Position numbers and translations under genes: made by a program | Part shown: positions 1-64,000 of the stretch, piece after piece | Position numbering within the stretch: position 1 is the stretch's first letter | How the letters are laid out: every line of letters starts with the position of its first letter | Source: a virus | Reading direction: 5' to 3' (one strand) | Virus record (IMG/VR): IMGVR_UViG_3300023223_000630 | Coordinates: 1-64,000 of that record | DNA: 64,000 nt | Notes under the pieces: model-generated | The model's database searches: none | Told to the model about the DNA's origin: nothing | What the model saw: only the letters and a program-made list of their open reading frames with translations

Positions 1-127
1 ATTATTAAAACAATGTATATCCAATGAACTAGCAGAAGCAAATAGGTTAAAGAGATTAGAAATAATGAAAGATGATGATTATATGACACTTGAATTATTG
101 AAAGAAGAATTAAAGGATCAAGCATGA
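1..127 (+). CDS. 3' end of an upstream gene (partial)
   Basis: Frame open from window edge (first full codon nt 2) to TGA 125-127; charged helical tail ...LELLKEELKDQA; ATGA overlap with next start. Confidence 0.4.
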   Translation, partial: LLKQCISNELAEANRLKRLEIMKDDDYMTLELLKEELKDQA

Positions 128-1128
128 AATTATCTGAACTCCCGGGTGTAGGGGAAGCAATAGAAAAAAAATTCATTGATGCTGGAATTATTGATGCTGA
201 TTCTGTACTGAACTATTCCCCGGATGAGATAATGGAGGTAACAGGGATGAATGGAACATCTGTGAAAAAAATGTTTAATAAAATATTAACTAAAATGAGG
301 GAAGACAAGTTAATACCTCCAAGATTCAGACCTGGTAGAGAAGTTGGAGAGGATAGAAAGGATGTAGAATTCATTGATTTGGGGGTAGATGCATTTAAGA
401 AACTATTTGGAAACGGAATAGAGACAAAAGCAACAACAGAATTTTATGGAGAGTTTGGATCCGGGAAAACACAATTATGTCATACTGCAGCAGTAAGAAG
501 TCAATTTTCAAAAGAAGATGGAGGATTAGGAGGTAAGGTATTGTGGATTGATTCAGAAGATACATTCAGACCAGAACGAATTATAGCCATATGTGAAATG
601 CAAGATTTGGACAGTGACAAGTTTTTAGATGGTATTATACATGCAAAAGCATTTAACAGTACTGATCAACAGTTAATATTAGAAGAGGCAGAACAAATAC
701 TAAAGAAGGAAAATATCAGATTAATAATTGTAGATTCCAGTACCGGACTGTTTAGAAGTGGTTATGTGGGAAGAGGTACATTATCAAACAGACAGGGAGA
801 AATAAACAAATTTGTAACAAGAGCATCAAGAATATCACAGAATTTTAACATTGCAGTTATATTGACAAACCAAGTTTATTCATCCCCTGATCAAACATGG
901 GGTGATCCAACCAGACCAGTAGGAGGACATATAATGGCACATTCCAGTACATACAGAATATATTTTAAGAAATCCGGAAAGTTTAGAATTGCTAAAATGG
1001 TAGACTCTCCAGGTCATCCGGAAACAGAAGTATCATTTGGACTATCTGCAGGAGGAGTAGTAGATATGGAAGTAAAAGAGAAAGAAATAAAGGAACTAGC
1101 AAAGGAAAAGAAAAAGAGTAAGAAATGA
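124..1128 (+). CDS. radA: RadA/Rad51-type recombinase
   Basis: 334 aa; N-terminal helix-hairpin-helix region (LSELPGVGEAIEKKFIDAGI), Walker A GEFGSGKTQLCH, Walker B RLIIVDSS, full RadA length and layout. Confidence 0.9.
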   Translation: MKLSELPGVGEAIEKKFIDAGIIDADSVLNYSPDEIMEVTGMNGTSVKKMFNKILTKMREDKLIPPRFRPGREVGEDRKDVEFIDLGVDAFKKLFGNGIETKATTEFYGEFGSGKTQLCHTAAVRSQFSKEDGGLGGKVLWIDSEDTFRPERIIAICEMQDLDSDKFLDGIIHAKAFNSTDQQLILEEAEQILKKENIRLIIVDSSTGLFRSGYVGRGTLSNRQGEINKFVTRASRISQNFNIAVILTNQVYSSPDQTWGDPTRPVGGHIMAHSSTYRIYFKKSGKFRIAKMVDSPGHPETEVSFGLSAGGVVDMEVKEKEIKELAKEKKKSKK

Positions 1129-1400
1129 ACCTAGAACCTTATAAAAACTTTCTAGATACAAACAAACTTTCTAACCTATTTGATACTTTTTCAAAGATAT
1201 TTTTAAAAAGAAAACTGGATGTAATGGAGGCAACAGAAACAGAATTCTTAACATCTCACTCTCTAAGATTAATTATAAAAATGATTGATGAATTTAAGAT
1301 AAATCATAGAGTGATTTACACATCTGATATCTCACATACAGTAGAGGGTATAGATGTAATATACCTGTGTAAAATTCAACATATACCATATAATGAATAG
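1125..1400 (+). CDS. hypothetical protein (91 aa)
   Basis: ATGA overlap with radA stop; no competing ORF; no recognisable motif. Confidence 0.5.
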   Translation: MNLEPYKNFLDTNKLSNLFDTFSKIFLKRKLDVMEATETEFLTSHSLRLIIKMIDEFKINHRVIYTSDISHTVEGIDVIYLCKIQHIPYNE

Positions 1401-1408
1401 TTTATATA

Positions 1409-1528
1409 ATGGAAGTATTTAATACACCTATGTTTGTTTGCCCCGATTGTGATGTTGAACTAGTAGAAACCAAGCATACAAAGGGATTATATGAGTGTCC
1501 TGATTGTACTGATGAATTTGTACAATAA
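1409..1528 (+). CDS. zinc-ribbon mini-protein (39 aa)
   Basis: Hand-translated MEVFNTPMFVCPDCDVELVETKHTKGLYECPDCTDEFVQ; two CPDC pairs; below the ORF-track size cutoff. Confidence 0.5.
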   Translation: MEVFNTPMFVCPDCDVELVETKHTKGLYECPDCTDEFVQ

Positions 1529-1567
1529 ATTTTAATAGTTTAAAAAAAGTTATAAAAGTGAACAATT

Positions 1568-3529
1568 ATGGATATTTTCAAAAAAGCTCCTGCACCAGCT
1601 CCAAGTAAAATGTCTATTAATATGATAGATATTCCAGCTATGTCTACTCCTGGAGGCGACATGATGAAAGCAGATGGAAGCTATGCAAGTGTCGGAAGAC
1701 CTACAATGGGTCAACCATTTCTTACAGTAGGATCAAACTCTAAAATTCCAACATGGAGATTACCGGCATACAAAGTATTTGAGATGTTTGAAACAATTGG
1801 TGATTTGCGTAGTATAATGCACGCAATACAGCGTGAGATGTTTAAAAACGGACTAGCCATAGAACCCTCATTTCGATACCAATGTCAAGTGTGTCTAAAA
1901 GAATTTACAGAAAAACCGGCAAAAGAATACATTCCGTTACACAGTTCTACACAAGATGACAGAGAAGAGAATTTACAATGTGATGAATGCGGAAATGAAG
2001 ATCATAATAAATTTAGAAAACCAAAACCAGAGGAACGAGCCATACTACAAGCACTCATAAAAGACACATTAAATCATAACGGGGAAAAACTCAAAAAAAT
2101 ATCAAGAGAATTTGAAATGGATTTAGATAAAATAGATAATGCATATACACTAGTTACAAGAAATTACAGGGTTAAAAAATTAACTTCACCTGATCCGGAT
2201 ACGGGAGCAACAGCTAAGGTAGTATCAGTTACAGATTATGGGGATATGGATGAGATGATAAGAATAAATCCAGCAATTATGACACTTATTGCAAACGAGG
2301 AAGGGGAACCAGGATTTGATGATTCAAACAATCCTAAATGGATATGTCCAGATTATTTACACAGAACCAAATTATTATCAAAACCATTCTGTGATACATG
2401 TGGATTAGAAGCATTTACAGCATTTTTTACAGTTAATGAGTATCCTTACGGAGTTCCATTGGAAACACCTAAAAAAATGTATTATCCAAAACATGAGGTA
2501 ATATGGACAGCAGGAAAATATGAGCCTCATGAGTTATTTGGCAGTTCACCATTAAATGCAGTATGGAAAAAAGCACTATCACTATTTTACCAGGATGAGT
2601 ATATTTGGAAATATTTTGACAAGGACAGACCACCAAAATCACTACTCACAATATCATCTAGAAACTATGAAAGTGTAGAATCATTCATGGAGAAAAATAG
2701 AGGCGGTGCAAGAGCTGATCCATATATGCCAAGAGTATTACTAACTCAGACTGATGATGGAAAATCCGGAATTGAATTCATTGATTTAACCCCAAACTTC
2801 CAGGAATTAGAATTATTAGGATTAAGAAAAGAACTAAGAGGTTCTTTGGATTCCATATATGGTGTACAGCCAACAGTATTGGGAGATATGGGAGGCGGGG
2901 GAAAATCAGGAGGAGGCAAAGGAGATAGTACAATTCAGGTAACACTAACAAACAGAACAATAAAGGGATATCAACAGGATTTAGATGAATACTTTTTTGA
3001 TCAATTAACAGTAAATATTATGGGAATAAAGGATTGGAAAATCAAACTAAATGTATCTGAAGAAATAGACGAGTTACGAGAACAGCAGCTAATAGGTGAA
3101 AAATTGAATAATTTGCAATTGCTCCAAATGTCAGGATTTGATGCTTGGTTTGATGGTAATGGTAAAATAATGCATACAAGCTATCCGGATCCTAAAAAAG
3201 TTGAACTAATGATGGGTGGTGGTGGAATGCAACAAGGTGGAGCTGCAAAAGGTGATAAGACTAAAAATAGAAAGGTAAAAGAAGACAAGGCTACCAAGTT
3301 TGGGGGAGAACCAAAAGATAATGTTCCATCTGATGAAGGTGGAGATCTGGGATCCTCACCAAGTTCAGGATTCTCATACAGTGACAAGGCGTTGGAAATA
3401 ATTCAAAAAGGATTAGTAAATGAATGGACACTAAACAATATGGCCAAGAAACTCTCTGCAGAAACGGATGAAACAACTGTACAATGCAAAAGATTTATTA
3501 AAAATCTAATCAGAAACAGTTTACAATGA
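1568..3529 (+). CDS. portal protein (putative), with Cys4 zinc-ribbon insertion
   Basis: 653 aa, first large gene of a portal-protease-scaffold-capsid series; Gly-rich flexible C-terminal region; CQVC...CDEC insertion at aa 106-141. Assignment by position and size only. Confidence 0.6.
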   Translation: MDIFKKAPAPAPSKMSINMIDIPAMSTPGGDMMKADGSYASVGRPTMGQPFLTVGSNSKIPTWRLPAYKVFEMFETIGDLRSIMHAIQREMFKNGLAIEPSFRYQCQVCLKEFTEKPAKEYIPLHSSTQDDREENLQCDECGNEDHNKFRKPKPEERAILQALIKDTLNHNGEKLKKISREFEMDLDKIDNAYTLVTRNYRVKKLTSPDPDTGATAKVVSVTDYGDMDEMIRINPAIMTLIANEEGEPGFDDSNNPKWICPDYLHRTKLLSKPFCDTCGLEAFTAFFTVNEYPYGVPLETPKKMYYPKHEVIWTAGKYEPHELFGSSPLNAVWKKALSLFYQDEYIWKYFDKDRPPKSLLTISSRNYESVESFMEKNRGGARADPYMPRVLLTQTDDGKSGIEFIDLTPNFQELELLGLRKELRGSLDSIYGVQPTVLGDMGGGGKSGGGKGDSTIQVTLTNRTIKGYQQDLDEYFFDQLTVNIMGIKDWKIKLNVSEEIDELREQQLIGEKLNNLQLLQMSGFDAWFDGNGKIMHTSYPDPKKVELMMGGGGMQQGGAAKGDKTKNRKVKEDKATKFGGEPKDNVPSDEGGDLGSSPSSGFSYSDKALEIIQKGLVNEWTLNNMAKKLSAETDETTVQCKRFIKNLIRNSLQ

Positions 3530-3630
3530 TACGAAAATGTCTAAATTGTGATAACATTCCAAATTTAAGCGTGTATTGTTCTAGGAAATGTGAAGATGAA
3601 TATATGTTAAAGGAGTCAAAATCAAAATGA
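3526..3630 (+). CDS. Cys-rich mini-protein (34 aa)
   Basis: MIRKCLNCDNIPNLSVYCSRKCEDEYMLKESKSK; ATGA overlaps with both neighbours. Confidence 0.4.
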   Translation: MIRKCLNCDNIPNLSVYCSRKCEDEYMLKESKSK

Positions 3631-4115
3631 GTGATAAAACCTACAAAGAATCACTCAATGACAAAATGTATGATGCATACATGAAAAATGAGGCACGTAA
3701 AAAGAAAAGAGAAAATGACTGGACTAAACGATTTTACAAACTAATAAAAAGTGATGAACAAAAGAAAATAACAAAATACGGGGAAGGATTCTGTTATGGA
3801 TGCTCAGAAGTTAGAGATGTAATATCTAGTTTGTTTTTTGTATGTAACCACTGTGCCGGAAAACGGGGAACAGAAGGATTAATTAAAAACAACACATTCT
3901 GTCCAAGAGAAGAACTATGTGATGTATGCGGATACTGGAAATACATGGATATATGGCAACGAAATATTAACATGTGTGGTAAATGTTGTGACAGAACTAT
4001 CCAAATACACAACAAGTATAGAAAAACCGGAGGAATTACACCCGCACAAAAGAAACAAGACAAACTATACGGTAAGAACTGGCAAAAAGAAATGAAATCA
4101 ACTTTTAGAAAATAA
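3627..4115 (+). CDS. Cys-rich (multi zinc-finger-like) protein
   Basis: 162 aa; CYGC..CNHC, CDVC, CGKCC clusters; basic N-terminus. Confidence 0.55.
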   Translation: MSDKTYKESLNDKMYDAYMKNEARKKKRENDWTKRFYKLIKSDEQKKITKYGEGFCYGCSEVRDVISSLFFVCNHCAGKRGTEGLIKNNTFCPREELCDVCGYWKYMDIWQRNINMCGKCCDRTIQIHNKYRKTGGITPAQKKQDKLYGKNWQKEMKSTFRK

Positions 4116-4469
4116 CATCATATGTAACACATTTGTAACAGGATTGTACAGTTTTTTTCCACAAACATTTGCTTTCTTAATTTTCTGTGATACAAATACT
4201 CTTCTTATTACTTTTTGATAAACTGTTTTCTTGAAAAATCTAAATCGGGGAAATTTAACTGATAACAAACTAGTTTCATTATCAAACTCTAAATTAAAAT
4301 CAGTTAATTCTGTTAAATATTCATCATATTTCATACCATTTTTAGGAATCATAATTTTACAACCACTCCCAAAAGATAAATCATAAACATCTTCTAATTC
4401 ACTTAGCTCATCCCTATGTGTATTCATTGTGTAGAACCTCTCCATTGTATCATAAATGAATATGTCCAT
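4098..4469 (-). CDS. hypothetical protein (123 aa)
   Basis: Only minus-strand ORF in the head module; no motif recognised. Confidence 0.45.
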   Translation of the reverse strand: MDIFIYDTMERFYTMNTHRDELSELEDVYDLSFGSGCKIMIPKNGMKYDEYLTELTDFNLEFDNETSLLSVKFPRFRFFKKTVYQKVIRRVFVSQKIKKANVCGKKLYNPVTNVLHMMLFSKS

Positions 4470-4540
4470 ACATAACCATTAAAATTAGCATATATATACT
4501 CTCACAAACTTTTAAATATACAATAATGTGTCATATCTTT

Positions 4541-4945
4541 ATGAATAAATTCTTACATATTTTAGCACTACTCAGTGTTATTATAGGTATAGGAGGATTA
4601 ACTGGAACAGCTTTTGCTCAAAATGACACTTCAGAAATAAATGATGTACTATATCATTTAGTAACAGCATCCACATTTTTAATTGCCGGAATATTTTACT
4701 CTGCTTCTGGTTATATCAACAAATTAAGAAGAAGTTTAAGTGGGGAAAAGGTAGAAATAGATTATGTAAGAATGGGGAAAACTATGATTCTTGGAGTTGT
4801 ATTAGGTGTAGGAGCATTTATTCTTTCAATATACAATGGGGATATCATACATGTAGACACAATGCATGAGTTCTTTGTTCAAGTTGGATTAAATGCAGCA
4901 GCTATTCTATTCATTCATAAATGGATATTAGCATCTCCAAAATAA
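4541..4945 (+). CDS. membrane/exported protein
   Basis: Signal-like N-terminus (LALLSVIIGIGGLTGTAFA) plus 3 further hydrophobic spans. I prefer the start at ATG 4541 (track start 4526) because the TATA-like AAACTTTTAAATAT lies at 4505-4518. Confidence 0.55.
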   Translation: MNKFLHILALLSVIIGIGGLTGTAFAQNDTSEINDVLYHLVTASTFLIAGIFYSASGYINKLRRSLSGEKVEIDYVRMGKTMILGVVLGVGAFILSIYNGDIIHVDTMHEFFVQVGLNAAAILFIHKWILASPK

Positions 4946-4984
4946 ATTAACAATATTTTTATACTTTTATTTTAACGTTTATAT

Positions 4985-5791
4985 ATGGATAATGTAGTAG
5001 AATTCACTAATTTTATCACTAAAGGAATAGAAATTGAAAAATCCGATGGCAGAACTTTTACCGGATATCTTACAGTTGAAGTAGTTGATAAACAAAATGA
5101 ATTCATTGCAATAGGTGAAATTACCAAAGCTATGAAAAACTATATGGCATTGACACCAAACGTTTCTGATTTTCATAGTAACAGAATGGTTGGATTTCTA
5201 AAATCATTTGAAGAATCAGAGTATCAAGGACATCCGGCAATAAAAGCAAAAATTGAGATTCATAAACAGGAAGGAACTTTACTGTATGATCAAGTCTGGG
5301 AGAAAATCAAATCCGGAGAATACAAAGGATTGTCAATTGGTGGAGCTGCAAAAACAAAAATCCCGGTAATTAAAAATGGTAAAATGTATGTAATGTTAAA
5401 AGATTTAGAAATATATGAATATGCAGTATGCCCTAGTCCTGCAAATCAACTAGCAATAATAGACAATGTAAATGATATTGCAAAGGCAATAGGAAATAAT
5501 GACATGTTCCAGGATAGAAACGGTAGAAATGTAATCCAATGTGATAATGTAGTTTGTCAGTTTGAAAAGGGTACAAACATGGATAATGACACTGATGCAG
5601 ATAATGTTCAGCCATACCAAATAAAAGAAATTAAACAAAAACAAAAAGAGATAAAAAAATTACTCGATACAATTGTAAAAACCCCTGAAAATCCGGAAAC
5701 TATATCAAAATTAGAAAAAATGATATATGATAAAACCCCTCAAGGAGTAATAGAAAAACAGCTTAAATCATTAATCCAAAAATATACATAA
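4985..5791 (+). CDS. prohead (capsid maturation) protease, HK97 S78-like
   Basis: FTGYLTVEVVDKQNEFI, DFHSNRMVG (His) and GLSIGG (Ser) resemble HK97-family protease motifs; sits between portal and scaffold/capsid. Confidence 0.7.
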   Translation: MDNVVEFTNFITKGIEIEKSDGRTFTGYLTVEVVDKQNEFIAIGEITKAMKNYMALTPNVSDFHSNRMVGFLKSFEESEYQGHPAIKAKIEIHKQEGTLLYDQVWEKIKSGEYKGLSIGGAAKTKIPVIKNGKMYVMLKDLEIYEYAVCPSPANQLAIIDNVNDIAKAIGNNDMFQDRNGRNVIQCDNVVCQFEKGTNMDNDTDADNVQPYQIKEIKQKQKEIKKLLDTIVKTPENPETISKLEKMIYDKTPQGVIEKQLKSLIQKYT

Positions 5792-5825
5792 TATATACCT
5801 TTTTAAATTTATATATAACCGATTA

Positions 5826-6569
5826 ATGATTTATATTATGACTGATAAAGTCGAAAAAACAGAAAGTAAAGACGATACAGTAGAGAAATCTAATTCTTCT
5901 ATCGATCTCTTGACTACAATTGTTCAAAAACAAGATAAACAACTTGAAGAGCTTTCAAAAGCTCAACAAGATGTTATGTCCAAATTGGATGATTTATCAA
6001 AAGCAGTTGATTCCGACAAATCCATTAAACCGGAACACGGAATGGAACTCAAACCAAAAACAGAAGGTGATAACGTAGGAGATAAAACAAAAGCTCCAAA
6101 CGAAGTAGCACCGGATGACCGTCATGGTATCAAACCAGAAACGGGAAAGGAACTTACTTCAACTGATGGATCTCAACTCTCAATGGAAACAAAAGCCGAT
6201 GAGAAAAAAGAAGAGATGAAAGACAATTATAAAAAAGAAGATAAGAAAGAAGATAAAGTAGAAAAAGACGATACTAAAGAAGAAGAATACAAAGATAAAA
6301 AGCGTGAGGATATAAAGAAATCAGAAATCCTAAAGGGAGAGTATGATTACAAAATTACTCATACTGTAAAACCATTTGAATTTGTAAACAAATCAGAAGG
6401 TGCAATTCCAACAGGATATCAAATCATGCAAGCCATGTTTAACGGTTATGCTGTCAATGGAGTTAAAAAATGTGTCAATGTTTCACAAGTACACGCTGAA
6501 ACCCTAAGTAGGTTACACAAAGGTGACTTTGGAACAGGATTACCTCAAGGAGATGCTTATCTAATATGA
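5826..6569 (+). CDS. scaffolding-like protein
   Basis: K/E/D-rich low-complexity, coiled-coil-like, directly upstream of the capsid gene with ATGA overlap. Real start may be ATG 5838. Confidence 0.55.
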   Translation: MIYIMTDKVEKTESKDDTVEKSNSSIDLLTTIVQKQDKQLEELSKAQQDVMSKLDDLSKAVDSDKSIKPEHGMELKPKTEGDNVGDKTKAPNEVAPDDRHGIKPETGKELTSTDGSQLSMETKADEKKEEMKDNYKKEDKKEDKVEKDDTKEEEYKDKKREDIKKSEILKGEYDYKITHTVKPFEFVNKSEGAIPTGYQIMQAMFNGYAVNGVKKCVNVSQVHAETLSRLHKGDFGTGLPQGDAYLI

Positions 6570-7849
6570 GACCTCCAACTATTCCAGGTATCCAAACCAT
6601 AGATGAATTGGCACAATACTACTATGGTAGAACACCAGAAGATATTTACAAAGCAGCAGGAGGTTTTACTACTCAAACACCGGGAGCATACAATCCAATT
6701 TTCGGTGCAATGGTATGGGCAAACTTTAATCTTGAAGCTAATATCTGGGCTTTACTACCAAAATATGCATGGACAAGATCCGGATGGCGTATTTTCAGTG
6801 AAAAAGCTGGAGATATCGCAGATGCCGGAACTAGCAACAACACTACTTTAGGTGGTTCCGTAGAAGGAGCAATTATTGCAGAAGCAATAAGACCAACAGT
6901 AGAAGAGATATTCACCAAACCAAAACTGGTTCAATATCCTTTCCAAGTCTCACAACTTATGGAACAGTTGAACGATGTTTCTGCAGATGATTTGTATGGT
7001 AACTTAAACCAACAAAGAGTTTATGCAGCAGATCAAAACAAGGAAAACTTTAACAAAATGCTTTCCCTTGATCCAAGAACATTAGTTGGTGGAAGTCAAT
7101 CTGAATCAGATGACAATGATACATTCTCTAGACTAAATCTTGAAAGTATAGAAAGAATTGTAGCTAGCAATGCTCAGTTTCTTGCAGAAAAAACAGCCGA
7201 ATCAGATTTGGCTACTGATGCATACAATCCATGGTCAACAACTGTTCAAATCTCCCGTGATACTACTACTACATTTGATAGTACTGTATTAAGTGCCGGA
7301 TCAGATCTTGAAACTTCAGACGTATTAACTGATACATTAATTGTTGATACTATCCAAGAACTAATCACAGCAGGAGGCAAACAACCAACCGTATTTTTGG
7401 GTGGAAATGATACAATGGCTCAAGTACAACACTTGTACATGAATGCTTATCGTATCACTGATCCTAAAGCAATGCAGGAAGCATACAGTGTTGGTGTTAA
7501 TGGTGTAGACACATATAATGGTACAAGCGTAGGATTAATGATTTCTACAGTGTATGGTGCTCCATTCATCCCATCAAAGGATACCACAACCGGTATCAGT
7601 GCTGGAGATGTAGGAAATCTTTACATGCTAAATACTACCGCTGACAAAAATACTCCAAACATTCCAATGTTGGGTATTAGAGTTTTGCAACCAACTCTGT
7701 ATTATGAAGCATCCCAACGTCAACAAGGATTCCCATTTATCAACGGAGCCTTTAACGACAGAGGAATTTATGCAACATACGCAGATACAGTTTGTACAAA
7801 CTTTAAAGCACAAGGTAAAATCGTAAATATTCAACCAACATCAAGTTAG
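6566..7849 (+). CDS. major capsid protein (putative HK97 fold)
   Basis: 427 aa after protease and scaffold; followed by the strongest T-tract in the window. Assignment by synteny and size. Confidence 0.7.
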   Translation: MRPPTIPGIQTIDELAQYYYGRTPEDIYKAAGGFTTQTPGAYNPIFGAMVWANFNLEANIWALLPKYAWTRSGWRIFSEKAGDIADAGTSNNTTLGGSVEGAIIAEAIRPTVEEIFTKPKLVQYPFQVSQLMEQLNDVSADDLYGNLNQQRVYAADQNKENFNKMLSLDPRTLVGGSQSESDDNDTFSRLNLESIERIVASNAQFLAEKTAESDLATDAYNPWSTTVQISRDTTTTFDSTVLSAGSDLETSDVLTDTLIVDTIQELITAGGKQPTVFLGGNDTMAQVQHLYMNAYRITDPKAMQEAYSVGVNGVDTYNGTSVGLMISTVYGAPFIPSKDTTTGISAGDVGNLYMLNTTADKNTPNIPMLGIRVLQPTLYYEASQRQQGFPFINGAFNDRGIYATYADTVCTNFKAQGKIVNIQPTSS

Positions 7850-7853
7850 TTGA

Positions 7854-7875
7854 TTTTCCTTTTTTTATTTTTTTT
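7854..7875 (+). terminator. oligo-T transcription terminator after the capsid gene
   Basis: TTTTCCTTTTTTTATTTTTTTT immediately after the stop at 7847-7849; archaeal termination uses T-runs. Confidence 0.55.
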
Positions 7876-7915
7876 ACTAATAATACTTATATGTATCACT
7901 TTTAGTAACTCTAAT

Positions 7916-8284
7916 ATGACAAAAACCGTTATCTTACATCCAAGATTTAGCAAGTTAAATGGTGGTGGAGTTGATCTTTTAGTAAAACAAAATACACCAA
8001 ACCGTGAAAGACGGGCAGTATGTCTTGTTTCATTTGTAGATGAAACCGCTACTACTGGAGGAATTTTTATTGATTTTTCAGTAATTAGAAAATTTAAAGA
8101 AGTTTATGCAGCTAATATTATAAGTGTTACAGCTAATGATTTTACCCTTATATTTGCACCTGACCAGAGTACAAATAACAATGCTGCATCTGGAAAAATC
8201 CGACTATTTAATAAAGATACAGGAGCAGAAATAGTATCCGGAGATCAAACTTTTGAATCTGTAATTGAAATTTACGGTATCTAG
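7916..8284 (+). CDS. hypothetical head-associated protein (122 aa)
   Basis: The track ORF starts at TTG 7850 inside the T-tract, so I prefer ATG 7916 (MTKTVILHPRF...). Position suggests decoration or an accessory head protein. Confidence 0.5.
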   Translation: MTKTVILHPRFSKLNGGGVDLLVKQNTPNRERRAVCLVSFVDETATTGGIFIDFSVIRKFKEVYAANIISVTANDFTLIFAPDQSTNNNAASGKIRLFNKDTGAEIVSGDQTFESVIEIYGI

Positions 8285-8333
8285 TAAAAAATTTTAGCAA
8301 TACTTTTATATCTTTTATTAAGAACGGTTATAT

Positions 8334-9581
8334 ATGATTGTTTCTGGAAAACGTTCAAGTGGTAGTTTTATAGATAATGCCGGGGGAAGCACTTTTGTAT
8401 CATATGACATACAGGACACATCATTAGATCTTGTAAGTGATGTATTTACCAATATCTTAGAAATTGATTCGCAAAAAGTAAGCAGATCAACAATAAACAT
8501 GAATAACACAGGTACAGACTATTCAACTTTTGGAGAGTCCACATTTTCAACTACAGCCAATGTTCCAGATTACATAACAACAAGTCCTTCAACAGGACTT
8601 CGATTTGTTACAATGGCTACTAATAATACCATTGAAGTATATGATACATCAGACATCCTCATAAACATATTTGGAGGAACAGGTACAACTGACGGATTGT
8701 TTACTGGTATAAATGGAATAGCAGCAAACGGAAAAGAAGTTCATGTATGCGATACAGACAATGAAAGAATACAGGTATTTACCGAAGATGGTACATTTAT
8801 ACGATCATATGGAGAAGAGATGGTTGAACCGCAGGATATTTCATTTGATCCTAATAATGGAAATGCATATGTAGTTGACAATACTCATGATGGTTGTCAC
8901 GTATATGATAAAGACGGGCGTTTTCTTTTTGTTTTCGGATCATTTAATTTTCCATCCGGAGTAACCGTAGATCCTGCGGGAAAACGGGTATTCATATGTG
9001 ACTTGGCAGATGACAAGATTTTTGTATTTGATACCAAAGGAAAACCTTTATTCACATTTGGATCCACGGGAGCAGGAAATGGACAGTTTAAAAGTCCTTT
9101 CAAAGCTGTAGTAGATGCCCAGAACAACATAACAGTAAGTGATTCTGACAATAACAGATTACAGACATTTAATCAGGATGGGGTATTCATATTTGCAGTT
9201 ACAGCAAGTACATTTCCTGAAGGAATAACAATATCTTCTGACGGTGTTATTAGTGTTACCAAAAAAACCAATACGATAAGTGTATTTACTCCATCCGGTT
9301 CAGCATCAGGTAATCTTAACTATAGGATATTCGGATCCACAAGTGACAATGCAGAGTTTACAGATCCAATTAATGATCCAAAATGGATAAATCTTCTTTC
9401 TGTCCGTGACATTGATGAAAATCCTGGTAATTCATACTCCGATCTTTTTGAGCTTCCTATCCTGAGTGAGAAAAAAATATATGAGAGTTTCAGAAACAGT
9501 TGGAGGCTTGTAATAGTTCAGATGGCTGGAGATGCTATCCGTACAGGTGCAAGAGCTTGGCATCGGGGTGAATCAACATAG
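8334..9581 (+). CDS. NHL-repeat beta-propeller protein
   Basis: Repeats of the type VCDTDNERIQVFTEDGTFIRSYG, VVDNTHDGCHVYDKDGRFLFVFG, ICDLADDKIFVFDTKGKPLFTFG, VSDSDNNRLQTFNQDGVF. Confidence 0.75.
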   Translation: MIVSGKRSSGSFIDNAGGSTFVSYDIQDTSLDLVSDVFTNILEIDSQKVSRSTINMNNTGTDYSTFGESTFSTTANVPDYITTSPSTGLRFVTMATNNTIEVYDTSDILINIFGGTGTTDGLFTGINGIAANGKEVHVCDTDNERIQVFTEDGTFIRSYGEEMVEPQDISFDPNNGNAYVVDNTHDGCHVYDKDGRFLFVFGSFNFPSGVTVDPAGKRVFICDLADDKIFVFDTKGKPLFTFGSTGAGNGQFKSPFKAVVDAQNNITVSDSDNNRLQTFNQDGVFIFAVTASTFPEGITISSDGVISVTKKTNTISVFTPSGSASGNLNYRIFGSTSDNAEFTDPINDPKWINLLSVRDIDENPGNSYSDLFELPILSEKKIYESFRNSWRLVIVQMAGDAIRTGARAWHRGEST

Positions 9582-9787
9582 TACTAGTTGGAGATCTTGA
9601 CATTATATCCCTAGATACTATCAAGACATTAGACGTAACACATTTGGATTTTGAAGGTACACTTGATGCTCCGGGAGAGTTTGTTACTACACCACCTGAA
9701 GAACCAGATATGTTATATGAAGATTTAGTTGATGTTTTAATGGCATATCAAGATGATGATTTAATGGAATATGAAGGAGGTACGTAG

Positions 9788-12700
9788 ATGTCATCAGAAC
9801 GCTGGAGTCAAAGGGCTGAAAAAACCACCATAGTTAATGACGATGAATTAATGATACTGGATTCAGAAACAGTTGTAGCAGCAGACAAGAACAAGCGAAT
9901 TAAAGTCGGACTGTTAAACACATCAGAGTGGAAGGAACCATGTCTTAGGGCTACAACAGGGAATATTACTACTACAGGAAATGTAAGTGTGGATGGCAGT
10001 AACACAGTTCCGGGTGATAGAATACTTGTAAAGAACCAAAATGCTCCTTCAACTAACGGAATATACATAGCTGATGCCTTGGCATGGTCACGAGCACTTG
10101 ACATGAATACAACCGGACAATTCTCATCAGCTACAGTATGGGTTCAAGAAGGGAACACTAACGCAGATACACAATGGTATCAGACAGAAGATGATATCAT
10201 AGTTGATACCAGTGTTGTAATATTTATAAAGTCAAACAGTACTAAGAATGCATTTTTAGATGACGATCAGATTTTCACAGGTGAGAACACGTTTAATAAA
10301 TTATCATCTGACGATCTGGAAACTCCATTCGGGGGATTTGGAGAATTTCAAAACTTTATTAGATTCTCAGAAAAATTAGATGAATCTCCATGGCAATTAA
10401 TCAATGGTATAACCACAGCACTCAGTACAACTGAAGCACCTAACGGAACACTGACAGCATTTGAGGTAGATTGGGCTCCTGCAAGTAGCAATTTAGGATT
10501 ACGTCAGACCATGCTTGGAATCGTTGATAACAACGACTATACTGTATCATTCTGGGCTAAACATATCTCAGGAGGTACAGGTATTCTTAGGCTTGACCTA
10601 AATGACGGTATTGCATCTGCTCAAATTCCAATAGACAGCTCTTCATTTAGGCGTTATTCTGTCAATCTTACAGCCGGTGGTACTAATTTCCTTGATTTTG
10701 TCAATCTCGATAGTTCTGGACTTTTCCTTATCTGGGGAGTACAGGTTGTAGACGGATTTGATAACGCACTCCCTTATACACATACAGAACAGGATCAAAT
10801 ATTAAGAGATTTCGGGGGAACTGTTTTTGAACATTTTCGTGTAGGTGGAGTTCCTCAAAACACAAAAGATGCAACCAATAAAAAATATACAAGTACACAA
10901 AGCGGTTATGTAGACAATGACGGAGCAAGAGTAGCTACAACTGGTAACATTAATTTATCGTCTTCATCAGATCCAAGTCCTATAGACGGTATAACGCTAG
11001 CTACTGATGATAGAATTTTACTTAAAAACCAGAATGATCCCACAGAAAACGGAATATATGATATAATTGATGTGGATGATCCTAATGTATGGGAAAGAAG
11101 TGAGGACTCTGATGATATCGATAAACTAAACAAATCCAGCGTAAGTGTTGCAGAAGGGAATACAAATGCAGACAAAGTATTTCTACAGACAAAAGTACTT
11201 GTTACACTAAATTCTGATGATGTAACATATGAAGAACCGGATGCAATAGGAAAAGTCGGCACTGGATTAAAAACAACAGGTGTCACATTATCTGTTGATG
11301 AAACCGAACCGGGAAGACTAGTAAATTTTGATGATACAAGAGCATACGATGTAAGAGATTTAGTAATACAGGACAACCTAACCTATCGTAATATTAACGC
11401 AGTTGCAGCAAGCGGGGGTACTGATTTTGATATAGATGACTGGCTTCCAGTTGGAGGAGTTGGTGCTAAAAATACAAAACATCTCTTTAGTGAAGCTGAT
11501 TTACCACCGGCAGCAGCAGTAGATGGAATTTCGGGTGATGTACATACGTTAGAGGATGGTATTGAATATATTCTAGCAAACGATATCACTCTTACAAACG
11601 GTATGTTTGTAGATGTAGGTGCTGATGTTCAAATAAGTGCATTTTCACCACACAAAAACAAGTTTAAAAGTACCACTAATATTATCATGCTTCAATCCCA
11701 AGCTAGCATCAGAGATTTTGACTCGGCAGTAGGTGGAGTACTTGAATCTGTAACCGTAACATCCAGCTCACTCTATGAACAGCCTAGTGAAAATGTTACA
11801 CTTGAAGGTCAAATGAGTGGTGCTATTAATGCTGCTGCTACTATTACAGTGGGTGGAGGCGGTGTCATAACCAGTGTAAACATATCAGACGGAGGTTCAG
11901 GATATATAAACGGTGAAGATATAGAAATTGTCGGTGGTACGAGTGGTGAAAGTAATGCAGTAGCTACAGGTGCTACGGATCCAAACGCCATTGTATTTGA
12001 ATCCATAGACACTTCCAAACTAGCAGTAGGGAAGCCGGTAAATATCAAATCCGATACCGGATCAGACTATACACAGCTTATGGCTAACATATCTACAATA
12101 GTTCCAAGTACATCTTTTACGATTGACAGTGCAATACCGTTTGATGCTGATTCAACCGGTACTTTTGATCTCAACGCAAAATCAGTTGAACTTGAAAGGG
12201 TCATTTTTCAAAATGAGTTAGGATTTGGAACTGTATTTGTTCTAGGATTAACAAGAGCTACAACCTCCGAATTTATGATGTTACATTGTGAACTGGATGG
12301 ATTTGATGTTCTTGGACTGGTAGCAGATGCCGAAAGTGTAGTGATTACTTTAAGTGAATTTGAAAAAGTTTCCAGCATTATGAGATTTATTGATTGTAAA
12401 AGTATATTATTTCAAGGTAACTTTTGGAGTGAGACAGGATCAGGTGCTTTCTCTCTTATCGAGATCCAAGGTGGTTTAACTGAAAACGTTGTAATTGCCA
12501 ACAACTCATTTTTATCCCCTTCTACTGGTTTTGCCCTTCAAATTTTGGGATCAGGTGGTAACACTATAGATACTGGTAGAGTTGTAGTTGAATCAAACAT
12601 TGATTTAAAATCAACCTCAACAACATTATTTTCGGATGCTACAAATACTATTGACGAGTTAGATGAACGAATAATTGTTAAAAACAATCCTACTCAGGAG

Positions 12701-13144
12701 GATAGTAAGGCAATTCTCCAATCTAATTTACCTGGAAATCATATAGTTCTAATTTCTCTCATAGATGATTACACACCTGTAACTACTGCTAGTTGGACTA
12801 CAGGTGTCATTAACAGGTTTGATGAAAACAACGGTACATTTGGATATACAGGATTAAGATCTCTTGGAGCTCAGGTAATGGTATCAATACAGATGTACTC
12901 ATCTAGTGCCAATGAAGAACTTGAAGCAGCACTATTTTCTGAACCATCAGGAGGAGGCGGTTTTAGTCTAATAGATGCAACAGAATTTAAGCTTACCGGA
13001 TCATCAGAGGGAGATCCCAAGGTGTTGACTTTTGCCATGGTACTGCCTTTTATAAATGGTTTTAAACTACAATTACAGATAAAGAATAATGATTCTAGTA
13101 ACAATATTACTATCAATAATGCCAATATATCAATTCTAGATTAA
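9788..13144 (+). CDS. large fibre/adhesin-like virion protein (1118 aa)
   Basis: Two copies of a module with (G/D)DRIL(V/L)KNQN-x5-NGIY ... EGNTNAD (nt ~10011-10200 and ~11005-11200); one Gly-rich GxGY module (~11840-11940); Ser/Thr/Gly/Asn-rich beta-type composition. Confidence 0.65.
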   Translation: MSSERWSQRAEKTTIVNDDELMILDSETVVAADKNKRIKVGLLNTSEWKEPCLRATTGNITTTGNVSVDGSNTVPGDRILVKNQNAPSTNGIYIADALAWSRALDMNTTGQFSSATVWVQEGNTNADTQWYQTEDDIIVDTSVVIFIKSNSTKNAFLDDDQIFTGENTFNKLSSDDLETPFGGFGEFQNFIRFSEKLDESPWQLINGITTALSTTEAPNGTLTAFEVDWAPASSNLGLRQTMLGIVDNNDYTVSFWAKHISGGTGILRLDLNDGIASAQIPIDSSSFRRYSVNLTAGGTNFLDFVNLDSSGLFLIWGVQVVDGFDNALPYTHTEQDQILRDFGGTVFEHFRVGGVPQNTKDATNKKYTSTQSGYVDNDGARVATTGNINLSSSSDPSPIDGITLATDDRILLKNQNDPTENGIYDIIDVDDPNVWERSEDSDDIDKLNKSSVSVAEGNTNADKVFLQTKVLVTLNSDDVTYEEPDAIGKVGTGLKTTGVTLSVDETEPGRLVNFDDTRAYDVRDLVIQDNLTYRNINAVAASGGTDFDIDDWLPVGGVGAKNTKHLFSEADLPPAAAVDGISGDVHTLEDGIEYILANDITLTNGMFVDVGADVQISAFSPHKNKFKSTTNIIMLQSQASIRDFDSAVGGVLESVTVTSSSLYEQPSENVTLEGQMSGAINAAATITVGGGGVITSVNISDGGSGYINGEDIEIVGGTSGESNAVATGATDPNAIVFESIDTSKLAVGKPVNIKSDTGSDYTQLMANISTIVPSTSFTIDSAIPFDADSTGTFDLNAKSVELERVIFQNELGFGTVFVLGLTRATTSEFMMLHCELDGFDVLGLVADAESVVITLSEFEKVSSIMRFIDCKSILFQGNFWSETGSGAFSLIEIQGGLTENVVIANNSFLSPSTGFALQILGSGGNTIDTGRVVVESNIDLKSTSTTLFSDATNTIDELDERIIVKNNPTQEDSKAILQSNLPGNHIVLISLIDDYTPVTTASWTTGVINRFDENNGTFGYTGLRSLGAQVMVSIQMYSSSANEELEAALFSEPSGGGGFSLIDATEFKLTGSSEGDPKVLTFAMVLPFINGFKLQLQIKNNDSSNNITINNANISILD

Positions 13145-13166
13145 ATATATTGTATAAAACCATTAT

Positions 13167-13185
13167 AAACAAACTTTTTAAATAA
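13167..13185 (+). promoter_or_regulatory. BRE/TATA-like promoter element (copy 1)
   Basis: AAACAAACTTTTTAAATAA, 22 nt before ATG 13207; identical 19-mer at 13361. Confidence 0.5.
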
Positions 13186-13206
13186 CAGTAAAATATTATA
13201 TTATAC

Positions 13207-13353
13207 ATGACAGTAAGAAAAATCACCAAAGTATCTGTAGAAACAGTAGATGAGAATGGCAAAATTGACACTACTCATTTGCAGGAATCAGATATGAAAT
13301 CTATTCATTGGAGAAAGGTGCTTAAAGCCTGTGGTTATTGTTTGCAAATATAA
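13207..13353 (+). CDS. hypothetical mini-protein (48 aa)
   Basis: MTVRKITKVSVETVDENGKIDTTHLQESDMKSIHWRKVLKACGYCLQI; has its own promoter-like 19-mer. Confidence 0.35.
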   Translation: MTVRKITKVSVETVDENGKIDTTHLQESDMKSIHWRKVLKACGYCLQI

Positions 13354-13360
13354 TAATCTA

Positions 13361-13379
13361 AAACAAACTTTTTAAATAA
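13361..13379 (+). promoter_or_regulatory. BRE/TATA-like promoter element (copy 2)
   Basis: Same 19-mer AAACAAACTTTTTAAATAA, 18 nt before ATG 13397, implying a leaderless or near-leaderless mRNA. Confidence 0.5.
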
Positions 13380-13396
13380 TATCATCAAGTATTTAT

Positions 13397-14320
13397 ATGG
13401 CTGAACCAACTGCTCCCGTAAATTTATCTTCTACAATATCAAATGCTACAGTTATTTTATCATGGGATCCGGTTGTATTTGTACCTACAGTAGATACATA
13501 TACAGTAGAATTCAGCACAGATCAGATAAATTGGACACTATTCAGTGATACCATAACAGATACAACAGCATCAGTAAATCCACTTGAAAATAATCAATTG
13601 TTCTTTTTTAGGGTATTTGCAGTAAATATAGATGGTACAAGTCCGGCATCGGGAATAGTATCAAATACACCTGAAAATACACCACAGGTAGAATACTGTA
13701 CTGCAGGAAACATAGCAGACAGACTAAGAATTGATATCAATGCAAACACTGATCCAAACATTACCATGGTGAATGAGTTTATTTTAGATAATCAGGATTT
13801 CATAGACAGAGAAACAGGCCATACCTGGATGTCAGAAAAACAAATGCGTGAAGAGGAATTAACATTGACACGAATATGGGATTGGGGTAAAGGAATGCCA
13901 TTATATCTAAAACACAGACAAATGAAACTTCCATTGGATACATCTAAAGGTGACAAGATAGAATTATGGAATGGGGTAGACTGGATAGAACAAGATGTAA
14001 CAGATAATGATTTGTTTATACTAGATGAAGTAAAAGGAATATTATATGTAAGAGGATATTTCTTTTCATTTTTTAGAAACAACAGATTCAGACTAACATA
14101 CAGATATGGCGGTGATCAGGAAAACGGGTTAATTCCAAAGGATATTAGAAAAGCATGTATCCTAATGACCTGTATTGATGTGTTAGATACTGACTTTAAA
14201 ATGTCTCAGATTGGATACGGGGGAGAGGGTAACATTAGAAAAGAGGAAGTAATGAACAGATGGCAAAAACAGATAGATAAAATATTACGTAACAGGATGG
14301 AATTACTAACGGTATATTAG
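13397..14320 (+). CDS. head-tail adaptor (gp6/connector-like) with N-terminal FN3 domain
   Basis: aa 1-95 FN3-like (APVNLSS..ILSWDPV..YTVEFS..INWT..FFFRVFAVNIDGTSPAS). The rest has an adaptor-like signature (IADRLRIDINANTDPNITMVNEFILDNQDFIDRETGHTW). Confidence 0.55.
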   Translation: MAEPTAPVNLSSTISNATVILSWDPVVFVPTVDTYTVEFSTDQINWTLFSDTITDTTASVNPLENNQLFFFRVFAVNIDGTSPASGIVSNTPENTPQVEYCTAGNIADRLRIDINANTDPNITMVNEFILDNQDFIDRETGHTWMSEKQMREEELTLTRIWDWGKGMPLYLKHRQMKLPLDTSKGDKIELWNGVDWIEQDVTDNDLFILDEVKGILYVRGYFFSFFRNNRFRLTYRYGGDQENGLIPKDIRKACILMTCIDVLDTDFKMSQIGYGGEGNIRKEEVMNRWQKQIDKILRNRMELLTVY

Positions 14321-14332
14321 GGTGATTATACA

Positions 14333-14935
14333 ATGGTACGATTAATTAAATATTGCAAAATAGAAGAATGTAATAGAAAAACATGTGGAAGGGGGTTATG
14401 TAATACACATTACGCACAATTTAGAAAGCATGGGGAAATAATAAATAAAATAATAAAAATATATGATAAATTTCAAGGATGTAAAATTGATCACTGTAAA
14501 AGAAAACACCATTGTAAAGGATTATGTAAAAAACACTATGATCAATTACCACAAAGAAGAAAAAATAATATTAAACGTGTAAAAAAATGGAGAGAAGATA
14601 ATCCTGAATGGGGTAAAAATTATTATCAAAAAAATATAGAAAAAATACTAGAAAATCAAATAAAACACTTAAAAAAACTAGGATATAAAATCAATATGGA
14701 ATACAAAGAAGTAAAATATACTTTATTAACATGGTCACGAATAATAAGAAAAAGAGACAATTATAAATGTGTTATTTGTGGAAGTCAAGATGATTTAAAT
14801 GCACATCACATATTTCCTAAATCCAAATATCCTGCATTAATGTTTAATATAAATAATGGTATAACTTTATGTAAAACTCACCACAAAGAAACAGAAGGAA
14901 AAAAATTGGAGCATATGTGTTATAATGGCAACTAA
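14333..14935 (+). CDS. HNH homing-type endonuclease (paralog A)
   Basis: C-terminal CVICGSQDDLNAHHIFPKS...NNGITLCKTHH; N-terminal Cys/His boxes (CNRKTCGRGLCNTHYAQFRKHG); roughly half identical by eye to 17853-18476. Confidence 0.85.
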   Translation: MVRLIKYCKIEECNRKTCGRGLCNTHYAQFRKHGEIINKIIKIYDKFQGCKIDHCKRKHHCKGLCKKHYDQLPQRRKNNIKRVKKWREDNPEWGKNYYQKNIEKILENQIKHLKKLGYKINMEYKEVKYTLLTWSRIIRKRDNYKCVICGSQDDLNAHHIFPKSKYPALMFNINNGITLCKTHHKETEGKKLEHMCYNGN

Positions 14936-15491
14936 AACTGAACAGCAACATTCTACTAACAGTGAAAAAGTAATAGATAACATGGTTGAAAATATCCAGG
15001 TTGAGCTAATGGGAAACCTAAAGGATATTCTATTACAGAGTGATATTAATTTTTCAGGAAAAATGTCTGACTCAATTAAAGCAGAAGTAATAGATAATAT
15101 CAGATATGTAACAATAAACTCACCATATGCTACAATTGTAGACAAGGGTTTAATCCCCGGAACAAGAGTTAATTTTGATGCATTAAAAAACTGGGTACAT
15201 GTAAAACTTGGAATAAATGAACCAGAACTTACAAGAGCTACATTTGCAATACAAAACAAGATTCTGGGAAAAGGGATAAAACCAACATTCTTTGTAAAAA
15301 AAGCAATCAAAAAACTCATTGGAAAGATAGGAACATCGGCAACAAAAAGATATGGTCAGAAAAACAAACCGGGAAGTATAACCAAAGGACTCTCAAAAAC
15401 CAGTAGAATCATTAAAAAGATAAACAAGGTAACTCAAAGAATGGCCAAAGTATCACAAAAAATCACCGGAATAAGGAGAAAATTCAAATGA
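14925..15491 (+). CDS. head-tail joining protein (HK97 gp10-like), tentative
   Basis: Position after the adaptor; SPYATIVDKG resembles the YA..vE.G signature of gp10-type proteins; basic C-terminal tail. Confidence 0.45.
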   Translation: MATKTEQQHSTNSEKVIDNMVENIQVELMGNLKDILLQSDINFSGKMSDSIKAEVIDNIRYVTINSPYATIVDKGLIPGTRVNFDALKNWVHVKLGINEPELTRATFAIQNKILGKGIKPTFFVKKAIKKLIGKIGTSATKRYGQKNKPGSITKGLSKTSRIIKKINKVTQRMAKVSQKITGIRRKFK

Positions 15492-15979
15492 GTGCAAGAA
15501 ATGATTCCATGGGTGGATATCAGTTTGTAGATGATATAATACAATTCTTTAATGATAACTGGGTCAAAGGAAACGGGGGCAAAGTACCAAACATAACTGT
15601 ACAGTGGGAAATAAAAACAACTGGATTTGCAAATTCAAATTATGAAGAAATTATAGTATCATTTGATTCTGAGAACAAAAATATCTACAGTCTATTACAA
15701 AGTGATAATGGAAGGTTTTTCTGGGATTGGCTAAATGAGATATCTATTACAATAGACATGAGAACCGGGAAATCATTATCTAGATTACGACAAATAACAA
15801 ACGAGGTAACAAGAATACTATCAAACAATGTAATTACTCCATATAACAATACAATATATGTTCAGACATTACCCTCAAATCTAACACCATTAAATGATGA
15901 TTATAGAAATTTGTTTAGAAACACACTAGATGTTGATACTATGAGATTTAATCCTGAAAGTGGAGTAAATGGAATATAA
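15488..15979 (+). CDS. neck/tail-completion protein, tentative
   Basis: 163 aa, ATGA-coupled to the previous gene, immediately before the major tail gene; by position only. Confidence 0.4.
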   Translation: MSARNDSMGGYQFVDDIIQFFNDNWVKGNGGKVPNITVQWEIKTTGFANSNYEEIIVSFDSENKNIYSLLQSDNGRFFWDWLNEISITIDMRTGKSLSRLRQITNEVTRILSNNVITPYNNTIYVQTLPSNLTPLNDDYRNLFRNTLDVDTMRFNPESGVNGI

Positions 15980-16051
15980 AACTTATCGTGTCAACATATG
16001 GATTAAATGGCACATAAGAAAACTTTAAAAATACCATAGCAATATAAACGT

Positions 16052-17293
16052 ATGCCAAGTACAACTGTCTCTGCTAGTTCTGTATATGTAGAATTTGGAT
16101 ATGAGGGTGAATTTGGGGGTGGAAGCACATCATTCCCTATGCTTTTTGGAAAAGAGCAAAAATTAACAAGTTTAGAACTTAACGTAAATCAACTGCCATT
16201 AGGACAATTATACAGTCCGGAAATCGAATGTTATGTATATGGAAAAAATGAAGGAAGTGCAACAGTAGAATATGTATTGGCTCAGCCATTTAATTTATCA
16301 AGTATATTTGGAGCACCGTTCAGTGAAGAAACTGGAGTATCATCAGGTATATTTACCCATGAATGGACTTCTGATCCAGACAATCCAACTCTGGACTTGG
16401 AATCATCAGTTGTAGCTACAACTGTAACTGATCCTGGAACCAATCATATATTAGGTGAATCTATAATTATTGTAGCCTCATCCGCTGAAGATCCTAATGC
16501 TGATGCAGCCGGATTTGTTAGTGAAATAGGTGGATCAGGAGAATTAAAAAAGATTACACTAACAAATAGCGGTTATGGATACACAAGTGCTCCAGCAATA
16601 ACTTTTACTAATGGATCCGGTTCTGCTGATGCAATCATATCACCTGTAAGTACAAGAAACATAGATACAATGGCATTAGAGATAGGAATTAAATCATCTC
16701 TTGATGCCGGTGATGACTTTGTAAGAAATATTGCCGGAGCAATATCACCTACCATGAGTTTTAGAATGTCATTAAATGAACCAATAAGAGTAACACAGGA
16801 ATTAAAATGGGGTATTGAAACACCAAGTGCAACAATAGATACAAGTATTGGAACAAATCTAGATTTTACACCATATGTATTTGCAGATGCAGAGATTAAA
16901 GTAAACGGATCAGTAGTAGCAACAGTACAAGATTTCGATTTAAACATTAACAGCAATGCAGAACTATTATGGGAATTAGGAACTGCTAATGCTTCTGGAG
17001 CATGGAGGAAAATTCTGGAAATGACCGGAAAACTAAATGTAACTGTAAAAGACGCTTCATTTTATAATATAGTAGCCGGAAGATCAGAACAGACTTCCAT
17101 GACTGTAACTATTACAAACGGATTATCTGGTACTGCTGAAAAATCTATTGTAATGGTTTTTGCAGGAATAGGATTTGGAACACATAACAATACAGGAATA
17201 GAACCGGGAGAACTAGTATTACAAAATATGGATTTCCAAGCAAGAACCGTAAAAATCACTGCAACAAATGATACTAAATCACAGCCAATATAA
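16052..17293 (+). CDS. major tail protein (putative) with inserted GxGY module
   Basis: 413 aa, own promoter-like AAAACTTTAAAAATA upstream, precedes the chaperone/tape-measure pair; contains ELKKITLTNSGYGYTSAPAITFTNGSG. Confidence 0.5.
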   Translation: MPSTTVSASSVYVEFGYEGEFGGGSTSFPMLFGKEQKLTSLELNVNQLPLGQLYSPEIECYVYGKNEGSATVEYVLAQPFNLSSIFGAPFSEETGVSSGIFTHEWTSDPDNPTLDLESSVVATTVTDPGTNHILGESIIIVASSAEDPNADAAGFVSEIGGSGELKKITLTNSGYGYTSAPAITFTNGSGSADAIISPVSTRNIDTMALEIGIKSSLDAGDDFVRNIAGAISPTMSFRMSLNEPIRVTQELKWGIETPSATIDTSIGTNLDFTPYVFADAEIKVNGSVVATVQDFDLNINSNAELLWELGTANASGAWRKILEMTGKLNVTVKDASFYNIVAGRSEQTSMTVTITNGLSGTAEKSIVMVFAGIGFGTHNNTGIEPGELVLQNMDFQARTVKITATNDTKSQPI

Positions 17294-17326
17294 ACCCTTT
17301 TATACAATACAATTATATCATGTTAC

Positions 17327-17671
17327 ATGGTTGCTGAAATAGTTGAATTTACTACTGACATTCAAGGCAAATCATGTGTTTTACAAATTAAAAAAGATTT
17401 AACCTGGGGGGAAGCAAAAGAATTTCTTAGCAAGGCAACTATACATAATCCAGGAGGAGAGCAAAGTTTTGATTTTACAAAAGCAGCAGATATTTTATTA
17501 ACCAAAGTTATAGTAGGTGGATTACCATTCAAACCAACACCTGTAGCATTTGCAGCACTCTCCATGACTGAGATTAGCTGTATTATAGGAGAGCTGTTTA
17601 GGATACTCCCTTTAGAGACCTGGCTGAAGAACCTAGGCGATGGTCTGGGGTTGGTTCAAGGCAAAACGTAG
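17327..17671 (+). CDS. tail assembly chaperone (gpG-like, zero-frame product)
   Basis: 114 aa between tail tube and tape-measure genes; contains a slippery heptamer near its 3' end. Confidence 0.6.
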   Translation: MVAEIVEFTTDIQGKSCVLQIKKDLTWGEAKEFLSKATIHNPGGEQSFDFTKAADILLTKVIVGGLPFKPTPVAFAALSMTEISCIIGELFRILPLETWLKNLGDGLGLVQGKT

Positions 17672-17820
17672 ATCCCGTATGGTTTGTATATACCGTATGT
17701 GCTTTAGGATATGGATGGGATCAAGAAAAAGTTGATAGACAAGAAATTACCTACCTCAAGAATATAATTTTAAACAGCTTTTTCCTCATCGGTGATTTCA
17801 TGTCGGGAATGTCAAAATAA
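17327..17820 (+). CDS. tail assembly chaperone, -1 frameshifted long form (gpGT-like)
   Basis: Zero frame to 17614, then -1 frame ...FRDLAEEPRRWSGVGSRQNVDPVWFVYTVCALGYGWDQEKVDRQEITYLKNIILNSFFLIGDFMSGMSK; the extension has no start codon of its own near its beginning. Confidence 0.45.
17608..17614 (+). promoter_or_regulatory. -1 ribosomal frameshift slippery heptamer C CCT TTA
   Basis: X XXY YYZ in the zero frame (CTC CCT TTA). The -1 frame opens at 17602 (after TAG 17599-17601) and runs to TAA 17818-17820. Confidence 0.5.
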
Positions 17821-17852
17821 GATTTATATTATTTTAGTGATTCAGTTGTAAT

Positions 17853-18476
17853 ATGAGAACGTGTAGTGTTGAAGGTTGTAATAGAAAACGTAGAGAATTA
17901 ATATATTGTCATACACATTATGAACAATTTAGAAAACATGGAAAAATTACAAAAGTTATAAGAATATGTGATGGATCTCAGGGATGTAAAATAAAAAGTT
18001 GTAATGGAGAACATTATAGTTTAGGATATTGTAAACCATGTTATAATCAGTTACCAGAAAGAAAAGAAAAAGATAGAAAACGTGTTAGAAAATGGATTAA
18101 AGAAAATCCGGATTATGGTAAACAATGGAGAGAAAAAAATCTAGAAAAAGAGAGAGAAAAAACTAGAAGATGGAATAAAGAAAACCCAGAAAAAGTATTA
18201 AAAACTCAAATAAGATATCTAAAAAAATTAGGAGATAAATTTAACATGAATCAATATCAAATAAAAACTGCTTTAATGAGTTGGTCTAAAACCATAAGAA
18301 AGAGAGACAATGATAAATGTATAATTTGTGGCAGTAAAGAAGGATTAAATGCTCATCATACATTATATAAAAGATATTATCCGGAATTATCATTAAATAT
18401 CAACAATGGGGTAACATTATGTAAAATACACCACAATGAGGTACATGGTAAAAAACTAAAGTTTATAAATATATGA
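17853..18476 (+). CDS. HNH homing-type endonuclease (paralog B)
   Basis: CIICGSKEGLNAHHTLYKR...NNGVTLCKIHHNEVHG; same N-terminal Cys/His boxes as 14333-14935; sits between chaperone and tape measure. Confidence 0.85.
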   Translation: MRTCSVEGCNRKRRELIYCHTHYEQFRKHGKITKVIRICDGSQGCKIKSCNGEHYSLGYCKPCYNQLPERKEKDRKRVRKWIKENPDYGKQWREKNLEKEREKTRRWNKENPEKVLKTQIRYLKKLGDKFNMNQYQIKTALMSWSKTIRKRDNDKCIICGSKEGLNAHHTLYKRYYPELSLNINNGVTLCKIHHNEVHGKKLKFINI

Positions 18477-18489
18477 AACATTTATATTT

Positions 18490-19569
18490 ATGTCCTCAGC
18501 TCAGCAGTACAGAATCACGATTGGACTTGATGATTCTGAATTAAAAAAGAAACTAGCTAATCTACAAAAGGGATTCACAAATGCTCTATTTGGTGGTGGA
18601 TCTGCCGGTGGTAAAGGAGGAGGTATGGCAGGAATGAAAAATCTAGCAAAATTGGGTGCTATCGCTACTGGAATTGGTGGAATACTCATAGGAATAAACA
18701 AGCTCGTAAGCATGTCAGTACAATCTTCACCCGTATTAGCAACAATGCTTAAACTTTTGAATATTGGGATCCTATTTATTTTGCGTCCGATCGGCGATTT
18801 TCTCGGATTTTTCCTACGACCACTAATCATATTATTTATCAGGCAAGTTGCATTACCATTCTACAAACAATGGGCTCCTATAGGAAGACAATTAGGTGCA
18901 TGGCTAGGTGGTGCAGCAGCGAAAGCTATAACTAAAGATCCAATAGGAATATCATTAGGAGCTTTGGGAATAGGTGGTATTATTATTAATTGGCTTATAA
19001 AAGAACTTGCAAATGTAAAATTCCCCGAATTTGATATAAAATTACCAACATTTGATGATATAAATAAAGCATGGGATAGTATAGCTTTCCAGTTTAATGT
19101 ATTACAGAGAAGAATTACAAACTTTGTACCACAGATCCCGGGAAAAATATTTGATGGACTAGTGAGTTTGGGTGGATTCATCAGTCAAGGTGCAACAGAT
19201 ATTTATACCAATCACATATTACCAGCTTTTGCAACTGTAAATGAATTCTTTAACACAAATGTAATGCCAATAGTTCAGAGTATAGGTACATTATTTCAAG
19301 GAATATTATCTGATTTAACAACTACAGTATCTAATGCGTGGGATGGAATAGTATCATTCTTCCAGGGAATATTAGAATGGTTCCAAAACATTCCATCATT
19401 TTTCTCTGATCTGTTTGCACCAAAACAACAGGCATCAAGTGGCCCGTCATCTTCAGGTGGAAGCACATTCAATTTCTATGATACAGTTGTACAGGGTGCA
19501 GAAGGAGCATTTGAATTCGGGGAAGATCTCATAAATAATATACAATCTGCATTGGCAGGAGGTAGATAA
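18490..19569 (+). CDS. tail tape measure protein (short, 359 aa)
   Basis: Gly-rich plus hydrophobic central spans (GIATGIGGILIGINKLV, ILFILRPIGDFLGFFLRPLIILFI); helical N-terminus; position after the chaperone. Confidence 0.6.
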   Translation: MSSAQQYRITIGLDDSELKKKLANLQKGFTNALFGGGSAGGKGGGMAGMKNLAKLGAIATGIGGILIGINKLVSMSVQSSPVLATMLKLLNIGILFILRPIGDFLGFFLRPLIILFIRQVALPFYKQWAPIGRQLGAWLGGAAAKAITKDPIGISLGALGIGGIIINWLIKELANVKFPEFDIKLPTFDDINKAWDSIAFQFNVLQRRITNFVPQIPGKIFDGLVSLGGFISQGATDIYTNHILPAFATVNEFFNTNVMPIVQSIGTLFQGILSDLTTTVSNAWDGIVSFFQGILEWFQNIPSFFSDLFAPKQQASSGPSSSGGSTFNFYDTVVQGAEGAFEFGEDLINNIQSALAGGR

Positions 19570-19571
19570 TA

Positions 19572-20315
19572 ATGGTAGATATATTTTTAATAAAATTTGA
19601 TCCTACTGGAGCAGAATTATTTAGATATTTATTGGGAAATTTTAAAAGATTTTCATATGATATTAATTCACCTGTAACTCCGGCTCCTTTACCAGAAGAA
19701 GACAGTGATGAGAATGTACTTGTAAAAATTGAGGGGAATAGTAGTGCAATATCATTATCATGGAAAATATTAGACACTCCAACAAACAGAGAACAGTTAG
19801 TACCAGTAGCTACAAAAACGGTGTTTGAAAACCTGTTATTTTTTAAAAATCAGTTTAGATCTGTAAGTATTAATGATTCATATGCATTGTTAATAGATGA
19901 TTCACTTACACCTATAACATGGTTTGGAACCATTACACAAATTCATACAGATACAATAGATGGAGAAAATCTTACATTAAATGCAAATTGTAAGTTTATG
20001 GAAGGAAACGTAGTAGCACTTTATGATATAGATGTTCCTAGTCCTCCACAGAACTTTAGTGCAGTTGCGGGAGGAACGGGTGAGATTGATCTTACATGGA
20101 CAGCTCCATTTGATGAAGGAAGCACGGGAGTAATTGGATATCGTATACAGTTTGCAATTATTGGTCAAGATTTTACAAACAAAGACGTAGGAGTCGTGTT
20201 AAGTGATACACTCACAGGCTTGGTTAGTAATGAAATATACCAGGTAAGAGTTGCAGCAATATCAAATAACGGTGTAGGAAGATTTACCTTTGCAAAAGAG
20301 GTTACTGTTCTTTGA
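19572..20315 (+). CDS. distal tail protein (Dit-like, by position) with C-terminal FN3 domain
   Basis: 247 aa right after the tape measure; C-terminus PSPPQNFSAVAGGTGEIDLTWTAP..GYRIQFA..YQVRVAAISNNGVG. Confidence 0.5.
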   Translation: MVDIFLIKFDPTGAELFRYLLGNFKRFSYDINSPVTPAPLPEEDSDENVLVKIEGNSSAISLSWKILDTPTNREQLVPVATKTVFENLLFFKNQFRSVSINDSYALLIDDSLTPITWFGTITQIHTDTIDGENLTLNANCKFMEGNVVALYDIDVPSPPQNFSAVAGGTGEIDLTWTAPFDEGSTGVIGYRIQFAIIGQDFTNKDVGVVLSDTLTGLVSNEIYQVRVAAISNNGVGRFTFAKEVTVL

Positions 20316-22339
20316 AAGTAAAGACTATAGTAAGAGAAACAAACGGAGACATACACTCTTATTTTCCACTAAGCACAACATTAAAAGATGAGGGTATTAA
20401 AAAACCGGATCAGTTTACAGCTACATATAAGATAAACAACATTGTAAAAGAAGGATTTAACATATCATATATCCAAGATGTTACAGATGTAGATGATCTG
20501 GGGGGCATATGGAATTTTCAATTATCAGCACTTGATGAGGGAGGATATGATGAAGATCCAATAACTGATCCCGATACAAGTCATTTTGTAACACCGGACA
20601 CCGGGAAGTATATGGGATTTTATGCTGCAAATTTTACCATTGATGGCGTAACTGATATTGTAATAGATGATCCAGGATCCGGGTTTGATAATGCTTCAGT
20701 GATAGTTGCCATAACCGGAGATGGAGTAGGAGCCACAGCTTTTGCAACTGTAAATGAGGATGGGGGAATAGAAAATATAACAGTTACAAATTCAGGTCAA
20801 GATTACAGTAGTGCAACTGTAACAATTTCAGGTGGGGGAGGAAGCGGGGCTACTGCTGATGCAACAATCACAACCCAGGGAGGAATAGACATAGCAAACT
20901 CAAATCTAAGCAGACTCAATTTATCAAAACAGTTTGACATATTTGTATCATTTACACCTTCCCGTTTACAAGATAATGATGGGAGTGACGAGCCTATAGT
21001 ATGGAGTCATTTTGATTCACCAACCGGACTAGAAATAGGAATTACAGGTGATAATGGTGATGATGACTCTTGGAGAGCTTTTGCAAGAGTAGGAAACGGT
21101 TCACTTGTCACTACAATGGAAGGCCAAAACCAATTAATAATGAGGGATGATGATTCTGAAAATCCTGATCCGATAATAATCAGAGTGTACAGAGGTCAAG
21201 ATAACATAATTAGAATGGAGGTAAACGGTGAAGAGGATGACACATTAAATGAATCAGCATCTTTACAACCATCCGGAGAGGATTTGACTTTTGGTGACAG
21301 AAGTTCTGGTTCAGCAGGGGAATATATAGGACTAATTCACCAGGTAAGAAATTATTCAGGAAATGTACTATTACAACACCAGGCTGACAACATAAGAAGT
21401 GCCAAACCTATTCCATTTAGTTTAAGATTCCGGGGAAAAATATGGAAAACAAAAGACAATATAGCATCCACAAGTGTAAAGGCTCAATCAGATGCATATG
21501 AATTATTAACTGGAACATTGGGAGCAGACGAGCCTGATCAAAACAATCCAACAGAACATGACTTGACATCCGAGTCATATTTATCCATATTACAAAGCGG
21601 TGCAACAGATGTAGCATTATTAAACACTTTTACAGTAAAAGCAAAAGACAGTTTTGCATTTGTTGATACAACAGTTACACCATTTGATCCTGCAGGAAAA
21701 ATACTTGAAATTGGATCGTTTATGGACTTTGCATCTATTCTTTTGGCATTTAGCAATACCGTATTTTTAATAACATCCAGAAATGTAATAATAGTAGAAA
21801 CAAAAGAGGGAAAACAGACCAATTTCGTATTTGAACAAAATGATTCTGACACATCAACACCAAATATAGCAGCACCATACAACATAACAACTGATGAATC
21901 AAATGATGTCAATTTGGCAAATGATATAACCTTGATTTCATCCCGTGCGGGGAAAATAAGAAGGTTTTATTCACCAAATGACATAAAAAGAGCATTACGA
22001 AAAAATGTTGAACAGTTGGATGACAATAAAGATCTAGATAATTATGCTTCACGTTTAAGATTTAACTTGTCAGATAGTCAATCATCTACACCATTACCAA
22101 ATGTAAAGCATATAGTAAAAATAACTGGAATTATTAACTCGGTAAGACATAACCAGATAGTAAACGTAATTAATGCAGAGAAAAACATAGACGTAAATGA
22201 AGAAATTACACAGATAACAGTTTCTTTTCCATCAGAACACGTAATTATAAACACCGGAGAATTTGATATTGATTATTTCGACCGTATAGAAAAAACTGTG
22301 ATTAAATCAGATGAGTTGGTAGATTCTACTCTCTCTTAA
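20312..22339 (+). CDS. baseplate/tail-tip protein with GxGY repeats and LamG/ConA-like domain
   Basis: 675 aa; two GxGY modules (nt ~20640-20885); jelly-roll lectin-like segment (FDIFVSFTP...IVWSH...LEIGITG...IIIRVYRG..IRMEVNGEE...LTFGDRS..YIGLIHQVRNYSG). Confidence 0.5.
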   Translation: MKVKTIVRETNGDIHSYFPLSTTLKDEGIKKPDQFTATYKINNIVKEGFNISYIQDVTDVDDLGGIWNFQLSALDEGGYDEDPITDPDTSHFVTPDTGKYMGFYAANFTIDGVTDIVIDDPGSGFDNASVIVAITGDGVGATAFATVNEDGGIENITVTNSGQDYSSATVTISGGGGSGATADATITTQGGIDIANSNLSRLNLSKQFDIFVSFTPSRLQDNDGSDEPIVWSHFDSPTGLEIGITGDNGDDDSWRAFARVGNGSLVTTMEGQNQLIMRDDDSENPDPIIIRVYRGQDNIIRMEVNGEEDDTLNESASLQPSGEDLTFGDRSSGSAGEYIGLIHQVRNYSGNVLLQHQADNIRSAKPIPFSLRFRGKIWKTKDNIASTSVKAQSDAYELLTGTLGADEPDQNNPTEHDLTSESYLSILQSGATDVALLNTFTVKAKDSFAFVDTTVTPFDPAGKILEIGSFMDFASILLAFSNTVFLITSRNVIIVETKEGKQTNFVFEQNDSDTSTPNIAAPYNITTDESNDVNLANDITLISSRAGKIRRFYSPNDIKRALRKNVEQLDDNKDLDNYASRLRFNLSDSQSSTPLPNVKHIVKITGIINSVRHNQIVNVINAEKNIDVNEEITQITVSFPSEHVIINTGEFDIDYFDRIEKTVIKSDELVDSTLS

Positions 22340-22371
22340 AATATTATATAATAGTTAAATTATAAATCATT

Positions 22372-22866
22372 ATGAAAAAATTACTAGTAATTTTATCTAT
22401 ATTATTAATAATTCCGGTTACCGCTTTTGCTTTATCTTCCGAAATATCTTTTGATGATTTTTGTGATATTAAATTAAATGATACAAAAACAAACGCTGCT
22501 GATTTTATATGTGAGTTGGATATTTATGAAATGGATAAAAGAATAGGTGATTTAGAAATATCAACACAAAAACAAATATTATTAGATAATTTTGTATCAC
22601 AATACTATAATCTTACTATAACTCAAAATCAAGATAATTTGTATATGGATTTAGCTAATTTTACCTATTATGATATAAATGTAGGTATTAATGATATTAA
22701 TGGTACATCTATAGATGGTAGTTTTCAAAGTTTAAAACCATCATATGTAAATCAATATAATCTTACTGCTGATACTTCATATCTAGAATCAGGCAAATAT
22801 GTATTTGTTGCTAGTTTAAGTTCAGCCATAACACCAACTTTATTGTTTCCTTTTGAAATCCAATAA
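22372..22866 (+). CDS. exported protein (164 aa)
   Basis: Signal peptide MKKLLVILSILLIIPVTAFA. Confidence 0.55.
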   Translation: MKKLLVILSILLIIPVTAFALSSEISFDDFCDIKLNDTKTNAADFICELDIYEMDKRIGDLEISTQKQILLDNFVSQYYNLTITQNQDNLYMDLANFTYYDINVGINDINGTSIDGSFQSLKPSYVNQYNLTADTSYLESGKYVFVASLSSAITPTLLFPFEIQ

Positions 22867-22897
22867 AATATAAATACTATTTATTAAATCATAATAT

Positions 22898-23095
22898 ATG
22901 ACATTTACTACTGAAAGTTGGGTACAAAACTTTGTACACGCTGAAAGAGCCCAAACAGTTGCATTATTAGAACGTTTATTTGAAGAACAAAATGCTTCAG
23001 GTAATGGTTTTGATACAACTACTCTAAGTGCTCTTCAAGTTCAATTATTACTAAAGGATGCATCTGGAATAGTAGCCAATCCGTCAAACCCTTAA
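22898..23095 (+). CDS. hypothetical protein (65 aa)
   Basis: Clean ORF with an AT-rich promoter-like upstream region. Confidence 0.45.
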   Translation: MTFTTESWVQNFVHAERAQTVALLERLFEEQNASGNGFDTTTLSALQVQLLLKDASGIVANPSNP

Positions 23096-23119
23096 ATCTC
23101 ATAACTTTTATTTTTAATC

Positions 23120-23845
23120 ATGAAAGCAAATCCCATAATAATAGGATCATTTTATCAGGATCAAAAAGCCGGGGAACGCATGATTAAAAATTTGTCAGAG
23201 TTTGGTATACCTTCAATATGGAGTAATGGGAGAGTTGAAGGATTTACTAAAATAAACAACTCTGATGTGTCAACTGATAATTTAAAGGAAATAATACTAT
23301 CATATCCAAATACCAAAGTATATGATATAGGATTGACATATCCAGGATATGCAACTAACTATTTAATGCAATTGGCAGCAGATATGGGATACACTCACAC
23401 ATTTTTACTTTCATGTGATGAATATCTGGAAGGAGATTGGAATCTTTTTAAAACAAATCTTGAAAAAATACCTTCTGATAAACCATCTAAGATGAGACTA
23501 CCCATTGTAGAACATAATCCTACTCATAACAAAAACGTACTCCATATCACTGAACGTGTAGTGTATATGCCTCAATATGTCTTTATACAAAAAATTCATT
23601 GGTTATACTATCATAATTATTACCGAAATCCGGAAATTTTAAGTGATACTAAAAGCAAACTTGTATTGGGTCTTACTGTACATCATGATGATTCCATACG
23701 ATTATTAAAAAGAAATAAAATGATGGATAAATATCAAAAACAACGAAGAGTTATAGAAGTAAAAGAATTAATACAAGTATTGGCAGATGAACATTTGTTG
23801 AGAACATTTAAATCCTCAAAACAAATATTGTCTTATAATGTTTAA
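23120..23845 (+). CDS. glycosyltransferase family 2-like protein, tentative
   Basis: VSTDNLKEIILSYPNTKVYDI...NYLMQLAADMGYTHTFLLSCDEYLEGDW resembles the GT2 nucleotide-binding and DxD region. Confidence 0.35.
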   Translation: MKANPIIIGSFYQDQKAGERMIKNLSEFGIPSIWSNGRVEGFTKINNSDVSTDNLKEIILSYPNTKVYDIGLTYPGYATNYLMQLAADMGYTHTFLLSCDEYLEGDWNLFKTNLEKIPSDKPSKMRLPIVEHNPTHNKNVLHITERVVYMPQYVFIQKIHWLYYHNYYRNPEILSDTKSKLVLGLTVHHDDSIRLLKRNKMMDKYQKQRRVIEVKELIQVLADEHLLRTFKSSKQILSYNV

Positions 23846-24518
23846 TCATATAGATTTACCAAAGTCAACAATACCTGTTAAAAAATTTAATGATGATTTA
23901 GGTCATTGGTGTGTGGATGAGAATGGGGAAAAATTCCCAAGTATCACAACTTTACTTAAAATAAACTCTAAAAAAGGAATTGAAATCTGGAGATATAAAA
24001 TAGGTGACAAAGAAGCTGATAGAATTAGTAAAAATTCAATGACTAGCGGTACAATAATGCACCAATACTGTGAACATTATCTAAAAAATGAAAATTTTAA
24101 CATATTGCATTCTAAATATTTTGAAAAAGATCCATACACATTGTACAATAACTTGAAACCAGAACTTGACAAGATAGACAACATATCATTACAGGAAACA
24201 TTCATGTTTAGCAAGGAGTTAGAGGTATGCGGAACTGCAGATGTTATAGGTGAATATGACGGTGTACCAAGTGTGATAGACTTTAAAAATTCCCGGAAAC
24301 CAAAATATCCAAGTCAATGTAAGAATTATTTCCAACAGTTATACGCATATGGAGTAATGGCCAAAGAGTGTTATGGAATAGACATAAAACAAGGTGTAGT
24401 ACTAATGGCAAACTGGAATGATACTATACGACCATATGTAATAAATTTGGAGGACTGGAAGGAACCATTATGGGAGAGTATGATAAAATGGTCTATGAAT
24501 GAGTTAGGTTTTGAATAA
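23838..24518 (+). CDS. PD-(D/E)XK exonuclease (Cas4/lambda-exo-like)
   Basis: GTIMHQYCEHYL, CGTADVIGEYDGVPSVIDFKNS (D...DxK), QQLYAYGVM (QxxxY). Confidence 0.6.
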   Translation: MFNHIDLPKSTIPVKKFNDDLGHWCVDENGEKFPSITTLLKINSKKGIEIWRYKIGDKEADRISKNSMTSGTIMHQYCEHYLKNENFNILHSKYFEKDPYTLYNNLKPELDKIDNISLQETFMFSKELEVCGTADVIGEYDGVPSVIDFKNSRKPKYPSQCKNYFQQLYAYGVMAKECYGIDIKQGVVLMANWNDTIRPYVINLEDWKEPLWESMIKWSMNELGFE

Positions 24519-24548
24519 CCTTTATTAACATATTAAGAAAGTATATAT

Positions 24549-25061
24549 GTGGATGATTTAATTCTTACAAAAGATAATAAAATTAAAACAGATGGTAGAA
24601 AAAAAGCCGGAAAAGCTAATGCTAAATCATTAAAATATGCTAGAAAACTACCAATAAAATGTAACGATTGTATTTACAGACCTAAAGAAGAAATGGGAAA
24701 TGGTGTATGTACTGTATATAAAAGAGATGGTATATGCTCAATAAGAAAAGACCTGGCAAAACTCACTGACAGTCTTGATGGAGAAAGAAACGTAGACAAA
24801 GTATCTATAATGATGCAGGATACTTTTGAGAGTAATTATGAGATTTTAAAATTTTATGAGGCATTGGAGCATCAAATGGGTATAATAAACCCTGACAGAA
24901 TAAAATTACTAAATTCCCTTACAAACATGGGGAAAATAATCAATGAAATGTCTGCAAAAACAATCAAAACAATTGAAGAAACACACACTCTATCAGATGA
25001 AAAGAAGGAAGAAATATCAAGGATGGTAAGGATTGAAATTCAAGAATCTACCCCCGATTGA
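24549..25061 (+). CDS. terminase small subunit, tentative
   Basis: 170 aa, basic N-terminus, helical, directly upstream of and overlapping the large terminase; GTG start in the track. Confidence 0.35.
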   Translation: MDDLILTKDNKIKTDGRKKAGKANAKSLKYARKLPIKCNDCIYRPKEEMGNGVCTVYKRDGICSIRKDLAKLTDSLDGERNVDKVSIMMQDTFESNYEILKFYEALEHQMGIINPDRIKLLNSLTNMGKIINEMSAKTIKTIEETHTLSDEKKEEISRMVRIEIQESTPD

Positions 25062-26481
25062 AACCATAGGTGATCATCCAGAAGAATATGCTAAAGTAAT
25101 AACAAAATGTATAGCAAGTCCGGTATATTTTGTAGAACAGTTTTTGAATTTCAAGATTCATGAGTATAACAAGGAATTCATAGACTGTATGGACAGGTTT
25201 ATTGTATATGTTACTGGAAGACAGGTTGGAAAATCAACTAGTGCTGCACTAAAGGCAATTCATTTTGGATATTTTGCTCCACTCTTTGCTAAAAATGTGG
25301 AGGATAACGGGGAATGCAATGTAGTTATCATATCCCCTACAGAATATCAGTCAATACTTATCTTTAGAAAAATAAGATCATTCATACACAAATCACCAAC
25401 ATTATCAAAATGTATTGTAAGAGAAACAAAAAGAGATATAGAAATTAGATGGTTTGATGGCGGGGGAACTACAAACTTTATTGTCAGACCAGTAGGTGAT
25501 AACGGTGAGAGTGTACGAGGAATTACAACACACTTTGCAATTATAGATGAATGTGCATATATCCCACAAAAAGTATTTGAAGCATTCCTACCATCAGCAA
25601 TGACTACCAGACCAAAAATACTCTACACATCAACACCTGGAGGAAAGTTTGGTAATTTCTGGGAAGCAACTGAAAACTGGTACAAATCATATGAAAAAGG
25701 AAAACTAAAAGAAGAAAGAGAAAAAACAGATGTTCTACAATGGGTTAAATTCCATGTAACATCATTGGATAATCCCGATACTGCAAGTGATCCAGTATTT
25801 CTTAAAATGCTTGCAACTACTACAAAATCAGCACAGGAGCAAGAAGTGTATGGATTATTCAGGGAAGGCGGTAACAGTCTAATATCCCATAATTTATTAC
25901 AGGATTCACTACTCCCAATTAAAAGACCAAAAACATTTGATTATTATGATATGGGAGTAGATACATCAGGTAAAGGTCAGGATGAGACAGTAATTATAAT
26001 ATTCGGGGTAAAAGATGGCATCGTATATCCAGTACATGTTTACACTGAAAATACAACAGAACAGCACGAATTAGTAAAGAAAATAAAATCACTACATGAT
26101 AAGGAATGCCATTGCAGACGTATATACATAGACGAAACCGGAATGGGATATGAGTTAGTTGCACTATGTTATAAGAAATACTCTTCACTAAATGCATTTG
26201 GAATAAATTTCCTAGCTGAAAAAACAAATATCTATGTAAATCTAGTAAAACTATTTGAGGATAGAAAGATAAATCTTACACTATTAGAGGAACATCATAG
26301 AGACAAACTGGTAAAACAAATTACACATATGTATTGGGATTATGGAAAGTATAAGGATCAGAAACCTAAAGTAAGAACTGATTTTGATGATGATTATAGT
26401 GATGCTTCTGCGTTAGGCTGTTTTGGTCAATTGCGGGGAGCCAGTTTTCAAGTGTTGCCTGATGAATTTGTATGGGGATAA
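25033..26481 (+). CDS. terminase large subunit
   Basis: Walker A YVTGRQVGKST, Walker B FAIIDECAYI; C-terminal RNase H-like nuclease motifs GVDTSGKGQDETVIIIFG and IYIDETGMG. TTG start needed (frame opens at 25030). Confidence 0.85.
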   Translation: MKFKNLPPIETIGDHPEEYAKVITKCIASPVYFVEQFLNFKIHEYNKEFIDCMDRFIVYVTGRQVGKSTSAALKAIHFGYFAPLFAKNVEDNGECNVVIISPTEYQSILIFRKIRSFIHKSPTLSKCIVRETKRDIEIRWFDGGGTTNFIVRPVGDNGESVRGITTHFAIIDECAYIPQKVFEAFLPSAMTTRPKILYTSTPGGKFGNFWEATENWYKSYEKGKLKEEREKTDVLQWVKFHVTSLDNPDTASDPVFLKMLATTTKSAQEQEVYGLFREGGNSLISHNLLQDSLLPIKRPKTFDYYDMGVDTSGKGQDETVIIIFGVKDGIVYPVHVYTENTTEQHELVKKIKSLHDKECHCRRIYIDETGMGYELVALCYKKYSSLNAFGINFLAEKTNIYVNLVKLFEDRKINLTLLEEHHRDKLVKQITHMYWDYGKYKDQKPKVRTDFDDDYSDASALGCFGQLRGASFQVLPDEFVWG

Positions 26482-26513
26482 GATTTATATTAAAAAATAC
26501 TTAATAGTATACA

Positions 26514-26912
26514 TTGTCAATTGAAGAAAGATTTTGGGACAAAGTAGATAAAACTGACACATGTTGGATTTGGATTGGATCCATTTCTAAGAGTGGATAT
26601 GGAAAATTTACATTAAATCAAAAACCAAGTTATGCTCATCGTGTATCTTATGAATTAATTAAGGAGAAAATCCCTCAAGGATTACAAATTGATCACCTAT
26701 GCAGAAACAGAAAATGTGTAAATCCTGATCATCTGGAAGCTGTAACTCATAAAGAAAATATAGGAAGAGGATTGGTTGGATTTCTGACAGGTCTTAAACA
26801 ACGTGCTAAAACTCACTGCCCACAAGGACATGAATATACAAAAGAAAATACATATGTATACCCAGATGGAAGACGTGATTGTAAAATTTGTAGAAAAAAT
26901 CAAAGAAATTAA
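26514..26912 (+). CDS. HNH endonuclease (HNH_3-like)
   Basis: SGYGKF..YAHRVSYEL...IDHLCRNRKCVNPDHLE plus C-terminal CPQGHEY..RDCKIC zinc module; TTG start. Confidence 0.75.
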   Translation: MSIEERFWDKVDKTDTCWIWIGSISKSGYGKFTLNQKPSYAHRVSYELIKEKIPQGLQIDHLCRNRKCVNPDHLEAVTHKENIGRGLVGFLTGLKQRAKTHCPQGHEYTKENTYVYPDGRRDCKICRKNQRN

Positions 26913-26957
26913 AAAATAAGAAAATATTTAAAAGCAAGTAATTTAAACATATATATA

Positions 26958-27524
26958 ATGCCTGAAGATCCTAAAAAACCAAAATGGGTTACTGTAAGAG
27001 GTAAACATGTAGAAGTGAAACCAGGTGAGGATATAGCTAGTGTTATTAGAGATGAGACCAAAAAATCAGAATATGTACAAAGATATGGATGTGTAAAGAA
27101 ATTTGATATTAGTGATAAGGTAACTTTTGATAAATATAATAAAACAGGAGAAGTTTATGGATATAGCGGGAATTTTATTAAAGTATTTGGAGATGACGGA
27201 ATATCTTATAGTATAAGTGATCAGTCATTATTTAAAACAGATGAGGTTTCCGGATTTGGCCATTGGGATACCATGAATTCCTTAGACAGACGACAATTGT
27301 TAAAGAATTGTGGTGTAGGATTAGAATGTCAGGATAGAAACTGGCATCAGTTAAACCCAGCAGTACAAAGTACATTAATTAAAAATATTACAGCACCAGG
27401 CTATGAAAGCGGGGGAAATTCAAGTATGCCGGGAACATTCAATCCCGTATCAACTGATAAGAGCATAGCAGAAAAAGTAGATGAGGACATAAAGGAGCAA
27501 AAAAATGCGAAAAAGAAAGGATGA
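26958..27524 (+). CDS. hypothetical protein (188 aa)
   Basis: Clean ORF with a promoter-like AT box upstream. Confidence 0.5.
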   Translation: MPEDPKKPKWVTVRGKHVEVKPGEDIASVIRDETKKSEYVQRYGCVKKFDISDKVTFDKYNKTGEVYGYSGNFIKVFGDDGISYSISDQSLFKTDEVSGFGHWDTMNSLDRRQLLKNCGVGLECQDRNWHQLNPAVQSTLIKNITAPGYESGGNSSMPGTFNPVSTDKSIAEKVDEDIKEQKNAKKKG

Positions 27525-27672
27525 TAACAGATGTATTGAGTGCAGACGAGAGTTTGAATCTTCATCATACAAGGGAAGACGTAAGACATTCTGTAATAGT
27601 ACATGCGGTGAAACATGGCATGAAAAAAACCCTGATTTCAAATCAGTATATGATTATTTAAAAACTATTTAG
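27505..27672 (+). CDS. zinc-ribbon mini-protein (55 aa)
   Basis: MRKRKDDNRCIECRREFESSSYKGRRKTFCNSTCGETWHEKNPDF...; hand-translated. Confidence 0.4.
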   Translation: MRKRKDDNRCIECRREFESSSYKGRRKTFCNSTCGETWHEKNPDFKSVYDYLKTI

Positions 27673-27880
27673 ATTTCTTATAATATGTTGGTTTTGGTGT
27701 ACGATCCTCTACAACATGATTCTTTTCATAAAATGATAAAATCCTTTCAAATACTAGTTCATCCCTTTCATTTTTTATATTCTCTATAACTGGTTCAGCA
27801 TATACACGCATTCTATTTTTCTGATGCTTTGTAATACTGATAGGTGTATTTGGTTTTTCAAAATTCATATCTCTTGGCAT
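27665..27880 (-). CDS. hypothetical protein (71 aa)
   Basis: Minus-strand ORF with an AT-rich upstream region; convergent with the previous gene. Confidence 0.4.
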   Translation of the reverse strand: MPRDMNFEKPNTPISITKHQKNRMRVYAEPVIENIKNERDELVFERILSFYEKNHVVEDRTPKPTYYKKSK

Positions 27881-27958
27881 TATACTATATTATAATGGTA
27901 TAAATAAAAGTGTTTAGTTTAATGGTTTATATTGGTATCATGATATAATAATACTACA

Positions 27959-28384
27959 ATGAGTGATAACAACAAAGATGCTCTATGGAAAGAGCTAAAA
28001 GTAAAATGGAACATGCTCAAAAAAGGTAGCGGTGCAAGTGACTCTGAAAAGAATAGTGCTAAAACAAGAATCAATGAGATTCAAACAGCATTAGGCAAAG
28101 AAGTTACACCTTGGGATAATGATAAGAAATCATCTCCTCCAACAAGTACTGTTACAAAACAAGAAACATCAAAAACTGCACCTGCATTCTTTGAAGTAGA
28201 GAACAAAGTAATATGGCCTACACATGATGTAAACCAAGAAGAATTCAATAATTTCATGAAGGTACAAAGCACAGCTTTTGTCATAGCAAAAACACAACAT
28301 CCCTCAATGGATATAGATGGTAACACATTTGGTACAATAGTAAGTTCCATAACAGGCCATTTGATAAACATGAGAAGGGCATAA
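27959..28384 (+). CDS. hypothetical protein (141 aa)
   Basis: Clean ORF; T7 run after the stop. Confidence 0.5.
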   Translation: MSDNNKDALWKELKVKWNMLKKGSGASDSEKNSAKTRINEIQTALGKEVTPWDNDKKSSPPTSTVTKQETSKTAPAFFEVENKVIWPTHDVNQEEFNNFMKVQSTAFVIAKTQHPSMDIDGNTFGTIVSSITGHLINMRRA

Positions 28385-28400
28385 ACCCTCTTTTTTTCTT

Positions 28401-28820
28401 ATGACTCAATGTAATAAATGTAAAGTAAGTAAAATAACTAAATGGTATTATTTAAAAAATACACATAAACCCATATTATGTAAAAAATGCTATGATAACA
28501 AACGTAATAAATTAGTTACAAAGGAAAAAAGAAAAGAATATAGAAGAAGACAAAAAATAAAAGCGTTAAAAAAATGTGGAAGTTTAGTATGTATTAATTG
28601 TGGTCAATATGATATAAGTGTATTAGAATTTAATATGATAGGAGGAGGTCATACAAAACTTGTAAGAGATAAAATACTTCCGCATGGGGAAACTCTACAA
28701 AGAGATATTATAATGGATAGAATAGATTGTAAATTATTTGATATTAGATGTAAAGTTTGTAATATGTATGAATATGTTAATAGAATATATGGATTAGAAT
28801 ATTATATTGTTCCAATTTAA
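28401..28820 (+). CDS. Cys-rich protein related to the 52295 HNH family (catalytic His apparently lost)
   Basis: CNKC..CKKC, basic KEKRKEYRRRQKIKALKKCG..CINCG...GGGH...CKVCN; same architecture as 52295-52867. Confidence 0.45.
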   Translation: MTQCNKCKVSKITKWYYLKNTHKPILCKKCYDNKRNKLVTKEKRKEYRRRQKIKALKKCGSLVCINCGQYDISVLEFNMIGGGHTKLVRDKILPHGETLQRDIIMDRIDCKLFDIRCKVCNMYEYVNRIYGLEYYIVPI

Positions 28821-28855
28821 AAACCTTAATATAGATATTACTTTATGATGTTTAT

Positions 28856-29671
28856 ATGGCAAAAAGTTCTAAAAGCGTATTAGCCATCTCCGATCTCCAC
28901 TGTGGTTCTAGTACTGCAATATGTACACCTGATCCTGAAATATCTGATCTTGATACAACATACAAACCAAACAAACTACAAAAGGAATTATATTCTGTAT
29001 GGAATGAATGCATAGATGAACTACATCAAAAGCCGGAAGTGTTGGTACTTAATGGTGAACCAATAGACGGAGGCAATTTTAAAGGATTAGGAAAACAATC
29101 ATGGAGTACAAATTTGGAAGATCAAATGAAAGATGCTGAAAAACTAATTAAAAAAATACCACATAAAAACCTGTTATTAACAAGAGGTTCAGGATATCAT
29201 GTTGATTTGCAAGGTACAAACTTTGAGGAAATATTTGCAGAAAAAATGAAAGCACAAAAATATAGAGCATTTGGTGGTTCTGGAAATACTGATTATTACG
29301 CATTATTTGAAATGAATGGAAAGCATTTTAACTTCAGTCACCACGTCGGATTTAATAAATGGGCATCATACAGAACCACAGCATTAGCTAGAGAAATGGC
29401 GGGAATGGTATTTGAGAAAGACAAGGTTGGAAGGGCAGATGTTATAGTAAGATCACATGTTCATTACTTTGTTCATGTAGAGTTTGTTCATACACATGGT
29501 ATTATCACTCCCGCATGGAAGTATCCGGATGGTCATTTGTTTAGAGGTGGGGTTGCAGGAACTACACCTGATATTGGAATGGTTGAGATAATAGTAGAGT
29601 CAAACGGGGAAATTCTAGTAAAGAAACATATTGCAGAAATGAACATAAAGCCGATGGTAAAGCACTACTAA
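28856..29671 (+). CDS. calcineurin-like metallophosphoesterase (Mre11/SbcD-type fold)
   Basis: LAISDLHCGS, VLNGEPIDG, LLTRGSGYH, FSHHVG, IVRSHVHYF match the ordered phosphoesterase motifs. Confidence 0.7.
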   Translation: MAKSSKSVLAISDLHCGSSTAICTPDPEISDLDTTYKPNKLQKELYSVWNECIDELHQKPEVLVLNGEPIDGGNFKGLGKQSWSTNLEDQMKDAEKLIKKIPHKNLLLTRGSGYHVDLQGTNFEEIFAEKMKAQKYRAFGGSGNTDYYALFEMNGKHFNFSHHVGFNKWASYRTTALAREMAGMVFEKDKVGRADVIVRSHVHYFVHVEFVHTHGIITPAWKYPDGHLFRGGVAGTTPDIGMVEIIVESNGEILVKKHIAEMNIKPMVKHY

Positions 29672-29910
29672 TGAAAAAAAGAACTATATCCATACTTGAT
29701 CTTCCGGAAGTTACAAAGGTAATATCAACAATAGAAAAAATCAGAATATCATTAAAAAAAGGAAAAAAATCACATGTACAACTAATCAATGATACGGGGT
29801 GTGGAACTGGAAATATAACAAACAATACAAGAACAATGCTACGTAACAATCAAATTAAAAAAGTAACATGTAAATGCTGTAATATAACGGAACTGTATGA
29901 ATTAATATGA
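29671..29910 (+). CDS. hypothetical protein (79 aa)
   Basis: Start and stop both overlap neighbouring genes. Confidence 0.4.
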   Translation: MKKRTISILDLPEVTKVISTIEKIRISLKKGKKSHVQLINDTGCGTGNITNNTRTMLRNNQIKKVTCKCCNITELYELI

Positions 29911-30368
29911 TGATACCACTACATCAACGCAAGAGATCAGAGGCTAGTTTATCTGATGAATATGAAACCCCGGATGACATGTTTGAACAATTATGTAATG
30001 AATATGGAATACACCCACAGATGGATGTTGCTGCTACAAGTAAAAATTTAAAATGCCAATTTCATCTTTCTAAATTTTATGATGCCTTAGAATCAGAATG
30101 GGAATATGATTCTTGGTGTAATCCCCCACATTCCAAAACTAAACAGTTTGTAGAAAAAGCATATGAACAATGGAAGAAACATAATATCGATATATTAATG
30201 ATAATCCCGGCAAATTCATTATGTACTAATTACGCTTTTGATTATATATTAAAAAAAGGAGTTGAATTTCATCCCATATTAGGTAGACCAATATTTTTAG
30301 TAGATGGTGTACCAAGTAAATTTAATTCAAGAAATGGATATTTTGTGGTGATATGGCGAAAAATATAA
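29907..30368 (+). CDS. phage-type DNA N6-adenine methyltransferase (Dam family)
   Basis: DEYETPDDMFEQL, MDVAATSKNLKC, WCNPPHS, ILMIIPANSLCT, GRPIFL. Confidence 0.8.
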   Translation: MMIPLHQRKRSEASLSDEYETPDDMFEQLCNEYGIHPQMDVAATSKNLKCQFHLSKFYDALESEWEYDSWCNPPHSKTKQFVEKAYEQWKKHNIDILMIIPANSLCTNYAFDYILKKGVEFHPILGRPIFLVDGVPSKFNSRNGYFVVIWRKI

Positions 30369-30393
30369 ATAAATATTTCATAATGTATGAATC

Positions 30394-30927
30394 ATGGCAA
30401 TTATATTTGAAACTAGTAACATAAATGAAAAGGTTTACACAAAATTAATCAAAAGACAACTATATATTAATTTAGGATTTAAAGAAGCAAGAAAACTATT
30501 CAATACCTGGAATATTGTAATATATCCATTAGAGGCTGCAGAGCATTACAAAGAATTCTTTGCACATGTAGAAGGTGAGACAAATCTTGGAATAGCATGG
30601 GGTGTAACAATGCCAAAACCAGGTAGTATAGGAGGAGATTTATTTTGTTTCATAAGGGATACAAAGAACCCATTCATTCTAAGAAGTAACATGACCAAAG
30701 TAAGTCATGAATTAGCACACATGATACTATACAAGAAACTTGGAAAAACAAGAGCTGTAAGAGAGTTTGACGAGCCGGGAGCCAAAGCAGGAAGTGAGGC
30801 AGCAGCATACGTTACACTAGTACATGATCAGTTCTATGGAAGAAAGAAATTTAGAATATATTGGGTAAGATATGGTTTAATATGGTTGCCGGTAAGAATA
30901 TTGGATATTTATAGTATTCTTCACTAA
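30394..30927 (+). CDS. HExxH-motif protein (possible metallopeptidase)
   Basis: VSHELAHMILY is the only recognisable motif. Confidence 0.4.
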   Translation: MAIIFETSNINEKVYTKLIKRQLYINLGFKEARKLFNTWNIVIYPLEAAEHYKEFFAHVEGETNLGIAWGVTMPKPGSIGGDLFCFIRDTKNPFILRSNMTKVSHELAHMILYKKLGKTRAVREFDEPGAKAGSEAAAYVTLVHDQFYGRKKFRIYWVRYGLIWLPVRILDIYSILH

Positions 30928-31317
30928 ACTTATTAAATGTATAATACAATGTAACAAGTGCTAGTTTTAGAGAAACAAAAGTATAATCCATTTCTGGTAT
31001 GGATGGCCCGTGCAGAAGTATATTTCCACAAAATAGAGGATCCCGGACACTGTAAAGAGTTTAATTTTATGAGAAGGGAATTACACATGCTAAAGCCTTA
31101 TATTTTACATAAAAAACCTAATAGCATTGACTAAAAAGAAAAAACGGGGTGGTAATGGTACTAAACCTGTAAAAATGAGTATGAAAGAAGTTGTGAATGC
31201 TCTCATTACTAAAAAAGACGGATCAAAGAGATTATACAGAAAACTATCAATATGGGAAACTATACTATCATTATTCACTAGAAAAAAATTTATAAGTAAA
31301 TAAAATTATCCATTTAT

Positions 31318-32382
31318 ATGTTTGTATCTGAAGAATTTGGATCACCCCAAGATAAAATAAACTCTAAAAATCCTAAATATAACGTAATGGCAGTAAGGAC
31401 TCGTTACACTAATGGAATAAAAGAGATTAGAAAATTTATGGCTAAAAACATAGTTACTGTACAGGGGAATGAATTTTATGCTCAACTAGGAGCACGGGAA
31501 ACTCCACTTCCAGATGACTTTGATGATGGAAATTCACGAATGATTCTTCAAAACCCATCTGGACAGGATACACCAGCAAATACAGATAACTTGTCAAATG
31601 TATCAGACCAATTACCTTTAACAACTAAAATTATAGAACCCAATTTCCCAGTAACAGATAACGAGGATACAAATAATCCACAATCTTCTCCTGATACTTC
31701 TATTACTAGAAAATATGTATGGGGAACAGTAGATTTTAATACAGAAGGACAGATTGAATCATTTGGTACTATTACTCCGGGAACAAACTATGCTGAACTT
31801 ATTGCAACTCCTAGTGATGCAGGAGATAATAATGCTATATTAGTAGCAACGACCACAGGAGGAATTATTACAAGAGTGGATATTATTAATCCCGGACTTG
31901 ATTATATTGCTGGAGATGTAGATATTGGTGGTGCAGATGTAGGATCAGGTGATGATATAACATATACTGTGGATAGTTTCGGAAGAATTGATGGTATTGT
32001 AATAACATCCGGAGGAACATTAAATGATTCTCCAGTAGTTACCGTACCGGCAGGTGGGGGAGCTACTACAATAGCCACAGCAGTAGCAACAGCAAATTCT
32101 AGTGGTTTCATTACCGCAGTATTTATAATAACTGGAGGAGTTGGTTATGCATCTGATCCGACAATCACAATAGTAAATGATGTATCGGGTGGTGCAGATG
32201 GAACAGCATTAGCAAACCTATCATCCACAGAGGATATTACAGGTGGAGCAATTCATGCAAAAGGATCCTTCCCAGCCACAAACGCACCATTATTAACACA
32301 CTTTAACTTTACAAGTTCATTTGAAAAACTATCAACTGATGAATTAACAGTGTTCATAAATCATCAATTTTTGGGAGTGTAG
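31318..32382 (+). CDS. virion protein with three GxGY modules
   Basis: GGIITRVDIINPGLDYIAGDVDIGG, IDGIVITSGGTLNDSPVVTVPAGGG, GFITAVFIITGGVGYASDPTITIVND. Confidence 0.55.
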   Translation: MFVSEEFGSPQDKINSKNPKYNVMAVRTRYTNGIKEIRKFMAKNIVTVQGNEFYAQLGARETPLPDDFDDGNSRMILQNPSGQDTPANTDNLSNVSDQLPLTTKIIEPNFPVTDNEDTNNPQSSPDTSITRKYVWGTVDFNTEGQIESFGTITPGTNYAELIATPSDAGDNNAILVATTTGGIITRVDIINPGLDYIAGDVDIGGADVGSGDDITYTVDSFGRIDGIVITSGGTLNDSPVVTVPAGGGATTIATAVATANSSGFITAVFIITGGVGYASDPTITIVNDVSGGADGTALANLSSTEDITGGAIHAKGSFPATNAPLLTHFNFTSSFEKLSTDELTVFINHQFLGV

Positions 32383-32384
32383 TA

Positions 32385-32732
32385 ATGCCCGATTTGGGAA
32401 ATTCAAGAACACAGTTCTTTACTCAAACAAAATCTCATTCAAATACTACGAGTGATCAAGTTCTAATATCATTTTCCAGTTTAAAAAATCTAGTAACCCT
32501 TCATATGGATATGACACTTTTTACAGGAAATGTAATAGTTAAAGTATTTGAAGATACAACTGATTTGCTAAGTACTAAAATATTTCCTACTGACTACGAT
32601 ACAGGTGTTGAAATAATAGTTGTGGTTTTAGATGGTTCGGGGCAGGATATGAATGTTACACTTAATACTCCAACTGAGGAAGGTACATCAAGAAATGTAG
32701 TTATAACATCAAGGGAGGAAACAAGAAACTAA
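32385..32732 (+). CDS. hypothetical structural-block protein (115 aa)
   Basis: Tightly packed after 31318-32382. Confidence 0.45.
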   Translation: MPDLGNSRTQFFTQTKSHSNTTSDQVLISFSSLKNLVTLHMDMTLFTGNVIVKVFEDTTDLLSTKIFPTDYDTGVEIIVVVLDGSGQDMNVTLNTPTEEGTSRNVVITSREETRN

Positions 32733-33053
32733 ATGGCTCTAATTGAAACTGATGGAAGTTTAGTAGGACTAGCTAGTATAAGTGAGACATTCTTGTTTGC
32801 AGCACAGACCCTACTAAGATACTATGCTACAAAAATTGATCTTACCAATATGATATCAACTAGTGTTATTACCATAAGAATATATGATAATATAAATGCT
32901 ACAGAAAGAATATACGATACACAAGTATTTCAAGGAGTACAGGACATACCAGAAGTGTTTATACCTTTTCTTCCCTCATCTAACTATAGGGTTTCAGTTC
33001 AGAGTGTAAATACAAACTCTATAACTATACCTTGGTCAAGGTATACCACTTGA
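32733..33053 (+). CDS. hypothetical structural-block protein (106 aa)
   Basis: Start abuts the previous stop. Confidence 0.45.
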   Translation: MALIETDGSLVGLASISETFLFAAQTLLRYYATKIDLTNMISTSVITIRIYDNINATERIYDTQVFQGVQDIPEVFIPFLPSSNYRVSVQSVNTNSITIPWSRYTT

Positions 33054-33673
33054 CCACCACCATCCCCCCTACATTAGCTCATACACATGATGTTTCACAC
33101 ATTCCGGGATTTATATTTCAACCAGTTGTAGAAACTGTAAATATTCCAGAGAATCAAGCTAAATCATTTATGTTTACCCGACTAGTCAATGAGATAATAA
33201 ATATCCCCGAAAGCATTAGGAATATAAATTTATTTACAATTGCATTTTCTGAAACAATACATATAGACGATATGCCAATGGGTGCTAGATTAATAAGGGT
33301 GTCAGTAAATGAATTGGTAAATATCGCAGAAAAAATAACCAAAGTATCTGATTTGATACGCAGAATAAACGAGCTTGTAGATATATCAGAATCACTTTCA
33401 AAAGTAGCTAACTTGACACGAAGAATTAATGAATTTGTGTCTATGATAGAGTCATCTGCAAAATCAAGAGTTCGTACATTTGTTACAAATGAAATAATAA
33501 GTATAGTAGAAAAGATAACAATGGCAGCCATACTGGTAAGGAGTGTAACTGAAATTGTTAGTATCGGGGAATCACTCTCTCAGAGAATCCGGGGCATATT
33601 ATTAGTAGTAAAGAAAAGACTATTACTAAATGTACGTAAAATAGAGTTAAAACTAAAAGGTAGTCCAGAGTAA
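33032..33673 (+). CDS. tandem-repeat protein (8 x 20 aa)
   Basis: TTG start; repeats R.vNE.v.I.ES..K...l. in exact 20-aa register. Confidence 0.5.
   Translation: MVKVYHLTTTIPPTLAHTHDVSHIPGFIFQPVVETVNIPENQAKSFMFTRLVNEIINIPESIRNINLFTIAFSETIHIDDMPMGARLIRVSVNELVNIAEKITKVSDLIRRINELVDISESLSKVANLTRRINEFVSMIESSAKSRVRTFVTNEIISIVEKITMAAILVRSVTEIVSIGESLSQRIRGILLVVKKRLLLNVRKIELKLKGSPE
33119..33598 (+). repeat. eight in-frame 60-nt tandem repeats (coding)
   Basis: QPVVETVNIPENQAKSFMFT / RLVNEIINIPESIRNINLFT / IAFSETIHIDDMPMGARLIR / VSVNELVNIAEKITKVSDLI / RRINELVDISESLSKVANLT / RRINEFVSMIESSAKSRVRT / FVTNEIISIVEKITMAAILV / RSVTEIVSIGESLSQRIRGI. Confidence 0.7.
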
Positions 33674-33682
33674 TATACCATA

Positions 33683-34045
33683 ATGTCCACTACAAGAACA
33701 AACTTTGAGGGAAGGCTTTTGGAGATATATGAGGGTGGTTCAAAAACATTTGAGTTTACAATAATAGATTCAGAAACCGGGGAAGCTCAAGATATGACAG
33801 ATGATATAATATTTAATTCCGGAACCGTTACAATACTAAAGCCAAGCGGGGATTCAATAGGGAGTACCAGTATTAGTTTTACTAACAGAAGTAATGGAAA
33901 AGTTGACTTTATCATAGAGCCTCCAATATCTGATACTGAAAATGTAGGAAACTGGATAGGTCATTTGGCCATACTCAATGAAGTTGAACAAGTAATAGAG
34001 CAGCAGAATTTCAACTTTAATATATTGCAAAAAAGAGCTAAATGA
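33683..34045 (+). CDS. hypothetical structural-block protein (120 aa)
   Basis: Beta-rich composition; possibly Ig-like. Confidence 0.45.
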   Translation: MSTTRTNFEGRLLEIYEGGSKTFEFTIIDSETGEAQDMTDDIIFNSGTVTILKPSGDSIGSTSISFTNRSNGKVDFIIEPPISDTENVGNWIGHLAILNEVEQVIEQQNFNFNILQKRAK

Positions 34046-34088
34046 TAACTAGTATAAAAACTAAATATCATAACATACACGATACATT

Positions 34089-34580
34089 ATGAGTGTAGCA
34101 CCAAATTCCAAATCTAAACTATCCGGAACTGATACACATGCTTTGGGTGGTACTTTAACTACAACTGTGGGTACTACAGTAGGAAACGTAGGTGACCAAA
34201 TAGGCACAATATCAACTGGTGACAGTTTGGATCATTTAATTGGAACAATGGTAGTAACAACTACTGAAGCAGTAAATTTAGTAATTCTTAGATTTTCAAT
34301 TCGTGCCACAAATGACTCTAATATAGAAATACGAGAAGGTACTACTGAAATAGCAACTGTTGACGGATCAGGAACAGGAACTAGAACTATTAATATTGTT
34401 TTAGAAGATGTTAGTGTAGGATCCCACACATATAATTGTTCTACAATCTTTGATACTCAATTTTATCAATATTGGATTAGTGGTTCTGTACTTTATGGAG
34501 CTCCTGTTAATATTGATGATACACATGATCTTGCTGGTTCAAATACACAGAGTTCCCATGAAGATCATATTCTGCCATGA
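34089..34580 (+). CDS. hypothetical structural-block protein (163 aa)
   Basis: Thr/Gly/Ser-rich. Confidence 0.45.
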   Translation: MSVAPNSKSKLSGTDTHALGGTLTTTVGTTVGNVGDQIGTISTGDSLDHLIGTMVVTTTEAVNLVILRFSIRATNDSNIEIREGTTEIATVDGSGTGTRTINIVLEDVSVGSHTYNCSTIFDTQFYQYWISGSVLYGAPVNIDDTHDLAGSNTQSSHEDHILP

Positions 34581-34624
34581 TAGTAACAAACAGTTATATT
34601 GTTATGATATAATATTATATTATT

Positions 34625-34777
34625 AATGTACAATCCCGGAAACTTTTCAATGTTTTTAGAATGGCAAAAAAATACATTATACAATATAAAACAATTACAA
34701 AAAGATGGCAAGGACATTCCAAACAAACAAATTAAAAAAATAATGTTAAAAGGTTATACCAGGATGATGACTCTTGA
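34625..34777 (+). CDS. hypothetical mini-protein (50 aa)
   Basis: Hand-translated MYNPGNFSMFLEWQKNTLYNIKQLQKDGKDIPNKQIKK...; the frame depends on an A8 run at ~34733-34740. Confidence 0.3.
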
Positions 34778-35088
34778 GTGAAAAATCTACAAGAGATCAT
34801 ATTCACATCAATGATACAAAGTTCAGGTTTCAAAGTTCACCTTATGCTCCCATACCAGTAGAGAAAGGAGGTTCGGGGAAGTCAAGGTTTGCAGTTGAGG
34901 ATATGGTGTATATTACAGGATTAGGATGGGATGTTGTAGATGTGTATAATTCCGGGAACGAGTTTGCAATTGCATTTTACAAGTATATTGAATTTAAAGA
35001 GTTCATGGGTTATGAACATATTGGATTAACAAGTAAACAAATAAAAGAGAGATTAAACAATGTATGGAAGGATAATAAAATTGAGTAA
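34774..35088 (+). CDS. hypothetical protein (104 aa)
   Basis: TTG start overlapping the previous stop. Confidence 0.45.
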   Translation: MSEKSTRDHIHINDTKFRFQSSPYAPIPVEKGGSGKSRFAVEDMVYITGLGWDVVDVYNSGNEFAIAFYKYIEFKEFMGYEHIGLTSKQIKERLNNVWKDNKIE

Positions 35089-35260
35089 TATAACAATAAT
35101 ACATGATGATCCGTTGGGTGAAATATATTGTAAAATAATGTTTAAAGATTATATGAGTGAATATGATAAGAATAGTTTAAAAAGTGATTGGGAAAAGTTC
35201 AAAAAACAAGTTGATAAAAATATAAACCTTATAAAAATTCCGGGAGATAAAGATGATTAA
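35060..35260 (+). CDS. hypothetical protein (66 aa)
   Basis: Overlaps the previous gene end. Confidence 0.4.
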   Translation: MYGRIIKLSNITIIHDDPLGEIYCKIMFKDYMSEYDKNSLKSDWEKFKKQVDKNINLIKIPGDKDD

Positions 35261-35354
35261 AGACATACCAGGATGGAAAGAGGTGGATCATTTATTACAA
35301 GTGAAGAATATTGGAGATCAATGGATAGAATTAAAATTCTGGAAAAGATGTTAG
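35253..35354 (+). CDS. hypothetical mini-protein (33 aa)
   Basis: MIKDIPGWKEVDHLLQVKNIGDQWIELKFWKRC; fills the gap. The antisense track ORF 35257-35496 looks spurious. Confidence 0.3.
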   Translation: MIKDIPGWKEVDHLLQVKNIGDQWIELKFWKRC

Positions 35355-35358
35355 AGGA

Positions 35359-35781
35359 ATGAGAAAACATAATCAGGCAAAAAGAAAGTATAGTTACAAA
35401 AATGATGAGATTGATTTGGTAGATATATGTCAATTCATTAGAGATACATTCCCACAATACAAAGTAAAAAGAGAATGGTACATTTTCTGGGGTCATGACA
35501 ATAAAGCTAAAAGTGTATCGTTACGTGTACCAATAGACAACATTTACAGGTATAGGCATCCGGATATTATGATGTTTGAGGATAAGAAATTAATCCTAGC
35601 TTATGAAATTGATGGTGCATATCACAATATAGATGTTGAAGGTACTTTATTGAGAAACCAGGAATATCGGGCAGCCGGAGTACCGTTATTGATATCAAAC
35701 ACTGAGGATAACAAAATTAAAAAGGTTGATATATACGATGATATATACAAAAAGATTAATGACTTTCTTAGTGGTGAGTAA
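35359..35781 (+). CDS. restriction-endonuclease-fold protein (DUF559/Vsr-like)
   Basis: YRHPDIMMFEDKKLILAYEIDGAYH...LLRNQEYRAAGVPLL matches the PD..(E)xDG.H...R pattern of Vsr/DUF559 nucleases. Confidence 0.5.
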   Translation: MRKHNQAKRKYSYKNDEIDLVDICQFIRDTFPQYKVKREWYIFWGHDNKAKSVSLRVPIDNIYRYRHPDIMMFEDKKLILAYEIDGAYHNIDVEGTLLRNQEYRAAGVPLLISNTEDNKIKKVDIYDDIYKKINDFLSGE

Positions 35782-36066
35782 ATGACAAAATTTCTAACAC
35801 ATGTGTCAAAGAAACATGTTACCATTTATAATGAATTATTAGTTACAGTAGCAGGATCAAAACTTGACAAGACAAAAATAATATTTCAGGCCATAAAGGA
35901 ATTTATAGACAGACAAAAAAATGATGAACCACTCATTGTAAACAAAATACACTGGGAAAAATGTTTTGATAACTTGGAAGGCATAAAAGATTTCCAATCA
36001 TTACAACAAGAAATAAATAACCTACAGTTGTATAAGGATAAAGTTGAACGAATCAGATTTAAATAA
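35782..36066 (+). CDS. hypothetical protein (94 aa)
   Basis: Start abuts the previous stop; helical. Confidence 0.45.
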   Translation: MTKFLTHVSKKHVTIYNELLVTVAGSKLDKTKIIFQAIKEFIDRQKNDEPLIVNKIHWEKCFDNLEGIKDFQSLQQEINNLQLYKDKVERIRFK

Positions 36067-38470
36067 ATTACGCAATCGAGGATTAAACGTATTCCCACTT
36101 AAACCAAAGTCAAAGTTTCCTATGGGAACATGGAAAGAGTTTCAAAGTGTACAGTATGATGGTGAGTTCCCGGAAGGATGCAATTATGGTATAGTGTGTG
36201 GTAGTATATCAGGTAACTTGTTTGTATTGGATCTTGATGATATATCATTGTACAAGTACTTTCAGGATTTCCACACATTCACAGTAAAAACCGGGAAAGG
36301 TTATCACCTGTATTTTAGGAGTCATGGATTAAACATACCATCAATGAAAACTGATGATTCCATAGGAAGACACATTGATATAAAATCTGAAGGTGGATAT
36401 GTATTAGCACCTGGTTCAATACATCCAGACACTCTTACACCATATAATATCATAAATGACGTAGAGATTAAAGTTATTGATCCATCACTCATTAAACAAA
36501 GATTGGTAGAAATAGGATTTGATGAGTTTAATGAAAGAAATATTGAGAAAATCAAAGCCGGTAGTACAGAGGGGGATCGTAATAATAACGCATTCAAGTA
36601 TGTTGTATTTGTAGTAAATGAATATGGTCTAAGTGGTGTACCATTAAAGGAAGCATTATACAAGTTAAATGAAAAGAATAATCCACCACTCCCAACATAT
36701 GAATTAGATAATATTTTAGAATCTGCATTAAATTATGTAAATCTACAGGAAAAAATTGACTCTAAAGATCTGGAGATAGAAAGATTTGTTGATGGTGTAA
36801 AGCCACGTTCAATAACAATGCAGGAGATAAACACAAGTTATGAAGGTATACTGGTATCATTTGATGCTATAGTTACTGGAGTGAGTGAAAGATTTACATT
36901 TACAACTGAGGCAGAATTTATTTGCCCCATATGTAGTAGTACGGATACGGGGTATTGTGACGAGTATTACATCATGGGGGAGCCATACTGTAAGGATGAC
37001 AAAAGAAAAATGAATATCATTAATAAAACAAAAATAACTGACTCAATTCAATTACTTAGAATAGAGGAATTTTTAGAAACTGCAAGAGAAAATACACCCG
37101 TAGAGTATGATGCAGAAATTATAGGTGATGATGTCGGGGAGGCATTTATGAGCCAAAAGAAAAGATTCACTGGAAGATTTAGAAGTATATCAGAGAAAGG
37201 TAAACGATATAATAAAATAATATTTCAAATTACATCCATGACTGACTTGGAGCAGACTACCAGTTGTCTACCAAGTGAGGAAGAGTTGATACAATGGAGG
37301 AAAATACCTAACATATTTGAAAAAGTTACAAACAGTATTGCACCTGAAATGCTAATCAACCCACTTATAAAACAGGCCATAATGCTATCAGTTGCAGGAG
37401 GAGTTTCGTTAAATGGTAAACGTGCTGATATACATGTCGCACTACCAGGTGATGCACAATTGGGAAAATCTGAATTATTAAAAGCATTTCATGAATTAAT
37501 CCCCGGAAGTGGATTAACAGTTGGTACACAAAGTACGGGTGTAGGATTAACTGTATCAATGGTAAAATCACATACTGGAGCACTAATACCAAAGGCAGGA
37601 TTTCTCCCAAAGTATACAGGTTATCCCGTGTTCATTGATGAGGGTGATAAAATGAAACCTGAAGATATGGATGCAATGCTACAATGTATGGAACAACAAA
37701 TAGCAGTAGCTACAAAGGCAGGATACCCAAATGTAAAGTTTGCAGCAGTTAATAGTATTGTGTTTGCCGGAAATCCAAAGCACGGGAAATTCATTAAAAA
37801 TATACCAATAATGCAACAGTTAAAAATGTCTGAACCATTCCTTACACGATTTGATATTATATTTTTGGTACTTGATGAGAATAATGAGGAACTAGATGAC
37901 AAAATAAGAAATCATATCAGAGAGTATAGAGAGGGAAATCCAAATTTTATGAAAAAAGATGAGTTACAAAGATATTTCACATATGTAAGGACTTTAAGAC
38001 CAATCATACCAAAATCATTAGAGCCTGGAATAGATGCATTACACAAAAAAATGCGAAAGCTAAACACAGAACAATCCGGAATAAACATTGGAATGAGACA
38101 GTATTATGGATTAAACAGACTAGTAACATCATGTGCTAGCTGTAATTTACGAGAAGAGGCAACACAAGAAGATTTAGATATCGTAAAAAGTATAGTATCA
38201 GCAGCACTAAAATCCCTTGATATGAATCTTGAAAGCGGGCAAGCAAGAGATATAATAACTAGCACAAAAAATACAAAATCCAAATGCTTTGATGTAACGT
38301 ATAATGGTATATGTGATAGTGAGGGAACGATAAATAAAGATGAGTTTATCATAGCATTATCCAAGACTGACTTTTACACTGGTATTACTGCAGAAACAAT
38401 ATGGGATGGATATGTAAAAATGGGTAAAGTCATTCTATTAAATGATACAGGTAGGTATAGACTGGTATAA
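36044..38470 (+). CDS. PrimPol - PriCT - MCM helicase fusion protein
   Basis: The N-terminus carries PrimPol motifs FVLDLDD, GYHLYF and IDIKSEGGYVLAPGSIH, followed by a PriCT-like segment (DRNNNAF..NNPPLPTYELDNILESA) and a Cys4 module (CPICSS..YCDEYY..YCKDD). The C-terminal MCM core has IKQAIMLSVAGG, Walker A GDAQLGKSELLK, Walker B VFIDEGDKM, CMEQQIAVATKAGY, VFAGNP and LTRFDIIFLVLD. TTG start. Confidence 0.8.
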   Translation: MNESDLNKLRNRGLNVFPLKPKSKFPMGTWKEFQSVQYDGEFPEGCNYGIVCGSISGNLFVLDLDDISLYKYFQDFHTFTVKTGKGYHLYFRSHGLNIPSMKTDDSIGRHIDIKSEGGYVLAPGSIHPDTLTPYNIINDVEIKVIDPSLIKQRLVEIGFDEFNERNIEKIKAGSTEGDRNNNAFKYVVFVVNEYGLSGVPLKEALYKLNEKNNPPLPTYELDNILESALNYVNLQEKIDSKDLEIERFVDGVKPRSITMQEINTSYEGILVSFDAIVTGVSERFTFTTEAEFICPICSSTDTGYCDEYYIMGEPYCKDDKRKMNIINKTKITDSIQLLRIEEFLETARENTPVEYDAEIIGDDVGEAFMSQKKRFTGRFRSISEKGKRYNKIIFQITSMTDLEQTTSCLPSEEELIQWRKIPNIFEKVTNSIAPEMLINPLIKQAIMLSVAGGVSLNGKRADIHVALPGDAQLGKSELLKAFHELIPGSGLTVGTQSTGVGLTVSMVKSHTGALIPKAGFLPKYTGYPVFIDEGDKMKPEDMDAMLQCMEQQIAVATKAGYPNVKFAAVNSIVFAGNPKHGKFIKNIPIMQQLKMSEPFLTRFDIIFLVLDENNEELDDKIRNHIREYREGNPNFMKKDELQRYFTYVRTLRPIIPKSLEPGIDALHKKMRKLNTEQSGINIGMRQYYGLNRLVTSCASCNLREEATQEDLDIVKSIVSAALKSLDMNLESGQARDIITSTKNTKSKCFDVTYNGICDSEGTINKDEFIIALSKTDFYTGITAETIWDGYVKMGKVILLNDTGRYRLV

Positions 38471-38733
38471 TGACAAAAACCCAGGATCTAAAATTAGAAT
38501 TAAAAAATGTACCATTAAATTCTCCCAGACATGATGAAATAATATCAGAACTGGAAAGAATCAAAGAATGGTGTGAAAAACAGCCTTGGTATCAAGGTGG
38601 TGGTAACTATAGTAACAGCATTAAGAAATACCCACAAGCCGGGAAAAAACAATTCTGTATACCATGTAAGAGGGAAACATATGTAATACCCCCAAGACCC
38701 CATCAATGTTCGGGATGCGGGGAAAACTATTAA
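38470..38733 (+). CDS. hypothetical protein with C-terminal zinc ribbon (87 aa)
   Basis: CIPC...CSGC; overlaps the replicase stop by 1 nt. Confidence 0.45.
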   Translation: MTKTQDLKLELKNVPLNSPRHDEIISELERIKEWCEKQPWYQGGGNYSNSIKKYPQAGKKQFCIPCKRETYVIPPRPHQCSGCGENY

Positions 38734-39008
38734 ATACTATAGTATCATAATATTATATATCATGGGTGAAGAACTATACCAATTTAACAAATATATAAAA
38801 AAGAAAAATGTTAATAATCTAGATGCTGAGGATGCATTAGGTATTCATGAAGATAACTGTTGTAATTGAGTACAATTATTACATGTGATATAACTTGAAT
38901 ACTTTCTAACAAAGATCTCCTTACCACATTTTCTACAATTTTGTATTATTAATGTCATTTATACCCATGCAAATACTGTTAAATATTATATATAATATAT
39001 CTCTTTAC

Positions 39009-39572
39009 ATGCCTAACCACAACAAACAAAAAGGAACCAGGTACGAAAATGATTTTAAACACGCTTTGCAGATGTTATCCTTTGAGTGTATTAGGGCATA
39101 TTCATCCATTGGTACTGCTGATTTGATATTTAGTCCATCATGGAATTACAAAAAGAATTCCCGGACTTTATTAGTACAATGTAAGAATCAAAGAAATGAT
39201 GATTATCTATCCCCGTTTGAGAGAGCACACATTGATAATTTACAGCAAAGAAATGCCGGGATGGTAATAATAGCATTTAAAAGATCAACAAAATGTTTCA
39301 TTAAAATCTGGGAATCAAATGTAATACAAAGTTTTGAAGAGTTTGTACTAGAACAGTATGGAATATCATGTGAGTATTCAAAGTTATTAAAAAATTATAA
39401 TCAGCACAAGAGGCCAATTCATTTATATCCTTTAGAGAAAGAAATATATACAAAACAAGATGGAAGCCAGGGAGAAAAACCAATTGCTCCCTTTCAAGAT
39501 CTGTATGCAGTAGATGTATGGTATCCACATATCGGGGAACACTTTAATGAGGCATTCAATAACAAAAAGTAA
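39009..39572 (+). CDS. Holliday junction resolvase, archaeal Hjc-like (PD-(D/E)XK)
   Basis: KGTRYENDFKHALQMLSFECIRAYSSIGTADLIFSP...LLVQCKN fits Hjc (kG..fEr.....gf...R...S...D......l.vEcK). I prefer ATG 39009 because the track start 38952 lies inside a TATA-like tract. Confidence 0.6.
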   Translation: MPNHNKQKGTRYENDFKHALQMLSFECIRAYSSIGTADLIFSPSWNYKKNSRTLLVQCKNQRNDDYLSPFERAHIDNLQQRNAGMVIIAFKRSTKCFIKIWESNVIQSFEEFVLEQYGISCEYSKLLKNYNQHKRPIHLYPLEKEIYTKQDGSQGEKPIAPFQDLYAVDVWYPHIGEHFNEAFNNKK

Positions 39573-39784
39573 TGGAATTTTCCGGAACCTCATGGATATC
39601 TCATGTAAAGTACAATGAGGATACTAAAGCAATGTCAGTTACCATGAAAGGGAAAAGTAAAAATGTATATGAAATGTCAGATGTTCCATATGATGTATAC
39701 ATGGAATTTAAAAAATCCTCATCCCGTGGAACCTATTTTAATCGTAACCTAAAGGGTAAATATCAGCATGCGTTCTTCACCTAA
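39572..39784 (+). CDS. KTSC domain protein
   Basis: SWISHVKYNEDTKAMSVTMKGKSKNVYEMSDVPYDVYMEFKKSSSRGTYFNRNLKGKY matches the KTSC pattern (s.i..v.Y......l.v.f..g..Y.Y..VP..v...f..a.S.G.yfn..ik). Confidence 0.65.
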   Translation: MEFSGTSWISHVKYNEDTKAMSVTMKGKSKNVYEMSDVPYDVYMEFKKSSSRGTYFNRNLKGKYQHAFFT

Positions 39785-39856
39785 TGGTATAGTTACCATA
39801 GTATTAGGGTATAGTTACCACAAACACTTTTATTCCTATTATTATACAATATCATT

Positions 39857-39952
39857 ATGTTAAAATATAATACATGTATGTGCGGTGGTATCATATTCCC
39901 TACACAAAGACAATGTAATTTGTGTATTGAAAAACAAGTTAGATTAAGATGA
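39857..39952 (+). CDS. zinc-ribbon mini-protein (31 aa)
   Basis: MLKYNTCMCGGIIFPTQRQCNLCIEKQVRLR; ATGA overlap with the next gene. Confidence 0.35.
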   Translation: MLKYNTCMCGGIIFPTQRQCNLCIEKQVRLR

Positions 39953-40227
39953 TTAATCCAGATGACTTTAAGGTAATATGGTGTGGTAAAACACCCGGAA
40001 ATGGAACAAGGTTAAAGGAAGAACTAATGATATGTTATGATTTAAAACAAGCTATTATATCTGCAATAGAGGTATGTCATAAATATGCAGATAATATAGA
40101 TAATGGAGCAATAGAAAGATCTAGGCAGCTTGATAATGCTATTTTACTCCAGACGTTACTAGAACAATCCGGAATTCCTACACTAATTACTGACTTTAAT
40201 AAACCGGAGGATGTATTACCTAAATGA
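39949..40227 (+). CDS. hypothetical protein (92 aa)
   Basis: Track ORF; ends in the first CTAAATGACAG junction. Confidence 0.5.
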   Translation: MINPDDFKVIWCGKTPGNGTRLKEELMICYDLKQAIISAIEVCHKYADNIDNGAIERSRQLDNAILLQTLLEQSGIPTLITDFNKPEDVLPK

Positions 40228-40355
40228 CAGATAATTCAAAGAGTAACTTGACTTACTTAGACTTTGAAAATATTATGGCAGTAGTAGAACAATGTAATAT
40301 TGATGAGGGATTAACCGATAGTATTAGCCAAGCGTTAAAGGTGTTCACTAAATGA
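40224..40355 (+). CDS. mini-ORF s1 (43 aa)
   Basis: MTDNSKSNLTYLDFENIMAVVEQCNIDEGLTDSISQALKVFTK; begins and ends in the CTAAATGACAG junction. Confidence 0.4.
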   Translation: MTDNSKSNLTYLDFENIMAVVEQCNIDEGLTDSISQALKVFTK

Positions 40356-40498
40356 CAGATTTTACAGAATGTTACGAGAGGTTAGAAGAAGAAATTAAGG
40401 CTACTGAAAGTTTGATTTCAGAAGGCGATACAACCAATCTAACAATGACAGGTTATCTTGAAAATCTAAAATGGCTTAGAGGTGATTTGTCTAAATGA
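40352..40498 (+). CDS. mini-ORF s2 (48 aa)
   Basis: MTDFTECYERLEEEIKATESLISEGDTTNLTMTGYLENLKWLRGDLSK; same junctions. Confidence 0.4.
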   Translation: MTDFTECYERLEEEIKATESLISEGDTTNLTMTGYLENLKWLRGDLSK

Positions 40499-40650
40499 CA
40501 GTTCAGCCAAAGGGGAACGAGATGTGTAGTTGTGCTTGTCATGAATTAGAGGAAAATCATAGTCCTGAAGACTGTTATTGTATGAATGATAAATTACAAA
40601 ATAGTTTTGATAGATGGATTGATGAACAAGGGGGTCTTCTAACTGAATAA
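40495..40650 (+). CDS. mini-ORF s3 (51 aa), Cys/His-rich
   Basis: MTVQPKGNEMCSCACHELEENHSPEDCYCMNDKLQNSFDRWIDEQGGLLTE. Confidence 0.4.
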   Translation: MTVQPKGNEMCSCACHELEENHSPEDCYCMNDKLQNSFDRWIDEQGGLLTE

Positions 40651-40669
40651 TCAAACGGTTAGGAGTAGA

Positions 40670-40795
40670 TTGGGTGAATCATTCCCATATTCATCTTTAT
40701 TTAGAGTTAAAAATCCCCTTTATCTTGTAGCTACTTTAAACATGCTAACAATGTTTAGAGACCAGTTAATCGAAAGGAAAAACGGGAATGAGTAA
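40670..40795 (+). CDS. mini-ORF s4 (41 aa, TTG start after AGGAG)
   Basis: ...FRDQLIERKNGNE; AGGAG 5 nt upstream of the TTG; an internal ATG start is the alternative. Confidence 0.3.
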   Translation: MGESFPYSSLFRVKNPLYLVATLNMLTMFRDQLIERKNGNE

Positions 40796-40937
40796 GCCAG
40801 GAAGAATCTTAAACGATTCTTGGGTTTGCCGTTTAGGTTGTTATCATAATTTACATGATATTATATGTGATTGTAGATGTCATACAATACAAGGAAGATT
40901 TACAGGGCAACTTACAAAAGGGAGAAACGGTAACTAA
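40788..40937 (+). CDS. mini-ORF s5 (49 aa), Cys/His-rich
   Basis: MSKPGRILNDSWVCRLGCYHNLHDIICDCRCHTIQGRFTGQLTKGRNGN. Confidence 0.4.
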   Translation: MSKPGRILNDSWVCRLGCYHNLHDIICDCRCHTIQGRFTGQLTKGRNGN

Positions 40938-41044
40938 TGTATAAATGCCCTTGCGGATTACCATTTAAAGCATTAATTGATATGATTAATCATAAATTAA
41001 AAACAAAACATGATTTGCAAGTAACCGAAAGGAGAAACGGTTAG
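40937..41044 (+). CDS. mini-ORF s6 (35 aa), C2H2-like
   Basis: MYKCPCGLPFKALIDMINHKLKTKHDLQVTERRNG. Confidence 0.4.
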   Translation: MYKCPCGLPFKALIDMINHKLKTKHDLQVTERRNG

Positions 41045-41046
41045 TT

Positions 41047-41187
41047 ATGGTTTTATGTCCTTTTTGTTATGATGTAGAATTGAAATACATTAAATTTGAA
41101 AATGAGATTTATAGTTATGAGTGTCCCAGATTTGGGGATATATTAGAAATTAAGCTCATTACAAAACGAGGTAAGGGGAATGAGTAA
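41047..41187 (+). CDS. mini-ORF s7 (46 aa), zinc-ribbon-like
   Basis: MVLCPFCYDVELKYIKFENEIYSYECPRFGDILEIKLITKRGKGNE. Confidence 0.4.
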   Translation: MVLCPFCYDVELKYIKFENEIYSYECPRFGDILEIKLITKRGKGNE

Positions 41188-41363
41188 ATCACAATATCCG
41201 GGAACCCTAAAAAAATTCCATATGTAAAAAATGCAAGAAAAATCTTAATCATTTATCTGCAGACAACCAATGGTTACACGCTGAAATGTGTAGAAAACAA
41301 AATTCATTATTTGATTATGATATGGATAATGATTTAGATGGTATTAAAAAAATAGTATCATAG
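41180..41363 (+). pseudogene. mini-ORF s8 split by an A7 tract (frameshifted gene, recoding site or homopolymer error)
   Basis: ATG 41180 frame stops at 41225-41227. The zinc-finger body (..NSICKKCKKNLNHLSADNQWLHAEMCRKQ...IVS, to TAG 41361-41363) is in the +1 frame, which opens at 41211 inside AAAAAAA (41209-41215) and has no start codon. Confidence 0.35.
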
Positions 41364-41576
41364 CATATTGATTATTTCATCATCAGATAATTCATTCATT
41401 CTATATTCCCCGCCTTTACAGTATATATGAATATCACTCTGCTTTGATACATACCAAAGAAACACCGTAAATAGGAATAAGGGGATTCCCACTACGGGTA
41501 TGAGTAAAAGCAAGGAAGTAACCATTGGAATCAGAAATAACCTTCTTGCTCTTATCATGATAGTGTAATAGTACAA
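41358..41576 (-). CDS. small membrane protein (72 aa, 2 TM)
   Basis: LFLIPMVTSLLLLIPVVGIPLFLFTVFLWYV. Confidence 0.45.
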   Translation of the reverse strand: MYYYTIMIRARRLFLIPMVTSLLLLIPVVGIPLFLFTVFLWYVSKQSDIHIYCKGGEYRMNELSDDEIINML

Positions 41577-41635
41577 TAGTAATATAACTCTTTAGAAATT
41601 AGTACATTTATAATACTTCAATCCACGGTGGTATC

Positions 41636-41785
41636 ATGCCAACATGTACAATCTGTGATACATATCATAAAAGAAAAAGATCCTGGAATGTCACCTTTAA
41701 TATGTGCAGATCATGTTTATACATAATAGAATGGTTTAACTGGAATGGTAATTATTTAAAGTCATACCATGATAATACAGCTTGA
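41636..41785 (+). CDS. zinc-ribbon mini-protein (49 aa)
   Basis: MPTCTICDTYHKRKRSWNVTFNMCRSCLYIIEWFNWNGNY... Confidence 0.35.
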   Translation: MPTCTICDTYHKRKRSWNVTFNMCRSCLYIIEWFNWNGNYLKSYHDNTA

Positions 41786-42008
41786 TCCTCAAATCCCGGT
41801 AGTGGTAAAGTTAGATGAAACAAAAGATGCATGGAGTAAGGGATATGCGTTTTGTATGATAGATTACTCTCAAGAACATGATTTACTATTTGTAGTATCA
41901 CTTGATAGTACGGGGGAGATAATTACTATACCAAACAATGAAGTAAGAGTAGATCAAAACTGGTCACTGAAAAGAAGAATTACTAGAAAAAGTGTAAAAA
42001 ACATTTAA
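41769..42008 (+). CDS. hypothetical protein (79 aa)
   Basis: Last plus-strand ORF of the left arm. Confidence 0.45.
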   Translation: MIIQLDPQIPVVVKLDETKDAWSKGYAFCMIDYSQEHDLLFVVSLDSTGEIITIPNNEVRVDQNWSLKRRITRKSVKNI

Positions 42009-42089
42009 AAGCACGGGCTCCGTCTAATCTATGGGTGATGATTTCCGGAGTTATAAACCCAAAAAATGGGTTGTACCCTGGAAATTTAA

Positions 42090-42163
42090 TGGACTCGGTG
42101 GGATTTGAACCCACGACTAAGGTATGTTCAGTACCCTGCTCTACCACACTAAACTACGAGCCC
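42090..42163 (-). tRNA. tRNA-Phe(GAA)-like
   Basis: Minus-strand read: GGGCTCG TA GTTT-AGTGTGGTA-GAGC A GGGTA-CTGAACA-TACCT TAGTC GTGGG-TTCAAAT-CCCAC CGAGTCC A. All four stems pair. An AT-rich TATA-like tract lies upstream (42165-42195) and a T6 run downstream. No encoded CCA. C at position 37 is unusual. Confidence 0.8.
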
Positions 42164-42195
42164 ACGAACAAATAAAAATATTATAATTAAAAATG

Positions 42196-42240
42196 TGTCT
42201 CTCATGCTGAACATTTATCGGGTTTCCCCCATGAGAGACA
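42196..42240. repeat. 11-bp perfect hairpin (TGTCTCTCATG / CATGAGAGACA, 23-nt loop)
   Basis: Arms at 42196-42206 and 42230-42240, between the end of the minus-strand transcription units and the tRNA promoter. Confidence 0.5.
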
Positions 42241-42469
42241 TAATTATCAAGACCATTTTACCTTTTGGAGGCGGTGGAGCCTCAGTAGGTTCTAGCGGTA
42301 CTGGATAACATTATACTATACAGATAGACAAATTAATAGTTTTTGAAAATAATTATTTACACAATGATACAAATGGTAGGAGGTAAATGTTAGAAGACAC
42401 TGGGAATTATTACAGTGTAAACCCCCTACCGGTACAACTCTATATGTTTAGTATAAAAATGGTTGTTTA

Positions 42470-42586
42470 TTACACATGTGTTGATAATTTTATAATATCA
42501 TATCTTTCCTGTTTTGTTAATGTGCCTTTTTGAATCATCATATCCATTAGTAACATGATTAGTGCAGGAGTATCTATTTTTCCCAT
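42470..42586 (-). CDS. hypothetical mini-protein (38 aa)
   Basis: MGKIDTPALIMLLMDMMIQKGTLTKQERYDIIKLSTHV. Confidence 0.3.
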   Translation of the reverse strand: MGKIDTPALIMLLMDMMIQKGTLTKQERYDIIKLSTHV

Positions 42587-42810
42587 TATAATATCATACA
42601 AGTATTATACGTTATTAAGTTGATCCTTGGTATACAATAAAGATCCCTACTTTTCATCCTTTGATTCTCGCTCTTTCAGCATTGTACATTGCCTACCGAA
42701 GGTTTCTTCTTAAGACTATGGATTTCTTCTGCAGAATACTTTCCAAATAGGGTAATTATCAATGATCATACCATCTATTAAACATAACTAAATAATTTTA
42801 AAAAAAAGGA

Positions 42811-43461
42811 TTATGGTAGATGGAACTTTGAGAGTTCATAATACATCATATATTGTGGCTCGTCTGTTAGGTCAGTAGTTGTTACGGTACATTCATTACC
42901 ATAATCTGCTGCTTCTATTAGATCATATTGAGTTGCTTTTTTAGGATATACTTCAATGTATGTAGTTTTTTCAAATTGATCAGTCGCACAGTCATCTACG
43001 TGTTTGTGTGTTATTTTGTTATCAAGTAGAATATCTACTTCATTTAATGCGTTTGATGTTCCATCCTTTAGACTCTCGCCAAATGACATGACTAGTTCAG
43101 TCGAATAATAATAGTTCACTTTGGCTCGATTATGCACATCCCATAGTGAAAAGACTAGTTTGCCTTTGCAGGGTATGGTATTGTCACCATTTGTAGGATC
43201 GTCATAGGCTAGACCCTCCCATGTTTTTTGAGGTGTTTCATATCGTACACCATTTCTGTATGGATCAAGATATGATTTACTAAATGAAACACAGCTATCC
43301 CTATCTGGATTCTCACCGAAATCCCAAGTTATCCATGTTGTTAGAGTGCTTGGGTCAAAATCAACTTTTACTTCATTTGTTGTTTCTGCATATGCTGATG
43401 GTACTAGTAGTAATGCAACTAGTGATAATACCATCAATGATACATATAGTATTGTTTTCAT
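42811..43461 (-). CDS. exported protein (216 aa)
   Basis: Signal peptide MKTILYVSLMVLSLVALLLVPSAYA; Cys-containing beta-rich body. Confidence 0.6.
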   Translation of the reverse strand: MKTILYVSLMVLSLVALLLVPSAYAETTNEVKVDFDPSTLTTWITWDFGENPDRDSCVSFSKSYLDPYRNGVRYETPQKTWEGLAYDDPTNGDNTIPCKGKLVFSLWDVHNRAKVNYYYSTELVMSFGESLKDGTSNALNEVDILLDNKITHKHVDDCATDQFEKTTYIEVYPKKATQYDLIEAADYGNECTVTTTDLTDEPQYMMYYELSKFHLP

Positions 43462-43520
43462 GAATATCGTGATTTATTGTATAGTATATAGTTATTTAAT
43501 TAAAAAAAGAAAGGGTGGGG

Positions 43521-44678
43521 TTAGGAGAGTAATGAAACACCTAAACCGTTTGTACTATCAGATATTGATGCCCAAGGAATTACTACTGAATATGTGCTTG
43601 TTACACCGTTTATTGTAGCTGTGCCTTGACCAGTGTAGATTCCTACAATGTCGTGATCACCCCAATCATACACTGGAGCTCCACTATCACCTTTTGCTCC
43701 ACTATCAGCGGTCATGAGTATGATTTTAAGACCGTTTGAATCAGTGATGATATACTGTACTGTTTCATCAAAGTTCCCTGTTTGTGTACCTGAAATATCC
43801 AATTCGTCACCTACAGTTATAGTTTTTGAACCTGTTATGGATGCAGAAACACCAGAACTTACCCAAACTTTGGATACGTTAGTTCTTGAATTGGTATCTG
43901 TGATGAATAGACAGTCACAATTTACTTCATCATCAATTTTATCACCACTGTTTACAGTTCCAATTTTGTAATAAGTAGTGGATTTGTATGGCTGATAGAT
44001 ACTATCATTCACATCATAACAATGTCCAGCAGTAAGATATCCAGTTGTTGTACCTTGTTTTACTGGAAGCCCAAGTGTGCAGCGATCACCATCTTGATTT
44101 TTGATTTGGATCCCGCCTTGAAGCGGTTCACAATTGTCAGCTCTATATGTGCAATCATGACTAAAATCCGTATATTCAAAAGTGCCATAGCCTATTTGAA
44201 CGTCAAGAGTATCATCATTAATGATGGCCTCTATTTTTTGCTTCCATCTTGGATCTTCTGATTCTGGGGAAAGAATAACTGTTAGTTTGTTTTCACCAAC
44301 AAGTGACATTACAAGGGGTAAACCCTCAATATCTCCGAGTGATTTTTCAATGTCTAATAGTTTGTCGTGGTCTTTGTAGACTTTTTTGTTTTGTTCCCTA
44401 ATAGTCTTCATCTCTTGTACTTTTTCTTCAATCTTTTGCTCTATATTTTGAATTTGTACATTAGAAGTTGCACGTTCTTTTTCTAAACCGAGTTTGAAGA
44501 TATCCTGTACAGTGGACTGTACGTGTGGCGAATAGTTTTTCTTGATCTTTTGTTTTATTTCATTTGGCAATTCAATTACATTGAATATTGATGCATTAAT
44601 CATACTACTACTAAGTGGAATTAGTAGCAGTACTGCCAATGAAGCAAACAAAAAGATTTTTGTCGTTTTACTAGTCAT
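43521..44678 (-). CDS. exported chymotrypsin-fold (S1) serine protease
   Basis: N-terminal signal/anchor (IFLFASLAVLLLIPLSS), ~170-aa helical pro-region, then LTAGHCY (His), NCDCLFI (Asp), AKGDSGAPVY (Ser). Confidence 0.8.
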   Translation of the reverse strand: MTSKTTKIFLFASLAVLLLIPLSSSMINASIFNVIELPNEIKQKIKKNYSPHVQSTVQDIFKLGLEKERATSNVQIQNIEQKIEEKVQEMKTIREQNKKVYKDHDKLLDIEKSLGDIEGLPLVMSLVGENKLTVILSPESEDPRWKQKIEAIINDDTLDVQIGYGTFEYTDFSHDCTYRADNCEPLQGGIQIKNQDGDRCTLGLPVKQGTTTGYLTAGHCYDVNDSIYQPYKSTTYYKIGTVNSGDKIDDEVNCDCLFITDTNSRTNVSKVWVSSGVSASITGSKTITVGDELDISGTQTGNFDETVQYIITDSNGLKIILMTADSGAKGDSGAPVYDWGDHDIVGIYTGQGTATINGVTSTYSVVIPWASISDSTNGLGVSLLS

Positions 44679-45031
44679 TGAATAATAGTATGGTAAAAAT
44701 AATTATAAATCTATCTACTGTATCATAGCTTTAATAATTACAACATATTATAGCATTATTGTGATCTCTTTACTCACTATCTATGGGTGATAGTAATGAG
44801 GAAGAAAAACCGCTATTGCCTAGGAAACGGTAGCGGGGTCACAATGATGTAACCATTACACCAAAGGGTTACACATTATTAAAACTTTTTTATTTATGAG
44901 ATTAATATTTTCCAGCCTATAATTACAAGCACAGATATGAAAGAGACAACAAATCCTATATCTACAATACGTTTTATGACATCAAGTCTGTCAGTTGTAG
45001 TTTTGTTCCCCATTGATTATTACCTATATTA

Positions 45032-45712
45032 CTAAAGTGTTATAGTGATATTAATTGATTGGCCTATTCCTATATCATTAATTGCTTTGATATAAAATGA
45101 ATATTCTACATCAGATTCTATTCCATGCAATATTATGCCAGTTGCTATTGATGGCATCTGAATATAAGTAGCAATACGAGGATCATCACTAGTATAATAT
45201 ATTAAATAATCAGTGATTGAAGAACCACCGTCACTTATTGGCGGATCCCAAGTAAAATTAACATTACCATTACCTAAATCTTCAACAGCCAAATTAGTTG
45301 GTACACCAGGGATAGTATCTACTGTATAATAAAATGAGCCAGTAGCATTAGCACCAAGGTTTGCATCATACCATCCAATAGCTGTATAATTCCCTGTTGT
45401 CCATTCTACACCTAGTATATCATTTCCAGCAATTAATGTATGATAAAACAGTTGTTCAAAAAACATTGTTTCTATTCCTGTATATACTAAATCATCATTC
45501 TCATTATAAATATCATAATGAGCATCTACAGGGGGCGGATAATTAATCTCAGATGTAATTACAATTACATCATCTTGAGTGTACATACTATTATCAAATT
45601 CCATAGTAATTTCATAAGCCTTTAATCTGGCATCGGCTTCCTGTACACCAGCTAAAGGAATAATCAATACCATTACAGCCAATACACTAATCATCAATAG
45701 TTTTTCATTCAT
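45032..45712 (-). CDS. exported protein with C-terminal FN3 domain
   Basis: I prefer the start MNEKLLMISVLAVMVLIIPLAG (45712), since the track start 45745 overlaps the upstream gene. FN3: VPTNLAVEDLGNGNVNFTWDPPISDGGSSITDYLIYY...YSFYIKAINDIGIGQS. Confidence 0.6.
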   Translation of the reverse strand: MNEKLLMISVLAVMVLIIPLAGVQEADARLKAYEITMEFDNSMYTQDDVIVITSEINYPPPVDAHYDIYNENDDLVYTGIETMFFEQLFYHTLIAGNDILGVEWTTGNYTAIGWYDANLGANATGSFYYTVDTIPGVPTNLAVEDLGNGNVNFTWDPPISDGGSSITDYLIYYTSDDPRIATYIQMPSIATGIILHGIESDVEYSFYIKAINDIGIGQSINITITL

Positions 45713-45716
45713 GTTA

Positions 45717-46193
45717 TTACTCTTTTGACTGGATAGCCGGATCAATTGTTGTTTTTAATATTTCATTAATGTCTTTTCTATAATCTCCTAGTTGTTCATT
45801 AAGTTGTGCTTTGTAAATATAATCTTGAATCTTTTCCAGTTTTTCTTCTAGTTCCTGTTTTATGAATTGTAATCCTTGATTTGCACCCATTTCTGCAGCC
45901 AATCCCTTTGATATTTTAGCATTAAGTTCTGTTAGTCTTTTGTTTTCCTGTTTTAATTTATGAATTATTTTAGTTACTTCATTATAATCTATATCTGTGA
46001 ATAAAGATAAATCATATGACTCTGATTTTTCAGTTACATCATTAAAGTAGGATTCTCTAACCATGATAAAATCCGGGGAGAGGTATTTTTCCTTAAATGA
46101 TTGATTCTCTAAAACTTGTGAAATAAATTCCTCTTCATCATCTATATCATGCTCTTCTAAGAATTTTACAATGAACTCTTTAGTTATTTTCAT
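45717..46193 (-). CDS. hypothetical coiled-coil protein (158 aa)
   Basis: Heptad-like, acidic. Confidence 0.5.
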   Translation of the reverse strand: MKITKEFIVKFLEEHDIDDEEEFISQVLENQSFKEKYLSPDFIMVRESYFNDVTEKSESYDLSLFTDIDYNEVTKIIHKLKQENKRLTELNAKISKGLAAEMGANQGLQFIKQELEEKLEKIQDYIYKAQLNEQLGDYRKDINEILKTTIDPAIQSKE

Positions 46194-46579
46194 TTCATTA
46201 ACACCTTTTCTGAACGCTTTAACATTTTCATTTCGTGTTGTATAGATGTCAATACCTCTAAAACTTTGTCCATTTTATCAATTTTTTTAGGGATCCCCAT
46301 CTTAAGATCTGTAGGTGTAAGGTACACATCATAAACAATGTTACATTTTGACAATAATTCCTCATATTCTATCATGTATCCCATTCCCTTTTGTGTTATG
46401 GAGTAATCAGAGTTTATCAGCCTGTAATGTTGTAAGTTTTTTAAATGATTTTTAATCTTGTCAAATGACATTTTAGATCGAAGTTGAATGGATGTAGGTT
46501 TGAGATCCTGGGGATAATTTTGAATGACTTTTAATATATCATAGTATATTCTCTGTACTGTACGTCTATCTCTAGTCAT
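46190..46579 (-). CDS. winged-helix DNA-binding protein, tentative
   Basis: RIYYDILKVIQNYPQDLKPTSIQLRSKMSFDKIKNHLKNLQHYRLI..ITQKGMGY resembles archaeal wHTH regulators. Confidence 0.45.
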   Translation of the reverse strand: MTRDRRTVQRIYYDILKVIQNYPQDLKPTSIQLRSKMSFDKIKNHLKNLQHYRLINSDYSITQKGMGYMIEYEELLSKCNIVYDVYLTPTDLKMGIPKKIDKMDKVLEVLTSIQHEMKMLKRSEKVLMK

Positions 46580-46757
46580 TATTGTTAATCCCTTTTACAA
46601 CTTTTAATAGTATTTTTACTATATCTATCATTGGATAGTCTTCATCTTTGTTATGCATTAAGAACTTTTCCAGATATTCTATGTCATCTTTGTAACCCAT
46701 GATTGTTACTTTATAGTACAAAGATGAATAAATATGTTTTTGTGGCCTTCCCTGCAC
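46572..46757 (-). CDS. hypothetical protein (61 aa)
   Basis: First gene of the 46757-45032 minus-strand unit. Confidence 0.4.
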   Translation of the reverse strand: MQGRPQKHIYSSLYYKVTIMGYKDDIEYLEKFLMHNKDEDYPMIDIVKILLKVVKGINNND

Positions 46758-46859
46758 TCATATCATGGGTATGGCATGGGTACAAAAACGGGAAGACCAA
46801 TGGAATTATAACATTTAAAATATAAAAACCATTGTTTTCTGTTATATAATGGGTATGGA

Positions 46860-47120
46860 ATGGGGAATATTAGCAAGTGGAAGGATATAGTCTGGAACCA
46901 AAATAGCAATTCATTTGAAGAAATGAAGATTGATTATTATGGTAGATGGATGAAGTATTCCGAATTTGGAAACAGACCTCATGATTATTCCTGGGAATTA
47001 GACCATATTGTAGGAAAAAATGAAGGAGGAGCAGACCATCCAAGTAATTTAAGAGCACTCAACTGGAGATCAAATGTAGCAAGAAACGGGAAAAAATACA
47101 AACAAAACGAAGTAGGCTAA
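46860..47120 (+). CDS. small HNH nuclease
   Basis: WELDHIVGKNEGGADHPSNLRALNWRSNVARNGK. Confidence 0.65.
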   Translation: MGNISKWKDIVWNQNSNSFEEMKIDYYGRWMKYSEFGNRPHDYSWELDHIVGKNEGGADHPSNLRALNWRSNVARNGKKYKQNEVG

Positions 47121-47281
47121 ATCATTATTCTCATTAAATGATAATTATAAATATTGTATTACACTATACATAGCGGTGTGTTATGTGTTGGTTATCAATG
47201 TTTGACATATAATTTCTAGTATAAGGCCAAGTGGGGATTCACTAGAAGCACCATTTTTATATTCAAATTATAAAAATCACA

Positions 47282-47366
47282 ATTGTTGTCACATAGACTG
47301 GTAATTGTGCTAACCTTATGAGTTAGAATCTCCACAGATTCGTGGGTTCAAATCCCTCCAACAACG
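47282..47366 (+). tRNA. atypical tRNA-like gene, anticodon UAU, long extra arm
   Basis: ATTGTTG TC ACAT-AGACTGGTAA-TTGT G CTAAC-CTTATGA-GTTAG AATCT-CCAC-AGATT-C GTGGG-TTCAAAT-CCCTC CAACAAC G. There is an A1:C72 mismatch and a T:T mismatch in the T stem. The T arm is one base different from the tRNA at 42090. A TATA-like AAATTATAAAAA lies just upstream. Confidence 0.45.
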
Positions 47367-47440
47367 TTTATCAAAAATCAAATTAATCTATTTACATAAT
47401 ATATACTATCTTTAAATCTCGAATATTGGAAATTATCAAA

Positions 47441-47614
47441 ATGGCTAAAAAACCCACAATGATAACGGTTCATCCTGCAGTTATAGAATGGATTGATGAA
47501 AAAGTAAATGAAAGAATGTTTTCTAGCAGATCACACGCTTTTGAAAGAAGTGTTTTATTAATGATGAGTGTAGAAGACAGACGTGAAGTAATCAAAAAGA
47601 TGAGTAAACGTTAA
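47441..47614 (+). CDS. ribbon-helix-helix (CopG/Arc-like) protein
   Basis: MAKKPTMITVHPAVIEWIDEKVNERMFSSRSHAFERSVLLM; TTTAAATC box 23-30 nt upstream of ATG 47441. Confidence 0.55.
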   Translation: MAKKPTMITVHPAVIEWIDEKVNERMFSSRSHAFERSVLLMMSVEDRREVIKKMSKR

Positions 47615-47641
47615 TATTCGTAATTATACGTTTTGTATATA

Positions 47642-48577
47642 ATGTATAATTACATATTACTTGTAGGACTTGCAATGTTTTCCATATTCAGTGTTGCATA
47701 TGCTGAAGACTTTGGAAGAGTTAATGGTGATTATTTTAGAACCGGGGATTTCCTATCAGTTACATCACACTCTAATGATATTATGACATTTGATATTGTA
47801 GGTGAAAACTTTGAAAAAGGTTATACAATGGATCCCCGTGGTGGTACTGTCACATATGGAATGCCATTCCCTAGTGAAATGCCTAAAGGAGTTTACGATA
47901 TTACATTTAATAGTATCAACTATACTTCAACACAAAAAATTGGATATGGTGTACCACTTCCGGCATTTACATTACATGCAGAGAAAACCATTCATACACT
48001 AAATGAATATGCCTTTTTCTGGGGTCAGGTCATTGGAATAGAGCCCACTGACTACTCTTTTAATGGAAATGTACTTGTACAAATACTAGACAGTTCAGGA
48101 GAACTTTTAGAGGATAATTGGAGGGCAAGTCATGATACAGCTAGAACTGCTCAAGATGTTAAAGCCACAAAGTCAGAATTTAGAGCACAAATTAACAATG
48201 GTAAAACATTCCTAGTTACACAAAATGATGCTAATATTTTCGGGGATCAAGGAAGTAAAAGTATAAGACCAATTTTAGAAAATGGTTATAGAATATTTAT
48301 CAAAATTGATCCTATAATATACACAGCCGGTGAACAATATACATTAAAAGTAACTCATGATGGAATGGTGAAAAGTGTAAATTTCCGGATAATTGAACGT
48401 GATATTTTACCAATCTTTAATGTTACAATTGATACAGAAATATGTGAATATGAACAGTCCATATATGATACTTTGGAGAATAAAAGAGATAATTATATTA
48501 TAATTGGTGATCCTACATTAACTGAAAAAGTTACTTTACAGATGAATAATTTCAAGTTTACAGAGGGATGCAATTGA
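47642..48577 (+). CDS. exported protein (311 aa)
   Basis: Signal peptide MYNYILLVGLAMFSIFSVAYA from ATG 47642. Confidence 0.55.
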   Translation: MYNYILLVGLAMFSIFSVAYAEDFGRVNGDYFRTGDFLSVTSHSNDIMTFDIVGENFEKGYTMDPRGGTVTYGMPFPSEMPKGVYDITFNSINYTSTQKIGYGVPLPAFTLHAEKTIHTLNEYAFFWGQVIGIEPTDYSFNGNVLVQILDSSGELLEDNWRASHDTARTAQDVKATKSEFRAQINNGKTFLVTQNDANIFGDQGSKSIRPILENGYRIFIKIDPIIYTAGEQYTLKVTHDGMVKSVNFRIIERDILPIFNVTIDTEICEYEQSIYDTLENKRDNYIIIGDPTLTEKVTLQMNNFKFTEGCN

Positions 48578-48897
48578 AACACTGTATTAATTGCAAGCAG
48601 GATGTAAACCCTAGGCGTGATATGTCAGGAGCTAAGAAAATCCTAGTAAGTATAGCATTTGTAATATGTATATTATTAGGATCACTTTCCTTTATTGGAG
48701 GCTCGTATTCCGGAAATGTGAATGATGGAATGGTAACATTTTTGTTTTTTATTGTAGTTTCAATTACAACAGCAATGATAGTATACTATGCAGAAGCACC
48801 AAGTTGTCCAATGTGCAAGTGTGATTATTGGAAGCCGGTACATAGTATTTTAGACAAGCCTAGATTCCGGGAAGAATTTATAGATAAAAATAATTAA
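48568..48897 (+). CDS. zinc-ribbon membrane protein (109 aa)
   Basis: CINC...two TM spans...CPMCKC. Confidence 0.5.
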   Translation: MQLKHCINCKQDVNPRRDMSGAKKILVSIAFVICILLGSLSFIGGSYSGNVNDGMVTFLFFIVVSITTAMIVYYAEAPSCPMCKCDYWKPVHSILDKPRFREEFIDKNN

Positions 48898-48936
48898 ACC
48901 CACATATATAAATACTAATTATTAAAACTTTGAATC

Positions 48937-49143
48937 ATGATGAGTGATAAACTTGAAGACATTCCAAAGTATTTTATCTGTGATGGTGTGATTCACAAAA
49001 GTTCCCCCCACAATGAATGTAAATGTAGCGGGGATTCTACAAAGTGGGTATTCACCAATGAAATACAAGGTATACAATGTGTAACATGCTTCCAGGAAAC
49101 TATGAGCAACGGGGATCCAAATATAGCTCATGAAAGAACTTAA
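48937..49143 (+). CDS. Cys-rich protein (68 aa)
   Basis: Preferred over the antisense ORF 48922-49131 on composition. Confidence 0.4.
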   Translation: MMSDKLEDIPKYFICDGVIHKSSPHNECKCSGDSTKWVFTNEIQGIQCVTCFQETMSNGDPNIAHERT

Positions 49144-49506
49144 TAATAACTATTTGTAGTAAAATATTAATCATTTAATGGTATAATACCACTAAATGAC
49201 CCCGCCAAGATTCTTAAGTGTACTTGACGGTTTTTCATTCTATCCTTCTTCGATAATGATGCCTCAGATAGAACAGGTCAAAATTGTATCATATAATGGA
49301 GTATTTATTGGTATAATGTTTGGTTATAATCTTTGAGATTCCTTTACCTTTTCAGCATCAATAATAAATAAATAATTACCTGTAGATTCCCAAAATATTT
49401 CTTCATCTGTTACTTGGGTTATAGGATAGCTAAATCTATTATTATAAAGAAAATCTGTGAGCCACATATGGGGGTGTTTGGTAAAATTAATCATTTCTTT
49501 AAATCA

Positions 49507-49761
49507 TCATGCATCTAATTTCAACCAACTGAAATAATCAATACAGATATTTCCCCTCTCATTTTGTTTTATAATACATTTCTCAAAGGGAGAATACATT
49601 GCACTTGCAGATCTTACCGTAGAGTACTCACCACATATTTGTTCAGATGATATATTATTAGCATCATTTGAAAATGCTTCATTACATCCTGCAAATATTG
49701 CAGCCATACCAATTATTACAGTAATTATACCAATTATTATAATCCCAGTTCTTGTTTCCAT
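49507..49761 (-). CDS. small membrane-anchored protein (84 aa)
   Basis: GIIIIGIITVIIGMAAIFAG TM span. Confidence 0.45.
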   Translation of the reverse strand: METRTGIIIIGIITVIIGMAAIFAGCNEAFSNDANNISSEQICGEYSTVRSASAMYSPFEKCIIKQNERGNICIDYFSWLKLDA

Positions 49762-50043
49762 CTATTTGTTCTCCTTTTTGTTTGTAATATTTGTTTCATT
49801 CTCTAATAGAGATTGAATTTTAGCCATTGATTCACCACATTCTTGTAATGATATAGGTAATCCATATTTGAATAATTCCTTTACTAATTCTTGAAGTTTT
49901 AGAGCTTGTATAATGAGTTTAAATTCATATTCCTCTGATGTAACATCAATATATCCACATTTTTTCATGTCTTTGATATAATTATGTATAGTAGGATAAC
50001 ACTTTTCAAAAAACTCTTTTGATTCATAGTTTGTTCCTTCCAT
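49762..50043 (-). CDS. hypothetical protein (93 aa)
   Basis: Contiguous with its neighbours. Confidence 0.45.
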   Translation of the reverse strand: MEGTNYESKEFFEKCYPTIHNYIKDMKKCGYIDVTSEEYEFKLIIQALKLQELVKELFKYGLPISLQECGESMAKIQSLLENETNITNKKENK

Positions 50044-50615
50044 TATTCATCCTCCGGAATTATAGTGATATTAGGTGCATCATCAAAAATATATCCATTT
50101 GCTTTTTTAGAGAGTCCGGGATTTTCAATTGTAACACTTGTAATTTCACCACCTTTAATGATATCAGTTGGTTCATCCCTTAGTATATCCATTAGTATAA
50201 CAGATGATTTTTTATCATAGTATCCCTTTTCAAGTCCTTCTTTAATTTTTTCTAATTGTTGGAACATTTTTGTATTATATTCCCGAAGTTTATTATTATC
50301 TTTTAATTCTCTTGTTGTTATTTGATTACATTTTGTTACTAGATGTTTGTTTATCTCTTTAAGTTGTTTGTTTTCATCTAGGATTTTATCTGTATTAATC
50401 AAATCATGTTTACATGCGTGAACATGTCTACTCCCGATTACAATCATTTTTTCATTGCAATAACCGCATTTTTCGTTAAGAAATATAGCACTATTCTCTT
50501 CCCATTCAATGATTTGTTTATAAAATTTTATAGGATCAGCGGGAAAGTTTCTTGTATCATGATTGTACTGTAATGCATATAACAGCTCATCTTGTTCATG
50601 CTGTGCTAGCTTCAT
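50043..50615 (-). CDS. hypothetical protein (190 aa) with Cys/His cluster
   Basis: CGYCNEKMIVIGSRHVHACKH. Confidence 0.5.
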   Translation of the reverse strand: MKLAQHEQDELLYALQYNHDTRNFPADPIKFYKQIIEWEENSAIFLNEKCGYCNEKMIVIGSRHVHACKHDLINTDKILDENKQLKEINKHLVTKCNQITTRELKDNNKLREYNTKMFQQLEKIKEGLEKGYYDKKSSVILMDILRDEPTDIIKGGEITSVTIENPGLSKKANGYIFDDAPNITIIPEDE

Positions 50616-50779
50616 GGTTTCTCCAATGATTTTCTTACTTGCATGTGAATTATATCCATATCTGGAACGATATTTACTATTTGATCAGCATCTATGTTTA
50701 ACATCTTAAAAAATTCAGTTCTATCTATTTCATATGTTGTTATTTTTTCATGTGTTTCAAATGAGGTTGTTAGTTTCAT
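50612..50779 (-). CDS. hypothetical mini-protein (55 aa)
   Basis: MKLTTSFETHEKITTYEIDRTEFFKMLNIDADQIVNIVPDMDIIHMQVRKSLEKP; ATGA overlaps at both ends. Confidence 0.45.
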   Translation of the reverse strand: MKLTTSFETHEKITTYEIDRTEFFKMLNIDADQIVNIVPDMDIIHMQVRKSLEKP

Positions 50780-51123
50780 GATTTCACCTTTATTGGTTCA
50801 TCCTCAAAGTATAATGATGTAATTTCATTGAAATATTTGTCACTTCCATGCAAGTATCTATCACACATTTCATCATATCGTGCTGCTTTAGCTTGTAATT
50901 CTTTTATTATATTGTCTTTATCTTCCAATTTTAACCATTCATCATGTATCTTTGCTTTTTCTTTTAATTCAATTAATTCCCTAACTGAATGTAAATTAAT
51001 TGCTTCACAAACTGTTTGATTCTCTAAAATTTCTTGTTTTTCTTCTTCTGTTACTGTAATTGAATATACAAATTTATCTTTACTAAATGCACCATTTGAA
51101 AATCTATCTTTAGTTAATTTCAT
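50776..51123 (-). CDS. hypothetical protein (115 aa)
   Basis: Operon member. Confidence 0.5.
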   Translation of the reverse strand: MKLTKDRFSNGAFSKDKFVYSITVTEEEKQEILENQTVCEAINLHSVRELIELKEKAKIHDEWLKLEDKDNIIKELQAKAARYDEMCDRYLHGSDKYFNEITSLYFEDEPIKVKS

Positions 51124-51278
51124 TCCCGTTTCTTTTTCCTATCTCTAAAGATAACATCAAAACCGTTTGTTAATGTGAATTTAGTTTCTTTTATATGATC
51201 TGTAATTAAATGATCTGAAAACTTTACAATAATATCTTCTAAACTAGATGCTAGTTTTTCATACTCTTTCTGATTCAT
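51120..51278 (-). CDS. hypothetical mini-protein (52 aa)
   Basis: MNQKEYEKLASSLEDIIVKFSDHLITDHIKETKFTLTNGFDVIFRDRKKKRE; ATGA overlap; first gene of the operon. Confidence 0.4.
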   Translation of the reverse strand: MNQKEYEKLASSLEDIIVKFSDHLITDHIKETKFTLTNGFDVIFRDRKKKRE

Positions 51279-52294
51279 AACATATTACCAAACACTTTAC
51301 GAATTTAAGCGTTTAGTGTGTAACTTACCCATAAGTATAGACATAAAAGAATTATAATACTATTATCATGGGTCATGAAATTAAGCAGATATACAATACA
51401 TTTTGTGTATCATGCGGATCAACTCATACAACCAAGAACGGGAAGAGGAAAATTAAACATGGTGTAACACAAAGGTACAAGTGTTTAGAGTGTGGTACAA
51501 GATTCACCTGGAGAATAGGTTTTGAGAAAAAGCATTACAAAGGTGAGTTAATCACACTAGCAATACAAATGTATTATGCAGGACAATCATTAAGTAAGGT
51601 AGCACATACATTAAAGATGCTTGGTATCTCACCAACAAAGCAAACCATATGGAACTGGATTAACCAATACTCTTCTCGGATCTCCACTTTTTTAGAAACT
51701 GTTCCACCTGATGTCGGGGAGTCATGGAGGAGTGATGAAATGTATACCCATGTTAAAGGTAAAATTTCATATTTATTCATGATGATGGATGACGATACTA
51801 GATACATTCTAAGTCAAGAGTTAGCCAAAACAAAAGAGTATCATGATGCGTATAATTTGTTTAATAATGGTAGAATATTAGCTGGTAAAAAACCAAGTAT
51901 AGTAACTACTGACGGACTAAAGGCATACAAGAAAGCGTTTAACAGAGTATTTTATTCAAACACATTACCCCGAACTTATCATAATAGTATCATTAAACTC
52001 ACCGGGGATGCAAGTAATAACCTAATGGAAAGATTAAACTGTACCGTAAGAGATAGAGAAAAAACTTTTAGAGGTTTACAAAGTTATGATACTCCTATGT
52101 TTAAGGGGTATGTTATCTATTTTAATCATATTAGACCACATACCGCACTTAATGGAATGACACCAGGAGAAAAAGCTAATATCCATATTGAGGGACAAAA
52201 TAAATGGTTTACCCTCATCCAAAATTCAACACTTCAACAGATTTATAAATATGCTATATAAGTATATATTCCGAATTTTCCATATAAAGTATTT
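51279..52294 (+). mobile_element. IS6-family insertion sequence (limits only bounded by neighbouring genes)
   Basis: Contains the transposase gene. I could not find terminal inverted repeats or a clean target duplication. Confidence 0.4.
51368..52261 (+). CDS. IS6-family (IS240-type) DDE transposase with N-terminal zinc finger
   Basis: CVSCGS...RYKCLECGTRF; WRSDEMYTHVKGK.SYLFMMMD, IVTTDGLKAYKKAF, NNLMERLNCTVRDREKTFRG, YFNHIRPHTALNGMTPGE. Confidence 0.75.
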   Translation: MGHEIKQIYNTFCVSCGSTHTTKNGKRKIKHGVTQRYKCLECGTRFTWRIGFEKKHYKGELITLAIQMYYAGQSLSKVAHTLKMLGISPTKQTIWNWINQYSSRISTFLETVPPDVGESWRSDEMYTHVKGKISYLFMMMDDDTRYILSQELAKTKEYHDAYNLFNNGRILAGKKPSIVTTDGLKAYKKAFNRVFYSNTLPRTYHNSIIKLTGDASNNLMERLNCTVRDREKTFRGLQSYDTPMFKGYVIYFNHIRPHTALNGMTPGEKANIHIEGQNKWFTLIQNSTLQQIYKYAI

Positions 52295-52867
52295 ATGTAT
52301 AGTAAAGAAAAAAAACGGGAATATTATCACCAATATTATATTTTAAATAAAAAGAAAATAGATACACAAAACAAAAAATGGAGATGTAATAATCCGGATA
52401 AAATAAAAGAATCTCAACAAATATGGAGCAAAAATAATAAAGAAAGTTTAAGAATATATCATAAAAAATGGAATGAAGATAATAAAGAAAGAATATCAAA
52501 ACAGAAAAAAGAGTATAAAAAAGAGAATCGAGAACAGATAAAAAAACAAAGAGATCAATATAGACAGAGTAATCGAAAAAAGGTCTTAGAAAGAGGAAGG
52601 GAATTAGATAGACAGATAAAAATAGATGTATTAAATCATTATGATAACTCTATTTGTAAAAGATGCGGAGAAACTAACCTATACAAACTCACATTGGATC
52701 ATATTGAGGGAGATGGTAAAAAACATAGAGAAAGATTAGGAAATGGTAAACATTTTGGAAATAGATTTTATAGATATTTAAAAAGAAATAACTATCCAAA
52801 TGATCCATCCTTACAAGTTCTATGTTTGGCATGTAATGCTAGAAAATATCAATTAGAAGAAAAATAA
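52295..52867 (+). CDS. HNH endonuclease with Lys-rich repeat N-terminus
   Basis: CKRCGETNLYKLTLDHIEGDGKKH...LQVLCLACNARK; KKWxxxNxE-type basic repeats as in 14333 and 17853. Confidence 0.65.
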   Translation: MYSKEKKREYYHQYYILNKKKIDTQNKKWRCNNPDKIKESQQIWSKNNKESLRIYHKKWNEDNKERISKQKKEYKKENREQIKKQRDQYRQSNRKKVLERGRELDRQIKIDVLNHYDNSICKRCGETNLYKLTLDHIEGDGKKHRERLGNGKHFGNRFYRYLKRNNYPNDPSLQVLCLACNARKYQLEEK

Positions 52868-52930
52868 AGTAATTAAAGTAAATAAGGTAATTAAGGTATA
52901 TAATGTAATTAATGTACATAATGTACGGTA
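52868..52930 (+). repeat. seven tandem 9-bp units
   Basis: AGTAATTAA AGTAAATAA GGTAATTAA GGTATATAA TGTAATTAA TGTACATAA TGTACGGTA, followed by the palindrome ACGGTA-AA-TACCGT (52925-52938). Confidence 0.8.
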
Positions 52931-53163
52931 AATACCGTGTTTATCATCAATGTTTAACTAATTCCGTTAAAATTTATATACTTATTTAATCAAAAAAATA
53001 TGTTAGTTAGTCCAAAAAACATCATACCAAGATGGTGAGGACTAACTGACCCGTTATATGCATTTTTTGCACATATATGGTATAAAGTATATAGTTATCC
53101 ACTATATAGTTATCTACATATATAGTGACACCTACATAGTTTTTAACACATTAATCCAAAATG

Positions 53164-53349
53164 CTAGTTTAAACCTAAATGTTTAATAATTTTATCCAGT
53201 TTTGCACAATTTTGTAAAAGTTGATTTTTAATTTCTGATATGTCATTTTGAAGTGTTTTTATTGAACCATGAGTGTTTTGCATTTCTACATCCAATGAAT
53301 CAAATTTTGTAGTTATATCATCAAATGCTTGTCTAATATCATAATCCAT
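53164..53349 (-). CDS. hypothetical coiled-coil protein (61 aa)
   Basis: MDYDIRQAFDDITTKFDSL...; similar in style to 54163-54339. Confidence 0.45.
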   Translation of the reverse strand: MDYDIRQAFDDITTKFDSLDVEMQNTHGSIKTLQNDISEIKNQLLQNCAKLDKIIKHLGLN

Positions 53350-53381
53350 ATACTTTCTAAATTTCTTACACTTTATAAATA

Positions 53382-53504
53382 TTATTTCAAAACTTTCCGA
53401 AGTTCTGTGTTTATTACTTTGCTAAAACTCACAGTTGTCATTTCTTTTGTAATTCTTTTGGCCTGGATTAAATGCAGTTTTTTATATATGTCTGCTTCAA
53501 TCAT
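53382..53504 (-). CDS. ribbon-helix-helix-like mini-protein (40 aa)
   Basis: MIEADIYKKLHLIQAKRITKEMTTVSFSKVINTELRKVLK; antisense to the track ORF 53329-53580, which looks spurious. Confidence 0.35.
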   Translation of the reverse strand: MIEADIYKKLHLIQAKRITKEMTTVSFSKVINTELRKVLK

Positions 53505-53840
53505 TATTGTCACACGCAAAGAACTCAATGTATATAATAATATATTATTTAATTATAAATGTGTATTGGAATTTATGTGATTTTTAATCTTTTGTATCGT
53601 GTCACAAATAAGATCCAATTGCAGTTTATCTTCCTGGTTTGTGGTGTATTGTACCATGTTACTTACTAATAGTAACTTTATAATATATGCTATAACACAT
53701 ATTAATTGATATCGAGATTAGGCAATTATGTTTCAATTGCTTTATTTCTCTAACCCTTTGTCATGATGTAAGCATGACTAAGGCTAATTTTTAATTATTA
53801 CACACAATTAATAAATGATTGAGTGAATAATATAGTGATA

Positions 53841-54197
53841 TTATATATTTTTTAATATTCTAGCAAGTTCTTTTTTATCATTTTTGAATAGGTAATTGGA
53901 AACATCACTACCATGATAGAATCTTATAATTTTACCAAACTTGTTTTTAATTTTCATACCGTTAAACTTTGAAACATATTTCATTAAATGTTTTTGTTCC
54001 CTACCATATTGATCATGATGTTTTTTACACCATCCAACAACTGTAATCATAGAATGTTTAGATTCAAACGATGTATCTAATTGTATTTTGGTTTTACAGT
54101 TTTTCCAATTACATGTTTTTTCTTCCATTATACAACTACATTCATACGTTATTAAAATCTTACTACTCTTTATTTTCAATAACTGTAACTCTGTCAC
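53841..54197 (-). CDS. hypothetical protein (118 aa or shorter)
   Basis: Cys/His-containing; real start may be the internal MEEKTCNWKNC. Confidence 0.45.
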   Translation of the reverse strand: MTELQLLKIKSSKILITYECSCIMEEKTCNWKNCKTKIQLDTSFESKHSMITVVGWCKKHHDQYGREQKHLMKYVSKFNGMKIKNKFGKIIRFYHGSDVSNYLFKNDKKELARILKNI

Positions 54198-54339
54198 ATG
54201 TTGAATTTAACAAAGTACGTAAACCATCTATACTGCCTTGCATACCATTTAATCTTGTATTTATTCCATCAAACTGTGTATTTATTTTATTAAATTGTTC
54301 ATTCATTCCTTCAAAAGCTTTCCGTGTTTCTTCATCCAT
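54163..54339 (-). CDS. hypothetical coiled-coil mini-protein (58 aa)
   Basis: MDEETRKAFEGMNEQFNKINTQFDGINTRLNGMQGSIDGLRTLLNS... Confidence 0.35.
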   Translation of the reverse strand: MDEETRKAFEGMNEQFNKINTQFDGINTRLNGMQGSIDGLRTLLNSTCDRVTVIENKE

Positions 54340-54505
54340 GGTATAATTCTATTATAGTATAATATAGTCTATACTATAATGATCGGGTTATAATGGTTTA
54401 CCAATATTAGTTTTGTAGCATCCTGGTACAGAGCATTGAGCTTTCTCTTTTTTACCTACCCAGTGATTCCCACATATGCAAGAAAATAGGTATTGAGAAG
54501 TAAAT

Positions 54506-54637
54506 TTAATATTTTACCCCTATACCTATTTCTGCTTTACATTTATCACAACGAAGTATCTGTATATTCTCGTAATCTTCAGGTTTAAAGAATGTCTGAC
54601 ATTTAACACAGATGATTTTTAATGGGTCAATTTTCAT
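54506..54637 (-). CDS. zinc-ribbon mini-protein (43 aa)
   Basis: MKIDPLKIICVKCQTFFKPEDYENIQILRCDKCKAEIGIGVKY; start placed just after the upstream stop (the track ORF is extended 5'). Confidence 0.45.
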   Translation of the reverse strand: MKIDPLKIICVKCQTFFKPEDYENIQILRCDKCKAEIGIGVKY

Positions 54638-54638
54638 A

Positions 54639-55010
54639 TTAATTTTCAAATTCCACTTGTGTATATGGTTTAACTGGATATGCCTCTGGGTCGACTGTTC
54701 TTCTATGAACAAATGTTTCATGATTTTCACAGAACTCTGCAAAATCAATACGGGCATTTCTTGTTTTAGTTGTATCTACATTGAAAATTGTTATATAGCC
54801 ACATGTGAATTTTGTAAATTTCATTGTTACTTCTATCTTGTAACCTTTTTTTGATTCTGTTGGTGGTGTGTAATAGACTCCTGAACTCATTTGTTTACCT
54901 TTAGTATATCCTTGTTTTTCTGTAATTGAAAAATTAAATTGTGGAAATTTAATTTGTGCTTCCTCTACCATTTTAACAATTGATTGTTTTTTAATTGTAA
55001 TTGTATTCAT
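54639..55010 (-). CDS. hypothetical protein (123 aa)
   Basis: First gene after the 400-bp gap. Confidence 0.5.
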   Translation of the reverse strand: MNTITIKKQSIVKMVEEAQIKFPQFNFSITEKQGYTKGKQMSSGVYYTPPTESKKGYKIEVTMKFTKFTCGYITIFNVDTTKTRNARIDFAEFCENHETFVHRRTVDPEAYPVKPYTQVEFEN

Positions 55011-55406
55011 ACTATTATACAGTATATACTATATAATAGTGTTACTATCTAATAGTGATATAGTTGTGATCGGGTGACTAAACCTTAAATGTCTTACCCA
55101 GGATCTTTAGTGAAATAGATCCTATTTTTATAATATTTCCTGGGGAATTATTATATCATTGCTGGAATATTTGTGTAGTTTTGGGACAAAACGCAGTAAA
55201 TGATACATTGGTGAACGGAGAATCGATCGGGAAAGACCCGATGATTATACGGAGCCCGGGGCTAGCAATTGATAAATACTAAATTAGAAACGATCTTTTA
55301 TTTTGATAAACAACAATAACAGATTAGTAATATAGGATCAGTACAATTTATTTCATCATCACATGGGCTAGTGTCTTTACAAATAATACAACTATGAAAA
55401 CCACAT

Positions 55407-55613
55407 TCACACATTTTTAGTATTTATCCATTCCTTTGTTCTTGTTTTGATATAGTCTTTGTATACATATTGCATAATAACTTGATAAACATCTTGCCCG
55501 GATTCCTGGCATTTTTTATCAATATAATTTAATCCCTCTGCAAGTTCTGGATCATTATCTTTGTTTAATATAAGAGAGTCGACTTTATTAATAAAAGATT
55601 TTGGGGGATCCAA
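55407..55613 (-). CDS. hypothetical protein (68 aa)
   Basis: Contiguous with 55614-55808. Confidence 0.45.
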   Translation of the reverse strand: MDPPKSFINKVDSLILNKDNDPELAEGLNYIDKKCQESGQDVYQVIMQYVYKDYIKTRTKEWINTKNV

Positions 55614-55808
55614 TTAGACCGCCTCCATTTTAATACCGTATGATACAATATTCCCGGTTTGTTTTGCCTTAACCAATTGAGCTTTATATTTACCTCTTCT
55701 TGGTTTTGTTCTTAATCTATACCCGCAGCAAGGGCAGTCAAGGCCATTATATAACATGTAGATTTCACAGATTTGACAACGTTTTTGCCCGGCTGCATAT
55801 CTTCCCAT
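55614..55808 (-). CDS. zinc-ribbon protein (64 aa)
   Basis: CQICEIYMLYNGLDCPCCGYRLRTKPRRG. Confidence 0.55.
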   Translation of the reverse strand: MGRYAAGQKRCQICEIYMLYNGLDCPCCGYRLRTKPRRGKYKAQLVKAKQTGNIVSYGIKMEAV

Positions 55809-55858
55809 TAATCGGGGCTTTTTTGCTCTGTGTCTTTCACATTCGACTCCCTTGCAGC

Positions 55859-56128
55859 TTATAATGTTTCATCCTCCCATGAATATACTTTGTTTCCATC
55901 AAAATATACTGTCTCTCGTAGTTTGTTTGATAGATCATGATCAAATCCTTCTTTTGTGTAACATGATGCAAACTTTAAAATAAATTGTGCATCATTAAAG
56001 GCTTCCATTCTTCCTTCATGGTATGATTTGTGTTGTTTTGATAAAGAACTATTCATTTTTTGAATTGCTTCTTTTTCTAATTGTTGAAGTCGTATCAATC
56101 CGGGAATTTTTGATTTTTCACTATACAT
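55859..56128 (-). CDS. hypothetical protein (89 aa)
   Basis: Operon member. Confidence 0.45.
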   Translation of the reverse strand: MYSEKSKIPGLIRLQQLEKEAIQKMNSSLSKQHKSYHEGRMEAFNDAQFILKFASCYTKEGFDHDLSNKLRETVYFDGNKVYSWEDETL

Positions 56129-56643
56129 TAGTTTTTCACCCCTTCAAATACTCTTTCTCTTTGGGAATGATTTAAAACATCCTGGTATTTTTTACCGATG
56201 ATTGATATTTCATGAGATATAGCCTCTTTTGCTTCTGATGCCATATTTCCGTATGTATCATTCATATAGTTCCAAACTGCATGAAGCGGATCCGTAATTG
56301 CTATGATATCATCATAGCTTAGTCTTCTGGTGCTCTCCTCGACTCTATCATGGATTTTGATAGGTTGATCACTTGGGAACCTTGCATCATTACTAAATAC
56401 AAAGTTACCCCCGAATTGTAACATCTCATCAGGATCCGGTGAAGGACTAGCCATCCAGTGATTTATATTTCTTGGATTTCTGTGAATGTATAATTTTTCG
56501 GATTCATCTATATTCCAAGACTTATCAACATTACCATCTTTAACAGATTCCCCATAAATAACGACTCTATCATGATTCACAGACATGCCATTATTGGTAC
56601 AATCAGGTGAGTTTTTGTATATATTTGCATATATACCGTTCAT
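56128..56643 (-). CDS. hypothetical protein (171 aa)
   Basis: Operon member; GGNFVFSNDARFP..PIKIHDRVEE looks like a conserved core, but I cannot name the family. Confidence 0.5.
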   Translation of the reverse strand: MNGIYANIYKNSPDCTNNGMSVNHDRVVIYGESVKDGNVDKSWNIDESEKLYIHRNPRNINHWMASPSPDPDEMLQFGGNFVFSNDARFPSDQPIKIHDRVEESTRRLSYDDIIAITDPLHAVWNYMNDTYGNMASEAKEAISHEISIIGKKYQDVLNHSQRERVFEGVKN

Positions 56644-57297
56644 TTAATAACTCATCTCCGGATCTTCCAAGAATTTTAACCCATTCTCAGTTATGATATA
56701 ACCATCTGTACCAAGTCGTTTTAATCCTTGTGTGGTTATAATACAGTTTGTTTCCATTTTAACAAATGGTGTTGTATTTTGTCCGTAGTCATGAGCTAAT
56801 CTATCAAGCCATCCCTCATTACTTGGAAAAAGATGTGCTATTCTTGCCCTTGTACTAAATGGATTGTCTCTGATATACTTTAAAATTTCTTCTTCTGTTG
56901 TAAATATATCATTGTTTTCATGCATCTTGTTTACAAAAGAGTCATTTTTACCCTCTGCATATGCAATATTTTGTTCCCATGTCCATTCAGATCTTAGATC
57001 TTTTGTGAGTTTTGGGAATTCACAATTTAAACCATATTCTGACTTTACAAATTCAAGAGCCTCTTTAAAAGTATCATATGATTCCTTCAAATAATGGCCT
57101 GTGCTGTTTGTGTGGTTGTATTCTTGGATTATAATGCTTTTCTCAAATTGTGCATGTCCTCCAAATTCTAACACGAGTTTTTCACCATTATGTAAAAATT
57201 CAGGTGTATAAACTCTCAAGCCTCTTGAGGCTCGGTTTTCAAGTTCAACGGTTTTAACCGTTAATTGTTCTGATTCCATAGTATTATAATGGTACAA
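56644..57297 (-). CDS. hypothetical protein (217 aa)
   Basis: The C-terminal part may be a winged helix. Confidence 0.5.
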   Translation of the reverse strand: MYHYNTMESEQLTVKTVELENRASRGLRVYTPEFLHNGEKLVLEFGGHAQFEKSIIIQEYNHTNSTGHYLKESYDTFKEALEFVKSEYGLNCEFPKLTKDLRSEWTWEQNIAYAEGKNDSFVNKMHENNDIFTTEEEILKYIRDNPFSTRARIAHLFPSNEGWLDRLAHDYGQNTTPFVKMETNCIITTQGLKRLGTDGYIITENGLKFLEDPEMSY

Positions 57298-57314
57298 GAG
57301 TAATATATATCTAT

Positions 57315-57572
57315 CTATCCTTTGAATGTATCATCCGGAATGTTACCATAATAGTATTTTTCTAGTGCAGCAATTGAATTAAAAGAATTATAATTACTAT
57401 TATAGTATCTAGGCATGTAATGATCATAATTAATTCCATTATGAATTATATTTCCTTTATAAGATTCCGGGTATTTTTTTCTTATATAATGTTCGTATGA
57501 TATAACATGATTAACAAATGGCATATAATGTATGATCCCCAGGTATACCAGTATTTTATTTATTATATTCAT
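57315..57572 (-). CDS. hypothetical protein (85 aa)
   Basis: Tyr/Asn-rich with a hydrophobic N-terminus. Confidence 0.4.
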   Translation of the reverse strand: MNIINKILVYLGIIHYMPFVNHVISYEHYIRKKYPESYKGNIIHNGINYDHYMPRYYNSNYNSFNSIAALEKYYYGNIPDDTFKG

Positions 57573-57605
57573 TATAGTATAATGATATAATATTGTATTT
57601 ATACG

Positions 57606-57752
57606 TTATAAATCGGGGAATTCTTTTAAAAATTGTTTCTTAATATCATCACAATTAGCTTCAAGTAATTTATTCATTTCATAAAAGAAAGCTTGTAGTT
57701 CAGCATCAATTATTAGTACCGGGCAATTACCGAGGTTAATAGTATCTATCAT
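57606..57752 (-). CDS. hypothetical mini-protein (48 aa)
   Basis: MIDTINLGNCPVLIIDAELQAFFYEMNKLLEANCDDIKKQFLKEFPDL. Confidence 0.3.
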   Translation of the reverse strand: MIDTINLGNCPVLIIDAELQAFFYEMNKLLEANCDDIKKQFLKEFPDL

Positions 57753-57796
57753 AATACCATCATAGTAAAAAAAGAATATTAAAGGATCACTACACT

Positions 57797-57895
57797 TTAT
57801 TTGATTAAGTTGTTTAATCTAGTGATGGCCTCATCTGGGTGATCTTCTAAAATACCCATAATATCTTGTATTTCTGCTATAATATCATTATTCAT
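57797..57895 (-). CDS. hypothetical mini-protein (32 aa)
   Basis: MNNDIIAEIQDIMGILEDHPDEAITRLNNLIK; ATGA overlap with the upstream stop. Confidence 0.3.
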   Translation of the reverse strand: MNNDIIAEIQDIMGILEDHPDEAITRLNNLIK

Positions 57896-58251
57896 GATAA
57901 ATCATTCCAGGTTGGAAAAACGTGTATTACTGTATCATTTCCTAGTATAATAGGATCCGGGTCAAGTGAATCACATAATGCATCTAATGAGGAACGAATT
58001 TTTTTCCAGGATGCATAAATTTCTTGATGTTCTAGCTCTGATATTTTACTATACATATGATCAGTATGTGATTGTTCTTGTAACATTACAAGAGTTTTAA
58101 AACTCTCTTTGGATGGTACTAATAACAATTGATTGACTTTAATAGCTTCTGCCATTAATTGTATAGCCAATGCACCTTTCACATCTGGTTCTAAATATCT
58201 AGTCATGAGTTCTTTTTGGTATGTTTGATATTCTTTTTTTGTGTGATTCAT
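57892..58251 (-). CDS. hypothetical protein (119 aa)
   Basis: Operon member. Confidence 0.5.
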   Translation of the reverse strand: MNHTKKEYQTYQKELMTRYLEPDVKGALAIQLMAEAIKVNQLLLVPSKESFKTLVMLQEQSHTDHMYSKISELEHQEIYASWKKIRSSLDALCDSLDPDPIILGNDTVIHVFPTWNDLS

Positions 58252-58478
58252 TATGATAAATCCTCCAATGAACCGTTAGAGTCCTCACATGCATGCTTTG
58301 TAATCTCACTAATATTACCAAAGTCCCATTCACTAAACTTTGATACCAGGATCCCCAAGATTTCATTATCTGATGTATCCTTTTGGTATTCTGGTAAAAT
58401 CATCTGCTTTTTACCTTCTATAATGGCGTTTTGTAAAATAACCATATAATCTATTTTTGTTGTTTGTTCTGATTCCAT
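58251..58478 (-). CDS. hypothetical protein (75 aa)
   Basis: Operon member; acidic. Confidence 0.45.
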   Translation of the reverse strand: MESEQTTKIDYMVILQNAIIEGKKQMILPEYQKDTSDNEILGILVSKFSEWDFGNISEITKHACEDSNGSLEDLS

Positions 58479-58517
58479 AATACTATGAGAGTGATAGAGT
58501 ATTATAAATCTATCTAT

Positions 58518-58829
58518 TCAAAGATCTTCAATATCTTTAACTATAATGTTTCTTTCTTCTTGTAGTTCATTTTTTCGTCTTGACATTGGCTTATAACCCT
58601 TTAAAACCTCTTCATAAATAATAATATCCCGGGGATCCTGATTTGATAGTTCAAAAGGCAAATTATTATCTTTAATGAATATGTCATGCATAGCTTTATT
58701 TCTATTAACTTCTAATTCATGAACACGGTTAGTAATTTCATTCATTTTATGAACAGCAATATTAAATCTATGATCAGCATCTATTAGTTGAGCTTCTAAT
58801 GCCTCTCTTTTTTCTTGTACAGTATACAT
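58518..58829 (-). CDS. hypothetical coiled-coil protein (103 aa)
   Basis: First gene downstream of the 58.8-60.1 kb gap. Confidence 0.5.
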   Translation of the reverse strand: MYTVQEKREALEAQLIDADHRFNIAVHKMNEITNRVHELEVNRNKAMHDIFIKDNNLPFELSNQDPRDIIIYEEVLKGYKPMSRRKNELQEERNIIVKDIEDL

Positions 58830-59104
58830 TAATGTACATTAGATTAAAACTATTATAAATGTATCTATTAAATCCCGGGAAAGATATATAATAACATTAA
58901 ACAACATTGTTATTAAGAATAGACTCAAATGTTAATAACATTTATGAATAAAACCAATATTTCTTTGCATATATTCTCTATATAGAGAGAGAAATGACAA
59001 AAAGAATATAGGCGTAATTATCATGGTACAATCTCACATATCATTTTATATCCGTTCATTATAATCGGGGAATTACCATTTATGAGTGTTTACTAACATT
59101 GTTA

Positions 59105-59242
59105 CTATAATACATGACATATGTTATAACCTATCATAAGACCCAATAAAATACTCAATGATGTTACGTATAAGAATGATCCTATCTTACCTGGTTGAGT
59201 AATAGATTCTTTTGTTCCTGTATTGGCTTTTTCATCACTCAT
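59105..59242 (-). CDS. small membrane mini-protein (45 aa)
   Basis: MSDEKANTGTKESITQPGKIGSFLYVTSLSILLGLMIGYNICHVL. Confidence 0.3.
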   Translation of the reverse strand: MSDEKANTGTKESITQPGKIGSFLYVTSLSILLGLMIGYNICHVL

Positions 59243-59279
59243 AATTCTCTCTAATATCTCCTATAATATCGGACACCCA

Positions 59280-59980
59280 CTCCCCTATATATACCTTTGT
59301 ATAGCTATACAGATCTGTATAGCTAGGCGTAATAATAGATTACCCTATATAAACCTTTACTATACGAACTATATAGATGTCCTTTGGACTATATAGGCGA
59401 AGCCTAGAACTATATAGTTAGACACTATATGATGGGTAATATAAACCTTTGTGCCTAGAATGGAAATGCTGGGGTAATATATACGTTACTATCATTTCCG
59501 GGAATTAGGCCTAAAACAATGTACCATAGGGGTAAAGCTGCTTTATGTAGCGGTAATCTATCCATGCCTAACTCTATGACTAGATACCTTACATAAGGGG
59601 TAAAGTGTACCATGCCTAACACATTGTAACACCCCGATGCTGCATGCCTAGAATAGATCGCTAATTCTCTCTTTCGGAGTATAATTGTGCCTAGAATTAT
59701 ACTTTACAGCTAGTCAAAATGTCTTTATTTCTGATCGCTATAGTACACTATGGTATACTAGTCAAGGCCATGCATGGTATATGATTAATACATTGTACAT
59801 AATAGCCACTCGGATATTAATAGATACATACTTATTACCCCGATTCTTTTATATACTGTTATAGCATAGATATATATTACCCATTATATTCGTGCCTAGA
59901 AAGTGTATCCACACAGATAGGTTTATATGTGAGGGGTAATCAGATGTACACATGAAAAATATTATTTTACGCCTAAAATA
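59280..59980. repeat. array of short GC-rich motifs (candidate origin/iteron or operator array)
   Basis: GGGGTAA/TTACCCC appears at ~59340, 59434, 59471, 59529, 59597, 59835, 59877 and 59933. (T)GCCTA(G/A)A or its complement appears at ~59324, 59394, 59402, 59453, 59506 (palindrome TTAGGCCTAA), 59566, 59614, 59646, 59689, 59894 and 59971. TATA(A/T)ACCTTT occurs 3 times at 59287-59450. Confidence 0.7.
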
Positions 59981-60094
59981 GATTTATAATAGACTCGTAT
60001 ACATAAAATATTTTCTACGAAAATTACAAAAAAATCTCCAAAAGGGGATTGAAAAAAAGATATATAAAGGGCTCATACATTACACTATAATACA

Positions 60095-60505
60095 ATGAAG
60101 GTAAAGATAGTTAATGCCACTATAGATGATACTAGTGATTTTTTTGATAGAGAGAACAAGTGCTTTGGGTATAAGGTTAGATTTGACAAAGAAAAATTGT
60201 ACTCCCGGCTGGACACGTTAATTATGCATGGATATTCTTACAAGGCTGTACATAAGAAAAAGATTGTTGGTCATGTTACATCCTTCATTACACGTACCGG
60301 GGATCTGTTTGTTGATTATTTGTGTGTTGATGTAAAGCGTAAGGGTATAGGTACTTTGTTGTTAAAAAAATTAAGAACTGAAAATCCCCGGAAAACAATA
60401 TATTTATTTACTGATCATACAAATATATCATCAATGTTATTCTATTTAAAGTCCGGATTTGTATTTGATAAAAGAGAAAAAGACAGGATTTACTTTGTGC
60501 TGTGA
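60095..60505 (+). CDS. GNAT-family N-acetyltransferase
   Basis: 136 aa; LCVDVKRKGIGTLLLKKL (R/Q-x-x-G-x-G/A acetyl-CoA motif). Confidence 0.7.
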   Translation: MKVKIVNATIDDTSDFFDRENKCFGYKVRFDKEKLYSRLDTLIMHGYSYKAVHKKKIVGHVTSFITRTGDLFVDYLCVDVKRKGIGTLLLKKLRTENPRKTIYLFTDHTNISSMLFYLKSGFVFDKREKDRIYFVL

Positions 60506-60807
60506 TACTAGCAATGATACAATAATAAAGTCAGTAGATGAAAAGGTTCATAAATATATAAAAAAGAACAAACGTTCATGTTTCATTAATAATTATACAG
60601 AACTCTAAATCATAGTTACAAGTGTCTAAACTATGCTTTTACCTTCCATCCACTGTAACAATGTGTTCTGCATAGACTCCTGTTGTAGTTAGTTAAACTT
60701 GAAATAAAATTACAGCATCCCGATAATCTACAGTGGAATAACCAGAAATTTCTTTTATGACCTTTTAATATTACTAGTCTTGGTGATCTGTTACTTCCCA
60801 TGTTACA

Positions 60808-60963
60808 TCATTGTTTGCACAACTGACTAATCTTCTTAATCTCATCTAACACATTATTTAAATTCTCCAAAGCTCTATCCTTCTCTCCCCGGATGATATA
60901 ATTTATTGCCTGGTTAAAGTCAATATTTGTTCTAATTGTATGTATTAGTAATTCTTCATTCAT
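60808..60963 (-). CDS. hypothetical mini-protein (51 aa)
   Basis: MNEELLIHTIRTNIDFNQAINYIIRGEKDRALENLNNVLDEIKKISQLCKQ. Confidence 0.35.
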   Translation of the reverse strand: MNEELLIHTIRTNIDFNQAINYIIRGEKDRALENLNNVLDEIKKISQLCKQ

Positions 60964-61008
60964 TGTATTATAATAACATCTTCCGGAATATTAATGTATG
61001 TAAAACTA

Positions 61009-61206
61009 TTAGAAATTAAAAAGGTGAATGGTTTTTTTGTATTGTTCTAAATGATGATTGCCTAAATGTATTCTCATCCATCTAAAATCTTCATTTGTTA
61101 CAATCTTTGAACAAAAATTACATTTTAGATCTTCAGAATGTTCAATGGGTGTAAAACATTCTTGTACATACTTGTCATCCCAATCAGTCATAATATCATT
61201 CCCCAC
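61009..61206 (-). CDS. C2H2-type zinc-finger mini-protein (65 aa)
   Basis: CNFCSKIVTNEDFRWMRIHLGNHH. Confidence 0.45.
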   Translation of the reverse strand: MGNDIMTDWDDKYVQECFTPIEHSEDLKCNFCSKIVTNEDFRWMRIHLGNHHLEQYKKTIHLFNF

Positions 61207-61784
61207 TGGTCAGCCATGGCATCAGCTATTCCCTGAAATGTCCTGCTTCTAATCTTCCACCTGTCCTTTCCGGGCGGTGTGTAATGTATTCTCTGTGAGA
61301 TGTTCTTTGGAAGTTTTTTCATTTCCTCTTTAACATCATTTGTAGGTATCAGTTTTGGAAGGTTCTTTAGCCATAAACATGTTGCTTTTCTTTCCAAGTG
61401 TCCGAACTGATATGGTTGGATTATTTGTGTGTATTTCCCGATATTATTTCGGGCATACTTGTGAGGGATTGGATTCTCAAGACATATTTTTTCTATTGGT
61501 GCTTTCTTTAGCTTGTTGAAAAACTCGCACGCATGATCCAGTTTTCCCCATCTTGACTCATCCTTGTGCAGCCAGCATACTCCAGAATTTGCCATGTATG
61601 TACAGTCGGGATGTCCTATCATCATGTCCCAATTTTCATTCAAATGATTTAACACATCATCTTTAATATGCCAGTTTGGATTCCCCTCAGTATCTAAAAT
61701 ATCACATGAATATGCATCATGACCTATTTTTCTAAATGCCTTTGTTACAACCTGTGAAAACTCACAGGCTACTAAAACCTTCAT
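61188..61784 (-). CDS. DNA methyltransferase-like protein (phage ACEFS.../PxCT family), tentative
   Basis: MKVLVACEFSQVVTKAFRKIGHDAYSCDI and MIGHPDCTYMANSG resemble motif I and the PC motif of a phage cytosine-methylase-like family; from memory, not checked. Confidence 0.45.
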   Translation of the reverse strand: MKVLVACEFSQVVTKAFRKIGHDAYSCDILDTEGNPNWHIKDDVLNHLNENWDMMIGHPDCTYMANSGVCWLHKDESRWGKLDHACEFFNKLKKAPIEKICLENPIPHKYARNNIGKYTQIIQPYQFGHLERKATCLWLKNLPKLIPTNDVKEEMKKLPKNISQRIHYTPPGKDRWKIRSRTFQGIADAMADQWGMIL

Positions 61785-61952
61785 ATCATGTATAATCTGT
61801 ATTACCCATATAAGTGTAGTAAGATTCTTTAATTGAAAAAAAGATAGCCCCGATTTGGGGGCATATTGTTAAACAGTTTAGATTGAACTAAGACTGGTTA
61901 ACGCCTAAAGTAGCTCTGACTTGTTTGTACAATATTGAAACGATATAAAAAG

Positions 61953-62177
61953 TTATACTACTCTTGTTTCCTGGAATTTAATTGGTGCTGTGACAATACG
62001 CCACATGTGTTGATCATACCTTCTATGATTAATAGTAATAGATTCTCTTATTACTTTATATTTTATATCAGTTACCATTGTATCTTTAGAGAGTGCAGCA
62101 ATTGATTTGAGTAACTCTTCATTTGGGGATTTGTCTTTATCATTTAATTCCTTCCCGGTGATCATAATATTTACCAT
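61953..62177 (-). CDS. hypothetical protein (74 aa)
   Basis: Track ORF with a promoter-like AT tract upstream. Confidence 0.4.
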   Translation of the reverse strand: MVNIMITGKELNDKDKSPNEELLKSIAALSKDTMVTDIKYKVIRESITINHRRYDQHMWRIVTAPIKFQETRVV

Positions 62178-62320
62178 TATACTACTATAGTAGTATCATA
62201 GTATGCAGTATAAAAAGGTTAAGACCAACAGTCGTCACTAAGATCTTATTGTTGGCTTAAAGCCAAACAGTGAGTCATTATTGGCATATGAAATTAATAC
62301 TATTTTATGTTATATATACT

Positions 62321-62809
62321 TTAATCTTTTACAGGTGTACCGCCTAGACCAGTTTCTTCAGGTAGTACATCTTTTTGTTTACGATATAAAAATGATATTA
62401 AATTACTAATTTTTGTTTTGGTTAGTTTTACTGCTTTGAGTGTTGCCTTACTTTTGTGACTCGTTTCTTTTAGTTTCTTTATGAAATATTCATCATCTAC
62501 TGCTGAAGATATACCCATTTCATTTTTAACAGATTCCAATTGTTCGTCACTAAATGATACATTGGATTCTCCAGGAGATAATTTTTCTAATTTTTCTTCT
62601 AGGATAGATATTTGTAATGTTAAGGATTGTACAGTATCCGGCTTTTTTGCTTGTTCCTTTACATTTGGTGCATTAACCATGTTATTATGTAATATATTCA
62701 TATTACCGTTATAGATGTTTAAAAGATCCCTGACTGTAAAATATTTCTCTTTATATGATGATATGACACTTCTTAGATTTTTCATTAATATGTGACCTTT
62801 CATATCCAT
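62321..62809 (-). CDS. hypothetical protein (162 aa)
   Basis: Track ORF. Confidence 0.5.
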   Translation of the reverse strand: MDMKGHILMKNLRSVISSYKEKYFTVRDLLNIYNGNMNILHNNMVNAPNVKEQAKKPDTVQSLTLQISILEEKLEKLSPGESNVSFSDEQLESVKNEMGISSAVDDEYFIKKLKETSHKSKATLKAVKLTKTKISNLISFLYRKQKDVLPEETGLGGTPVKD

Positions 62810-63012
62810 TATACAGCACTATTCATATGTGATGTATTTAAATCTTTTAATCTGGATAATACACAACCTCCCCCGAAACCACATGAATTACAATGGATTA
62901 AAATTTCTTGTATTGTAAGATTCTCCATATCATTTGAAGGTTTTTCCGGCCACGATTGTATCATAATATTATCACTTTCACATTTCAAACATACACGTTT
63001 CCCGGGATTCAT
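62809..63012 (-). CDS. zinc-ribbon mini-protein (67 aa)
   Basis: CLKC....CNSC. Confidence 0.45.
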   Translation of the reverse strand: MNPGKRVCLKCESDNIMIQSWPEKPSNDMENLTIQEILIHCNSCGFGGGCVLSRLKDLNTSHMNSAV

Positions 63013-63079
63013 TACACCATACCATAATGTAATAGTAGAATATAAATCATTTCTTTTATATAAGTAAGTATTTAATACA

Positions 63080-63397
63080 ATGGGTATGGAGATTGAGTAT
63101 AATATTAAATTGATTTTAGGCAGTATTGCAATTATAGGAACAATTGTAGGTGCTTTAAAATACCTCTACAAGCGGGGTAAAAAAGAACAGTCTGAAGAAA
63201 ATAGAATTGATAATATTATAGATATCATAGAAAGACTGGAAACTAACATAAATGTCTGGAGGGATGACGTTAAAAAAGAAATTGAAGAAGAAACAAAAAA
63301 AGCTCACACACAGCATACCAAACTTTTTGAGAAATTACAAGAATTATCAGATGAGATATCCTACATCAAGGGTCGGTTTGATCAATCCATTCATTGA
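63080..63397 (+). CDS. membrane-anchored coiled-coil protein (105 aa)
   Basis: N-terminal TM (LILGSIAIIGTIVGAL), then a charged helix. Confidence 0.45.
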   Translation: MGMEIEYNIKLILGSIAIIGTIVGALKYLYKRGKKEQSEENRIDNIIDIIERLETNINVWRDDVKKEIEEETKKAHTQHTKLFEKLQELSDEISYIKGRFDQSIH

Positions 63398-63650
63398 TAC
63401 AATCCATAATATTATGTTCCTGATCTCCCGTGGTATCAACAATATTAGATATTTCAACATGAAAATACTCATGATCAATAACTGCTATGAATAGTGCAGC
63501 AACAAGATTATCCTTTATTATACCACTACATTTCAAATTATTACTAAAATCAGTAAATTCTTTTAGAAATATTTCAATTCCATCCCCGATACTGTCATAT
63601 TCTGCATAATTATCATTGTTATCCTTCCAGTTGAATATTATCCCTACCAT
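63366..63650 (-). CDS. hypothetical protein with HExxH motif (94 aa)
   Basis: IDHEYFHVE; otherwise unrecognised. Confidence 0.4.
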   Translation of the reverse strand: MVGIIFNWKDNNDNYAEYDSIGDGIEIFLKEFTDFSNNLKCSGIIKDNLVAALFIAVIDHEYFHVEISNIVDTTGDQEHNIMDCINEWIDQTDP

Positions 63651-63689
63651 GGTACAAATACAACATTTGGACTAATATTGTTTAATTCC

Positions 63690-63700
63690 TGATCGCAAAA
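63690..63700. repeat. direct repeat TGATCGCAAAA (left copy)
   Basis: Identical 11-mer at 63967-63977. Confidence 0.6.
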
Positions 63701-63734
63701 CGTCTTTTTTTGAAAGAAATAATAAAACAAAAAA

Positions 63735-63761
63735 TATTTTTGTATATATCACTATATACGT
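63735..63761. repeat. 27-bp perfect inverted repeat, left arm
   Basis: TATTTTTGTATATATCACTATATACGT; exact reverse complement at 63896-63922; coordinates cross-checked against the track ORF 63710-63958. Confidence 0.85.
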
Positions 63762-63895
63762 TTAAGAAAAGAGTATATACAAAGTATGTCTTTCCTTATA
63801 TCTCTTGTTATATATTGTTATTGTGTTTTAATATAATCTCCCATTTACATTCCCATTGTTTGATATTTAAATCTTTATATATACTAATTTACTAT

Positions 63896-63922
63896 ACGTA
63901 TATAGTGATATATACAAAAATA
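63896..63922. repeat. 27-bp perfect inverted repeat, right arm
   Basis: ACGTATATAGTGATATATACAAAAATA. Confidence 0.85.
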
Positions 63923-63966
63923 AAAACACACTTTGATCCATGTAAAATATTATTATAATTCTTTTG

Positions 63967-63977
63967 TGATCGCAAAA
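63967..63977. repeat. direct repeat TGATCGCAAAA (right copy)
   Basis: Identical to 63690-63700. Confidence 0.6.
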
Positions 63978-64000
63978 TCACTTGATAAAGTAAAAAATAC

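Follow-up and report, generated by a model that had tools for sequence, protein, structure and literature searches.

A conserved gene joining primase-polymerase and MCM helicase modules in a predicted tailed archaeal virus

How does a virus copy its DNA when priming and unwinding appear to be joined in one gene and no DNA polymerase gene is seen in the same 64 kb? This question is raised by the window analysed here, the whole stretch of 64,000 nucleotides taken from the IMG/VR virus record IMGVR_UViG_3300023223_000630. A first-pass annotation had described one long open reading frame (ORF) carrying PrimPol, PriCT, a Cys module and an MCM AAA+ core in that order, and had proposed that this single protein may be the whole virus-encoded machine for initiation, priming and unwinding. 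Judged from its sequence, the window belongs to a tailed (Caudoviricetes-like) archaeal virus. It encodes a portal, a major capsid protein, a protease, a tape measure protein and a large terminase, as well as RadA and an exonuclease, and the best GenBank matches of TerL, RadA and the MCM part were archaeal viruses. A Nitrosopumilus MAG contains one relative, on a contig of 68 kb, and a fragment is present in a Thaumarchaeota MAG. This MAG binning, together with distant similarity, provides a lead to marine ammonia-oxidising archaea of the Nitrosopumilus type as hosts.

The fusion gene is an uninterrupted ORF of 808 aa at window positions 36044-38470 on the plus strand, with no internal stops in the ORF list. 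The unbroken frame claimed in the annotation was thus borne out, and every motif it had quoted is present. The ORF starts with TTG at 36044 and ends with TAA at 38468-38470. No start codon other than this TTG occurs from the in-frame stop upstream (36014-16) to residues 13-26, a segment kept in homologues; the TTG is preceded by AAGGA, and its context is identical in a 94%-identical homologue. The AlphaFold model of the full 808-aa protein has a mean pLDDT of 83.6, and the value falls below 50 nowhere except in the linker 233-251 and a 3-residue loop (405-407). Pfam, NCBIfam and the AlphaFold model agreed with the proposed four-part order, and the gene was divided as follows.

36044..38470, plus strand: PrimPol-PriCT-MCM fusion gene (ORF list; Pfam, NCBIfam and PHROG matches; homologues; AlphaFold)
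36044..36523, plus strand: Prim-Pol domain (archaeo-eukaryotic primase-polymerase), aa 1-160 (Pfam PF09250)
36536..36739, plus strand: PriCT_1 helical domain, aa 165-232 (Pfam PF08708)
36740..36796, plus strand: flexible linker between the primase and MCM modules, aa 233-251 (model pLDDT, homologue gaps)
36806..37258, plus strand: MCM N-tier with OB fold and Cys-rich (probable Zn) module, aa 255-405 (phmmer, NCBIfam)
37271..37933, plus strand: MCM AAA+ core, aa 410-630 (Pfam PF00493; alignment to 8x7t and 4fdg)
37946..38218, plus strand: MCM lid domain with sensor 2 (R685), aa 635-725 (Pfam PF17855)
38261..38467, plus strand: C-terminal winged-helix-like domain, aa 740-808 (secondary-structure order in the model)

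M259 was considered as the internal start of a helicase-only isoform and rejected. This position is M in 61 of 92 relatives and L, I or V elsewhere, and is by this comparison part of the hydrophobic core rather than a conserved start.

The N-terminal module matched the Prim-Pol profile PF09250 with an E-value of 4.3e-16 (60.2 bits, cutoff 22.8), and the same profile scored above cutoff in all 43 family members. Its catalytic residues are D63 and D65 (motif I), H88 (motif II) and D112 (motif III), and the quoted primase motifs were located at residues 61-66 (VLDLDD), 86-91 (GYHLYF) and 111-127 (IDIKSEGGYVLAPGSIH). D63, D65 and H88 are kept in 90 of the 92 relatives, at identities down to 28%, and at position 112, 83 of the 92 have D and 8 have E. 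The N-terminal model (pLDDT 86) was matched by Foldseek to pRN1 ORF904 (3m1m at 5.8e-11, 1rni at 5e-10, also 9aam) and to the NrS-1 primase-polymerase (6a9w, 5.8e-6). As modelled, the module has the AEP fold of solved primase-polymerases; the fold search alone gave matches, and a PDB sequence search with the N-terminal 250 aa returned none. The PriCT_1 profile (PF08708) matched at 1.9e-5 (24.6 bits, cutoff 21.1) and was found in 43 of 43 family members (best 1.7e-12). The region was modelled as a three-helix bundle, and 3m1m, which contains the helix-bundle domain of ORF904, aligned to the N-terminal model over 314 columns. The motifs quoted for this region lie at 178-184 (DRNNNAF) and 214-228 (PPLPTYELDNILESA). 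The linker that follows is gap-rich and of variable length among homologues.

We then considered the helicase, which had been assigned to MCM rather than to SF3/D5. The profile check favoured MCM, with a Pfam match to PF00493 at 2.7e-44 (151 bits, cutoff 23.3) that recurred in all 43 family members, while SF3 and D5 profiles matched neither the window protein at E<=1 nor any of the 43 members at E<=0.01. The NCBIfam MCM model matched residues 246-743 (model positions 88-614) at 1.4e-58, with a score of 199 bits that lies far under its 940-bit cutoff. MCM_lid (PF17855) matched at 1e-8. MCM_OB gave an E-value of 0.0067, under cutoff in the window protein, and matched 25 of the 43 members (best 5e-9); the OB region aligns with MCM structures and was modelled confidently as a beta-rich domain. 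Archaeal MCMs in the PDB were matched by sequence at 1.5e-47 with all catalytic motifs aligned, and the full model matched archaeal MCM 8x7t at 1.2e-43 in Foldseek; in both the sequence and the fold search, all top PDB matches were MCMs. The AlphaFold check suggested in the annotation supported it at both ends of the protein, through 3m1m and 8x7t. On profiles, alignments and model, the C-terminal two thirds are a genuine MCM and not an SF3/D5 helicase.

The catalytic residues of the AAA+ core could be assigned individually. They comprise K475/S476 (Walker A), D532/E533 (Walker B), K558 in the presensor-1 hairpin, N577 (sensor 1) and R602 (arginine finger), and these were aligned, along with sensor 2 R685, to counterparts in 8x7t and 4fdg. 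K475, D532, N577 and R602 are kept in 92 of 92 relatives, E533 and R685 in 90 each and K558 in 87; at the position of S476, 80 relatives have S and 12 have T. In sequence alignment and model, the helix-2 insert (residues ~500-525, GLTVSMVKSHTGALIPKAGFLP) and the presensor-1 beta-hairpin (549-561, EQQIAVATKAGY) align without loss to archaeal MCM structures. The quoted AAA+ motifs were located at 442-453 (IKQAIMLSVAGG), 469-480 (GDAQLGKSELLK), 529-537 (VFIDEGDKM), 549-561 (MEQQIAVATKAGY), 573-578 (VFAGNP) and 600-607 (LTRFDIIF), and those of the Cys module at 294-299 (CPICSS), 304-309 (YCDEYY) and 315-319 (YCKDD). The comparison of this module to the Cys4 module of MCM N-terminal domains held for its four cysteines but not for the canonical CxxC...CxxC pattern. 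C294, C297, C305 and C316, kept in 100, 89, 68 and 98% of the 92 relatives, form a CX2CX7CX10C pattern without the canonical second CxxC, and D319 aligns with the canonical fourth Cys. At the C-terminus, region 741-807 was modelled as three helices followed by a two-strand wing. This topology is like that of a winged helix, and the domain is the least conserved of the protein, with a median identity of 28%.

The N-terminal boundary of the MCM part was found to differ from that of archaeal MCMs. Pfam MCM_N, the helical subdomain A, matched none of the 43 family members, and phmmer alignments to archaeal MCM structures began at chain residue ~90-100, corresponding to query residue 238-253. These alignments indicate that subdomain A has been lost from the MCM N-tier and that PrimPol-PriCT stands in its place. 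Because subdomain A lies outside the catalytic core, we still file the C-terminal part as MCM. The position of the primase module could also be taken to mean that it is a degenerate DNA-binding appendage replacing subdomain A in a protein that is a helicase alone, and the first study of the Bacillus cereus prophage fusion BcMCM detected no primase activity (Samuels et al. 2009, PMC2715239). We consider this very unlikely, given that 90 of 92 relatives keep the DxD, the motif II His and the acidic residue of motif III, that Prim-Pol and PriCT_1 exceed their cutoffs in every one of the 43 members, that our scans found no second primase encoded in the window, and that a later study found primase and polymerase activity in BcMCM (PMC3273815).

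To establish whether the fusion is real, we turned to its relatives. The search for the same fusion in related contigs proposed in the annotation returned at least 90 metagenomic relatives, including the one in the Nitrosopumilus MAG. The long relatives (n=92) are 28-94% identical to the window protein, and the catalytic residues of both enzymes are kept in 90 of them. In total, the family comprises ~70 full-length homologue clusters at 90% identity, or ~35-40 representatives at 50%, and the architecture recurs in independent assemblies from ENA, JGI, Logan and NCBI. The linker region is in frame in 43 of 43 aligned members and divergence is similar across all domains. Since both catalytic sites are kept and the domains have diverged similarly, the fusion appears to be under selection as one gene. 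There is a negligible chance that an error in sequencing or assembly fused adjacent primase and MCM genes, and the split into two genes that resequencing was said to be able to reveal is just as improbable: the ORF is continuous in ~70 clusters from independent samples and assemblers, and these comparative data already refute an artefact. The annotation had not regarded such a fusion as a standard feature of archaeal tailed viruses. On comparison of sequences, it is a conserved replication gene of related viruses and no oddity. A recent capture of a host MCM was also considered and rejected, as the nearest named cellular MCMs (Nitrososphaeria) share no more than 26-30% identity. In a neighbour-joining tree, the Nitrososphaeria MCMs formed a clade apart from the fusions, with very short deep branches.

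We analyzed the surroundings of the fusion gene, in which three further features were considered.

35359..35781, plus strand: 140-aa ORF, possible nuclease partner (tblastn synteny)
38734..38951, no strand: intergenic gap at about the position of extra genes, including PolB, in relatives (gene tables compared)
38952..39572, plus strand: 206-aa ORF with weak resemblance to a Holliday-junction resolvase (PHROG 244)

All eight relatives compared (L001, L002, L003, L005, L008, L010, L013 and L014) have the 140-aa ORF at 35-93% identity, a few hundred bases before the fused gene. Pfam and PHROG scans of this ORF gave no match; a PD-(D/E)xK-like motif was noticed in it by eye. The 206-aa ORF matched PHROG 244 weakly (3.5e-5) over residues 20-86 only, and L001, L002 and L008 have homologues of it downstream of their replicase. 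A RadA-based search for related loci gave no match. We also looked for origin-like repeats near the fusion gene and found none, and no inverted repeats stood out. The only notable repeat family, CTAAATGACAG with three copies at 40220-40501, was rejected: each copy is a TAAATG stop/start overlap in a tandem row of three small ORFs rather than an iteron.

The annotation had reported no DNA polymerase, clamp or separate primase in the 64 kb, and our scans concurred. Pfam and PHROG scans of ORFs >=55 aa detected none of the three, and neither a PolB profile run against the six-frame translation of the window nor tblastn gave a PolB signal. In 13 of 18 related loci, the strand opposite the fused gene encodes, 2-4 kb downstream, a family-B polymerase of ~800 aa that includes an exonuclease domain and precedes a conserved KTSC-domain gene. 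The proposal that one protein is the whole virus-encoded machine therefore fails as a property of the group. Because PolB is present in these 13 loci, its absence is lineage-specific, and the fusion protein is best read as a primase-helicase normally paired with a viral PolB.

Two other accounts of the missing polymerase were weighed. The PrimPol could be a self-sufficient replicase that both primes and carries out bulk synthesis behind its own MCM ring in a polymerase-less lineage. The failure to find a polymerase gene in the 64 kb searched speaks for this, as does the DNA polymerase activity of PrimPols of the pRN1 ORF904, NrS-1 and BcMCM type (PMC3273815; structural matches). Most relatives, however, retain a full PolB beside the fused gene, and we argue from this that the PrimPol is no substitute for a replicative polymerase. 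PrimPol enzymes generally have poor processivity and lack proofreading, which is a bad fit to a genome of ~64 kb, and in the replicase tree there is no obvious difference between the PrimPol domains of loci with and without PolB. We regard a self-sufficient replicase as improbable. It is likewise doubtful that PolB merely lies outside the window, in a genome a few kb longer than 64 kb with the replication module of its relatives. The window was cut at exactly 64,000 bases and near-complete relatives measure 62.4-68.2 kb, but PolB lies 2-4 kb downstream in 13 of the 13 loci that have it and the corresponding interval of the window (38734-38951) is 218 nt. Furthermore, PolB is missing from the 10 kb downstream in L002, the 94%-identical relative, and in three other loci on 48-63-kb contigs; for these three the IMG/VR PolB pattern scan agreed, returning the contigs that carry PolB and not theirs. 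A bolder reading, which we consider less likely than not, is that PolB is present in some genomes and absent from others scattered across the replicase tree, while the PrimPol-MCM is always present and could be enough for takeover of the host replisome. If so, a viral polymerase would be dispensable in viruses of marine ammonia-oxidising archaea, the intact MCM N-tier could dock host GINS/RecJ and polymerases, and these viruses would offer a natural minimal system for how a primase-bearing MCM recruits a cellular polymerase.

Fusions of a primase to MCM have been documented before, along with their activities, and the window protein belongs to a known kind. BcMCM was reportedly described as a primase-MCM fusion of a Bacillus cereus prophage by McGeoch and Bell in 2005. 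The annotation was right to name this fusion as a precedent, and it has been characterised biochemically (PMC2715239, PMC3273815): BcMCM forms hexamers with helicase, primase and DNA polymerase activities (Sanchez-Berrondo 2012, PMC3273815). Both proteins combine an N-terminal AEP primase-polymerase and a C-terminal MCM AAA+ in one polypeptide of a tailed virus or prophage. However, BcMCM is a bacterial protein of 1028 aa that is MCM-related in the AAA+ region only and is missing the typical MCM N-terminus (Samuels 2009, PMC2715239), whereas the window protein appears to retain the OB/Zn N-tier, has a lid and a winged-helix-like domain, and aligns to archaeal MCM from residue ~90. No Bacillus phage was among the GenBank phages matched by tblastn at 1e-5, so BcMCM is at best distant; the two are set apart here by description. 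The PrimQH family of the PrimPol-PV1 supergroup comprises Prim+PriCT_1+MCM+WH proteins such as Geodermatophilus obscurus ADB76084.1 of 813 aa (Kazlauskas et al. 2018, PMC5862659). This protein is mobile-element encoded, with an identical domain order and nearly the same length, and is likened to ours by architecture. Two catalogued PrimQH examples, of three listed, are actinobacterial, whereas the window family is found on archaeal viruses; bacterial MCMs were termed highly divergent by those authors (PMC5862659), while the window MCM part scores 1e-58 against a cellular MCM model. The closest solved structure to the N-terminal 250 residues is pRN1 ORF904, which shares the common logic of a primase-polymerase, a helical primase-accessory domain, a hexameric helicase and a winged helix. 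It differs in its superfamily 3 helicase module, which takes the place of MCM, and in its source, a crenarchaeal plasmid rather than a tailed virus.

Stand-alone viral MCMs presumably have the same role, that of virus replicative helicase. Those of BJ1, TPV1, HSTV-1, HFTV1, MFTV1 and an Altiarchaeum virus are 23-31% identical over 37-61% of the query, and at this coverage of <=61% the matches never reach the primase part. Such helicases of archaeal viruses and proviruses are said to have been described by Krupovic et al. in 2010. In BFVD, the best match was a 560-aa MCM-only protein, and no protein of PrimPol-MCM architecture was found. Papers on thaumarchaeal mobile elements contained only primpol-SF3 fusions and stand-alone MCM, in a comparison that excludes Lopez-Perez 2019 and Ahlgren 2019, reportedly the primary papers on marine thaumarchaeal tailed viruses. 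Priming and unwinding are likewise coupled in one polypeptide in T7 gp4 (DnaG-DnaB), vaccinia D5, phage PrimPol-D5/VirE proteins and NrS-1 gp28, but their helicase families differ from MCM; DnaB-type helicases run 5'->3' on the lagging strand, compared with 3'->5' on the leading strand for MCM. Modules that share 31-38% identity with the PrimPol-PriCT of the window protein are found fused to D5_N/DUF5906, AAA_25 or DnaB_C helicases.

In our view, this gene probably supplies a tailed virus of marine ammonia-oxidising archaea with its replicative primase-helicase. By analogy to MCM, BcMCM and ORF904, the protein would form a hexameric ring moving 3'->5' on the leading-strand template, N-tier first. 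The primase module sits at the subdomain A position on a flexible tether of ~20 residues, and in a hexamer six such modules would lie on the face nearest the fork, where the template of the lagging strand is kept out. Primers may be laid there and at initiation, and the winged helix may, as in other MCMs, aid origin binding or partner recruitment. Elongation would fall to the virus's own family-B polymerase in most relatives and to host PolB/PolD in the window genome, where no polymerase gene was found, possibly assisted by limited polymerase activity of the PrimPol domain. The viral RadA, exonuclease and possible resolvase suggest that recombination may feed replication and concatemer processing.

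Few marine microbes are as abundant as ammonia-oxidising archaea, whose tailed viruses are, to our knowledge, known from metagenomes alone. The fusion does not overturn current understanding; it offers a marker gene for finding such viruses and a compact candidate for biochemistry. In the eukaryotic replisome, the geometry of primase and MCM comes from separate proteins, with Pol alpha-primase on CMG. Because the window protein appears to keep the canonical N-tier, unlike BcMCM, its structure could directly reveal how a primase is placed on the N-terminal face of an MCM ring. The patchy neighbouring polymerase gene provides a lead on the extent to which these viruses depend on host polymerases.

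The fused gene is a single open reading frame (ORF) of 808 codons in the ORF list (36044..38470, plus strand), with a TTG start and a TAA stop. Its first ATG is codon 27. TTG is the sole possible start, because an in-frame stop lies upstream of it (36014-16) and residues 13-26, kept in homologues (G13, N15, P18, L19, K24, P26), precede that ATG. The sequence AAGGA is located 6 nt 5' of the TTG, and the surroundings of the start are the same in the 94%-identical homologue. The motifs quoted in the first-pass annotation were all found in place in the translation. Its reading of a single ORF with primase and MCM domains was correct, as judged by Pfam, NCBIfam, structure matches and a predicted model.

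Pfam domains of the fused protein (residues, domain, E value)
11-142, Prim-Pol, 4.3e-16
170-232, PriCT_1, 1.9e-5 (exceeds the cutoff)
259-352, MCM_OB, 0.0067 (under the cutoff)
413-626, MCM, 2.7e-44
640-720, MCM_lid, 1e-8

Residues 246-743 also matched positions 88-614 of the NCBIfam MCM model (1.4e-58), and PHROGs returned a DNA helicase family (1.9e-69) and a DNA primase family (7e-17). The best solved-structure matches by sequence were archaeal MCMs (8x7t, 1.5e-47; 4fdg and 6mii, ~4e-42). The sequence alignment paired with these structures Walker A, Walker B, the helix-2 insert, the presensor-1 hairpin, sensor 1, the SRFD arginine finger and sensor 2. An AlphaFold model built from 43 family members (mean pLDDT 83.6) divided the protein into seven pieces.

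Pieces of the AlphaFold model (residues)
1-160, PrimPol
165-232, helical PriCT domain
233-251, disordered linker
255-405, beta-rich OB domain
410-630, AAA+ core
635-725, lid
740-808, winged-helix-like end, three helices and two strands

In Foldseek, the full model grouped with MCMs (8x7t, 1.2e-43). A separate model of residues 1-250 (pLDDT 86) matched ORF904, the primase-polymerase of plasmid pRN1 (3m1m, 5.8e-11; 1rni, 5e-10), followed by phage NrS-1. The Pfam scan found no SF3 or D5 profile in the fused protein or in 43 relatives. This rules out an SF3/D5 helicase as the C-terminal half and bears out the earlier assignment of that half to MCM.

The AAA+ tier and lid of MCM are present, together with a predicted N-tier (the OB/Cys-rich N-terminal region) and a winged-helix-like end. 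On the available profiles and alignments subdomain A, the N-terminal helical part of MCM, is absent, because MCM_N matched 0 of 43 family members in Pfam and the alignments with MCM structures begin at about residue 90 of cellular MCMs (chain residue ~90-100, query residue 238-253). The PrimPol-PriCT module takes its place. Of the Cys4 MCM module first proposed, the cysteines are present (residues 294-319; window 36923-37000) but the canonical pattern is not: the arrangement is CX2CX7CX10C versus CX2C...CX2C in canonical MCMs, just 68% of relatives have the third cysteine (C305), and another residue stands at the canonical fourth position. Zinc binding by this putative module is plausible.

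A word-indexed search of 5.8 billion proteins identified ~65 clusters (90% identity), 791-870 aa long, that share the four Pfam domains; they match the query from end to end at 38-48% identity, and one further cluster does so at 94%. A further search, using the MCM part, gained more fusion clusters. An exhaustive phmmer comparison with 1.84 billion representatives gave full-length matches with identities as low as 28%; below them in the list came stand-alone MCMs of 640-690 aa, aligning only from their own residue ~90. An assembly artefact is excluded as the origin of the fusion by these ~65 clusters and their sources, which were ENA, JGI, Logan and NCBI assemblies. One member is labeled 'bifunctional DNA primase/polymerase' by NCBI and others 'replicative DNA helicase Mcm' by JGI. 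Conservation was counted in an alignment of 92 relatives of at least 750 aa, of which 2 are missing the PrimPol domain.

Conserved residues (number of 92 relatives)
D63, D65, H88, PrimPol motifs I and II, kept in 90
D112, PrimPol motif III, D in 83 and E in 8
K475, D532, N577, R602, Walker A, Walker B, sensor 1 and Arg finger, kept in 92
E533, R685, Walker B and sensor 2, kept in 90

The retained PrimPol residues D63, D65 and H88 exclude a decayed primase domain, as does a divergence rate similar to that of the AAA+ part (median identity to the query 0.49 and 0.48, respectively). At the sequence level, both predicted active sites are shown to be intact, and the fusion is real and conserved across relatives.

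Primase-MCM fusions are already documented. The Bacillus cereus prophage fusion mentioned in the first-pass annotation is BcMCM, which forms a hexameric helicase and also acts as a primase and DNA polymerase (PMC3273815). The MCM relationship of BcMCM is confined to the AAA+ part and the typical N-terminus is missing (PMC2715239), whereas the PrimPol-PriCT-MCM protein of this archaeal virus is predicted to retain the canonical N-tier. The PrimQH family lists a Prim+PriCT_1+MCM+WH architecture, exemplified by an 813-aa Geodermatophilus obscurus protein, and bacterial MCMs are described as highly divergent (Kazlauskas et al. 2018, PMC5862659). A survey of thaumarchaeal mobile elements found primpol-SF3 fusions and stand-alone MCMs (Krupovic et al. 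2019); it mentions no PrimPol-MCM fusion, and an earlier mention in the thaumarchaeal tailed-virus literature is possible. No match in GenBank phage and virus records spans more than 61% of the fused protein, and the best BFVD match is a 560-aa MCM-only protein. Modules fused to D5-type, RepA-type or DnaB-type helicases share 31-38% identity with the PrimPol-PriCT module, as would fit module shuffling. A crude neighbour-joining tree built on the MCM part, without resolution at its deep nodes, grouped 75 fusions in one clade beside stand-alone metagenomic MCMs and set the Nitrososphaeria cellular MCMs apart in a clade of their own.

Neighbours of the fused gene (window coordinates, strand where assigned)
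35359-35781, plus, 140-aa ORF, no Pfam or PHROG match
38952-39572, weakly supported resolvase-like protein (PHROG 3.5e-5)
39572-39784, plus, 70-aa KTSC-domain protein (Pfam 8.3e-11)

The 140-aa ORF, which has a counterpart a few hundred bases before the fused gene in 8 of 8 compared relatives, may be a candidate nuclease partner of the replicase. Judged by eye, it contains a Vsr/PD-(D/E)xK-like motif (DIMMF...ILAYEIDGAYH). The KTSC-domain gene follows the replication genes in every compared relative, on one strand or the other. No origin-like repeats were found near the fused gene. Three copies of the 11-mer CTAAATGACAG, at spacings of 128 and 143 nt, lie within 40213-40650 (plus strand). They mark where the stop and start codons of three tandem ORFs overlap (TAAATG); these ORFs are ~42-50 aa long, each starting Met-Thr and shorter than the usual gene-calling length. 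Nine metagenomic loci carrying relatives (L001-L005, L032-L035) have variable nucleotide-metabolism and auxiliary genes around the replicase, including PAPS reductase, dGTP diphosphohydrolase-like, NT5C, MazG, RNA_ligase-family, NAPRTase and ThiF genes; the window has none of these.

We called 118 ORFs in the window and scanned all those of at least 55 aa with Pfam and selected ones with PHROGs.

Features assigned by the Pfam/PHROGs scan (window coordinates)
1568-3529, portal
4985-5791, head protease
6566-7849, major capsid protein
16052-17293, tail tube
18490-19569, tape-measure-like
23838-24518, PD-(D/E)xK exonuclease
25033-26481, large terminase
29907-30368, Dam-type methyltransferase
60095-60505, GNAT acetyltransferase
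61188-61784, second methyltransferase

Further features (window coordinates, strand)
124-1128, plus, full-length archaeal RadA/Rad51 recombinase (Pfam Rad51 6.8e-76)
14333-14935, plus, Cys-rich HNH protein
17853-18476, plus, Cys-rich HNH protein
26514-26912, plus, HNH_3 protein
42089-42164, minus, tRNA-Phe(GAA)
47282-47366, plus, tRNA-Ile, anticodon TAT, 85 nt
51368-52261, plus, IS240-type DDE transposase (Pfam DDE_Tnp_IS240 1.3e-12)

These scans found no integrase within the window. The best GenBank matches of the terminase, RadA and MCM part are archaeal tailed viruses (23-31% identity, none close), with the closest virus homologues of RadA in haloarchaeal tailed viruses (26-28%). Leads to the host are indirect. 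Among named cellular MCMs the nearest come from Nitrososphaeria, and the window has a G+C of ~32%. A Nitrosopumilus MAG includes a 68,160-bp contig that carries one relative of the fused gene, and a Thaumarchaeota MAG contains a fragment. Contigs of related loci measuring 62-68 kb, of which three have names ending in 'c', point to genomes of about that length. Structural genes, archaeal-virus matches and host leads therefore indicate that the window covers the greater part of a tailed virus's genome; we infer marine ammonia-oxidising archaea as its hosts.

The RadA gene encodes an N-terminal HhH domain and directly precedes the portal gene. The HNH proteins of 200 and 207 aa are paralogues interrupting the tail/structural module, and the HNH_3 protein immediately follows the large terminase; related copies occupy other positions in L001 and L008. 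Gene orientation and cumulative GC skew both shift at ~42 kb, the position of the tRNA-Phe(GAA). The transposase gene lies amid small ORFs without assigned function inside this virus-like genome, and may be an insertion sequence riding in the virus.

The first-pass annotation had seen no DNA polymerase, clamp or separate primase in the window, and the same scans found no such family there. Searching the window with the family-B DNA polymerases (PolB) of three relatives by tblastn gave nothing under E = 0.1, and a PolB profile HMM gave no match to its six-frame translation at E <= 1. In 13 distinct loci, the strand opposite the fused gene encodes a ~800-aa PolB, 2-4 kb downstream of that gene (L001, on the same contig as L006; L003, L004, L005, L009, L010, L011, L015, L016, L032, L033, L034 and L035). 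Those PolBs with Pfam domains on record have an exonuclease domain, and in loci reaching far enough the PolB gene precedes the conserved KTSC-domain gene. PolB is missing in five loci: the window, L002 with its 94%-identical replicase, L008, L013 and L014. Where relatives carry PolB and small neighbouring genes, the window has a 218-nt gap (38734-38951). An IMG/VR scan with patterns from the PolB alignment returned the PolB-positive contigs but none of the three PolB-less ones of 48-63 kb; since it depends on two short peptide patterns, it could overlook a divergent polymerase.

That a PolB is located beyond the ends of the window is improbable, and most likely the polymerase was lost in this lineage. 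In a neighbour-joining replicase tree, PolB-less loci were dispersed among PolB-positive ones; thus what stays constant in the replication module is the fused gene, and what varies is the polymerase. This suggests repeated loss or gain of PolB among related loci. The proposal that the fused protein is the whole virus-encoded machine for initiation, priming and unwinding accordingly stands for the window's lineage, only as absence of evidence, and fails for most relatives, which have their own PolB alongside.

A possible working can be drawn from knowledge of archaeal and eukaryotic MCMs, BcMCM (PMC3273815) and ORF904. The protein would form a hexameric ring travelling 3'->5' on the leading-strand template with the N-tier leading. 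The model shows a predicted flexible linker joining the primase and MCM modules, and six tethered PrimPol-PriCT modules would lie on the side of the ring nearest the fork, at the point where it excludes the lagging-strand template, synthesizing primers there and at initiation. A polymerase would then extend them, viral PolB in most relatives and host PolB or PolD in the window's genome. Both PolB and PolD are present in Thaumarchaea. The RadA, exonuclease and weakly supported resolvase-like protein point to a contribution of recombination to replication or to the processing of concatemers.

Overall, the fused gene is conceptually no surprise, and the patchy presence of the polymerase is a testable lead. 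The PrimPol-PriCT-MCM fusion is a promising biochemical and structural target, and its gene is useful as a marker for a group of viruses of ecological importance.

Follow-up and report, generated by a model that had tools for sequence, protein, structure and literature searches.

A chain of very small, probably restart-coupled genes with recurring junction sequences in a virus of marine ammonia-oxidising archaea

Introduction

Translational coupling by termination-reinitiation is known from overlapping gene pairs of archaea and bacteria, and in archaea with leaderless leading genes it is assisted by Shine-Dalgarno (SD) motifs (Huber et al., 2019, PMC6728339; follow-up PMC10666635). In T4-type phages, PeSL cassettes, which consist of a promoter and a stem-loop terminator, occupy intergenic positions and bound swappable small ORFs (Arbiol et al., 2010, PMC2839356; PMC4122927). 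Small zinc-finger proteins are represented among archaeal viruses by AFV1p06, of the C2H2 type (Guilliere et al., 2013, PMC3541406). Here, we analyse a block of mini-genes in the virus record IMGVR_UViG_3300023223_000630, of which positions 1 to 64,000 form the window under study. We consider it highly probable that the very small accessory genes of this block (about 39857-41363) form a single polycistronic chain, restart-coupled mostly via SD motifs.

The virus and its start signals

The virus record comprises 64,926 bp and has direct terminal repeats. Homologues of its PrimPol-MCM gene are carried by 60-68-kb contigs, one of them named Nitrosopumilus sp., and an MCM homologue (P0001) is 94% identical to the MCM of the virus. 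The record is that of a tailed virus, of about 65 kb, of marine ammonia-oxidising archaea, and the mini-gene block lies in its replication-side region. Single-protein searches of IMG/VR and JGI metagenomes, made with a 206-aa neighbour and with the MCM, recovered no relatives. A search with an MCM alignment led to ten loci at about 45% identity, in which neither mini-ORF homologues nor junction words were found. Among GenBank phages, neither blastn nor tblastn found a match.

Start signals were counted genome-wide with the mini-gene block excluded, a gene being regarded as internal when at most 30 nt separate it from its upstream neighbour. Among the 33 internal genes, 15 have an SD motif of -6 kcal/mol or stronger before their start, as compared with only 6 among the 48 leading genes, whereas TATA-like boxes are found at 28 of the 48 leading genes and 5 of the 33 internal ones. 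The signals of this genome are archaeal, with a TATA-like box and no SD motif at leading genes and an SD motif at internal genes. Therefore, the junction motifs of the block can be read as SD cores combined with stop/start overlaps. This virus, which infects members of an abundant group of marine archaea, would thus share with the relatives of its hosts a two-tier start logic, in which first genes are leaderless and later ones restart with the help of SD motifs.

Organization of the mini-gene block

The features of the block are collected in Table 1. Stop and start codons overlap by 4 nt at u1/u0, u0/s1, s1/s2 and s2/s3, by 8 nt at s4/s5 and s7/s8, and by 1 nt at s5/s6; gaps of 2 nt and 19 nt separate s6 from s7 and s3 from s4, respectively. 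The 3' end of u0 contains GGAGG and the first CTAAATGACAG.

Table 1. Features of the mini-gene block, in coordinates of the window.
Feature	Position	Strand	Remarks
TATA-like box	39827..39835	+	About 30 nt 5' of the u1 start; motif and distance as at many leading genes
u1, 31-aa CxC...CxxC mini-ORF	39857..39952	+	Probable first cistron; TATA-like box upstream, SD motif absent
u0, 92-aa ORF	39949..40227	+	ATGA overlap with u1; codon score 0.29 per codon, as is typical for real genes
Class A junction, copy 1	40220..40230	+	CTAAATGACAG; TGA stop and ATG start share 4 nt
s1, 43 aa	40224..40355	+	Acidic, no zinc motif; gene-called; codon score 0.20
Class A junction, copy 2	40348..40358	+	Exact CTAAATGACAG
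s2, 48 aa	40352..40498	+	Acidic, no zinc motif; gene-called; codon score 0.30
Class A junction, copy 3	40491..40501	+	Exact CTAAATGACAG
s3, 51 aa	40495..40650	+	CxCxCH-x5-H-x4-CxC; gene-called; homologue P0080
Degenerate copy of the s6/s7 junction, at s3 end	40640..40662	+	Family D6; 74% over 23 nt
s4, doubtful 41-codon TTG ORF	40670..40795	+	No gene call; codon score 0.12 (ambiguous)
s4/s5 junction (class B)	40772..40795	+	AGGA-type SD, AAACGG, then ATGAGTAA (8-nt start/stop overlap)
s5, 49 aa	40788..40937	+	Member of an uncharacterised mini-protein family; gene-called; conserved in L013
s5/s6 junction	40912..40939	+	GGGAG-type SD, AAACGG, then TAATG overlap
s6, 35 aa	40937..41044	+	C2H2-like (C-x-C-x12-H-x5-H); gene-called; PDB sequence matches
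s6/s7 junction	41022..41049	+	AGGAG-type SD, then AAACGGTTAG, 2 nt, ATG
s7, 46 aa	41047..41187	+	CxxC...C, zinc-ribbon-like; gene-called
s7/s8 junction	41166..41187	+	GAGGT-type SD, then class B overlap
s8, disrupted	41180..41363	+	15-codon MSK ORF (41180-41227), then frame 41211-41363 with CxxC...HxxxC

Junction repeats and probable translational coupling

An initial annotation of this DNA had reported an identical 11-mer at three junctions. The three class A copies of CTAAATGACAG are indeed exact and the word occurs nowhere else in the window, where about 0.04 exact copies would be expected from base composition. The second recurring motif that had been noticed is also present, as GAAAGGA[AG]AAACGG at 40772 and 41027. 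Further words are shared by pairs of sites, namely GGGAATGAGTAA (40784 and 41176), GGAGAAACGGT (40921 and 41031) and AAACGGTTAG (40653 and 41035). Beyond class A, two more junction classes recur. An exact shared word of at least 11 nt is found in 5 of the 36 junction pairs within the block versus none of the 325 pairs formed by the remaining internal gene junctions in the same genome; the sharing exceeds the background of the virus's other junctions.

The view that these motifs act at the nucleic-acid level is supported. A duplex scan is consistent with SD and restart signals at the junctions, GGAG, AGGA or GAGGT cores lying 4-11 nt 5' of each start; the purine core alone, however, is complementary to the 16S rRNA 3' end, and AAACGG is not. 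Using an archaeal anti-SD that we assume to correspond to the 3' end of the host's 16S rRNA, duplex energies of -7.1 to -13.3 kcal/mol were calculated for six of the eight starts (s1, s2, s3, s6, s7 and s8); under the same assumption, the SD motif of s5 is weak (-4.0 kcal/mol) and u0 has none. The occurrence of AAACGGTTAG behind s3, which had been taken to lie outside any coding context, is not free of such a context: the word lies one codon past the s3 stop and is in phase with s3. At this degenerate junction, the SD core was replaced, which created the s3 stop, and AAACGGTTAG was retained in phase.

The following mechanism can be proposed. Transcription would start from the TATA-like box 5' of u1, the probable promoter of a leaderless polycistronic transcript. 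As the sequence shows, every later cistron begins within a few bases of the preceding stop (ATGA, ATGAGTAA, TAATG or a 2-nt gap), and in front of six of the eight starts there is a GGAG-, AGGA- or GAGGT-type SD inside the 3' end of the preceding gene. By analogy with the archaeal work, ribosomes ending one cistron would then restart on the next with the aid of the SD motif, and coupling within the chain is accordingly suggested by gene geometry. The repeated junction words would be copies of a few linker sequences that spread along the chain, and the basic, Gly-rich tails of the products would be purine-rich SD sequences read in frame. The look-alike junctions would mainly be ribosome-binding and restart signals, and the chain itself is genuine yet of an ordinary kind. 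An SD core requires only 5-6 nt. The exact words of 11-20 nt, always in the same phase, exceed the needs of translation alone, and this counts against such an explanation. A second promoter is possibly located inside 40690-40745.

The tails ERKNGNE, KGRNGN, ERRNG and KRGKGNE, together with two MSK starts, are present in the translations as had been described. It can be asked whether shared tails of the T-K/E-R-R-N and R-G-K-x-N-E types are functional peptides, for instance basic nucleic-acid-binding ones, the likeness of the DNA then resulting from selection at the protein level. Basic tails fit zinc-finger DNA binders, and all seven AGGAG-type linkers, counted over the window and a related 1.4-kb metagenomic contig (L013), are read in one phase, as Arg/Gly then Arg/Lys; with independent copies and an unconstrained phase, this would be expected with a probability of about 0.001. 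However, common descent of the linkers accounts for the shared phase equally well, and the repeated words extend into the start codon and first codons of the next gene. Moreover, ORFs lacking zinc motifs have tails too, the tails are not conserved across the 14 members of the s5 family, and the s5 homologue of L013 (identical to P0081) stops right after the zinc core. Functional tails therefore appear improbable. If the tails do stem from SD sequences, peptide ends shared by tiny viral proteins can be mere by-products of translation signals, which matters for annotating and clustering small viral proteins.

Intact, doubtful and broken reading frames

Eight head-to-tail ORFs of 35-51 aa had been proposed. 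Six of them (s1, s2, s3, s5, s6 and s7) are intact; the gene caller of the source predicted them as well, and their codon scores are positive, but s4 is doubtful and s8 is split. The s4 ORF, absent from the gene calls, starts with TTG 19 nt past the s3 stop, and no homologue of it was found in PHROGs, in Pfam or by comparison with L013. RNA folding of the s4 region gives a z score of -2.07, with the s5 start paired. This ORF may represent a spacer or a gene that has decayed; its 3' end provides the SD motif and overlap of s5. In s8, the second frame (50 codons, 41211-41363) is open and has a codon score of 0.23, with no start codon before the zinc motif; the two frames join only on removal of one A from an A7 run (41209-41215). 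Programmed frameshifting at this run was considered and dropped, since joining the frames takes a +1 shift or one A less, for which a homopolymer error or a mutation is a simpler explanation. Given that neither s4 nor s8 is an intact gene, the chain is possibly interrupted.

An origin of the ORFs as chance frames, in DNA that is non-coding or encodes an RNA, would be compatible with the codon scores of s4-s7, which at 0.08-0.13 per codon fall within the upper range of spurious ORFs, and with the outcome of PHROG and Pfam searches, in which none of the mini-ORFs had a significant match (s2 matched phrog_580 weakly, E 0.0013). Against this, the ORFs cover the coding strand without leaving gaps and have a start signal each, six are gene-called, and Rfam gave no match in the block, so that the block was dropped as an Rfam RNA. 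Conservation was assessed for s3 and s5. Between s3 and its homologue P0080, 27 of 34 residues are identical and all 34 positive, every substitution being conservative. Between s5 and its L013 counterpart, codons 1-21 show seven synonymous and no non-synonymous changes (dN 0, dS 1.13). By these comparisons, s3 and s5 at least encode conserved proteins and are under purifying selection. The dN/dS of about 1 that, for the initial annotation, would have spoken against coding mini-ORFs is therefore not what is seen for these two, and chance frames, refuted for both, are extremely unlikely as an account of the block.

P0080 begins at the equivalent of Met10 of s3, so ATG 40522, which is preceded by AAGGGGA, may be the actual s3 start.

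The mini-proteins

Zinc-type motifs are present in at least s3, s5, s6, s7 and the broken s8, in agreement with the Cys/His-rich character first ascribed to five of the products. For s5, an exhaustive profile search returned 13 small-protein matches at E 1e-5 or lower. The resulting family of 14 aligned mini-proteins (s5 and 13 relatives, 50% clustering; 33-75 aa) has nine invariant residues: W12, C14, G17, C18, H20, C27, C29, C31 and H32. Searches of Pfam and PDB with this family gave no match. The s5 model (pLDDT 67) has a small beta-sheet at residues 5-21, and a fold search with it found no match. Neither the s5 nor the s3 family alignment retrieved anything from IMG/VR or from 185,579 reference genomes, and an ESM Atlas search with s3 gave scores under 0.8. 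These are two conserved, uncharacterised families of Cys/His mini-proteins, whose small size makes them amenable to direct structural studies and zinc-binding assays.

The s6 product, C-x1-C-x12-H-x5-H with Tyr/Phe/Met at core positions, looks like a putative C2H2-like zinc finger (pattern C-x2-4-C-x12-H-x3-5-H). C2H2 fingers rank first among its PDB sequence matches (E 0.015 and 0.14), Pfam gave no match, and in its single-sequence model (pLDDT 70) a loop precedes a helix. The C2H2 ORF at positions 781-903 of L013 has its tail in common with s6. The mini-proteins would most likely act as small nucleic-acid- or protein-binding regulators in early infection.

The block had been interpreted as an expanding family, which would be a young one grown by tandem duplication. 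Its junctions are repeated, five products are Cys/His-rich, and s3 and s5 have a CxCxCH motif in common (p 0.013 before correction). Yet no pair of proteins is significantly similar outside the tails once corrected for 66 comparisons, comparing the profiles of the s3 and s5 families yields a probability of 15%, u0, s1, s2 and s3 resemble each other in their DNA interiors no more than shuffled sequences do, and the ligand patterns are diverse (C2H2-like, ribbon-like and CxCxCH). Beyond the tails and this motif, proteins and DNA are unrelated in pairwise, profile and DNA-interior comparisons, which largely refutes an expanding family; a common origin by duplication is highly unlikely.

A related contig and possible cassette turnover

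On L013, at least nine mini-ORFs are chained by the same linker types and have SD-derived tails. The gene content of this chain mostly differs from that of the window, s5 alone being clearly shared. Linker words of 10-11 nt are common to both, L013 has internally identical linkers of 15-20 nt, and a near-identical copy of the s5/s6 linker is found twice in it. The suggestion that the junction repeats serve as recombination points is weakly favoured by linkers being common to both DNAs and genes mostly not. However, synonymous divergence is saturated, so that the loss of similarity in flanks does not prove exchange, and cassette turnover is possible.

In such a swappable array, homologous or microhomology-mediated exchange at the junction words would gain, lose and reorder mini-genes, and the translation signals would travel with them. 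Exact islands of 11-13 nt do separate interiors that have no detectable similarity, linkers are shared where only s5 is clearly in common, the C-terminal tails of the s5 homologues are quite different, and a degenerate junction copy persists at the s3 end. A possible s7-like gene, the similarity of which is not significant, lies 5' of s5 in L013 and 3' of s6 in the window. On the other hand, with a dS of about 1.1 between window and L013, unconstrained flanks would appear unrelated even without exchange. Furthermore, the right-hand limit of s5 homology is not at a junction repeat, the order of s5 then a C2H2 gene is common to both DNAs, and the linkers were found neither in IMG/VR nor at the ten related loci, which are more distant. 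We regard recombination at the junction words as a tentative and rather unlikely reading. A search of IMG/VR for the paired-junction pattern gave no match. Two contigs matching the 20-nt linker pattern were unrelated and judged chance matches; another candidate relative, L012, proved to be a chance match in a bacterial ABC-transporter locus.

A bolder proposal appears doubtful: the linkers (11-20 nt, ribosome-binding site plus stop/start overlap) would be dedicated exchange points of a promoter-led, integron-like array kept by viruses of ammonia-oxidising archaea, and the s5 family would have a zinc-binding fold not described before, its seven ligands being conserved. If this were true, single mini-genes with their own 3' linker would swap between genomes and be expressed immediately wherever inserted, and the linkers would offer a simple route by which an expressed operon could take up new small genes.

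Comparison with known systems

The block resembles the PeSL cassettes of T4-type phages in having short conserved sequences that flank small genes, variable ones that are mostly orphans, and these cassettes offer a model for exchange between repeats. In contrast with them, the junctions overlap coding sequence and carry translation, not transcription, signals. Neither a TATA-like (promoter-like) box nor a local inverted repeat or hairpin was found at them, and they were rejected as PeSL-type mobile regulatory cassettes, which combine promoter and stem-loop.

As for AFV1p06, the products of s6 and of L013 505-615 and 781-903 are likewise predicted to be proteins of 35-40 aa that have one finger and tails of disordered appearance, and L013 505-615 has Glu at the position expected for the fourth His, as in AFV1p06. 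There is no significant sequence match to AFV1p06, and one residue rather than two to four separates the Cys pair of s6. Moreover, the host is here a mesophilic marine archaeon, not a hyperthermophile, and zinc or DNA binding by s6 is putative.

A close parallel to the probably restart-coupled chain is found in the archaeal gene pairs (PMC6728339). As in these, genes are co-directed, with 4- or 1-nt overlaps or very short gaps and an SD motif inside the upstream gene, and leading genes of the lineage are mostly leaderless without SD, internal genes using SD. The differences are that at least eight cistrons, of only 31-92 codons, are chained here, with a coupling that is predicted from sequence, and that the junctions are identical over 11-13 nt, not merely similar, with 8-nt ATGAGTAA overlaps in addition.

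Genomic context and start signals

The record is 64,926 bp long, with direct terminal repeats and 32% G+C, and the window covers nearly all of it. Directly upstream of the chain of mini-genes (hereafter the block; Table) lies an 808-aa PrimPol-PriCT-MCM gene, whose homologues (40-48% identity) are found on 60-68-kb contigs, one being Nitrosopumilus sp. according to NCBI. The gene directly 5' of the block encodes a KTSC-domain protein of 70 aa (Pfam E 2.8e-12). In five related loci its homologues have the reverse orientation with respect to MCM, showing that the region has been rearranged between relatives.

The start regions of long ORFs follow two patterns. In many, a TATA-like box lies about 25-33 nt 5' of the ATG and purine-rich motifs are lacking, and GGAG-, GAGG- or GGTG-type motifs are frequent before genes abutting their upstream neighbour. 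With the block excluded, a TATA-like box precedes 28/48 leading genes vs 5/33 internal genes. Conversely, an SD motif (<= -6 kcal/mol) is found for 15 of the 33 internal genes vs 6 of the 48 leading ones, as scored with a generic archaeal 16S 3' end, which may differ from that of the host. Start signals of this genome thus follow the pattern that Huber et al. (PMC6728339) describe for archaea, with first genes leaderless and internal genes assisted by SD motifs.

Organization of the mini-gene chain

The initial annotation described eight head-to-tail ORFs, s1 to s8. Six of these (s1, s2, s3, s5, s6, s7) are intact, were called by the gene caller of the source and are singletons at 90% identity; s4 is doubtful and s8 is frame-broken. 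The chain is also longer than first reported, since u1 and u0, 5' of s1, belong to it.

Table. Features of the block and its surroundings (window coordinates)
Feature	Coordinates	Strand	SD core	Description
KTSC gene	39572-39784
u1	39857-39952	+		CxC...CxxC mini-ORF, TATA-like box upstream
29-nt repeat, copy 1	39866-39894			u1 interior
u0	39949-40227	+	none found	chain member
s1	40224-40355	+	GGAGG
s2	40352-40498	+	AAGGTG
s3	40495-40650	+	GAGGTGAT
s4	40670-40795	+		TTG start
s5	40788-40937	+	AGGA (weaker)
s6	40937-41044	+	GGGAG
s7	41047-41187	+	AGGAG
s8	41180-41363	+	GAGGT	two frames
Hydrophobic ORF	41358-41558	-		66 aa
Class B-like copy and MSK ORF	41493-41568	+		22 codons
29-nt repeat, copy 2	41609-41637			promoter/start region of d1
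d1	41636-41785	+		49-aa CxxC...CxxC ORF, TATA-like box upstream; next plus-strand unit
115-aa gene	50776-51123	-

The s4 ORF begins 19 nt 3' of the s3 stop. Its codon score is ambiguous, the source's caller did not call it, and homologue searches, including comparison with the related contig L013, returned nothing. The s8 region is split into a 15-codon ORF starting MSK (41180-41227) and 50 open codons in a different frame, which carry CxxC...HxxxC and have no start codon 5' of this motif. Deletion of one A from the A7 run 41209-41215 would fuse both frames; possible causes of the break are an assembly error in the homopolymer, a recent frameshift mutation or slippage. In the -1 frame of s8, 49 codons are likewise open, yet non-coding by score.

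Downstream, the hydrophobic ORF converges on the chain end; its ATG follows a TATA-like box at a distance of about 28 nt. The stretch 41358-41568 is a coding candidate on either strand, the plus strand bearing the MSK ORF and an imperfect class B junction (8-nt start/stop overlap, as at s4/s5 and s7/s8), the third of its type. The two copies of the direct repeat are 79% identical.

Junctions as repeats and as probable translation signals

The 11-mer CTAAATGACAG, which forms the class A junctions (4-nt TGA/ATG overlap), was confirmed in three exact copies, unique to the block within the window. The second motif set reported initially was also recovered: a 12-mer containing ATGAGTAA, GAAAGGA[AG]AAACGG, GGAGAAACGGT and AAACGGTTAG each occur twice among the block junction words. 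In pairwise comparisons of 42-nt windows spanning start codons, 5/36 pairs from the nine block junctions have a common exact word of 11-13 nt, vs none of the 325 pairs from the 26 other internal junctions of the genome at >=11 nt (one pair at 10 nt). SD motifs and start codons by themselves thus fall well short of explaining these repeats. At the start of the minus-strand 115-aa gene, 51124-51145 (-) consists of an AGGA-purine run followed by GAAACGGGAATG and nearly matches the junction between s4 and s5, so that the block is not the sole site of this linker type.

Stops and starts along the chain overlap or almost touch, and an SD-type purine core precedes 6 of the 8 starts. The proposal of a Shine-Dalgarno-like motif complementary to the 16S 3' end holds for these cores; its AAACGG part has no such complementarity and is unsupported. 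The tails ERKNGNE, KGRNGN, ERRNG and KRGKGNE are purine-rich SD stretches read in frame. From its geometry and SD motifs, the block is predicted to use termination-reinitiation coupling (PMC6728339).

The AAACGGTTAG copy after the s3 stop, previously placed outside any coding context, actually lies one codon beyond this stop and keeps the s3 phase. Identity to the s6 end is 74% over the 23 nt up to and including this copy, the SD core alone being replaced (family D6), and this replacement creates the s3 stop codon. The s3 end may therefore be read as a decayed copy of an s6-type junction, which is consistent with s4 being a relic.

No RNA family matched the block region. In the predicted fold of 40648-40805, a 10-bp hairpin forms at about 40733-40760, and the s5 start region (40784-40791) is held in a long-range stem of 8 bp with 40679-40686. 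This fold (z -2.07; equally stable in 7/200 shuffles) might gate s5 translation, or be due to chance.

Mini-protein families

Word-indexed and exhaustive searches gave 13 clusters of 33-75-aa proteins related to s5; nine residues are the same in all of them and in s5 (W, C, G, C, H, C, C, C, H). Between s5 and its L013 homologue, codons 1-21 show seven synonymous and zero non-synonymous differences (dN 0, dS 1.13), and dN/dS is 0.19 over 32 codons. By this conservation, s5 is a real gene. A 46-aa homologue of s3, P0080, has 27/34 identical core residues, all seven differences being conservative. Because its first residue is the equivalent of s3 Met10, s3 may start at ATG 40522 (AAGGGGA upstream) instead of the ATG within the third copy of the class A junction. 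For both families, Pfam and PDB sequence searches and a search of reference prokaryote genomes were negative. As for s6, it has a C2H2 pattern except for a one-residue Cys spacer, and its best PDB sequence matches are sub-threshold C2H2 fingers. AlphaFold models of s5 (pLDDT 67) and s6 (pLDDT 70) are too weak for classification.

The idea of one expanding family of tiny proteins is not borne out. Tails excepted, none of the mini-protein pairs is significant in Smith-Waterman comparisons against shuffles, after correction for 66 comparisons; the s3 and s5 profiles align over CxCxCH only (probability 15%), and the DNA interiors of u0, s1, s2 and s3 are similar at shuffle level. A single family is very unlikely.

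Common linkers in a related contig

At least nine mini-ORFs of 28-43 aa are chained in L013, a metagenome contig of 1,395 bp, ahead of a larger gene with its own TATA-like box. The only clearly common gene is s5 (z 24.8). Since the C2H2 ORF 3' of the s5 homologue has its final residues and about 20 nt in common with s6, the order s5 then C2H2 is kept. Close counterparts of class A and class B overlaps occur in L013, along with two copies of a 20-nt word containing AAAGGAGAAA, a third, 15-nt version, and 10-11-nt words also present at the s6/s7 and s7/s8 junctions of the window. All seven AGGAG-type linkers of the window and L013 are read in one phase. This recurrence in the same phase points to descent from few ancestral linker copies.

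Such common descent leaves room for exchange of mini-genes at the linkers, the question raised by the block. As the right-hand limit of s5 homology is not at a junction word, and as unconstrained flanks would be unrecognisable regardless at dS near 1, we consider this exchange rather unlikely.

Comparison with known systems

Small single-finger proteins are already known in archaeal viruses, as exemplified by AFV1p06 (PMC3541406). The solved finger of AFV1p06 carries the same His to Glu substitution as a 36-aa C2H2-like ORF of L013 (505-615), where Glu replaces the expected fourth zinc ligand His. For repeats bounding swappable small genes, the nearest model is the PeSL cassettes of T4-type phages (PMC2839356, PMC4122927), whose defining promoter and hairpin are both absent from the block junctions. 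The overlapping or nearly touching geometry and the SD motif of the coupled gene pairs of PMC6728339 are both present in the block. Two mini-protein families in it, s3 and s5, are uncharacterised, and the block itself is a real, tidy instance of a known arrangement.

Follow-up and report, generated by a model that had tools for sequence, protein, structure and literature searches.

An alpha-lytic-type serine protease, predicted to be exported, in a tailed archaeal virus: a possible means of cleaving the surface of the host cell

The middle of three adjacent minus-strand genes in a tailed archaeal virus encodes an S1 subfamily E (S1E)-type serine protease, as judged by fold, catalytic triad and sequence similarity. 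It is probably a host-lineage enzyme, captured by the virus, exported through Sec and kept as a self-contained, 'moron'-like accessory gene in a variable non-structural arm of the genome. We consider it a candidate enzyme for cleavage of the host surface.

The window (the whole stretch of DNA analysed, 64,000 nt) is part of a virus contig of 64,926 nt (genome of ~65 kb). It encodes portal, capsid protein, tail tube, terminase, PrimPol-MCM and its own head protease, which identifies a tailed archaeal virus; as a host we favour, with some confidence, Nitrosopumilus-like ammonia-oxidising archaea. Features are listed in Table 1.

Table 1. Features of the window discussed in the text (strand and remarks where available)
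Feature	Position	Strand	Basis or remark
Head maturation protease	4985-5791		Between portal and capsid genes; PHROG E=1e-10
72-aa 2-TM protein with charged tail, conserved	41358-41576	-	1.9 kb downstream of protease, past a tRNA
tRNA-Phe(GAA), lower boundary of variable region	42089-42164	-	ARAGORN; Rfam 56.6 bits
216-aa exported-looking protein, 4 Cys, predicted all-beta	42811-43461	-	ORF
Spacer between protease and 216-aa genes	43462-43520	-	Oligo-T ~43502-43513, then TATATA 43485-43490, ~27 nt before ATG
385-aa pre-pro serine protease gene, alpha-lytic protease/streptogrisin type	43521-44678	-	ORF; profile; Foldseek
Mature protease domain, aa ~176-385	43524-44153	-	Invariant columns; alignment to alpha-lytic protease; fold match
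Catalytic Ser332	43683-43685	-	Invariant in 27 homologues
Catalytic Asp255	43914-43916	-	Invariant in 27 homologues
Catalytic His219	44022-44024	-	Invariant in 27 homologues
Pro-region, aa ~30-175 (~150 aa)	44154-44591	-	AF2 secondary structure
Predicted Sec signal peptide, aa 1-29, MTSKTTK + IFLFASLAVLLLIPL + SSSMINA/S (slash, cleavage)	44592-44678	-	Hydrophobicity scan
Upstream region of protease, common with L005	44679-44896	-	Hairpin and T-run ~44802-44836; TATA-like TTTATAA 44703-44709
Two-domain exported-looking protein, FN3 at C-terminus (237 aa)	45032-45745	-	ORF; Pfam fn3 E=4.8e-12
158-aa coiled-coil protein	45717-46193	-	ORF
wHTH regulator	46190-46579	-	Pfam HTH_45 E=2e-8; 79% identical in L005
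tRNA-Ile(UAU), 85 nt, upper boundary, kept in L005	47282-47366	+	ARAGORN; Rfam 42.2 bits
314-aa exported-looking protein	47633-48577	+	ORF; signal-like N-terminus; 74.6% aa identity in L005

Fold, catalytic residues and architecture of the protease

The viral protease alone gave no match at threshold in Pfam or NCBIfam and a weak one to alpha-lytic protease in the PDB (E ~2e-3). A profile of 27 homologues, by contrast, retrieved alpha-lytic protease, the Lysobacter proteases L1 and L5, SGPA/SGPB and TFPA from the PDB with E from 5.6e-19 to 1e-12, and in the profile alignment to alpha-lytic protease the TAGHC/D/GDSG motifs and the triad coincide. Pfam Trypsin_2 is matched by 8 of the 27 family members. 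Foldseek comparison of the AF2 model (pLDDT 83.8) with the PDB gave alpha-lytic protease, L5, SGPA/B and TFPA (E 1e-8 to 7.5e-12, target-normalised TM 0.74-0.83). An earlier note on this DNA had placed the gene in the streptogrisin/alpha-lytic clade of S1, with a chymotrypsin-fold triad behind a helical pro-region, and had proposed alignment of the triad in a profile comparison as a check; all of this is confirmed, His219, Asp255 and Ser332 falling on the alpha-lytic protease triad.

The predicted signal region has a basic n-region and a 15-residue hydrophobic core; its -1 alanine and N-terminal pattern are conserved in the family, and residues 1-32 have an AF2 pLDDT <50. The pro-region is modelled as a helical hairpin (residues 39-114) and an alpha/beta subdomain (122-171) with a low-confidence linker at 175-177, and the mature N-terminus of alpha-lytic protease aligns at about residue 186. 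Pfam Pro_Al_protease was matched by one of the 27 family members (E=1.7e-4), and the 27-homologue profile matched none of the PDB pro-region chains. By analogy with alpha-lytic protease, the pro-region may act as a folding chaperone and inhibitor. A Cys200-Cys220 pair is conserved in the family, as are Cys176/183 and Cys254/256. These cysteine pairs and the family-wide signal-peptide pattern speak for a location of the protease outside the cytoplasm, its export being predicted, like that of all proteins discussed here, by a hydrophobicity scan and A-x-A heuristics.

Alpha-lytic protease of Lysobacter enzymogenes and L1/L5 of Lysobacter sp. XL1, all S1E enzymes, share with the viral protease the double-beta-barrel fold (TM 0.74-0.79), the triad context TAGHC / D / GDSG, a disulfide pair of Cys42-Cys58 type and, by prediction, the pre-pro plan of secreted enzymes (pro-region ~150-166 aa, mature enzyme ~200 aa). 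However, the viral protease is just ~20% identical to them, lacks the cysteine before GDSG and carries the extra conserved Cys176/183 and Cys254/256, while its pro-region, which starts with the long helical hairpin, has no robust similarity to that of alpha-lytic protease. These enzymes are moreover bacterial, whereas the present one is archaeal/viral and its host has no peptidoglycan. Streptogrisins A/B, Thermobifida fusca protease A and Nocardiopsis protease have the same fold and triad (profile E 1e-12 to 1e-18, TM 0.74-0.83) and are secreted pre-pro enzymes, as predicted here; they are actinobacterial nutritional proteases, whereas the present family occurs in an archaeal virus and in Nitrosopumilus-type archaea, in the latter usually beside a membrane-anchored regulator. 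Chymotrypsin-fold proteases are borne by other viruses too (Gordonia phage Yvonnetastic 'Peptidase S1', BFVD A0A0N9MU75), and A0A0N9MU75 can be aligned over 332 columns that take in some of the N-terminal region (E=8.7e-13), but these phage-encoded S1 peptidases belong to bacterial viruses and show ~15% identity.

The chymotrypsin-like prohead protease of a thaumarchaeal provirus (PMC6563490) offers a precedent for a function in prohead maturation. Such a function is effectively refuted: the window has a separate head maturation protease, and the S1E gene, at 43.5-44.7 kb, encodes a predicted signal peptide and a pro-region, is separated by 36 kb from the head module, on the opposite strand, and has cellular proteins as nearest relatives.

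Genomic setting and neighbouring genes

The three ORFs (216, 385 and 237 aa) lie exactly as in the earlier note, which had described three consecutive minus-strand genes with signal-like starts. All three N-termini have a basic n-region followed by a 15-18-residue hydrophobic core (Kyte-Doolittle 12-mer maxima 3.0-3.2), and their A-x-A-type cleavage sites read PSAYA/E, MINA/S and EADA/R, respectively. As ~7 of the 95 ORFs in the window are signal-peptide-like, three in a row would be expected ~0.04 times by chance. Also in accordance with that note are the FN3 domain ending the third gene, the tRNA genes on both sides and, by hydrophobicity scan, further exported-looking proteins at 4526, 22372 and 47633; the last of these had no family match in Pfam, PHROG or NCBIfam. 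What is not supported is the proposal that the three genes form an island or module.

This is seen by comparison with the closest relative, L005, an independent virus contig from another sample, which is syntenic with the window over 36.9-58.9 kb, from PrimPol-MCM through the protease. Its protease is 94% identical at the amino-acid level with a dN/dS of 0.14, so that the gene is under purifying selection in two related viruses. Nucleotide identity of 91% begins at 44896, upstream of the protease, and indels flank the gene on both sides. L005 carries neither the 216-aa gene nor the FN3 gene, and has tRNA-Ile(UAU) in place of tRNA-Phe(GAA).

The 216-aa protein gave no match in Pfam, PHROG or NCBIfam and a poor model (AF2 pLDDT 34.5). 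Its homologues outside the window number only 4 (70-78% identity); the unrelated TerL-bearing contig L016 carries one. The FN3 gene was called from a TTG (45745), an ATG at 45712 being the likelier start; the FN3 domain covers residues 149-230 (45056-45301). Homologues of this protein have in common the N-domain only (aa ~40-145, conserved, with an invariant N-A-T sequon), their C-termini being different, and in contig L018 such an N-domain adjoins an integrase. In the fetched flanks, neither L016 nor L018 shared any other gene with the window, and no protease was found near 216-aa or FN3 homologues in unrelated virus-like contigs. A conserved three-gene secreted-protein module is thus not supported, as the genes do not co-occur in L005, L016 or L018. 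Since L005 keeps the protease without both neighbours, and these occur singly elsewhere, the protease appears as a stand-alone accessory gene beside independent cargo; the 216-aa and FN3 genes are, in our preferred explanation, separate and independently mobile.

Upstream of the FN3 gene, the wHTH and coiled-coil genes overlap by their stop and start codons in operon fashion. The region upstream of the protease, with TTTATAA ~28 nt before the ATG, suggests a terminator and promoter of its own and a leaderless mRNA. The spacer on the other side may likewise hold a terminator and a separate promoter for the 216-aa gene, and both genes look like separate transcription units. Phage 'morons' and lysogenic-conversion cargo are similarly self-contained units of promoter, gene and terminator that lie in variable regions close to tRNA/att sites; their products are often exported, and the genes are of host origin. 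In contrast to these, neither a tyrosine integrase nor a lysogeny module was identified among the window ORFs scanned, and the protease is kept in both known relatives.

One could also suppose that the region is host DNA (a provirus flank) or an assembly chimera, given that the protease homologues are mostly cellular and that a tRNA gene stands at the region boundary. This was rejected, because L005 is collinear over 36.9-58.9 kb, PrimPol-MCM and the protease included. Among the window ORFs scanned there were no cellular genes, and among those scanned at 42-64 kb no housekeeping genes; nucleotide composition is uniform along the window, and the cellular copies are just 42-48% identical to the viral protease. 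The structural and replication genes and the syntenic L005 bear out the claim that a tailed virus of thaumarchaeal type carries an S1 protease.

Cellular relatives and origin

The protease family is mainly cellular, which the earlier note had not foreseen. At E<=1e-30 it counts 194 cluster representatives, most of which span the full length (~370-430 aa), and the cellular homologues in Nitrosopumilus-type genomes align over 100% of the length. They are collinear with the viral protein, with the same signal motif, pro-region and protease, and stand in ordinary chromosomal settings: in the Nitrosopumilus MAG chromosome OZ244732.1, among genes for LeuA, acetolactate synthase, DeoC and ADH, and on other contigs with PriS/PriL and DnaJ, TFIIB and CDC48, or EF-1alpha. 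In a neighbour-joining tree without bootstrap, on which a host-to-virus direction of transfer would rest, the two viral sequences branch from within the cellular clade. A single motif-based scan of IMG/VR gave just one unrelated high-GC match, and GenBank phage records held no sequence-level relative. Taken together, the viral gene has cellular nearest homologues among which it is nested, apparent transcription signals of its own and a place in a variable region, as expected of a host-derived accessory gene.

In 7 of 10 distinct cellular contexts, a membrane-anchored ArsR-type regulator (HTH, TM1, loop and C-terminal TM) adjoins the protease or lies <=3 kb from it, and at one further locus a serpin gene immediately follows the protease gene, an arrangement suggestive of regulated proteolysis. 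Both partners are missing beside the viral copy, and the window contains no homologue of the regulator. The cellular protease might cut the extracytoplasmic loop of the regulator, or be controlled by it, a premise we hold to be unlikely; that the viral enzyme, devoid of its partner, triggers or short-circuits such a host pathway is an equally doubtful proposal. Adjacency may mean just transcriptional control of the protease by the regulator, three cellular contexts lack the pair, and the topology of the regulator is uncertain since its TM1 is weakly hydrophobic.

The host derivation of the gene, as for classical auxiliary genes, would also agree with a nutritional function, in which the secreted protease digests environmental proteins and so supplies the infected ammonia oxidiser with peptides or amino-nitrogen. 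Mixotrophy in Thaumarchaeota has been discussed on the grounds of their secreted proteases, serpins and peptide transporters (PMC6790972). We find this function very improbable: a diffusible public-good enzyme would bring little private benefit within one infection, neither transporter nor peptidase partners were found among the window ORFs scanned, and the cellular neighbours are regulators instead of uptake systems.

Possible action at the host surface

As a captured accessory enzyme, the protease would be transcribed from its own TATA promoter and carried as a proenzyme over the cytoplasmic membrane by its signal peptide; the ~150-aa pro-region would chaperone folding of the double beta-barrel and then be removed by cleavage. 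The ~22-kDa mature enzyme would act outside the membrane of the infected cell, in the space below the S-layer or at the S-layer itself, cutting host envelope or surface-exposed proteins. It would share the compartment of its cellular homologues, and probably their substrate class too; it is this compartment that suggests an action on envelope proteins. A role in entry is unlikely, because a Sec-exported protein would be kept apart from virions assembling in the cytoplasm.

Exported endolysins of bacteriophages reach the wall via Sec before lysis. Late in infection, the viral protease could similarly digest the S-layer, which is all the wall that the host has, being to a host surface-remodelling protease what endolysins are to autolysins and exported before lysis. 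We regard this function in egress as possible but rather improbable. Predicted export would put the enzyme in the right compartment, no further candidate for lysis was recognised among the window genes, and the gene is conserved under purifying selection in both viruses; the conserved 2-TM protein, the only candidate for a holin-like partner, is encoded downstream on the same strand, and the structurally nearest enzymes include the wall-lytic Lysobacter proteases. The gene nevertheless follows regulator genes in the variable accessory arm, away from the late structural genes, host cells have genes of orthologous type, and there is no evident timing control for an enzyme exported once made. Absence of the family from the IMG/VR scan and GenBank phage records implies that it is not a general solution for such viruses. 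Signal-peptide or SAR endolysins and PeiP/PeiW are also virus-encoded, wall-directed hydrolases, but the Pei cysteine peptidases and muralytic endolysins are unrelated to the S1E protease in chemistry and fold. The earlier statement that no lysis system of holin-endolysin type is generally recognised for archaeal tailed viruses is right: the egress machinery of head-tailed archaeal viruses is uncharacterised except for the Pei pseudomurein endoisopeptidases, which methanogen viruses encode and which are the sole lysins accepted for tailed viruses of archaea (PMC10791045, PMC12596118), and the egress effectors of the head-tailed ones are unknown (PMC10791045).

Alternatively, the protease and other secreted cargo might trim or mask a receptor, whether the S-layer or another surface protein; this too we can propose only tentatively, as we do its outcome, either superinfection exclusion or progeny that are not lost on debris. 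S-layer proteins serve archaeal tailed viruses as receptors (PMC10791045). The moron-like layout (apparent promoter and terminator, tRNA-bounded variable region, swappable exported neighbours) and the typical cargo position of the N-domain homologue beside the L018 integrase are consistent with receptor trimming. It fits less well with the retention of the protease, unlike its neighbours, in both viruses, or with the lack of a tyrosine integrase or lysogeny module among the scanned ORFs.

If true, digestion of the S-layer in egress would make the protease the first egress effector to be identified in a head-tailed virus whose archaeal host has only an S-layer as its wall. Cleavage of a membrane-tethered ArsR-type factor, if true, would be a new archaeal pathway of regulated proteolysis, hijacked by a virus.

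Identity and predicted architecture of the protease

The 385-aa protease adds a divergent member to a well-known protease family. As a single-sequence query it gave nothing at threshold in Pfam, PHROGs or NCBIfam and matched alpha-lytic protease in the PDB at just E about 2e-3. With single-sequence searches below threshold, its identity was settled by a family profile and by structure. We retrieved 32 homologues from 5.8 billion proteins, nearly all of 370-445 aa and collinear from residue 1, and 27 of them were aligned. His219, Asp255 and Ser332 (GDSG) are invariant in this alignment, as are Cys200 and Cys220. Against the PDB, the 27-homologue profile matched alpha-lytic protease, Lysobacter L1/L5, streptogrisins A/B and T. 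fusca protease A (E=5.6e-19 to 1e-12), and the alignments paired the triad residues. Foldseek with the AlphaFold2 model (mean pLDDT 83.8, pTM 0.82) returned the same structures, at a target-normalised TM of 0.74-0.83 and a best E of 7.5e-12. These results confirm the assignment to the streptogrisin/alpha-lytic clade of S1 proteases made in the earlier note, as well as its catalytic triad, which matches that of alpha-lytic protease. Pfam Trypsin_2 was matched by 8 of the 27 family members and the alpha-lytic prodomain family by a single one (E=1.7e-4).

In the alignment, mature alpha-lytic protease begins at about residue 186 of the viral protein. Together with the low-confidence linker of the model, after which the two beta-barrels follow, this gives a pro-region of about 150 aa and a mature enzyme of about 210 aa. 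The pro-region noticed earlier is thus present, modelled as a helical hairpin and an alpha/beta subdomain. As judged by the alignment and the predicted model, an intact catalytic domain of S1E type (the alpha-lytic protease/streptogrisin subfamily of MEROPS S1) lies behind this pro-region and a signal-like N-terminus. Solely distant phage S1 peptidases matched the protease in BFVD; such phage-borne enzymes already exist, and the viral protease resembles them as a virus-borne S1 enzyme. In the literature searched, no archaeal virus had been described as encoding an alpha-lytic-type protease.

A viral gene in a variable region

The window is that of a tailed archaeal virus, as shown by its recombinase, structural, packaging and replication genes (see table); the large terminase has Halogranum tailed virus 1 as its best GenBank virus match (27% identity). 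The contig from which the window comes measures 64,926 nt, and GC is uniformly low across the window (26-39%). Among the ten longest ORFs at 50-63 kb there were no housekeeping (cellular) genes and no confident family match apart from an IS6/IS240-type DDE transposase.

L005, a related virus contig of 24.6 kb obtained from another sample, runs collinear with the window over 36.9-58.9 kb, from PrimPol-MCM across the protease, at 69-94% nt identity. This collinearity rules out that the island is a host DNA flank or an assembly chimera. The two viral proteases are 94% identical, and their dN/dS of 0.14 (dS=0.195, dN=0.027) indicates purifying selection, showing that the protease is selectively maintained in the viral lineage. 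A capsid maturation role, a reading prompted by the chymotrypsin-like protease-capsid fusion Nvie-Pro1 (PMC6563490), was also ruled out, since the window has its own canonical head protease.

Several further features were observed. L005 shares the transposase (51368-52261, plus strand) at 79% nt, and a transposase that is 37% identical to it lies some 5 kb away from the cellular homologue of the protease in locus L001. L005 carries a PAPS-reductase-family gene (18356-19546, 396 aa), absent from the window, directly beside PrimPol-MCM. The structural arm (8334-9581, 9788-13144, 13397-14320 and 19572-20315, plus strand) encodes an NHL-repeat six-bladed beta-propeller protein, two FN3-bearing proteins and a protein of 1118 aa with matches to PHROG families for head decoration, tail fibers and virion structure, all of them possible adhesins or decoration proteins.

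Features of the window, of the protease model and of loci with cellular protease homologues
Feature	Location	Strand	Remark
UvsX/RadA-like recombinase	124-1128
Portal	1568-3529
Head maturation protease	4985-5791
Major capsid protein	6566-7849
Tail tube	16052-17293
Large terminase	25033-26481
PrimPol-MCM fusion helicase (PrimPol-PriCT-MCM)	36044-38470	+	808 aa; replication protein
tRNA-Phe(GAA)	42089-42164	-	ARAGORN + Rfam
216-aa gene	42811-43461	-	ORF
Pre-pro serine protease gene	43521-44678	-	ORF; 385 aa
FN3 gene	45032-45745	-	ORF; 237 aa from TTG, ATG at 45712 likelier start
tRNA-Ile(UAU)	47282-47366	+	ARAGORN + Rfam; 85 nt, unusually long
Protease model, signal region	residues 1-32		AlphaFold2; disordered
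Protease model, helical hairpin	residues 39-114		AlphaFold2
Protease model, small alpha/beta subdomain	residues 122-171		AlphaFold2
Protease model, linker	residues 175-177		AlphaFold2; low confidence, two beta-barrels after it
ArsR-type partner	L001 7675-8370	-
ArsR-type partner	L007 5920-6486	-
ArsR-type partner	L008 7038-7781	+
ArsR-type partner	L009 7148-7690	-
ArsR-type partner	L019 9140-9556	-
ArsR-type partner	L020 3312-3929	-
ArsR-type partner	L025 1596-2183	+

The earlier note had grouped the protease with its two neighbours as a secreted-protein module lying between two tRNA genes. Its descriptive part stands. The three consecutive minus-strand ORFs were recovered at their exact positions. 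In each, a short basic segment at the start leads into a hydrophobic core of 15-18 residues and then an A-x-A-type site, and one N-terminal hydrophobic segment per protein was seen in Kyte-Doolittle scans, so that export is predicted for all three. About 7 of 95 non-overlapping window ORFs look signal-peptide-like, four of them between 42.8 and 48.6 kb. The FN3 domain ending the third protein is real (Pfam E=4.8e-12, residues 149-230), and so are both tRNA genes by ARAGORN and Rfam, the Rfam scan yielding nothing else.

The grouping itself did not survive comparison with L005, which has the protease without either flanking gene. There, about 940 bp with the FN3 gene are replaced by about 140 bp and about 890 bp with the 216-aa gene by about 360 bp, and neither protein was found in L005 by tblastn. 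Homologues of both flanking genes occur on unrelated virus-like contigs. The 216-aa protein has just four homologues outside the window (70-78% identity), one on the terminase-bearing L016, which has no other gene in common with the window within the fetched flanks; its AF2 model, from a 5-sequence alignment, gave no usable fold (pLDDT 34.5). More distant homologues of the FN3 protein share its N-terminal domain alone, with an invariant N-A-T sequon, and differ in their C-termini; one lies directly upstream of an integrase in the otherwise unrelated element L018. Paralogy of the island FN3 protein with the structural FN3 protein at 19572-20315 or with the 314-aa protein was rejected, the similarity being generic to FN3 (24% identity; single-comparison E=2e-6).

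Between the FN3 gene and the protease we found a hairpin with a T-run (about 44802-44836), then TTTATAA about 28 nt before the protease ATG. Past the protease stop, an oligo-T tract is followed by TATATA, about 27 nt upstream of the 216-aa gene's ATG. These T-tracts and TATA-like boxes in both spacers support separate, probably leaderless, transcription of the protease and the 216-aa gene, the layout of phage 'morons'. A sigma-70 promoter/terminator scan gave counts at or below shuffled expectation, its bacterial model being uninformative for an archaeal virus. Judged from sequence comparison, then, the three-gene island is not a module, and the protease is shown to be a gene unit of its own within a variable region. 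Conserved along with it in L005 are an upstream wHTH gene (79%) and the exported-looking 314-aa protein (47633-48577, 75%).

The variable region has a small HNH endonuclease gene (46860-47120, plus strand) at its edge, directly upstream of tRNA-Ile(UAU). L005 carries this tRNA twice (8006-8090 and 11952-12037), the second copy filling the slot of the window tRNA-Phe(GAA), as if a tRNA cassette had been swapped. Roughly 640 nt (42170-42810, minus strand), mostly non-coding, separate tRNA-Phe from the 216-aa gene; they contain a conserved 38-codon ORF and several hairpin-forming segments but gave no Rfam match, and 42295-42633 is 88% conserved in L005. In an 84-aa protein (49507-49761, minus strand), the N-terminal hydrophobic segment closes with FAGC, which may be a lipobox-like motif of an archaeal lipoprotein.

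Cellular relatives and their partner genes

The main correction to the first reading is that the protease family is chiefly cellular. A full-length homologue, 43% identical, was found by a profile scan of genome contigs with 12 closer sequences; it is on a Nitrosopumilus MAG chromosome of 1.87 Mb, flanked on one side by leucine/branched-chain biosynthesis genes and on the other by DeoC, ADH and MGS genes. Other homologues share contigs with PriS/PriL, DnaJ and ferredoxin, with TFIIB, CDC48 and a Na/H exchanger (TARA ocean sample), or with EF-1alpha, and one more is on a contig of 109 kb that also carries transposases and defence genes. When 1.84 billion cluster representatives were searched exhaustively with a profile, 194 scored at E<=1e-30, mostly of the same full-length architecture. 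GenBank phage records held no relatives, and the sole match of a single motif-based IMG/VR scan, L006, was rejected as a high-GC actinobacterial-type protease. In a neighbour-joining tree without bootstrap, the two viral sequences pair and are nested between two cellular Nitrosopumilus-type subclades, which indicates cellular ancestry of the viral protease. The earlier note had equated solely cellular homologues with host DNA or a chimera; the family is indeed chiefly cellular, but L005 provides a second viral copy.

An ArsR-type partner gene was found near the protease in 7 of 10 distinct cellular contexts examined, adjoining it in L001-L003, L007, L008, L009, L019 and L020 and within 3 kb in L025. 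These partners, homologous among loci, are about 180-250 aa long (138 aa as called in L019). An ArsR-type winged helix forms their N-terminal part; a conserved segment of weak hydrophobicity (TM1) follows, and a loop of about 20-70 aa connects it to a C-terminal TM that is strongly hydrophobic and has a Lys-rich end. In L004 (10001-12491), the contig with PriS/PriL, the protease homologue is followed on its own strand, after 22 bp, by a serpin gene (PF00079); the two may be a protease-inhibitor pair. Two of the ten contexts had neither partner nor serpin. This neighbourhood suggests regulated extracytoplasmic proteolysis in the host, in which the membrane-anchored regulator either controls the protease or is cut by it. 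The two may form an unannotated regulated-proteolysis or regulator-protease pair of Nitrosopumilus-type archaea. Thaumarchaeota genome analyses have noted secreted serine proteases and serpins and discussed mixotrophy and self-regulation, the S1E-type family of the window not being described there (PMC6790972).

The window has no homologue of the ArsR-type membrane regulator, the viral wHTH (HTH_45) having been rejected as one. That the viral enzyme interferes with the host regulator pathway is, in our view, quite unlikely, and a nutritional role is very improbable.

Proposed action and candidate roles

In alpha-lytic protease, folding is helped by the pro-region and autoprocessing is established. 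By analogy, the pro-region of the viral protease would assist folding, and autoprocessing would follow. The viral protease would be Sec-exported, and its site of action may be the space under the S-layer, outside the membrane of the infected cell, with host envelope proteins as substrates. An entry role, one of the earlier proposals, is unlikely, because an exported protein would be kept apart from virions assembled in the cytoplasm. Remodelling of the host surface, or exclusion, is an unlikely role as well.

Egress, with the exported protease as an S-layer lysin, is doubtful. Its cellular homologues do not refute this role, endolysins being related to autolysins, although the narrow distribution of the protease, its location in the accessory arm and the lack of a timing device weigh against it. 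The only holin-like feature is a 72-aa protein (41358-41576, minus strand; 79 aa in L005, where it is conserved) with two hydrophobic (TM) segments and a charged tail at its C-terminus. Its gene lies past tRNA-Phe, 1.9 kb downstream from the protease, and its likeness to holins is one of form only. The protease is a legitimate, though weakly supported, candidate egress factor.

How head-tailed archaeal viruses leave cells walled by a protein S-layer alone is an open question (PMC10791045), and their egress machinery is 'completely uncharacterized' apart from Pei enzymes (PMC10791045, PMC12596118). With that exception, the review literature agrees with the earlier statement that no holin-endolysin lysis system is generally recognised for these viruses. 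A virus-borne, predicted-exported protease is one of few concrete and cheaply testable egress candidates. The protease also points to host-to-virus capture of a predicted secreted enzyme in viruses of globally important ammonia oxidisers. It further brings out a previously unannotated thaumarchaeal protease family of at least 194 sequence clusters, for which a membrane-anchored regulator is the habitual partner.
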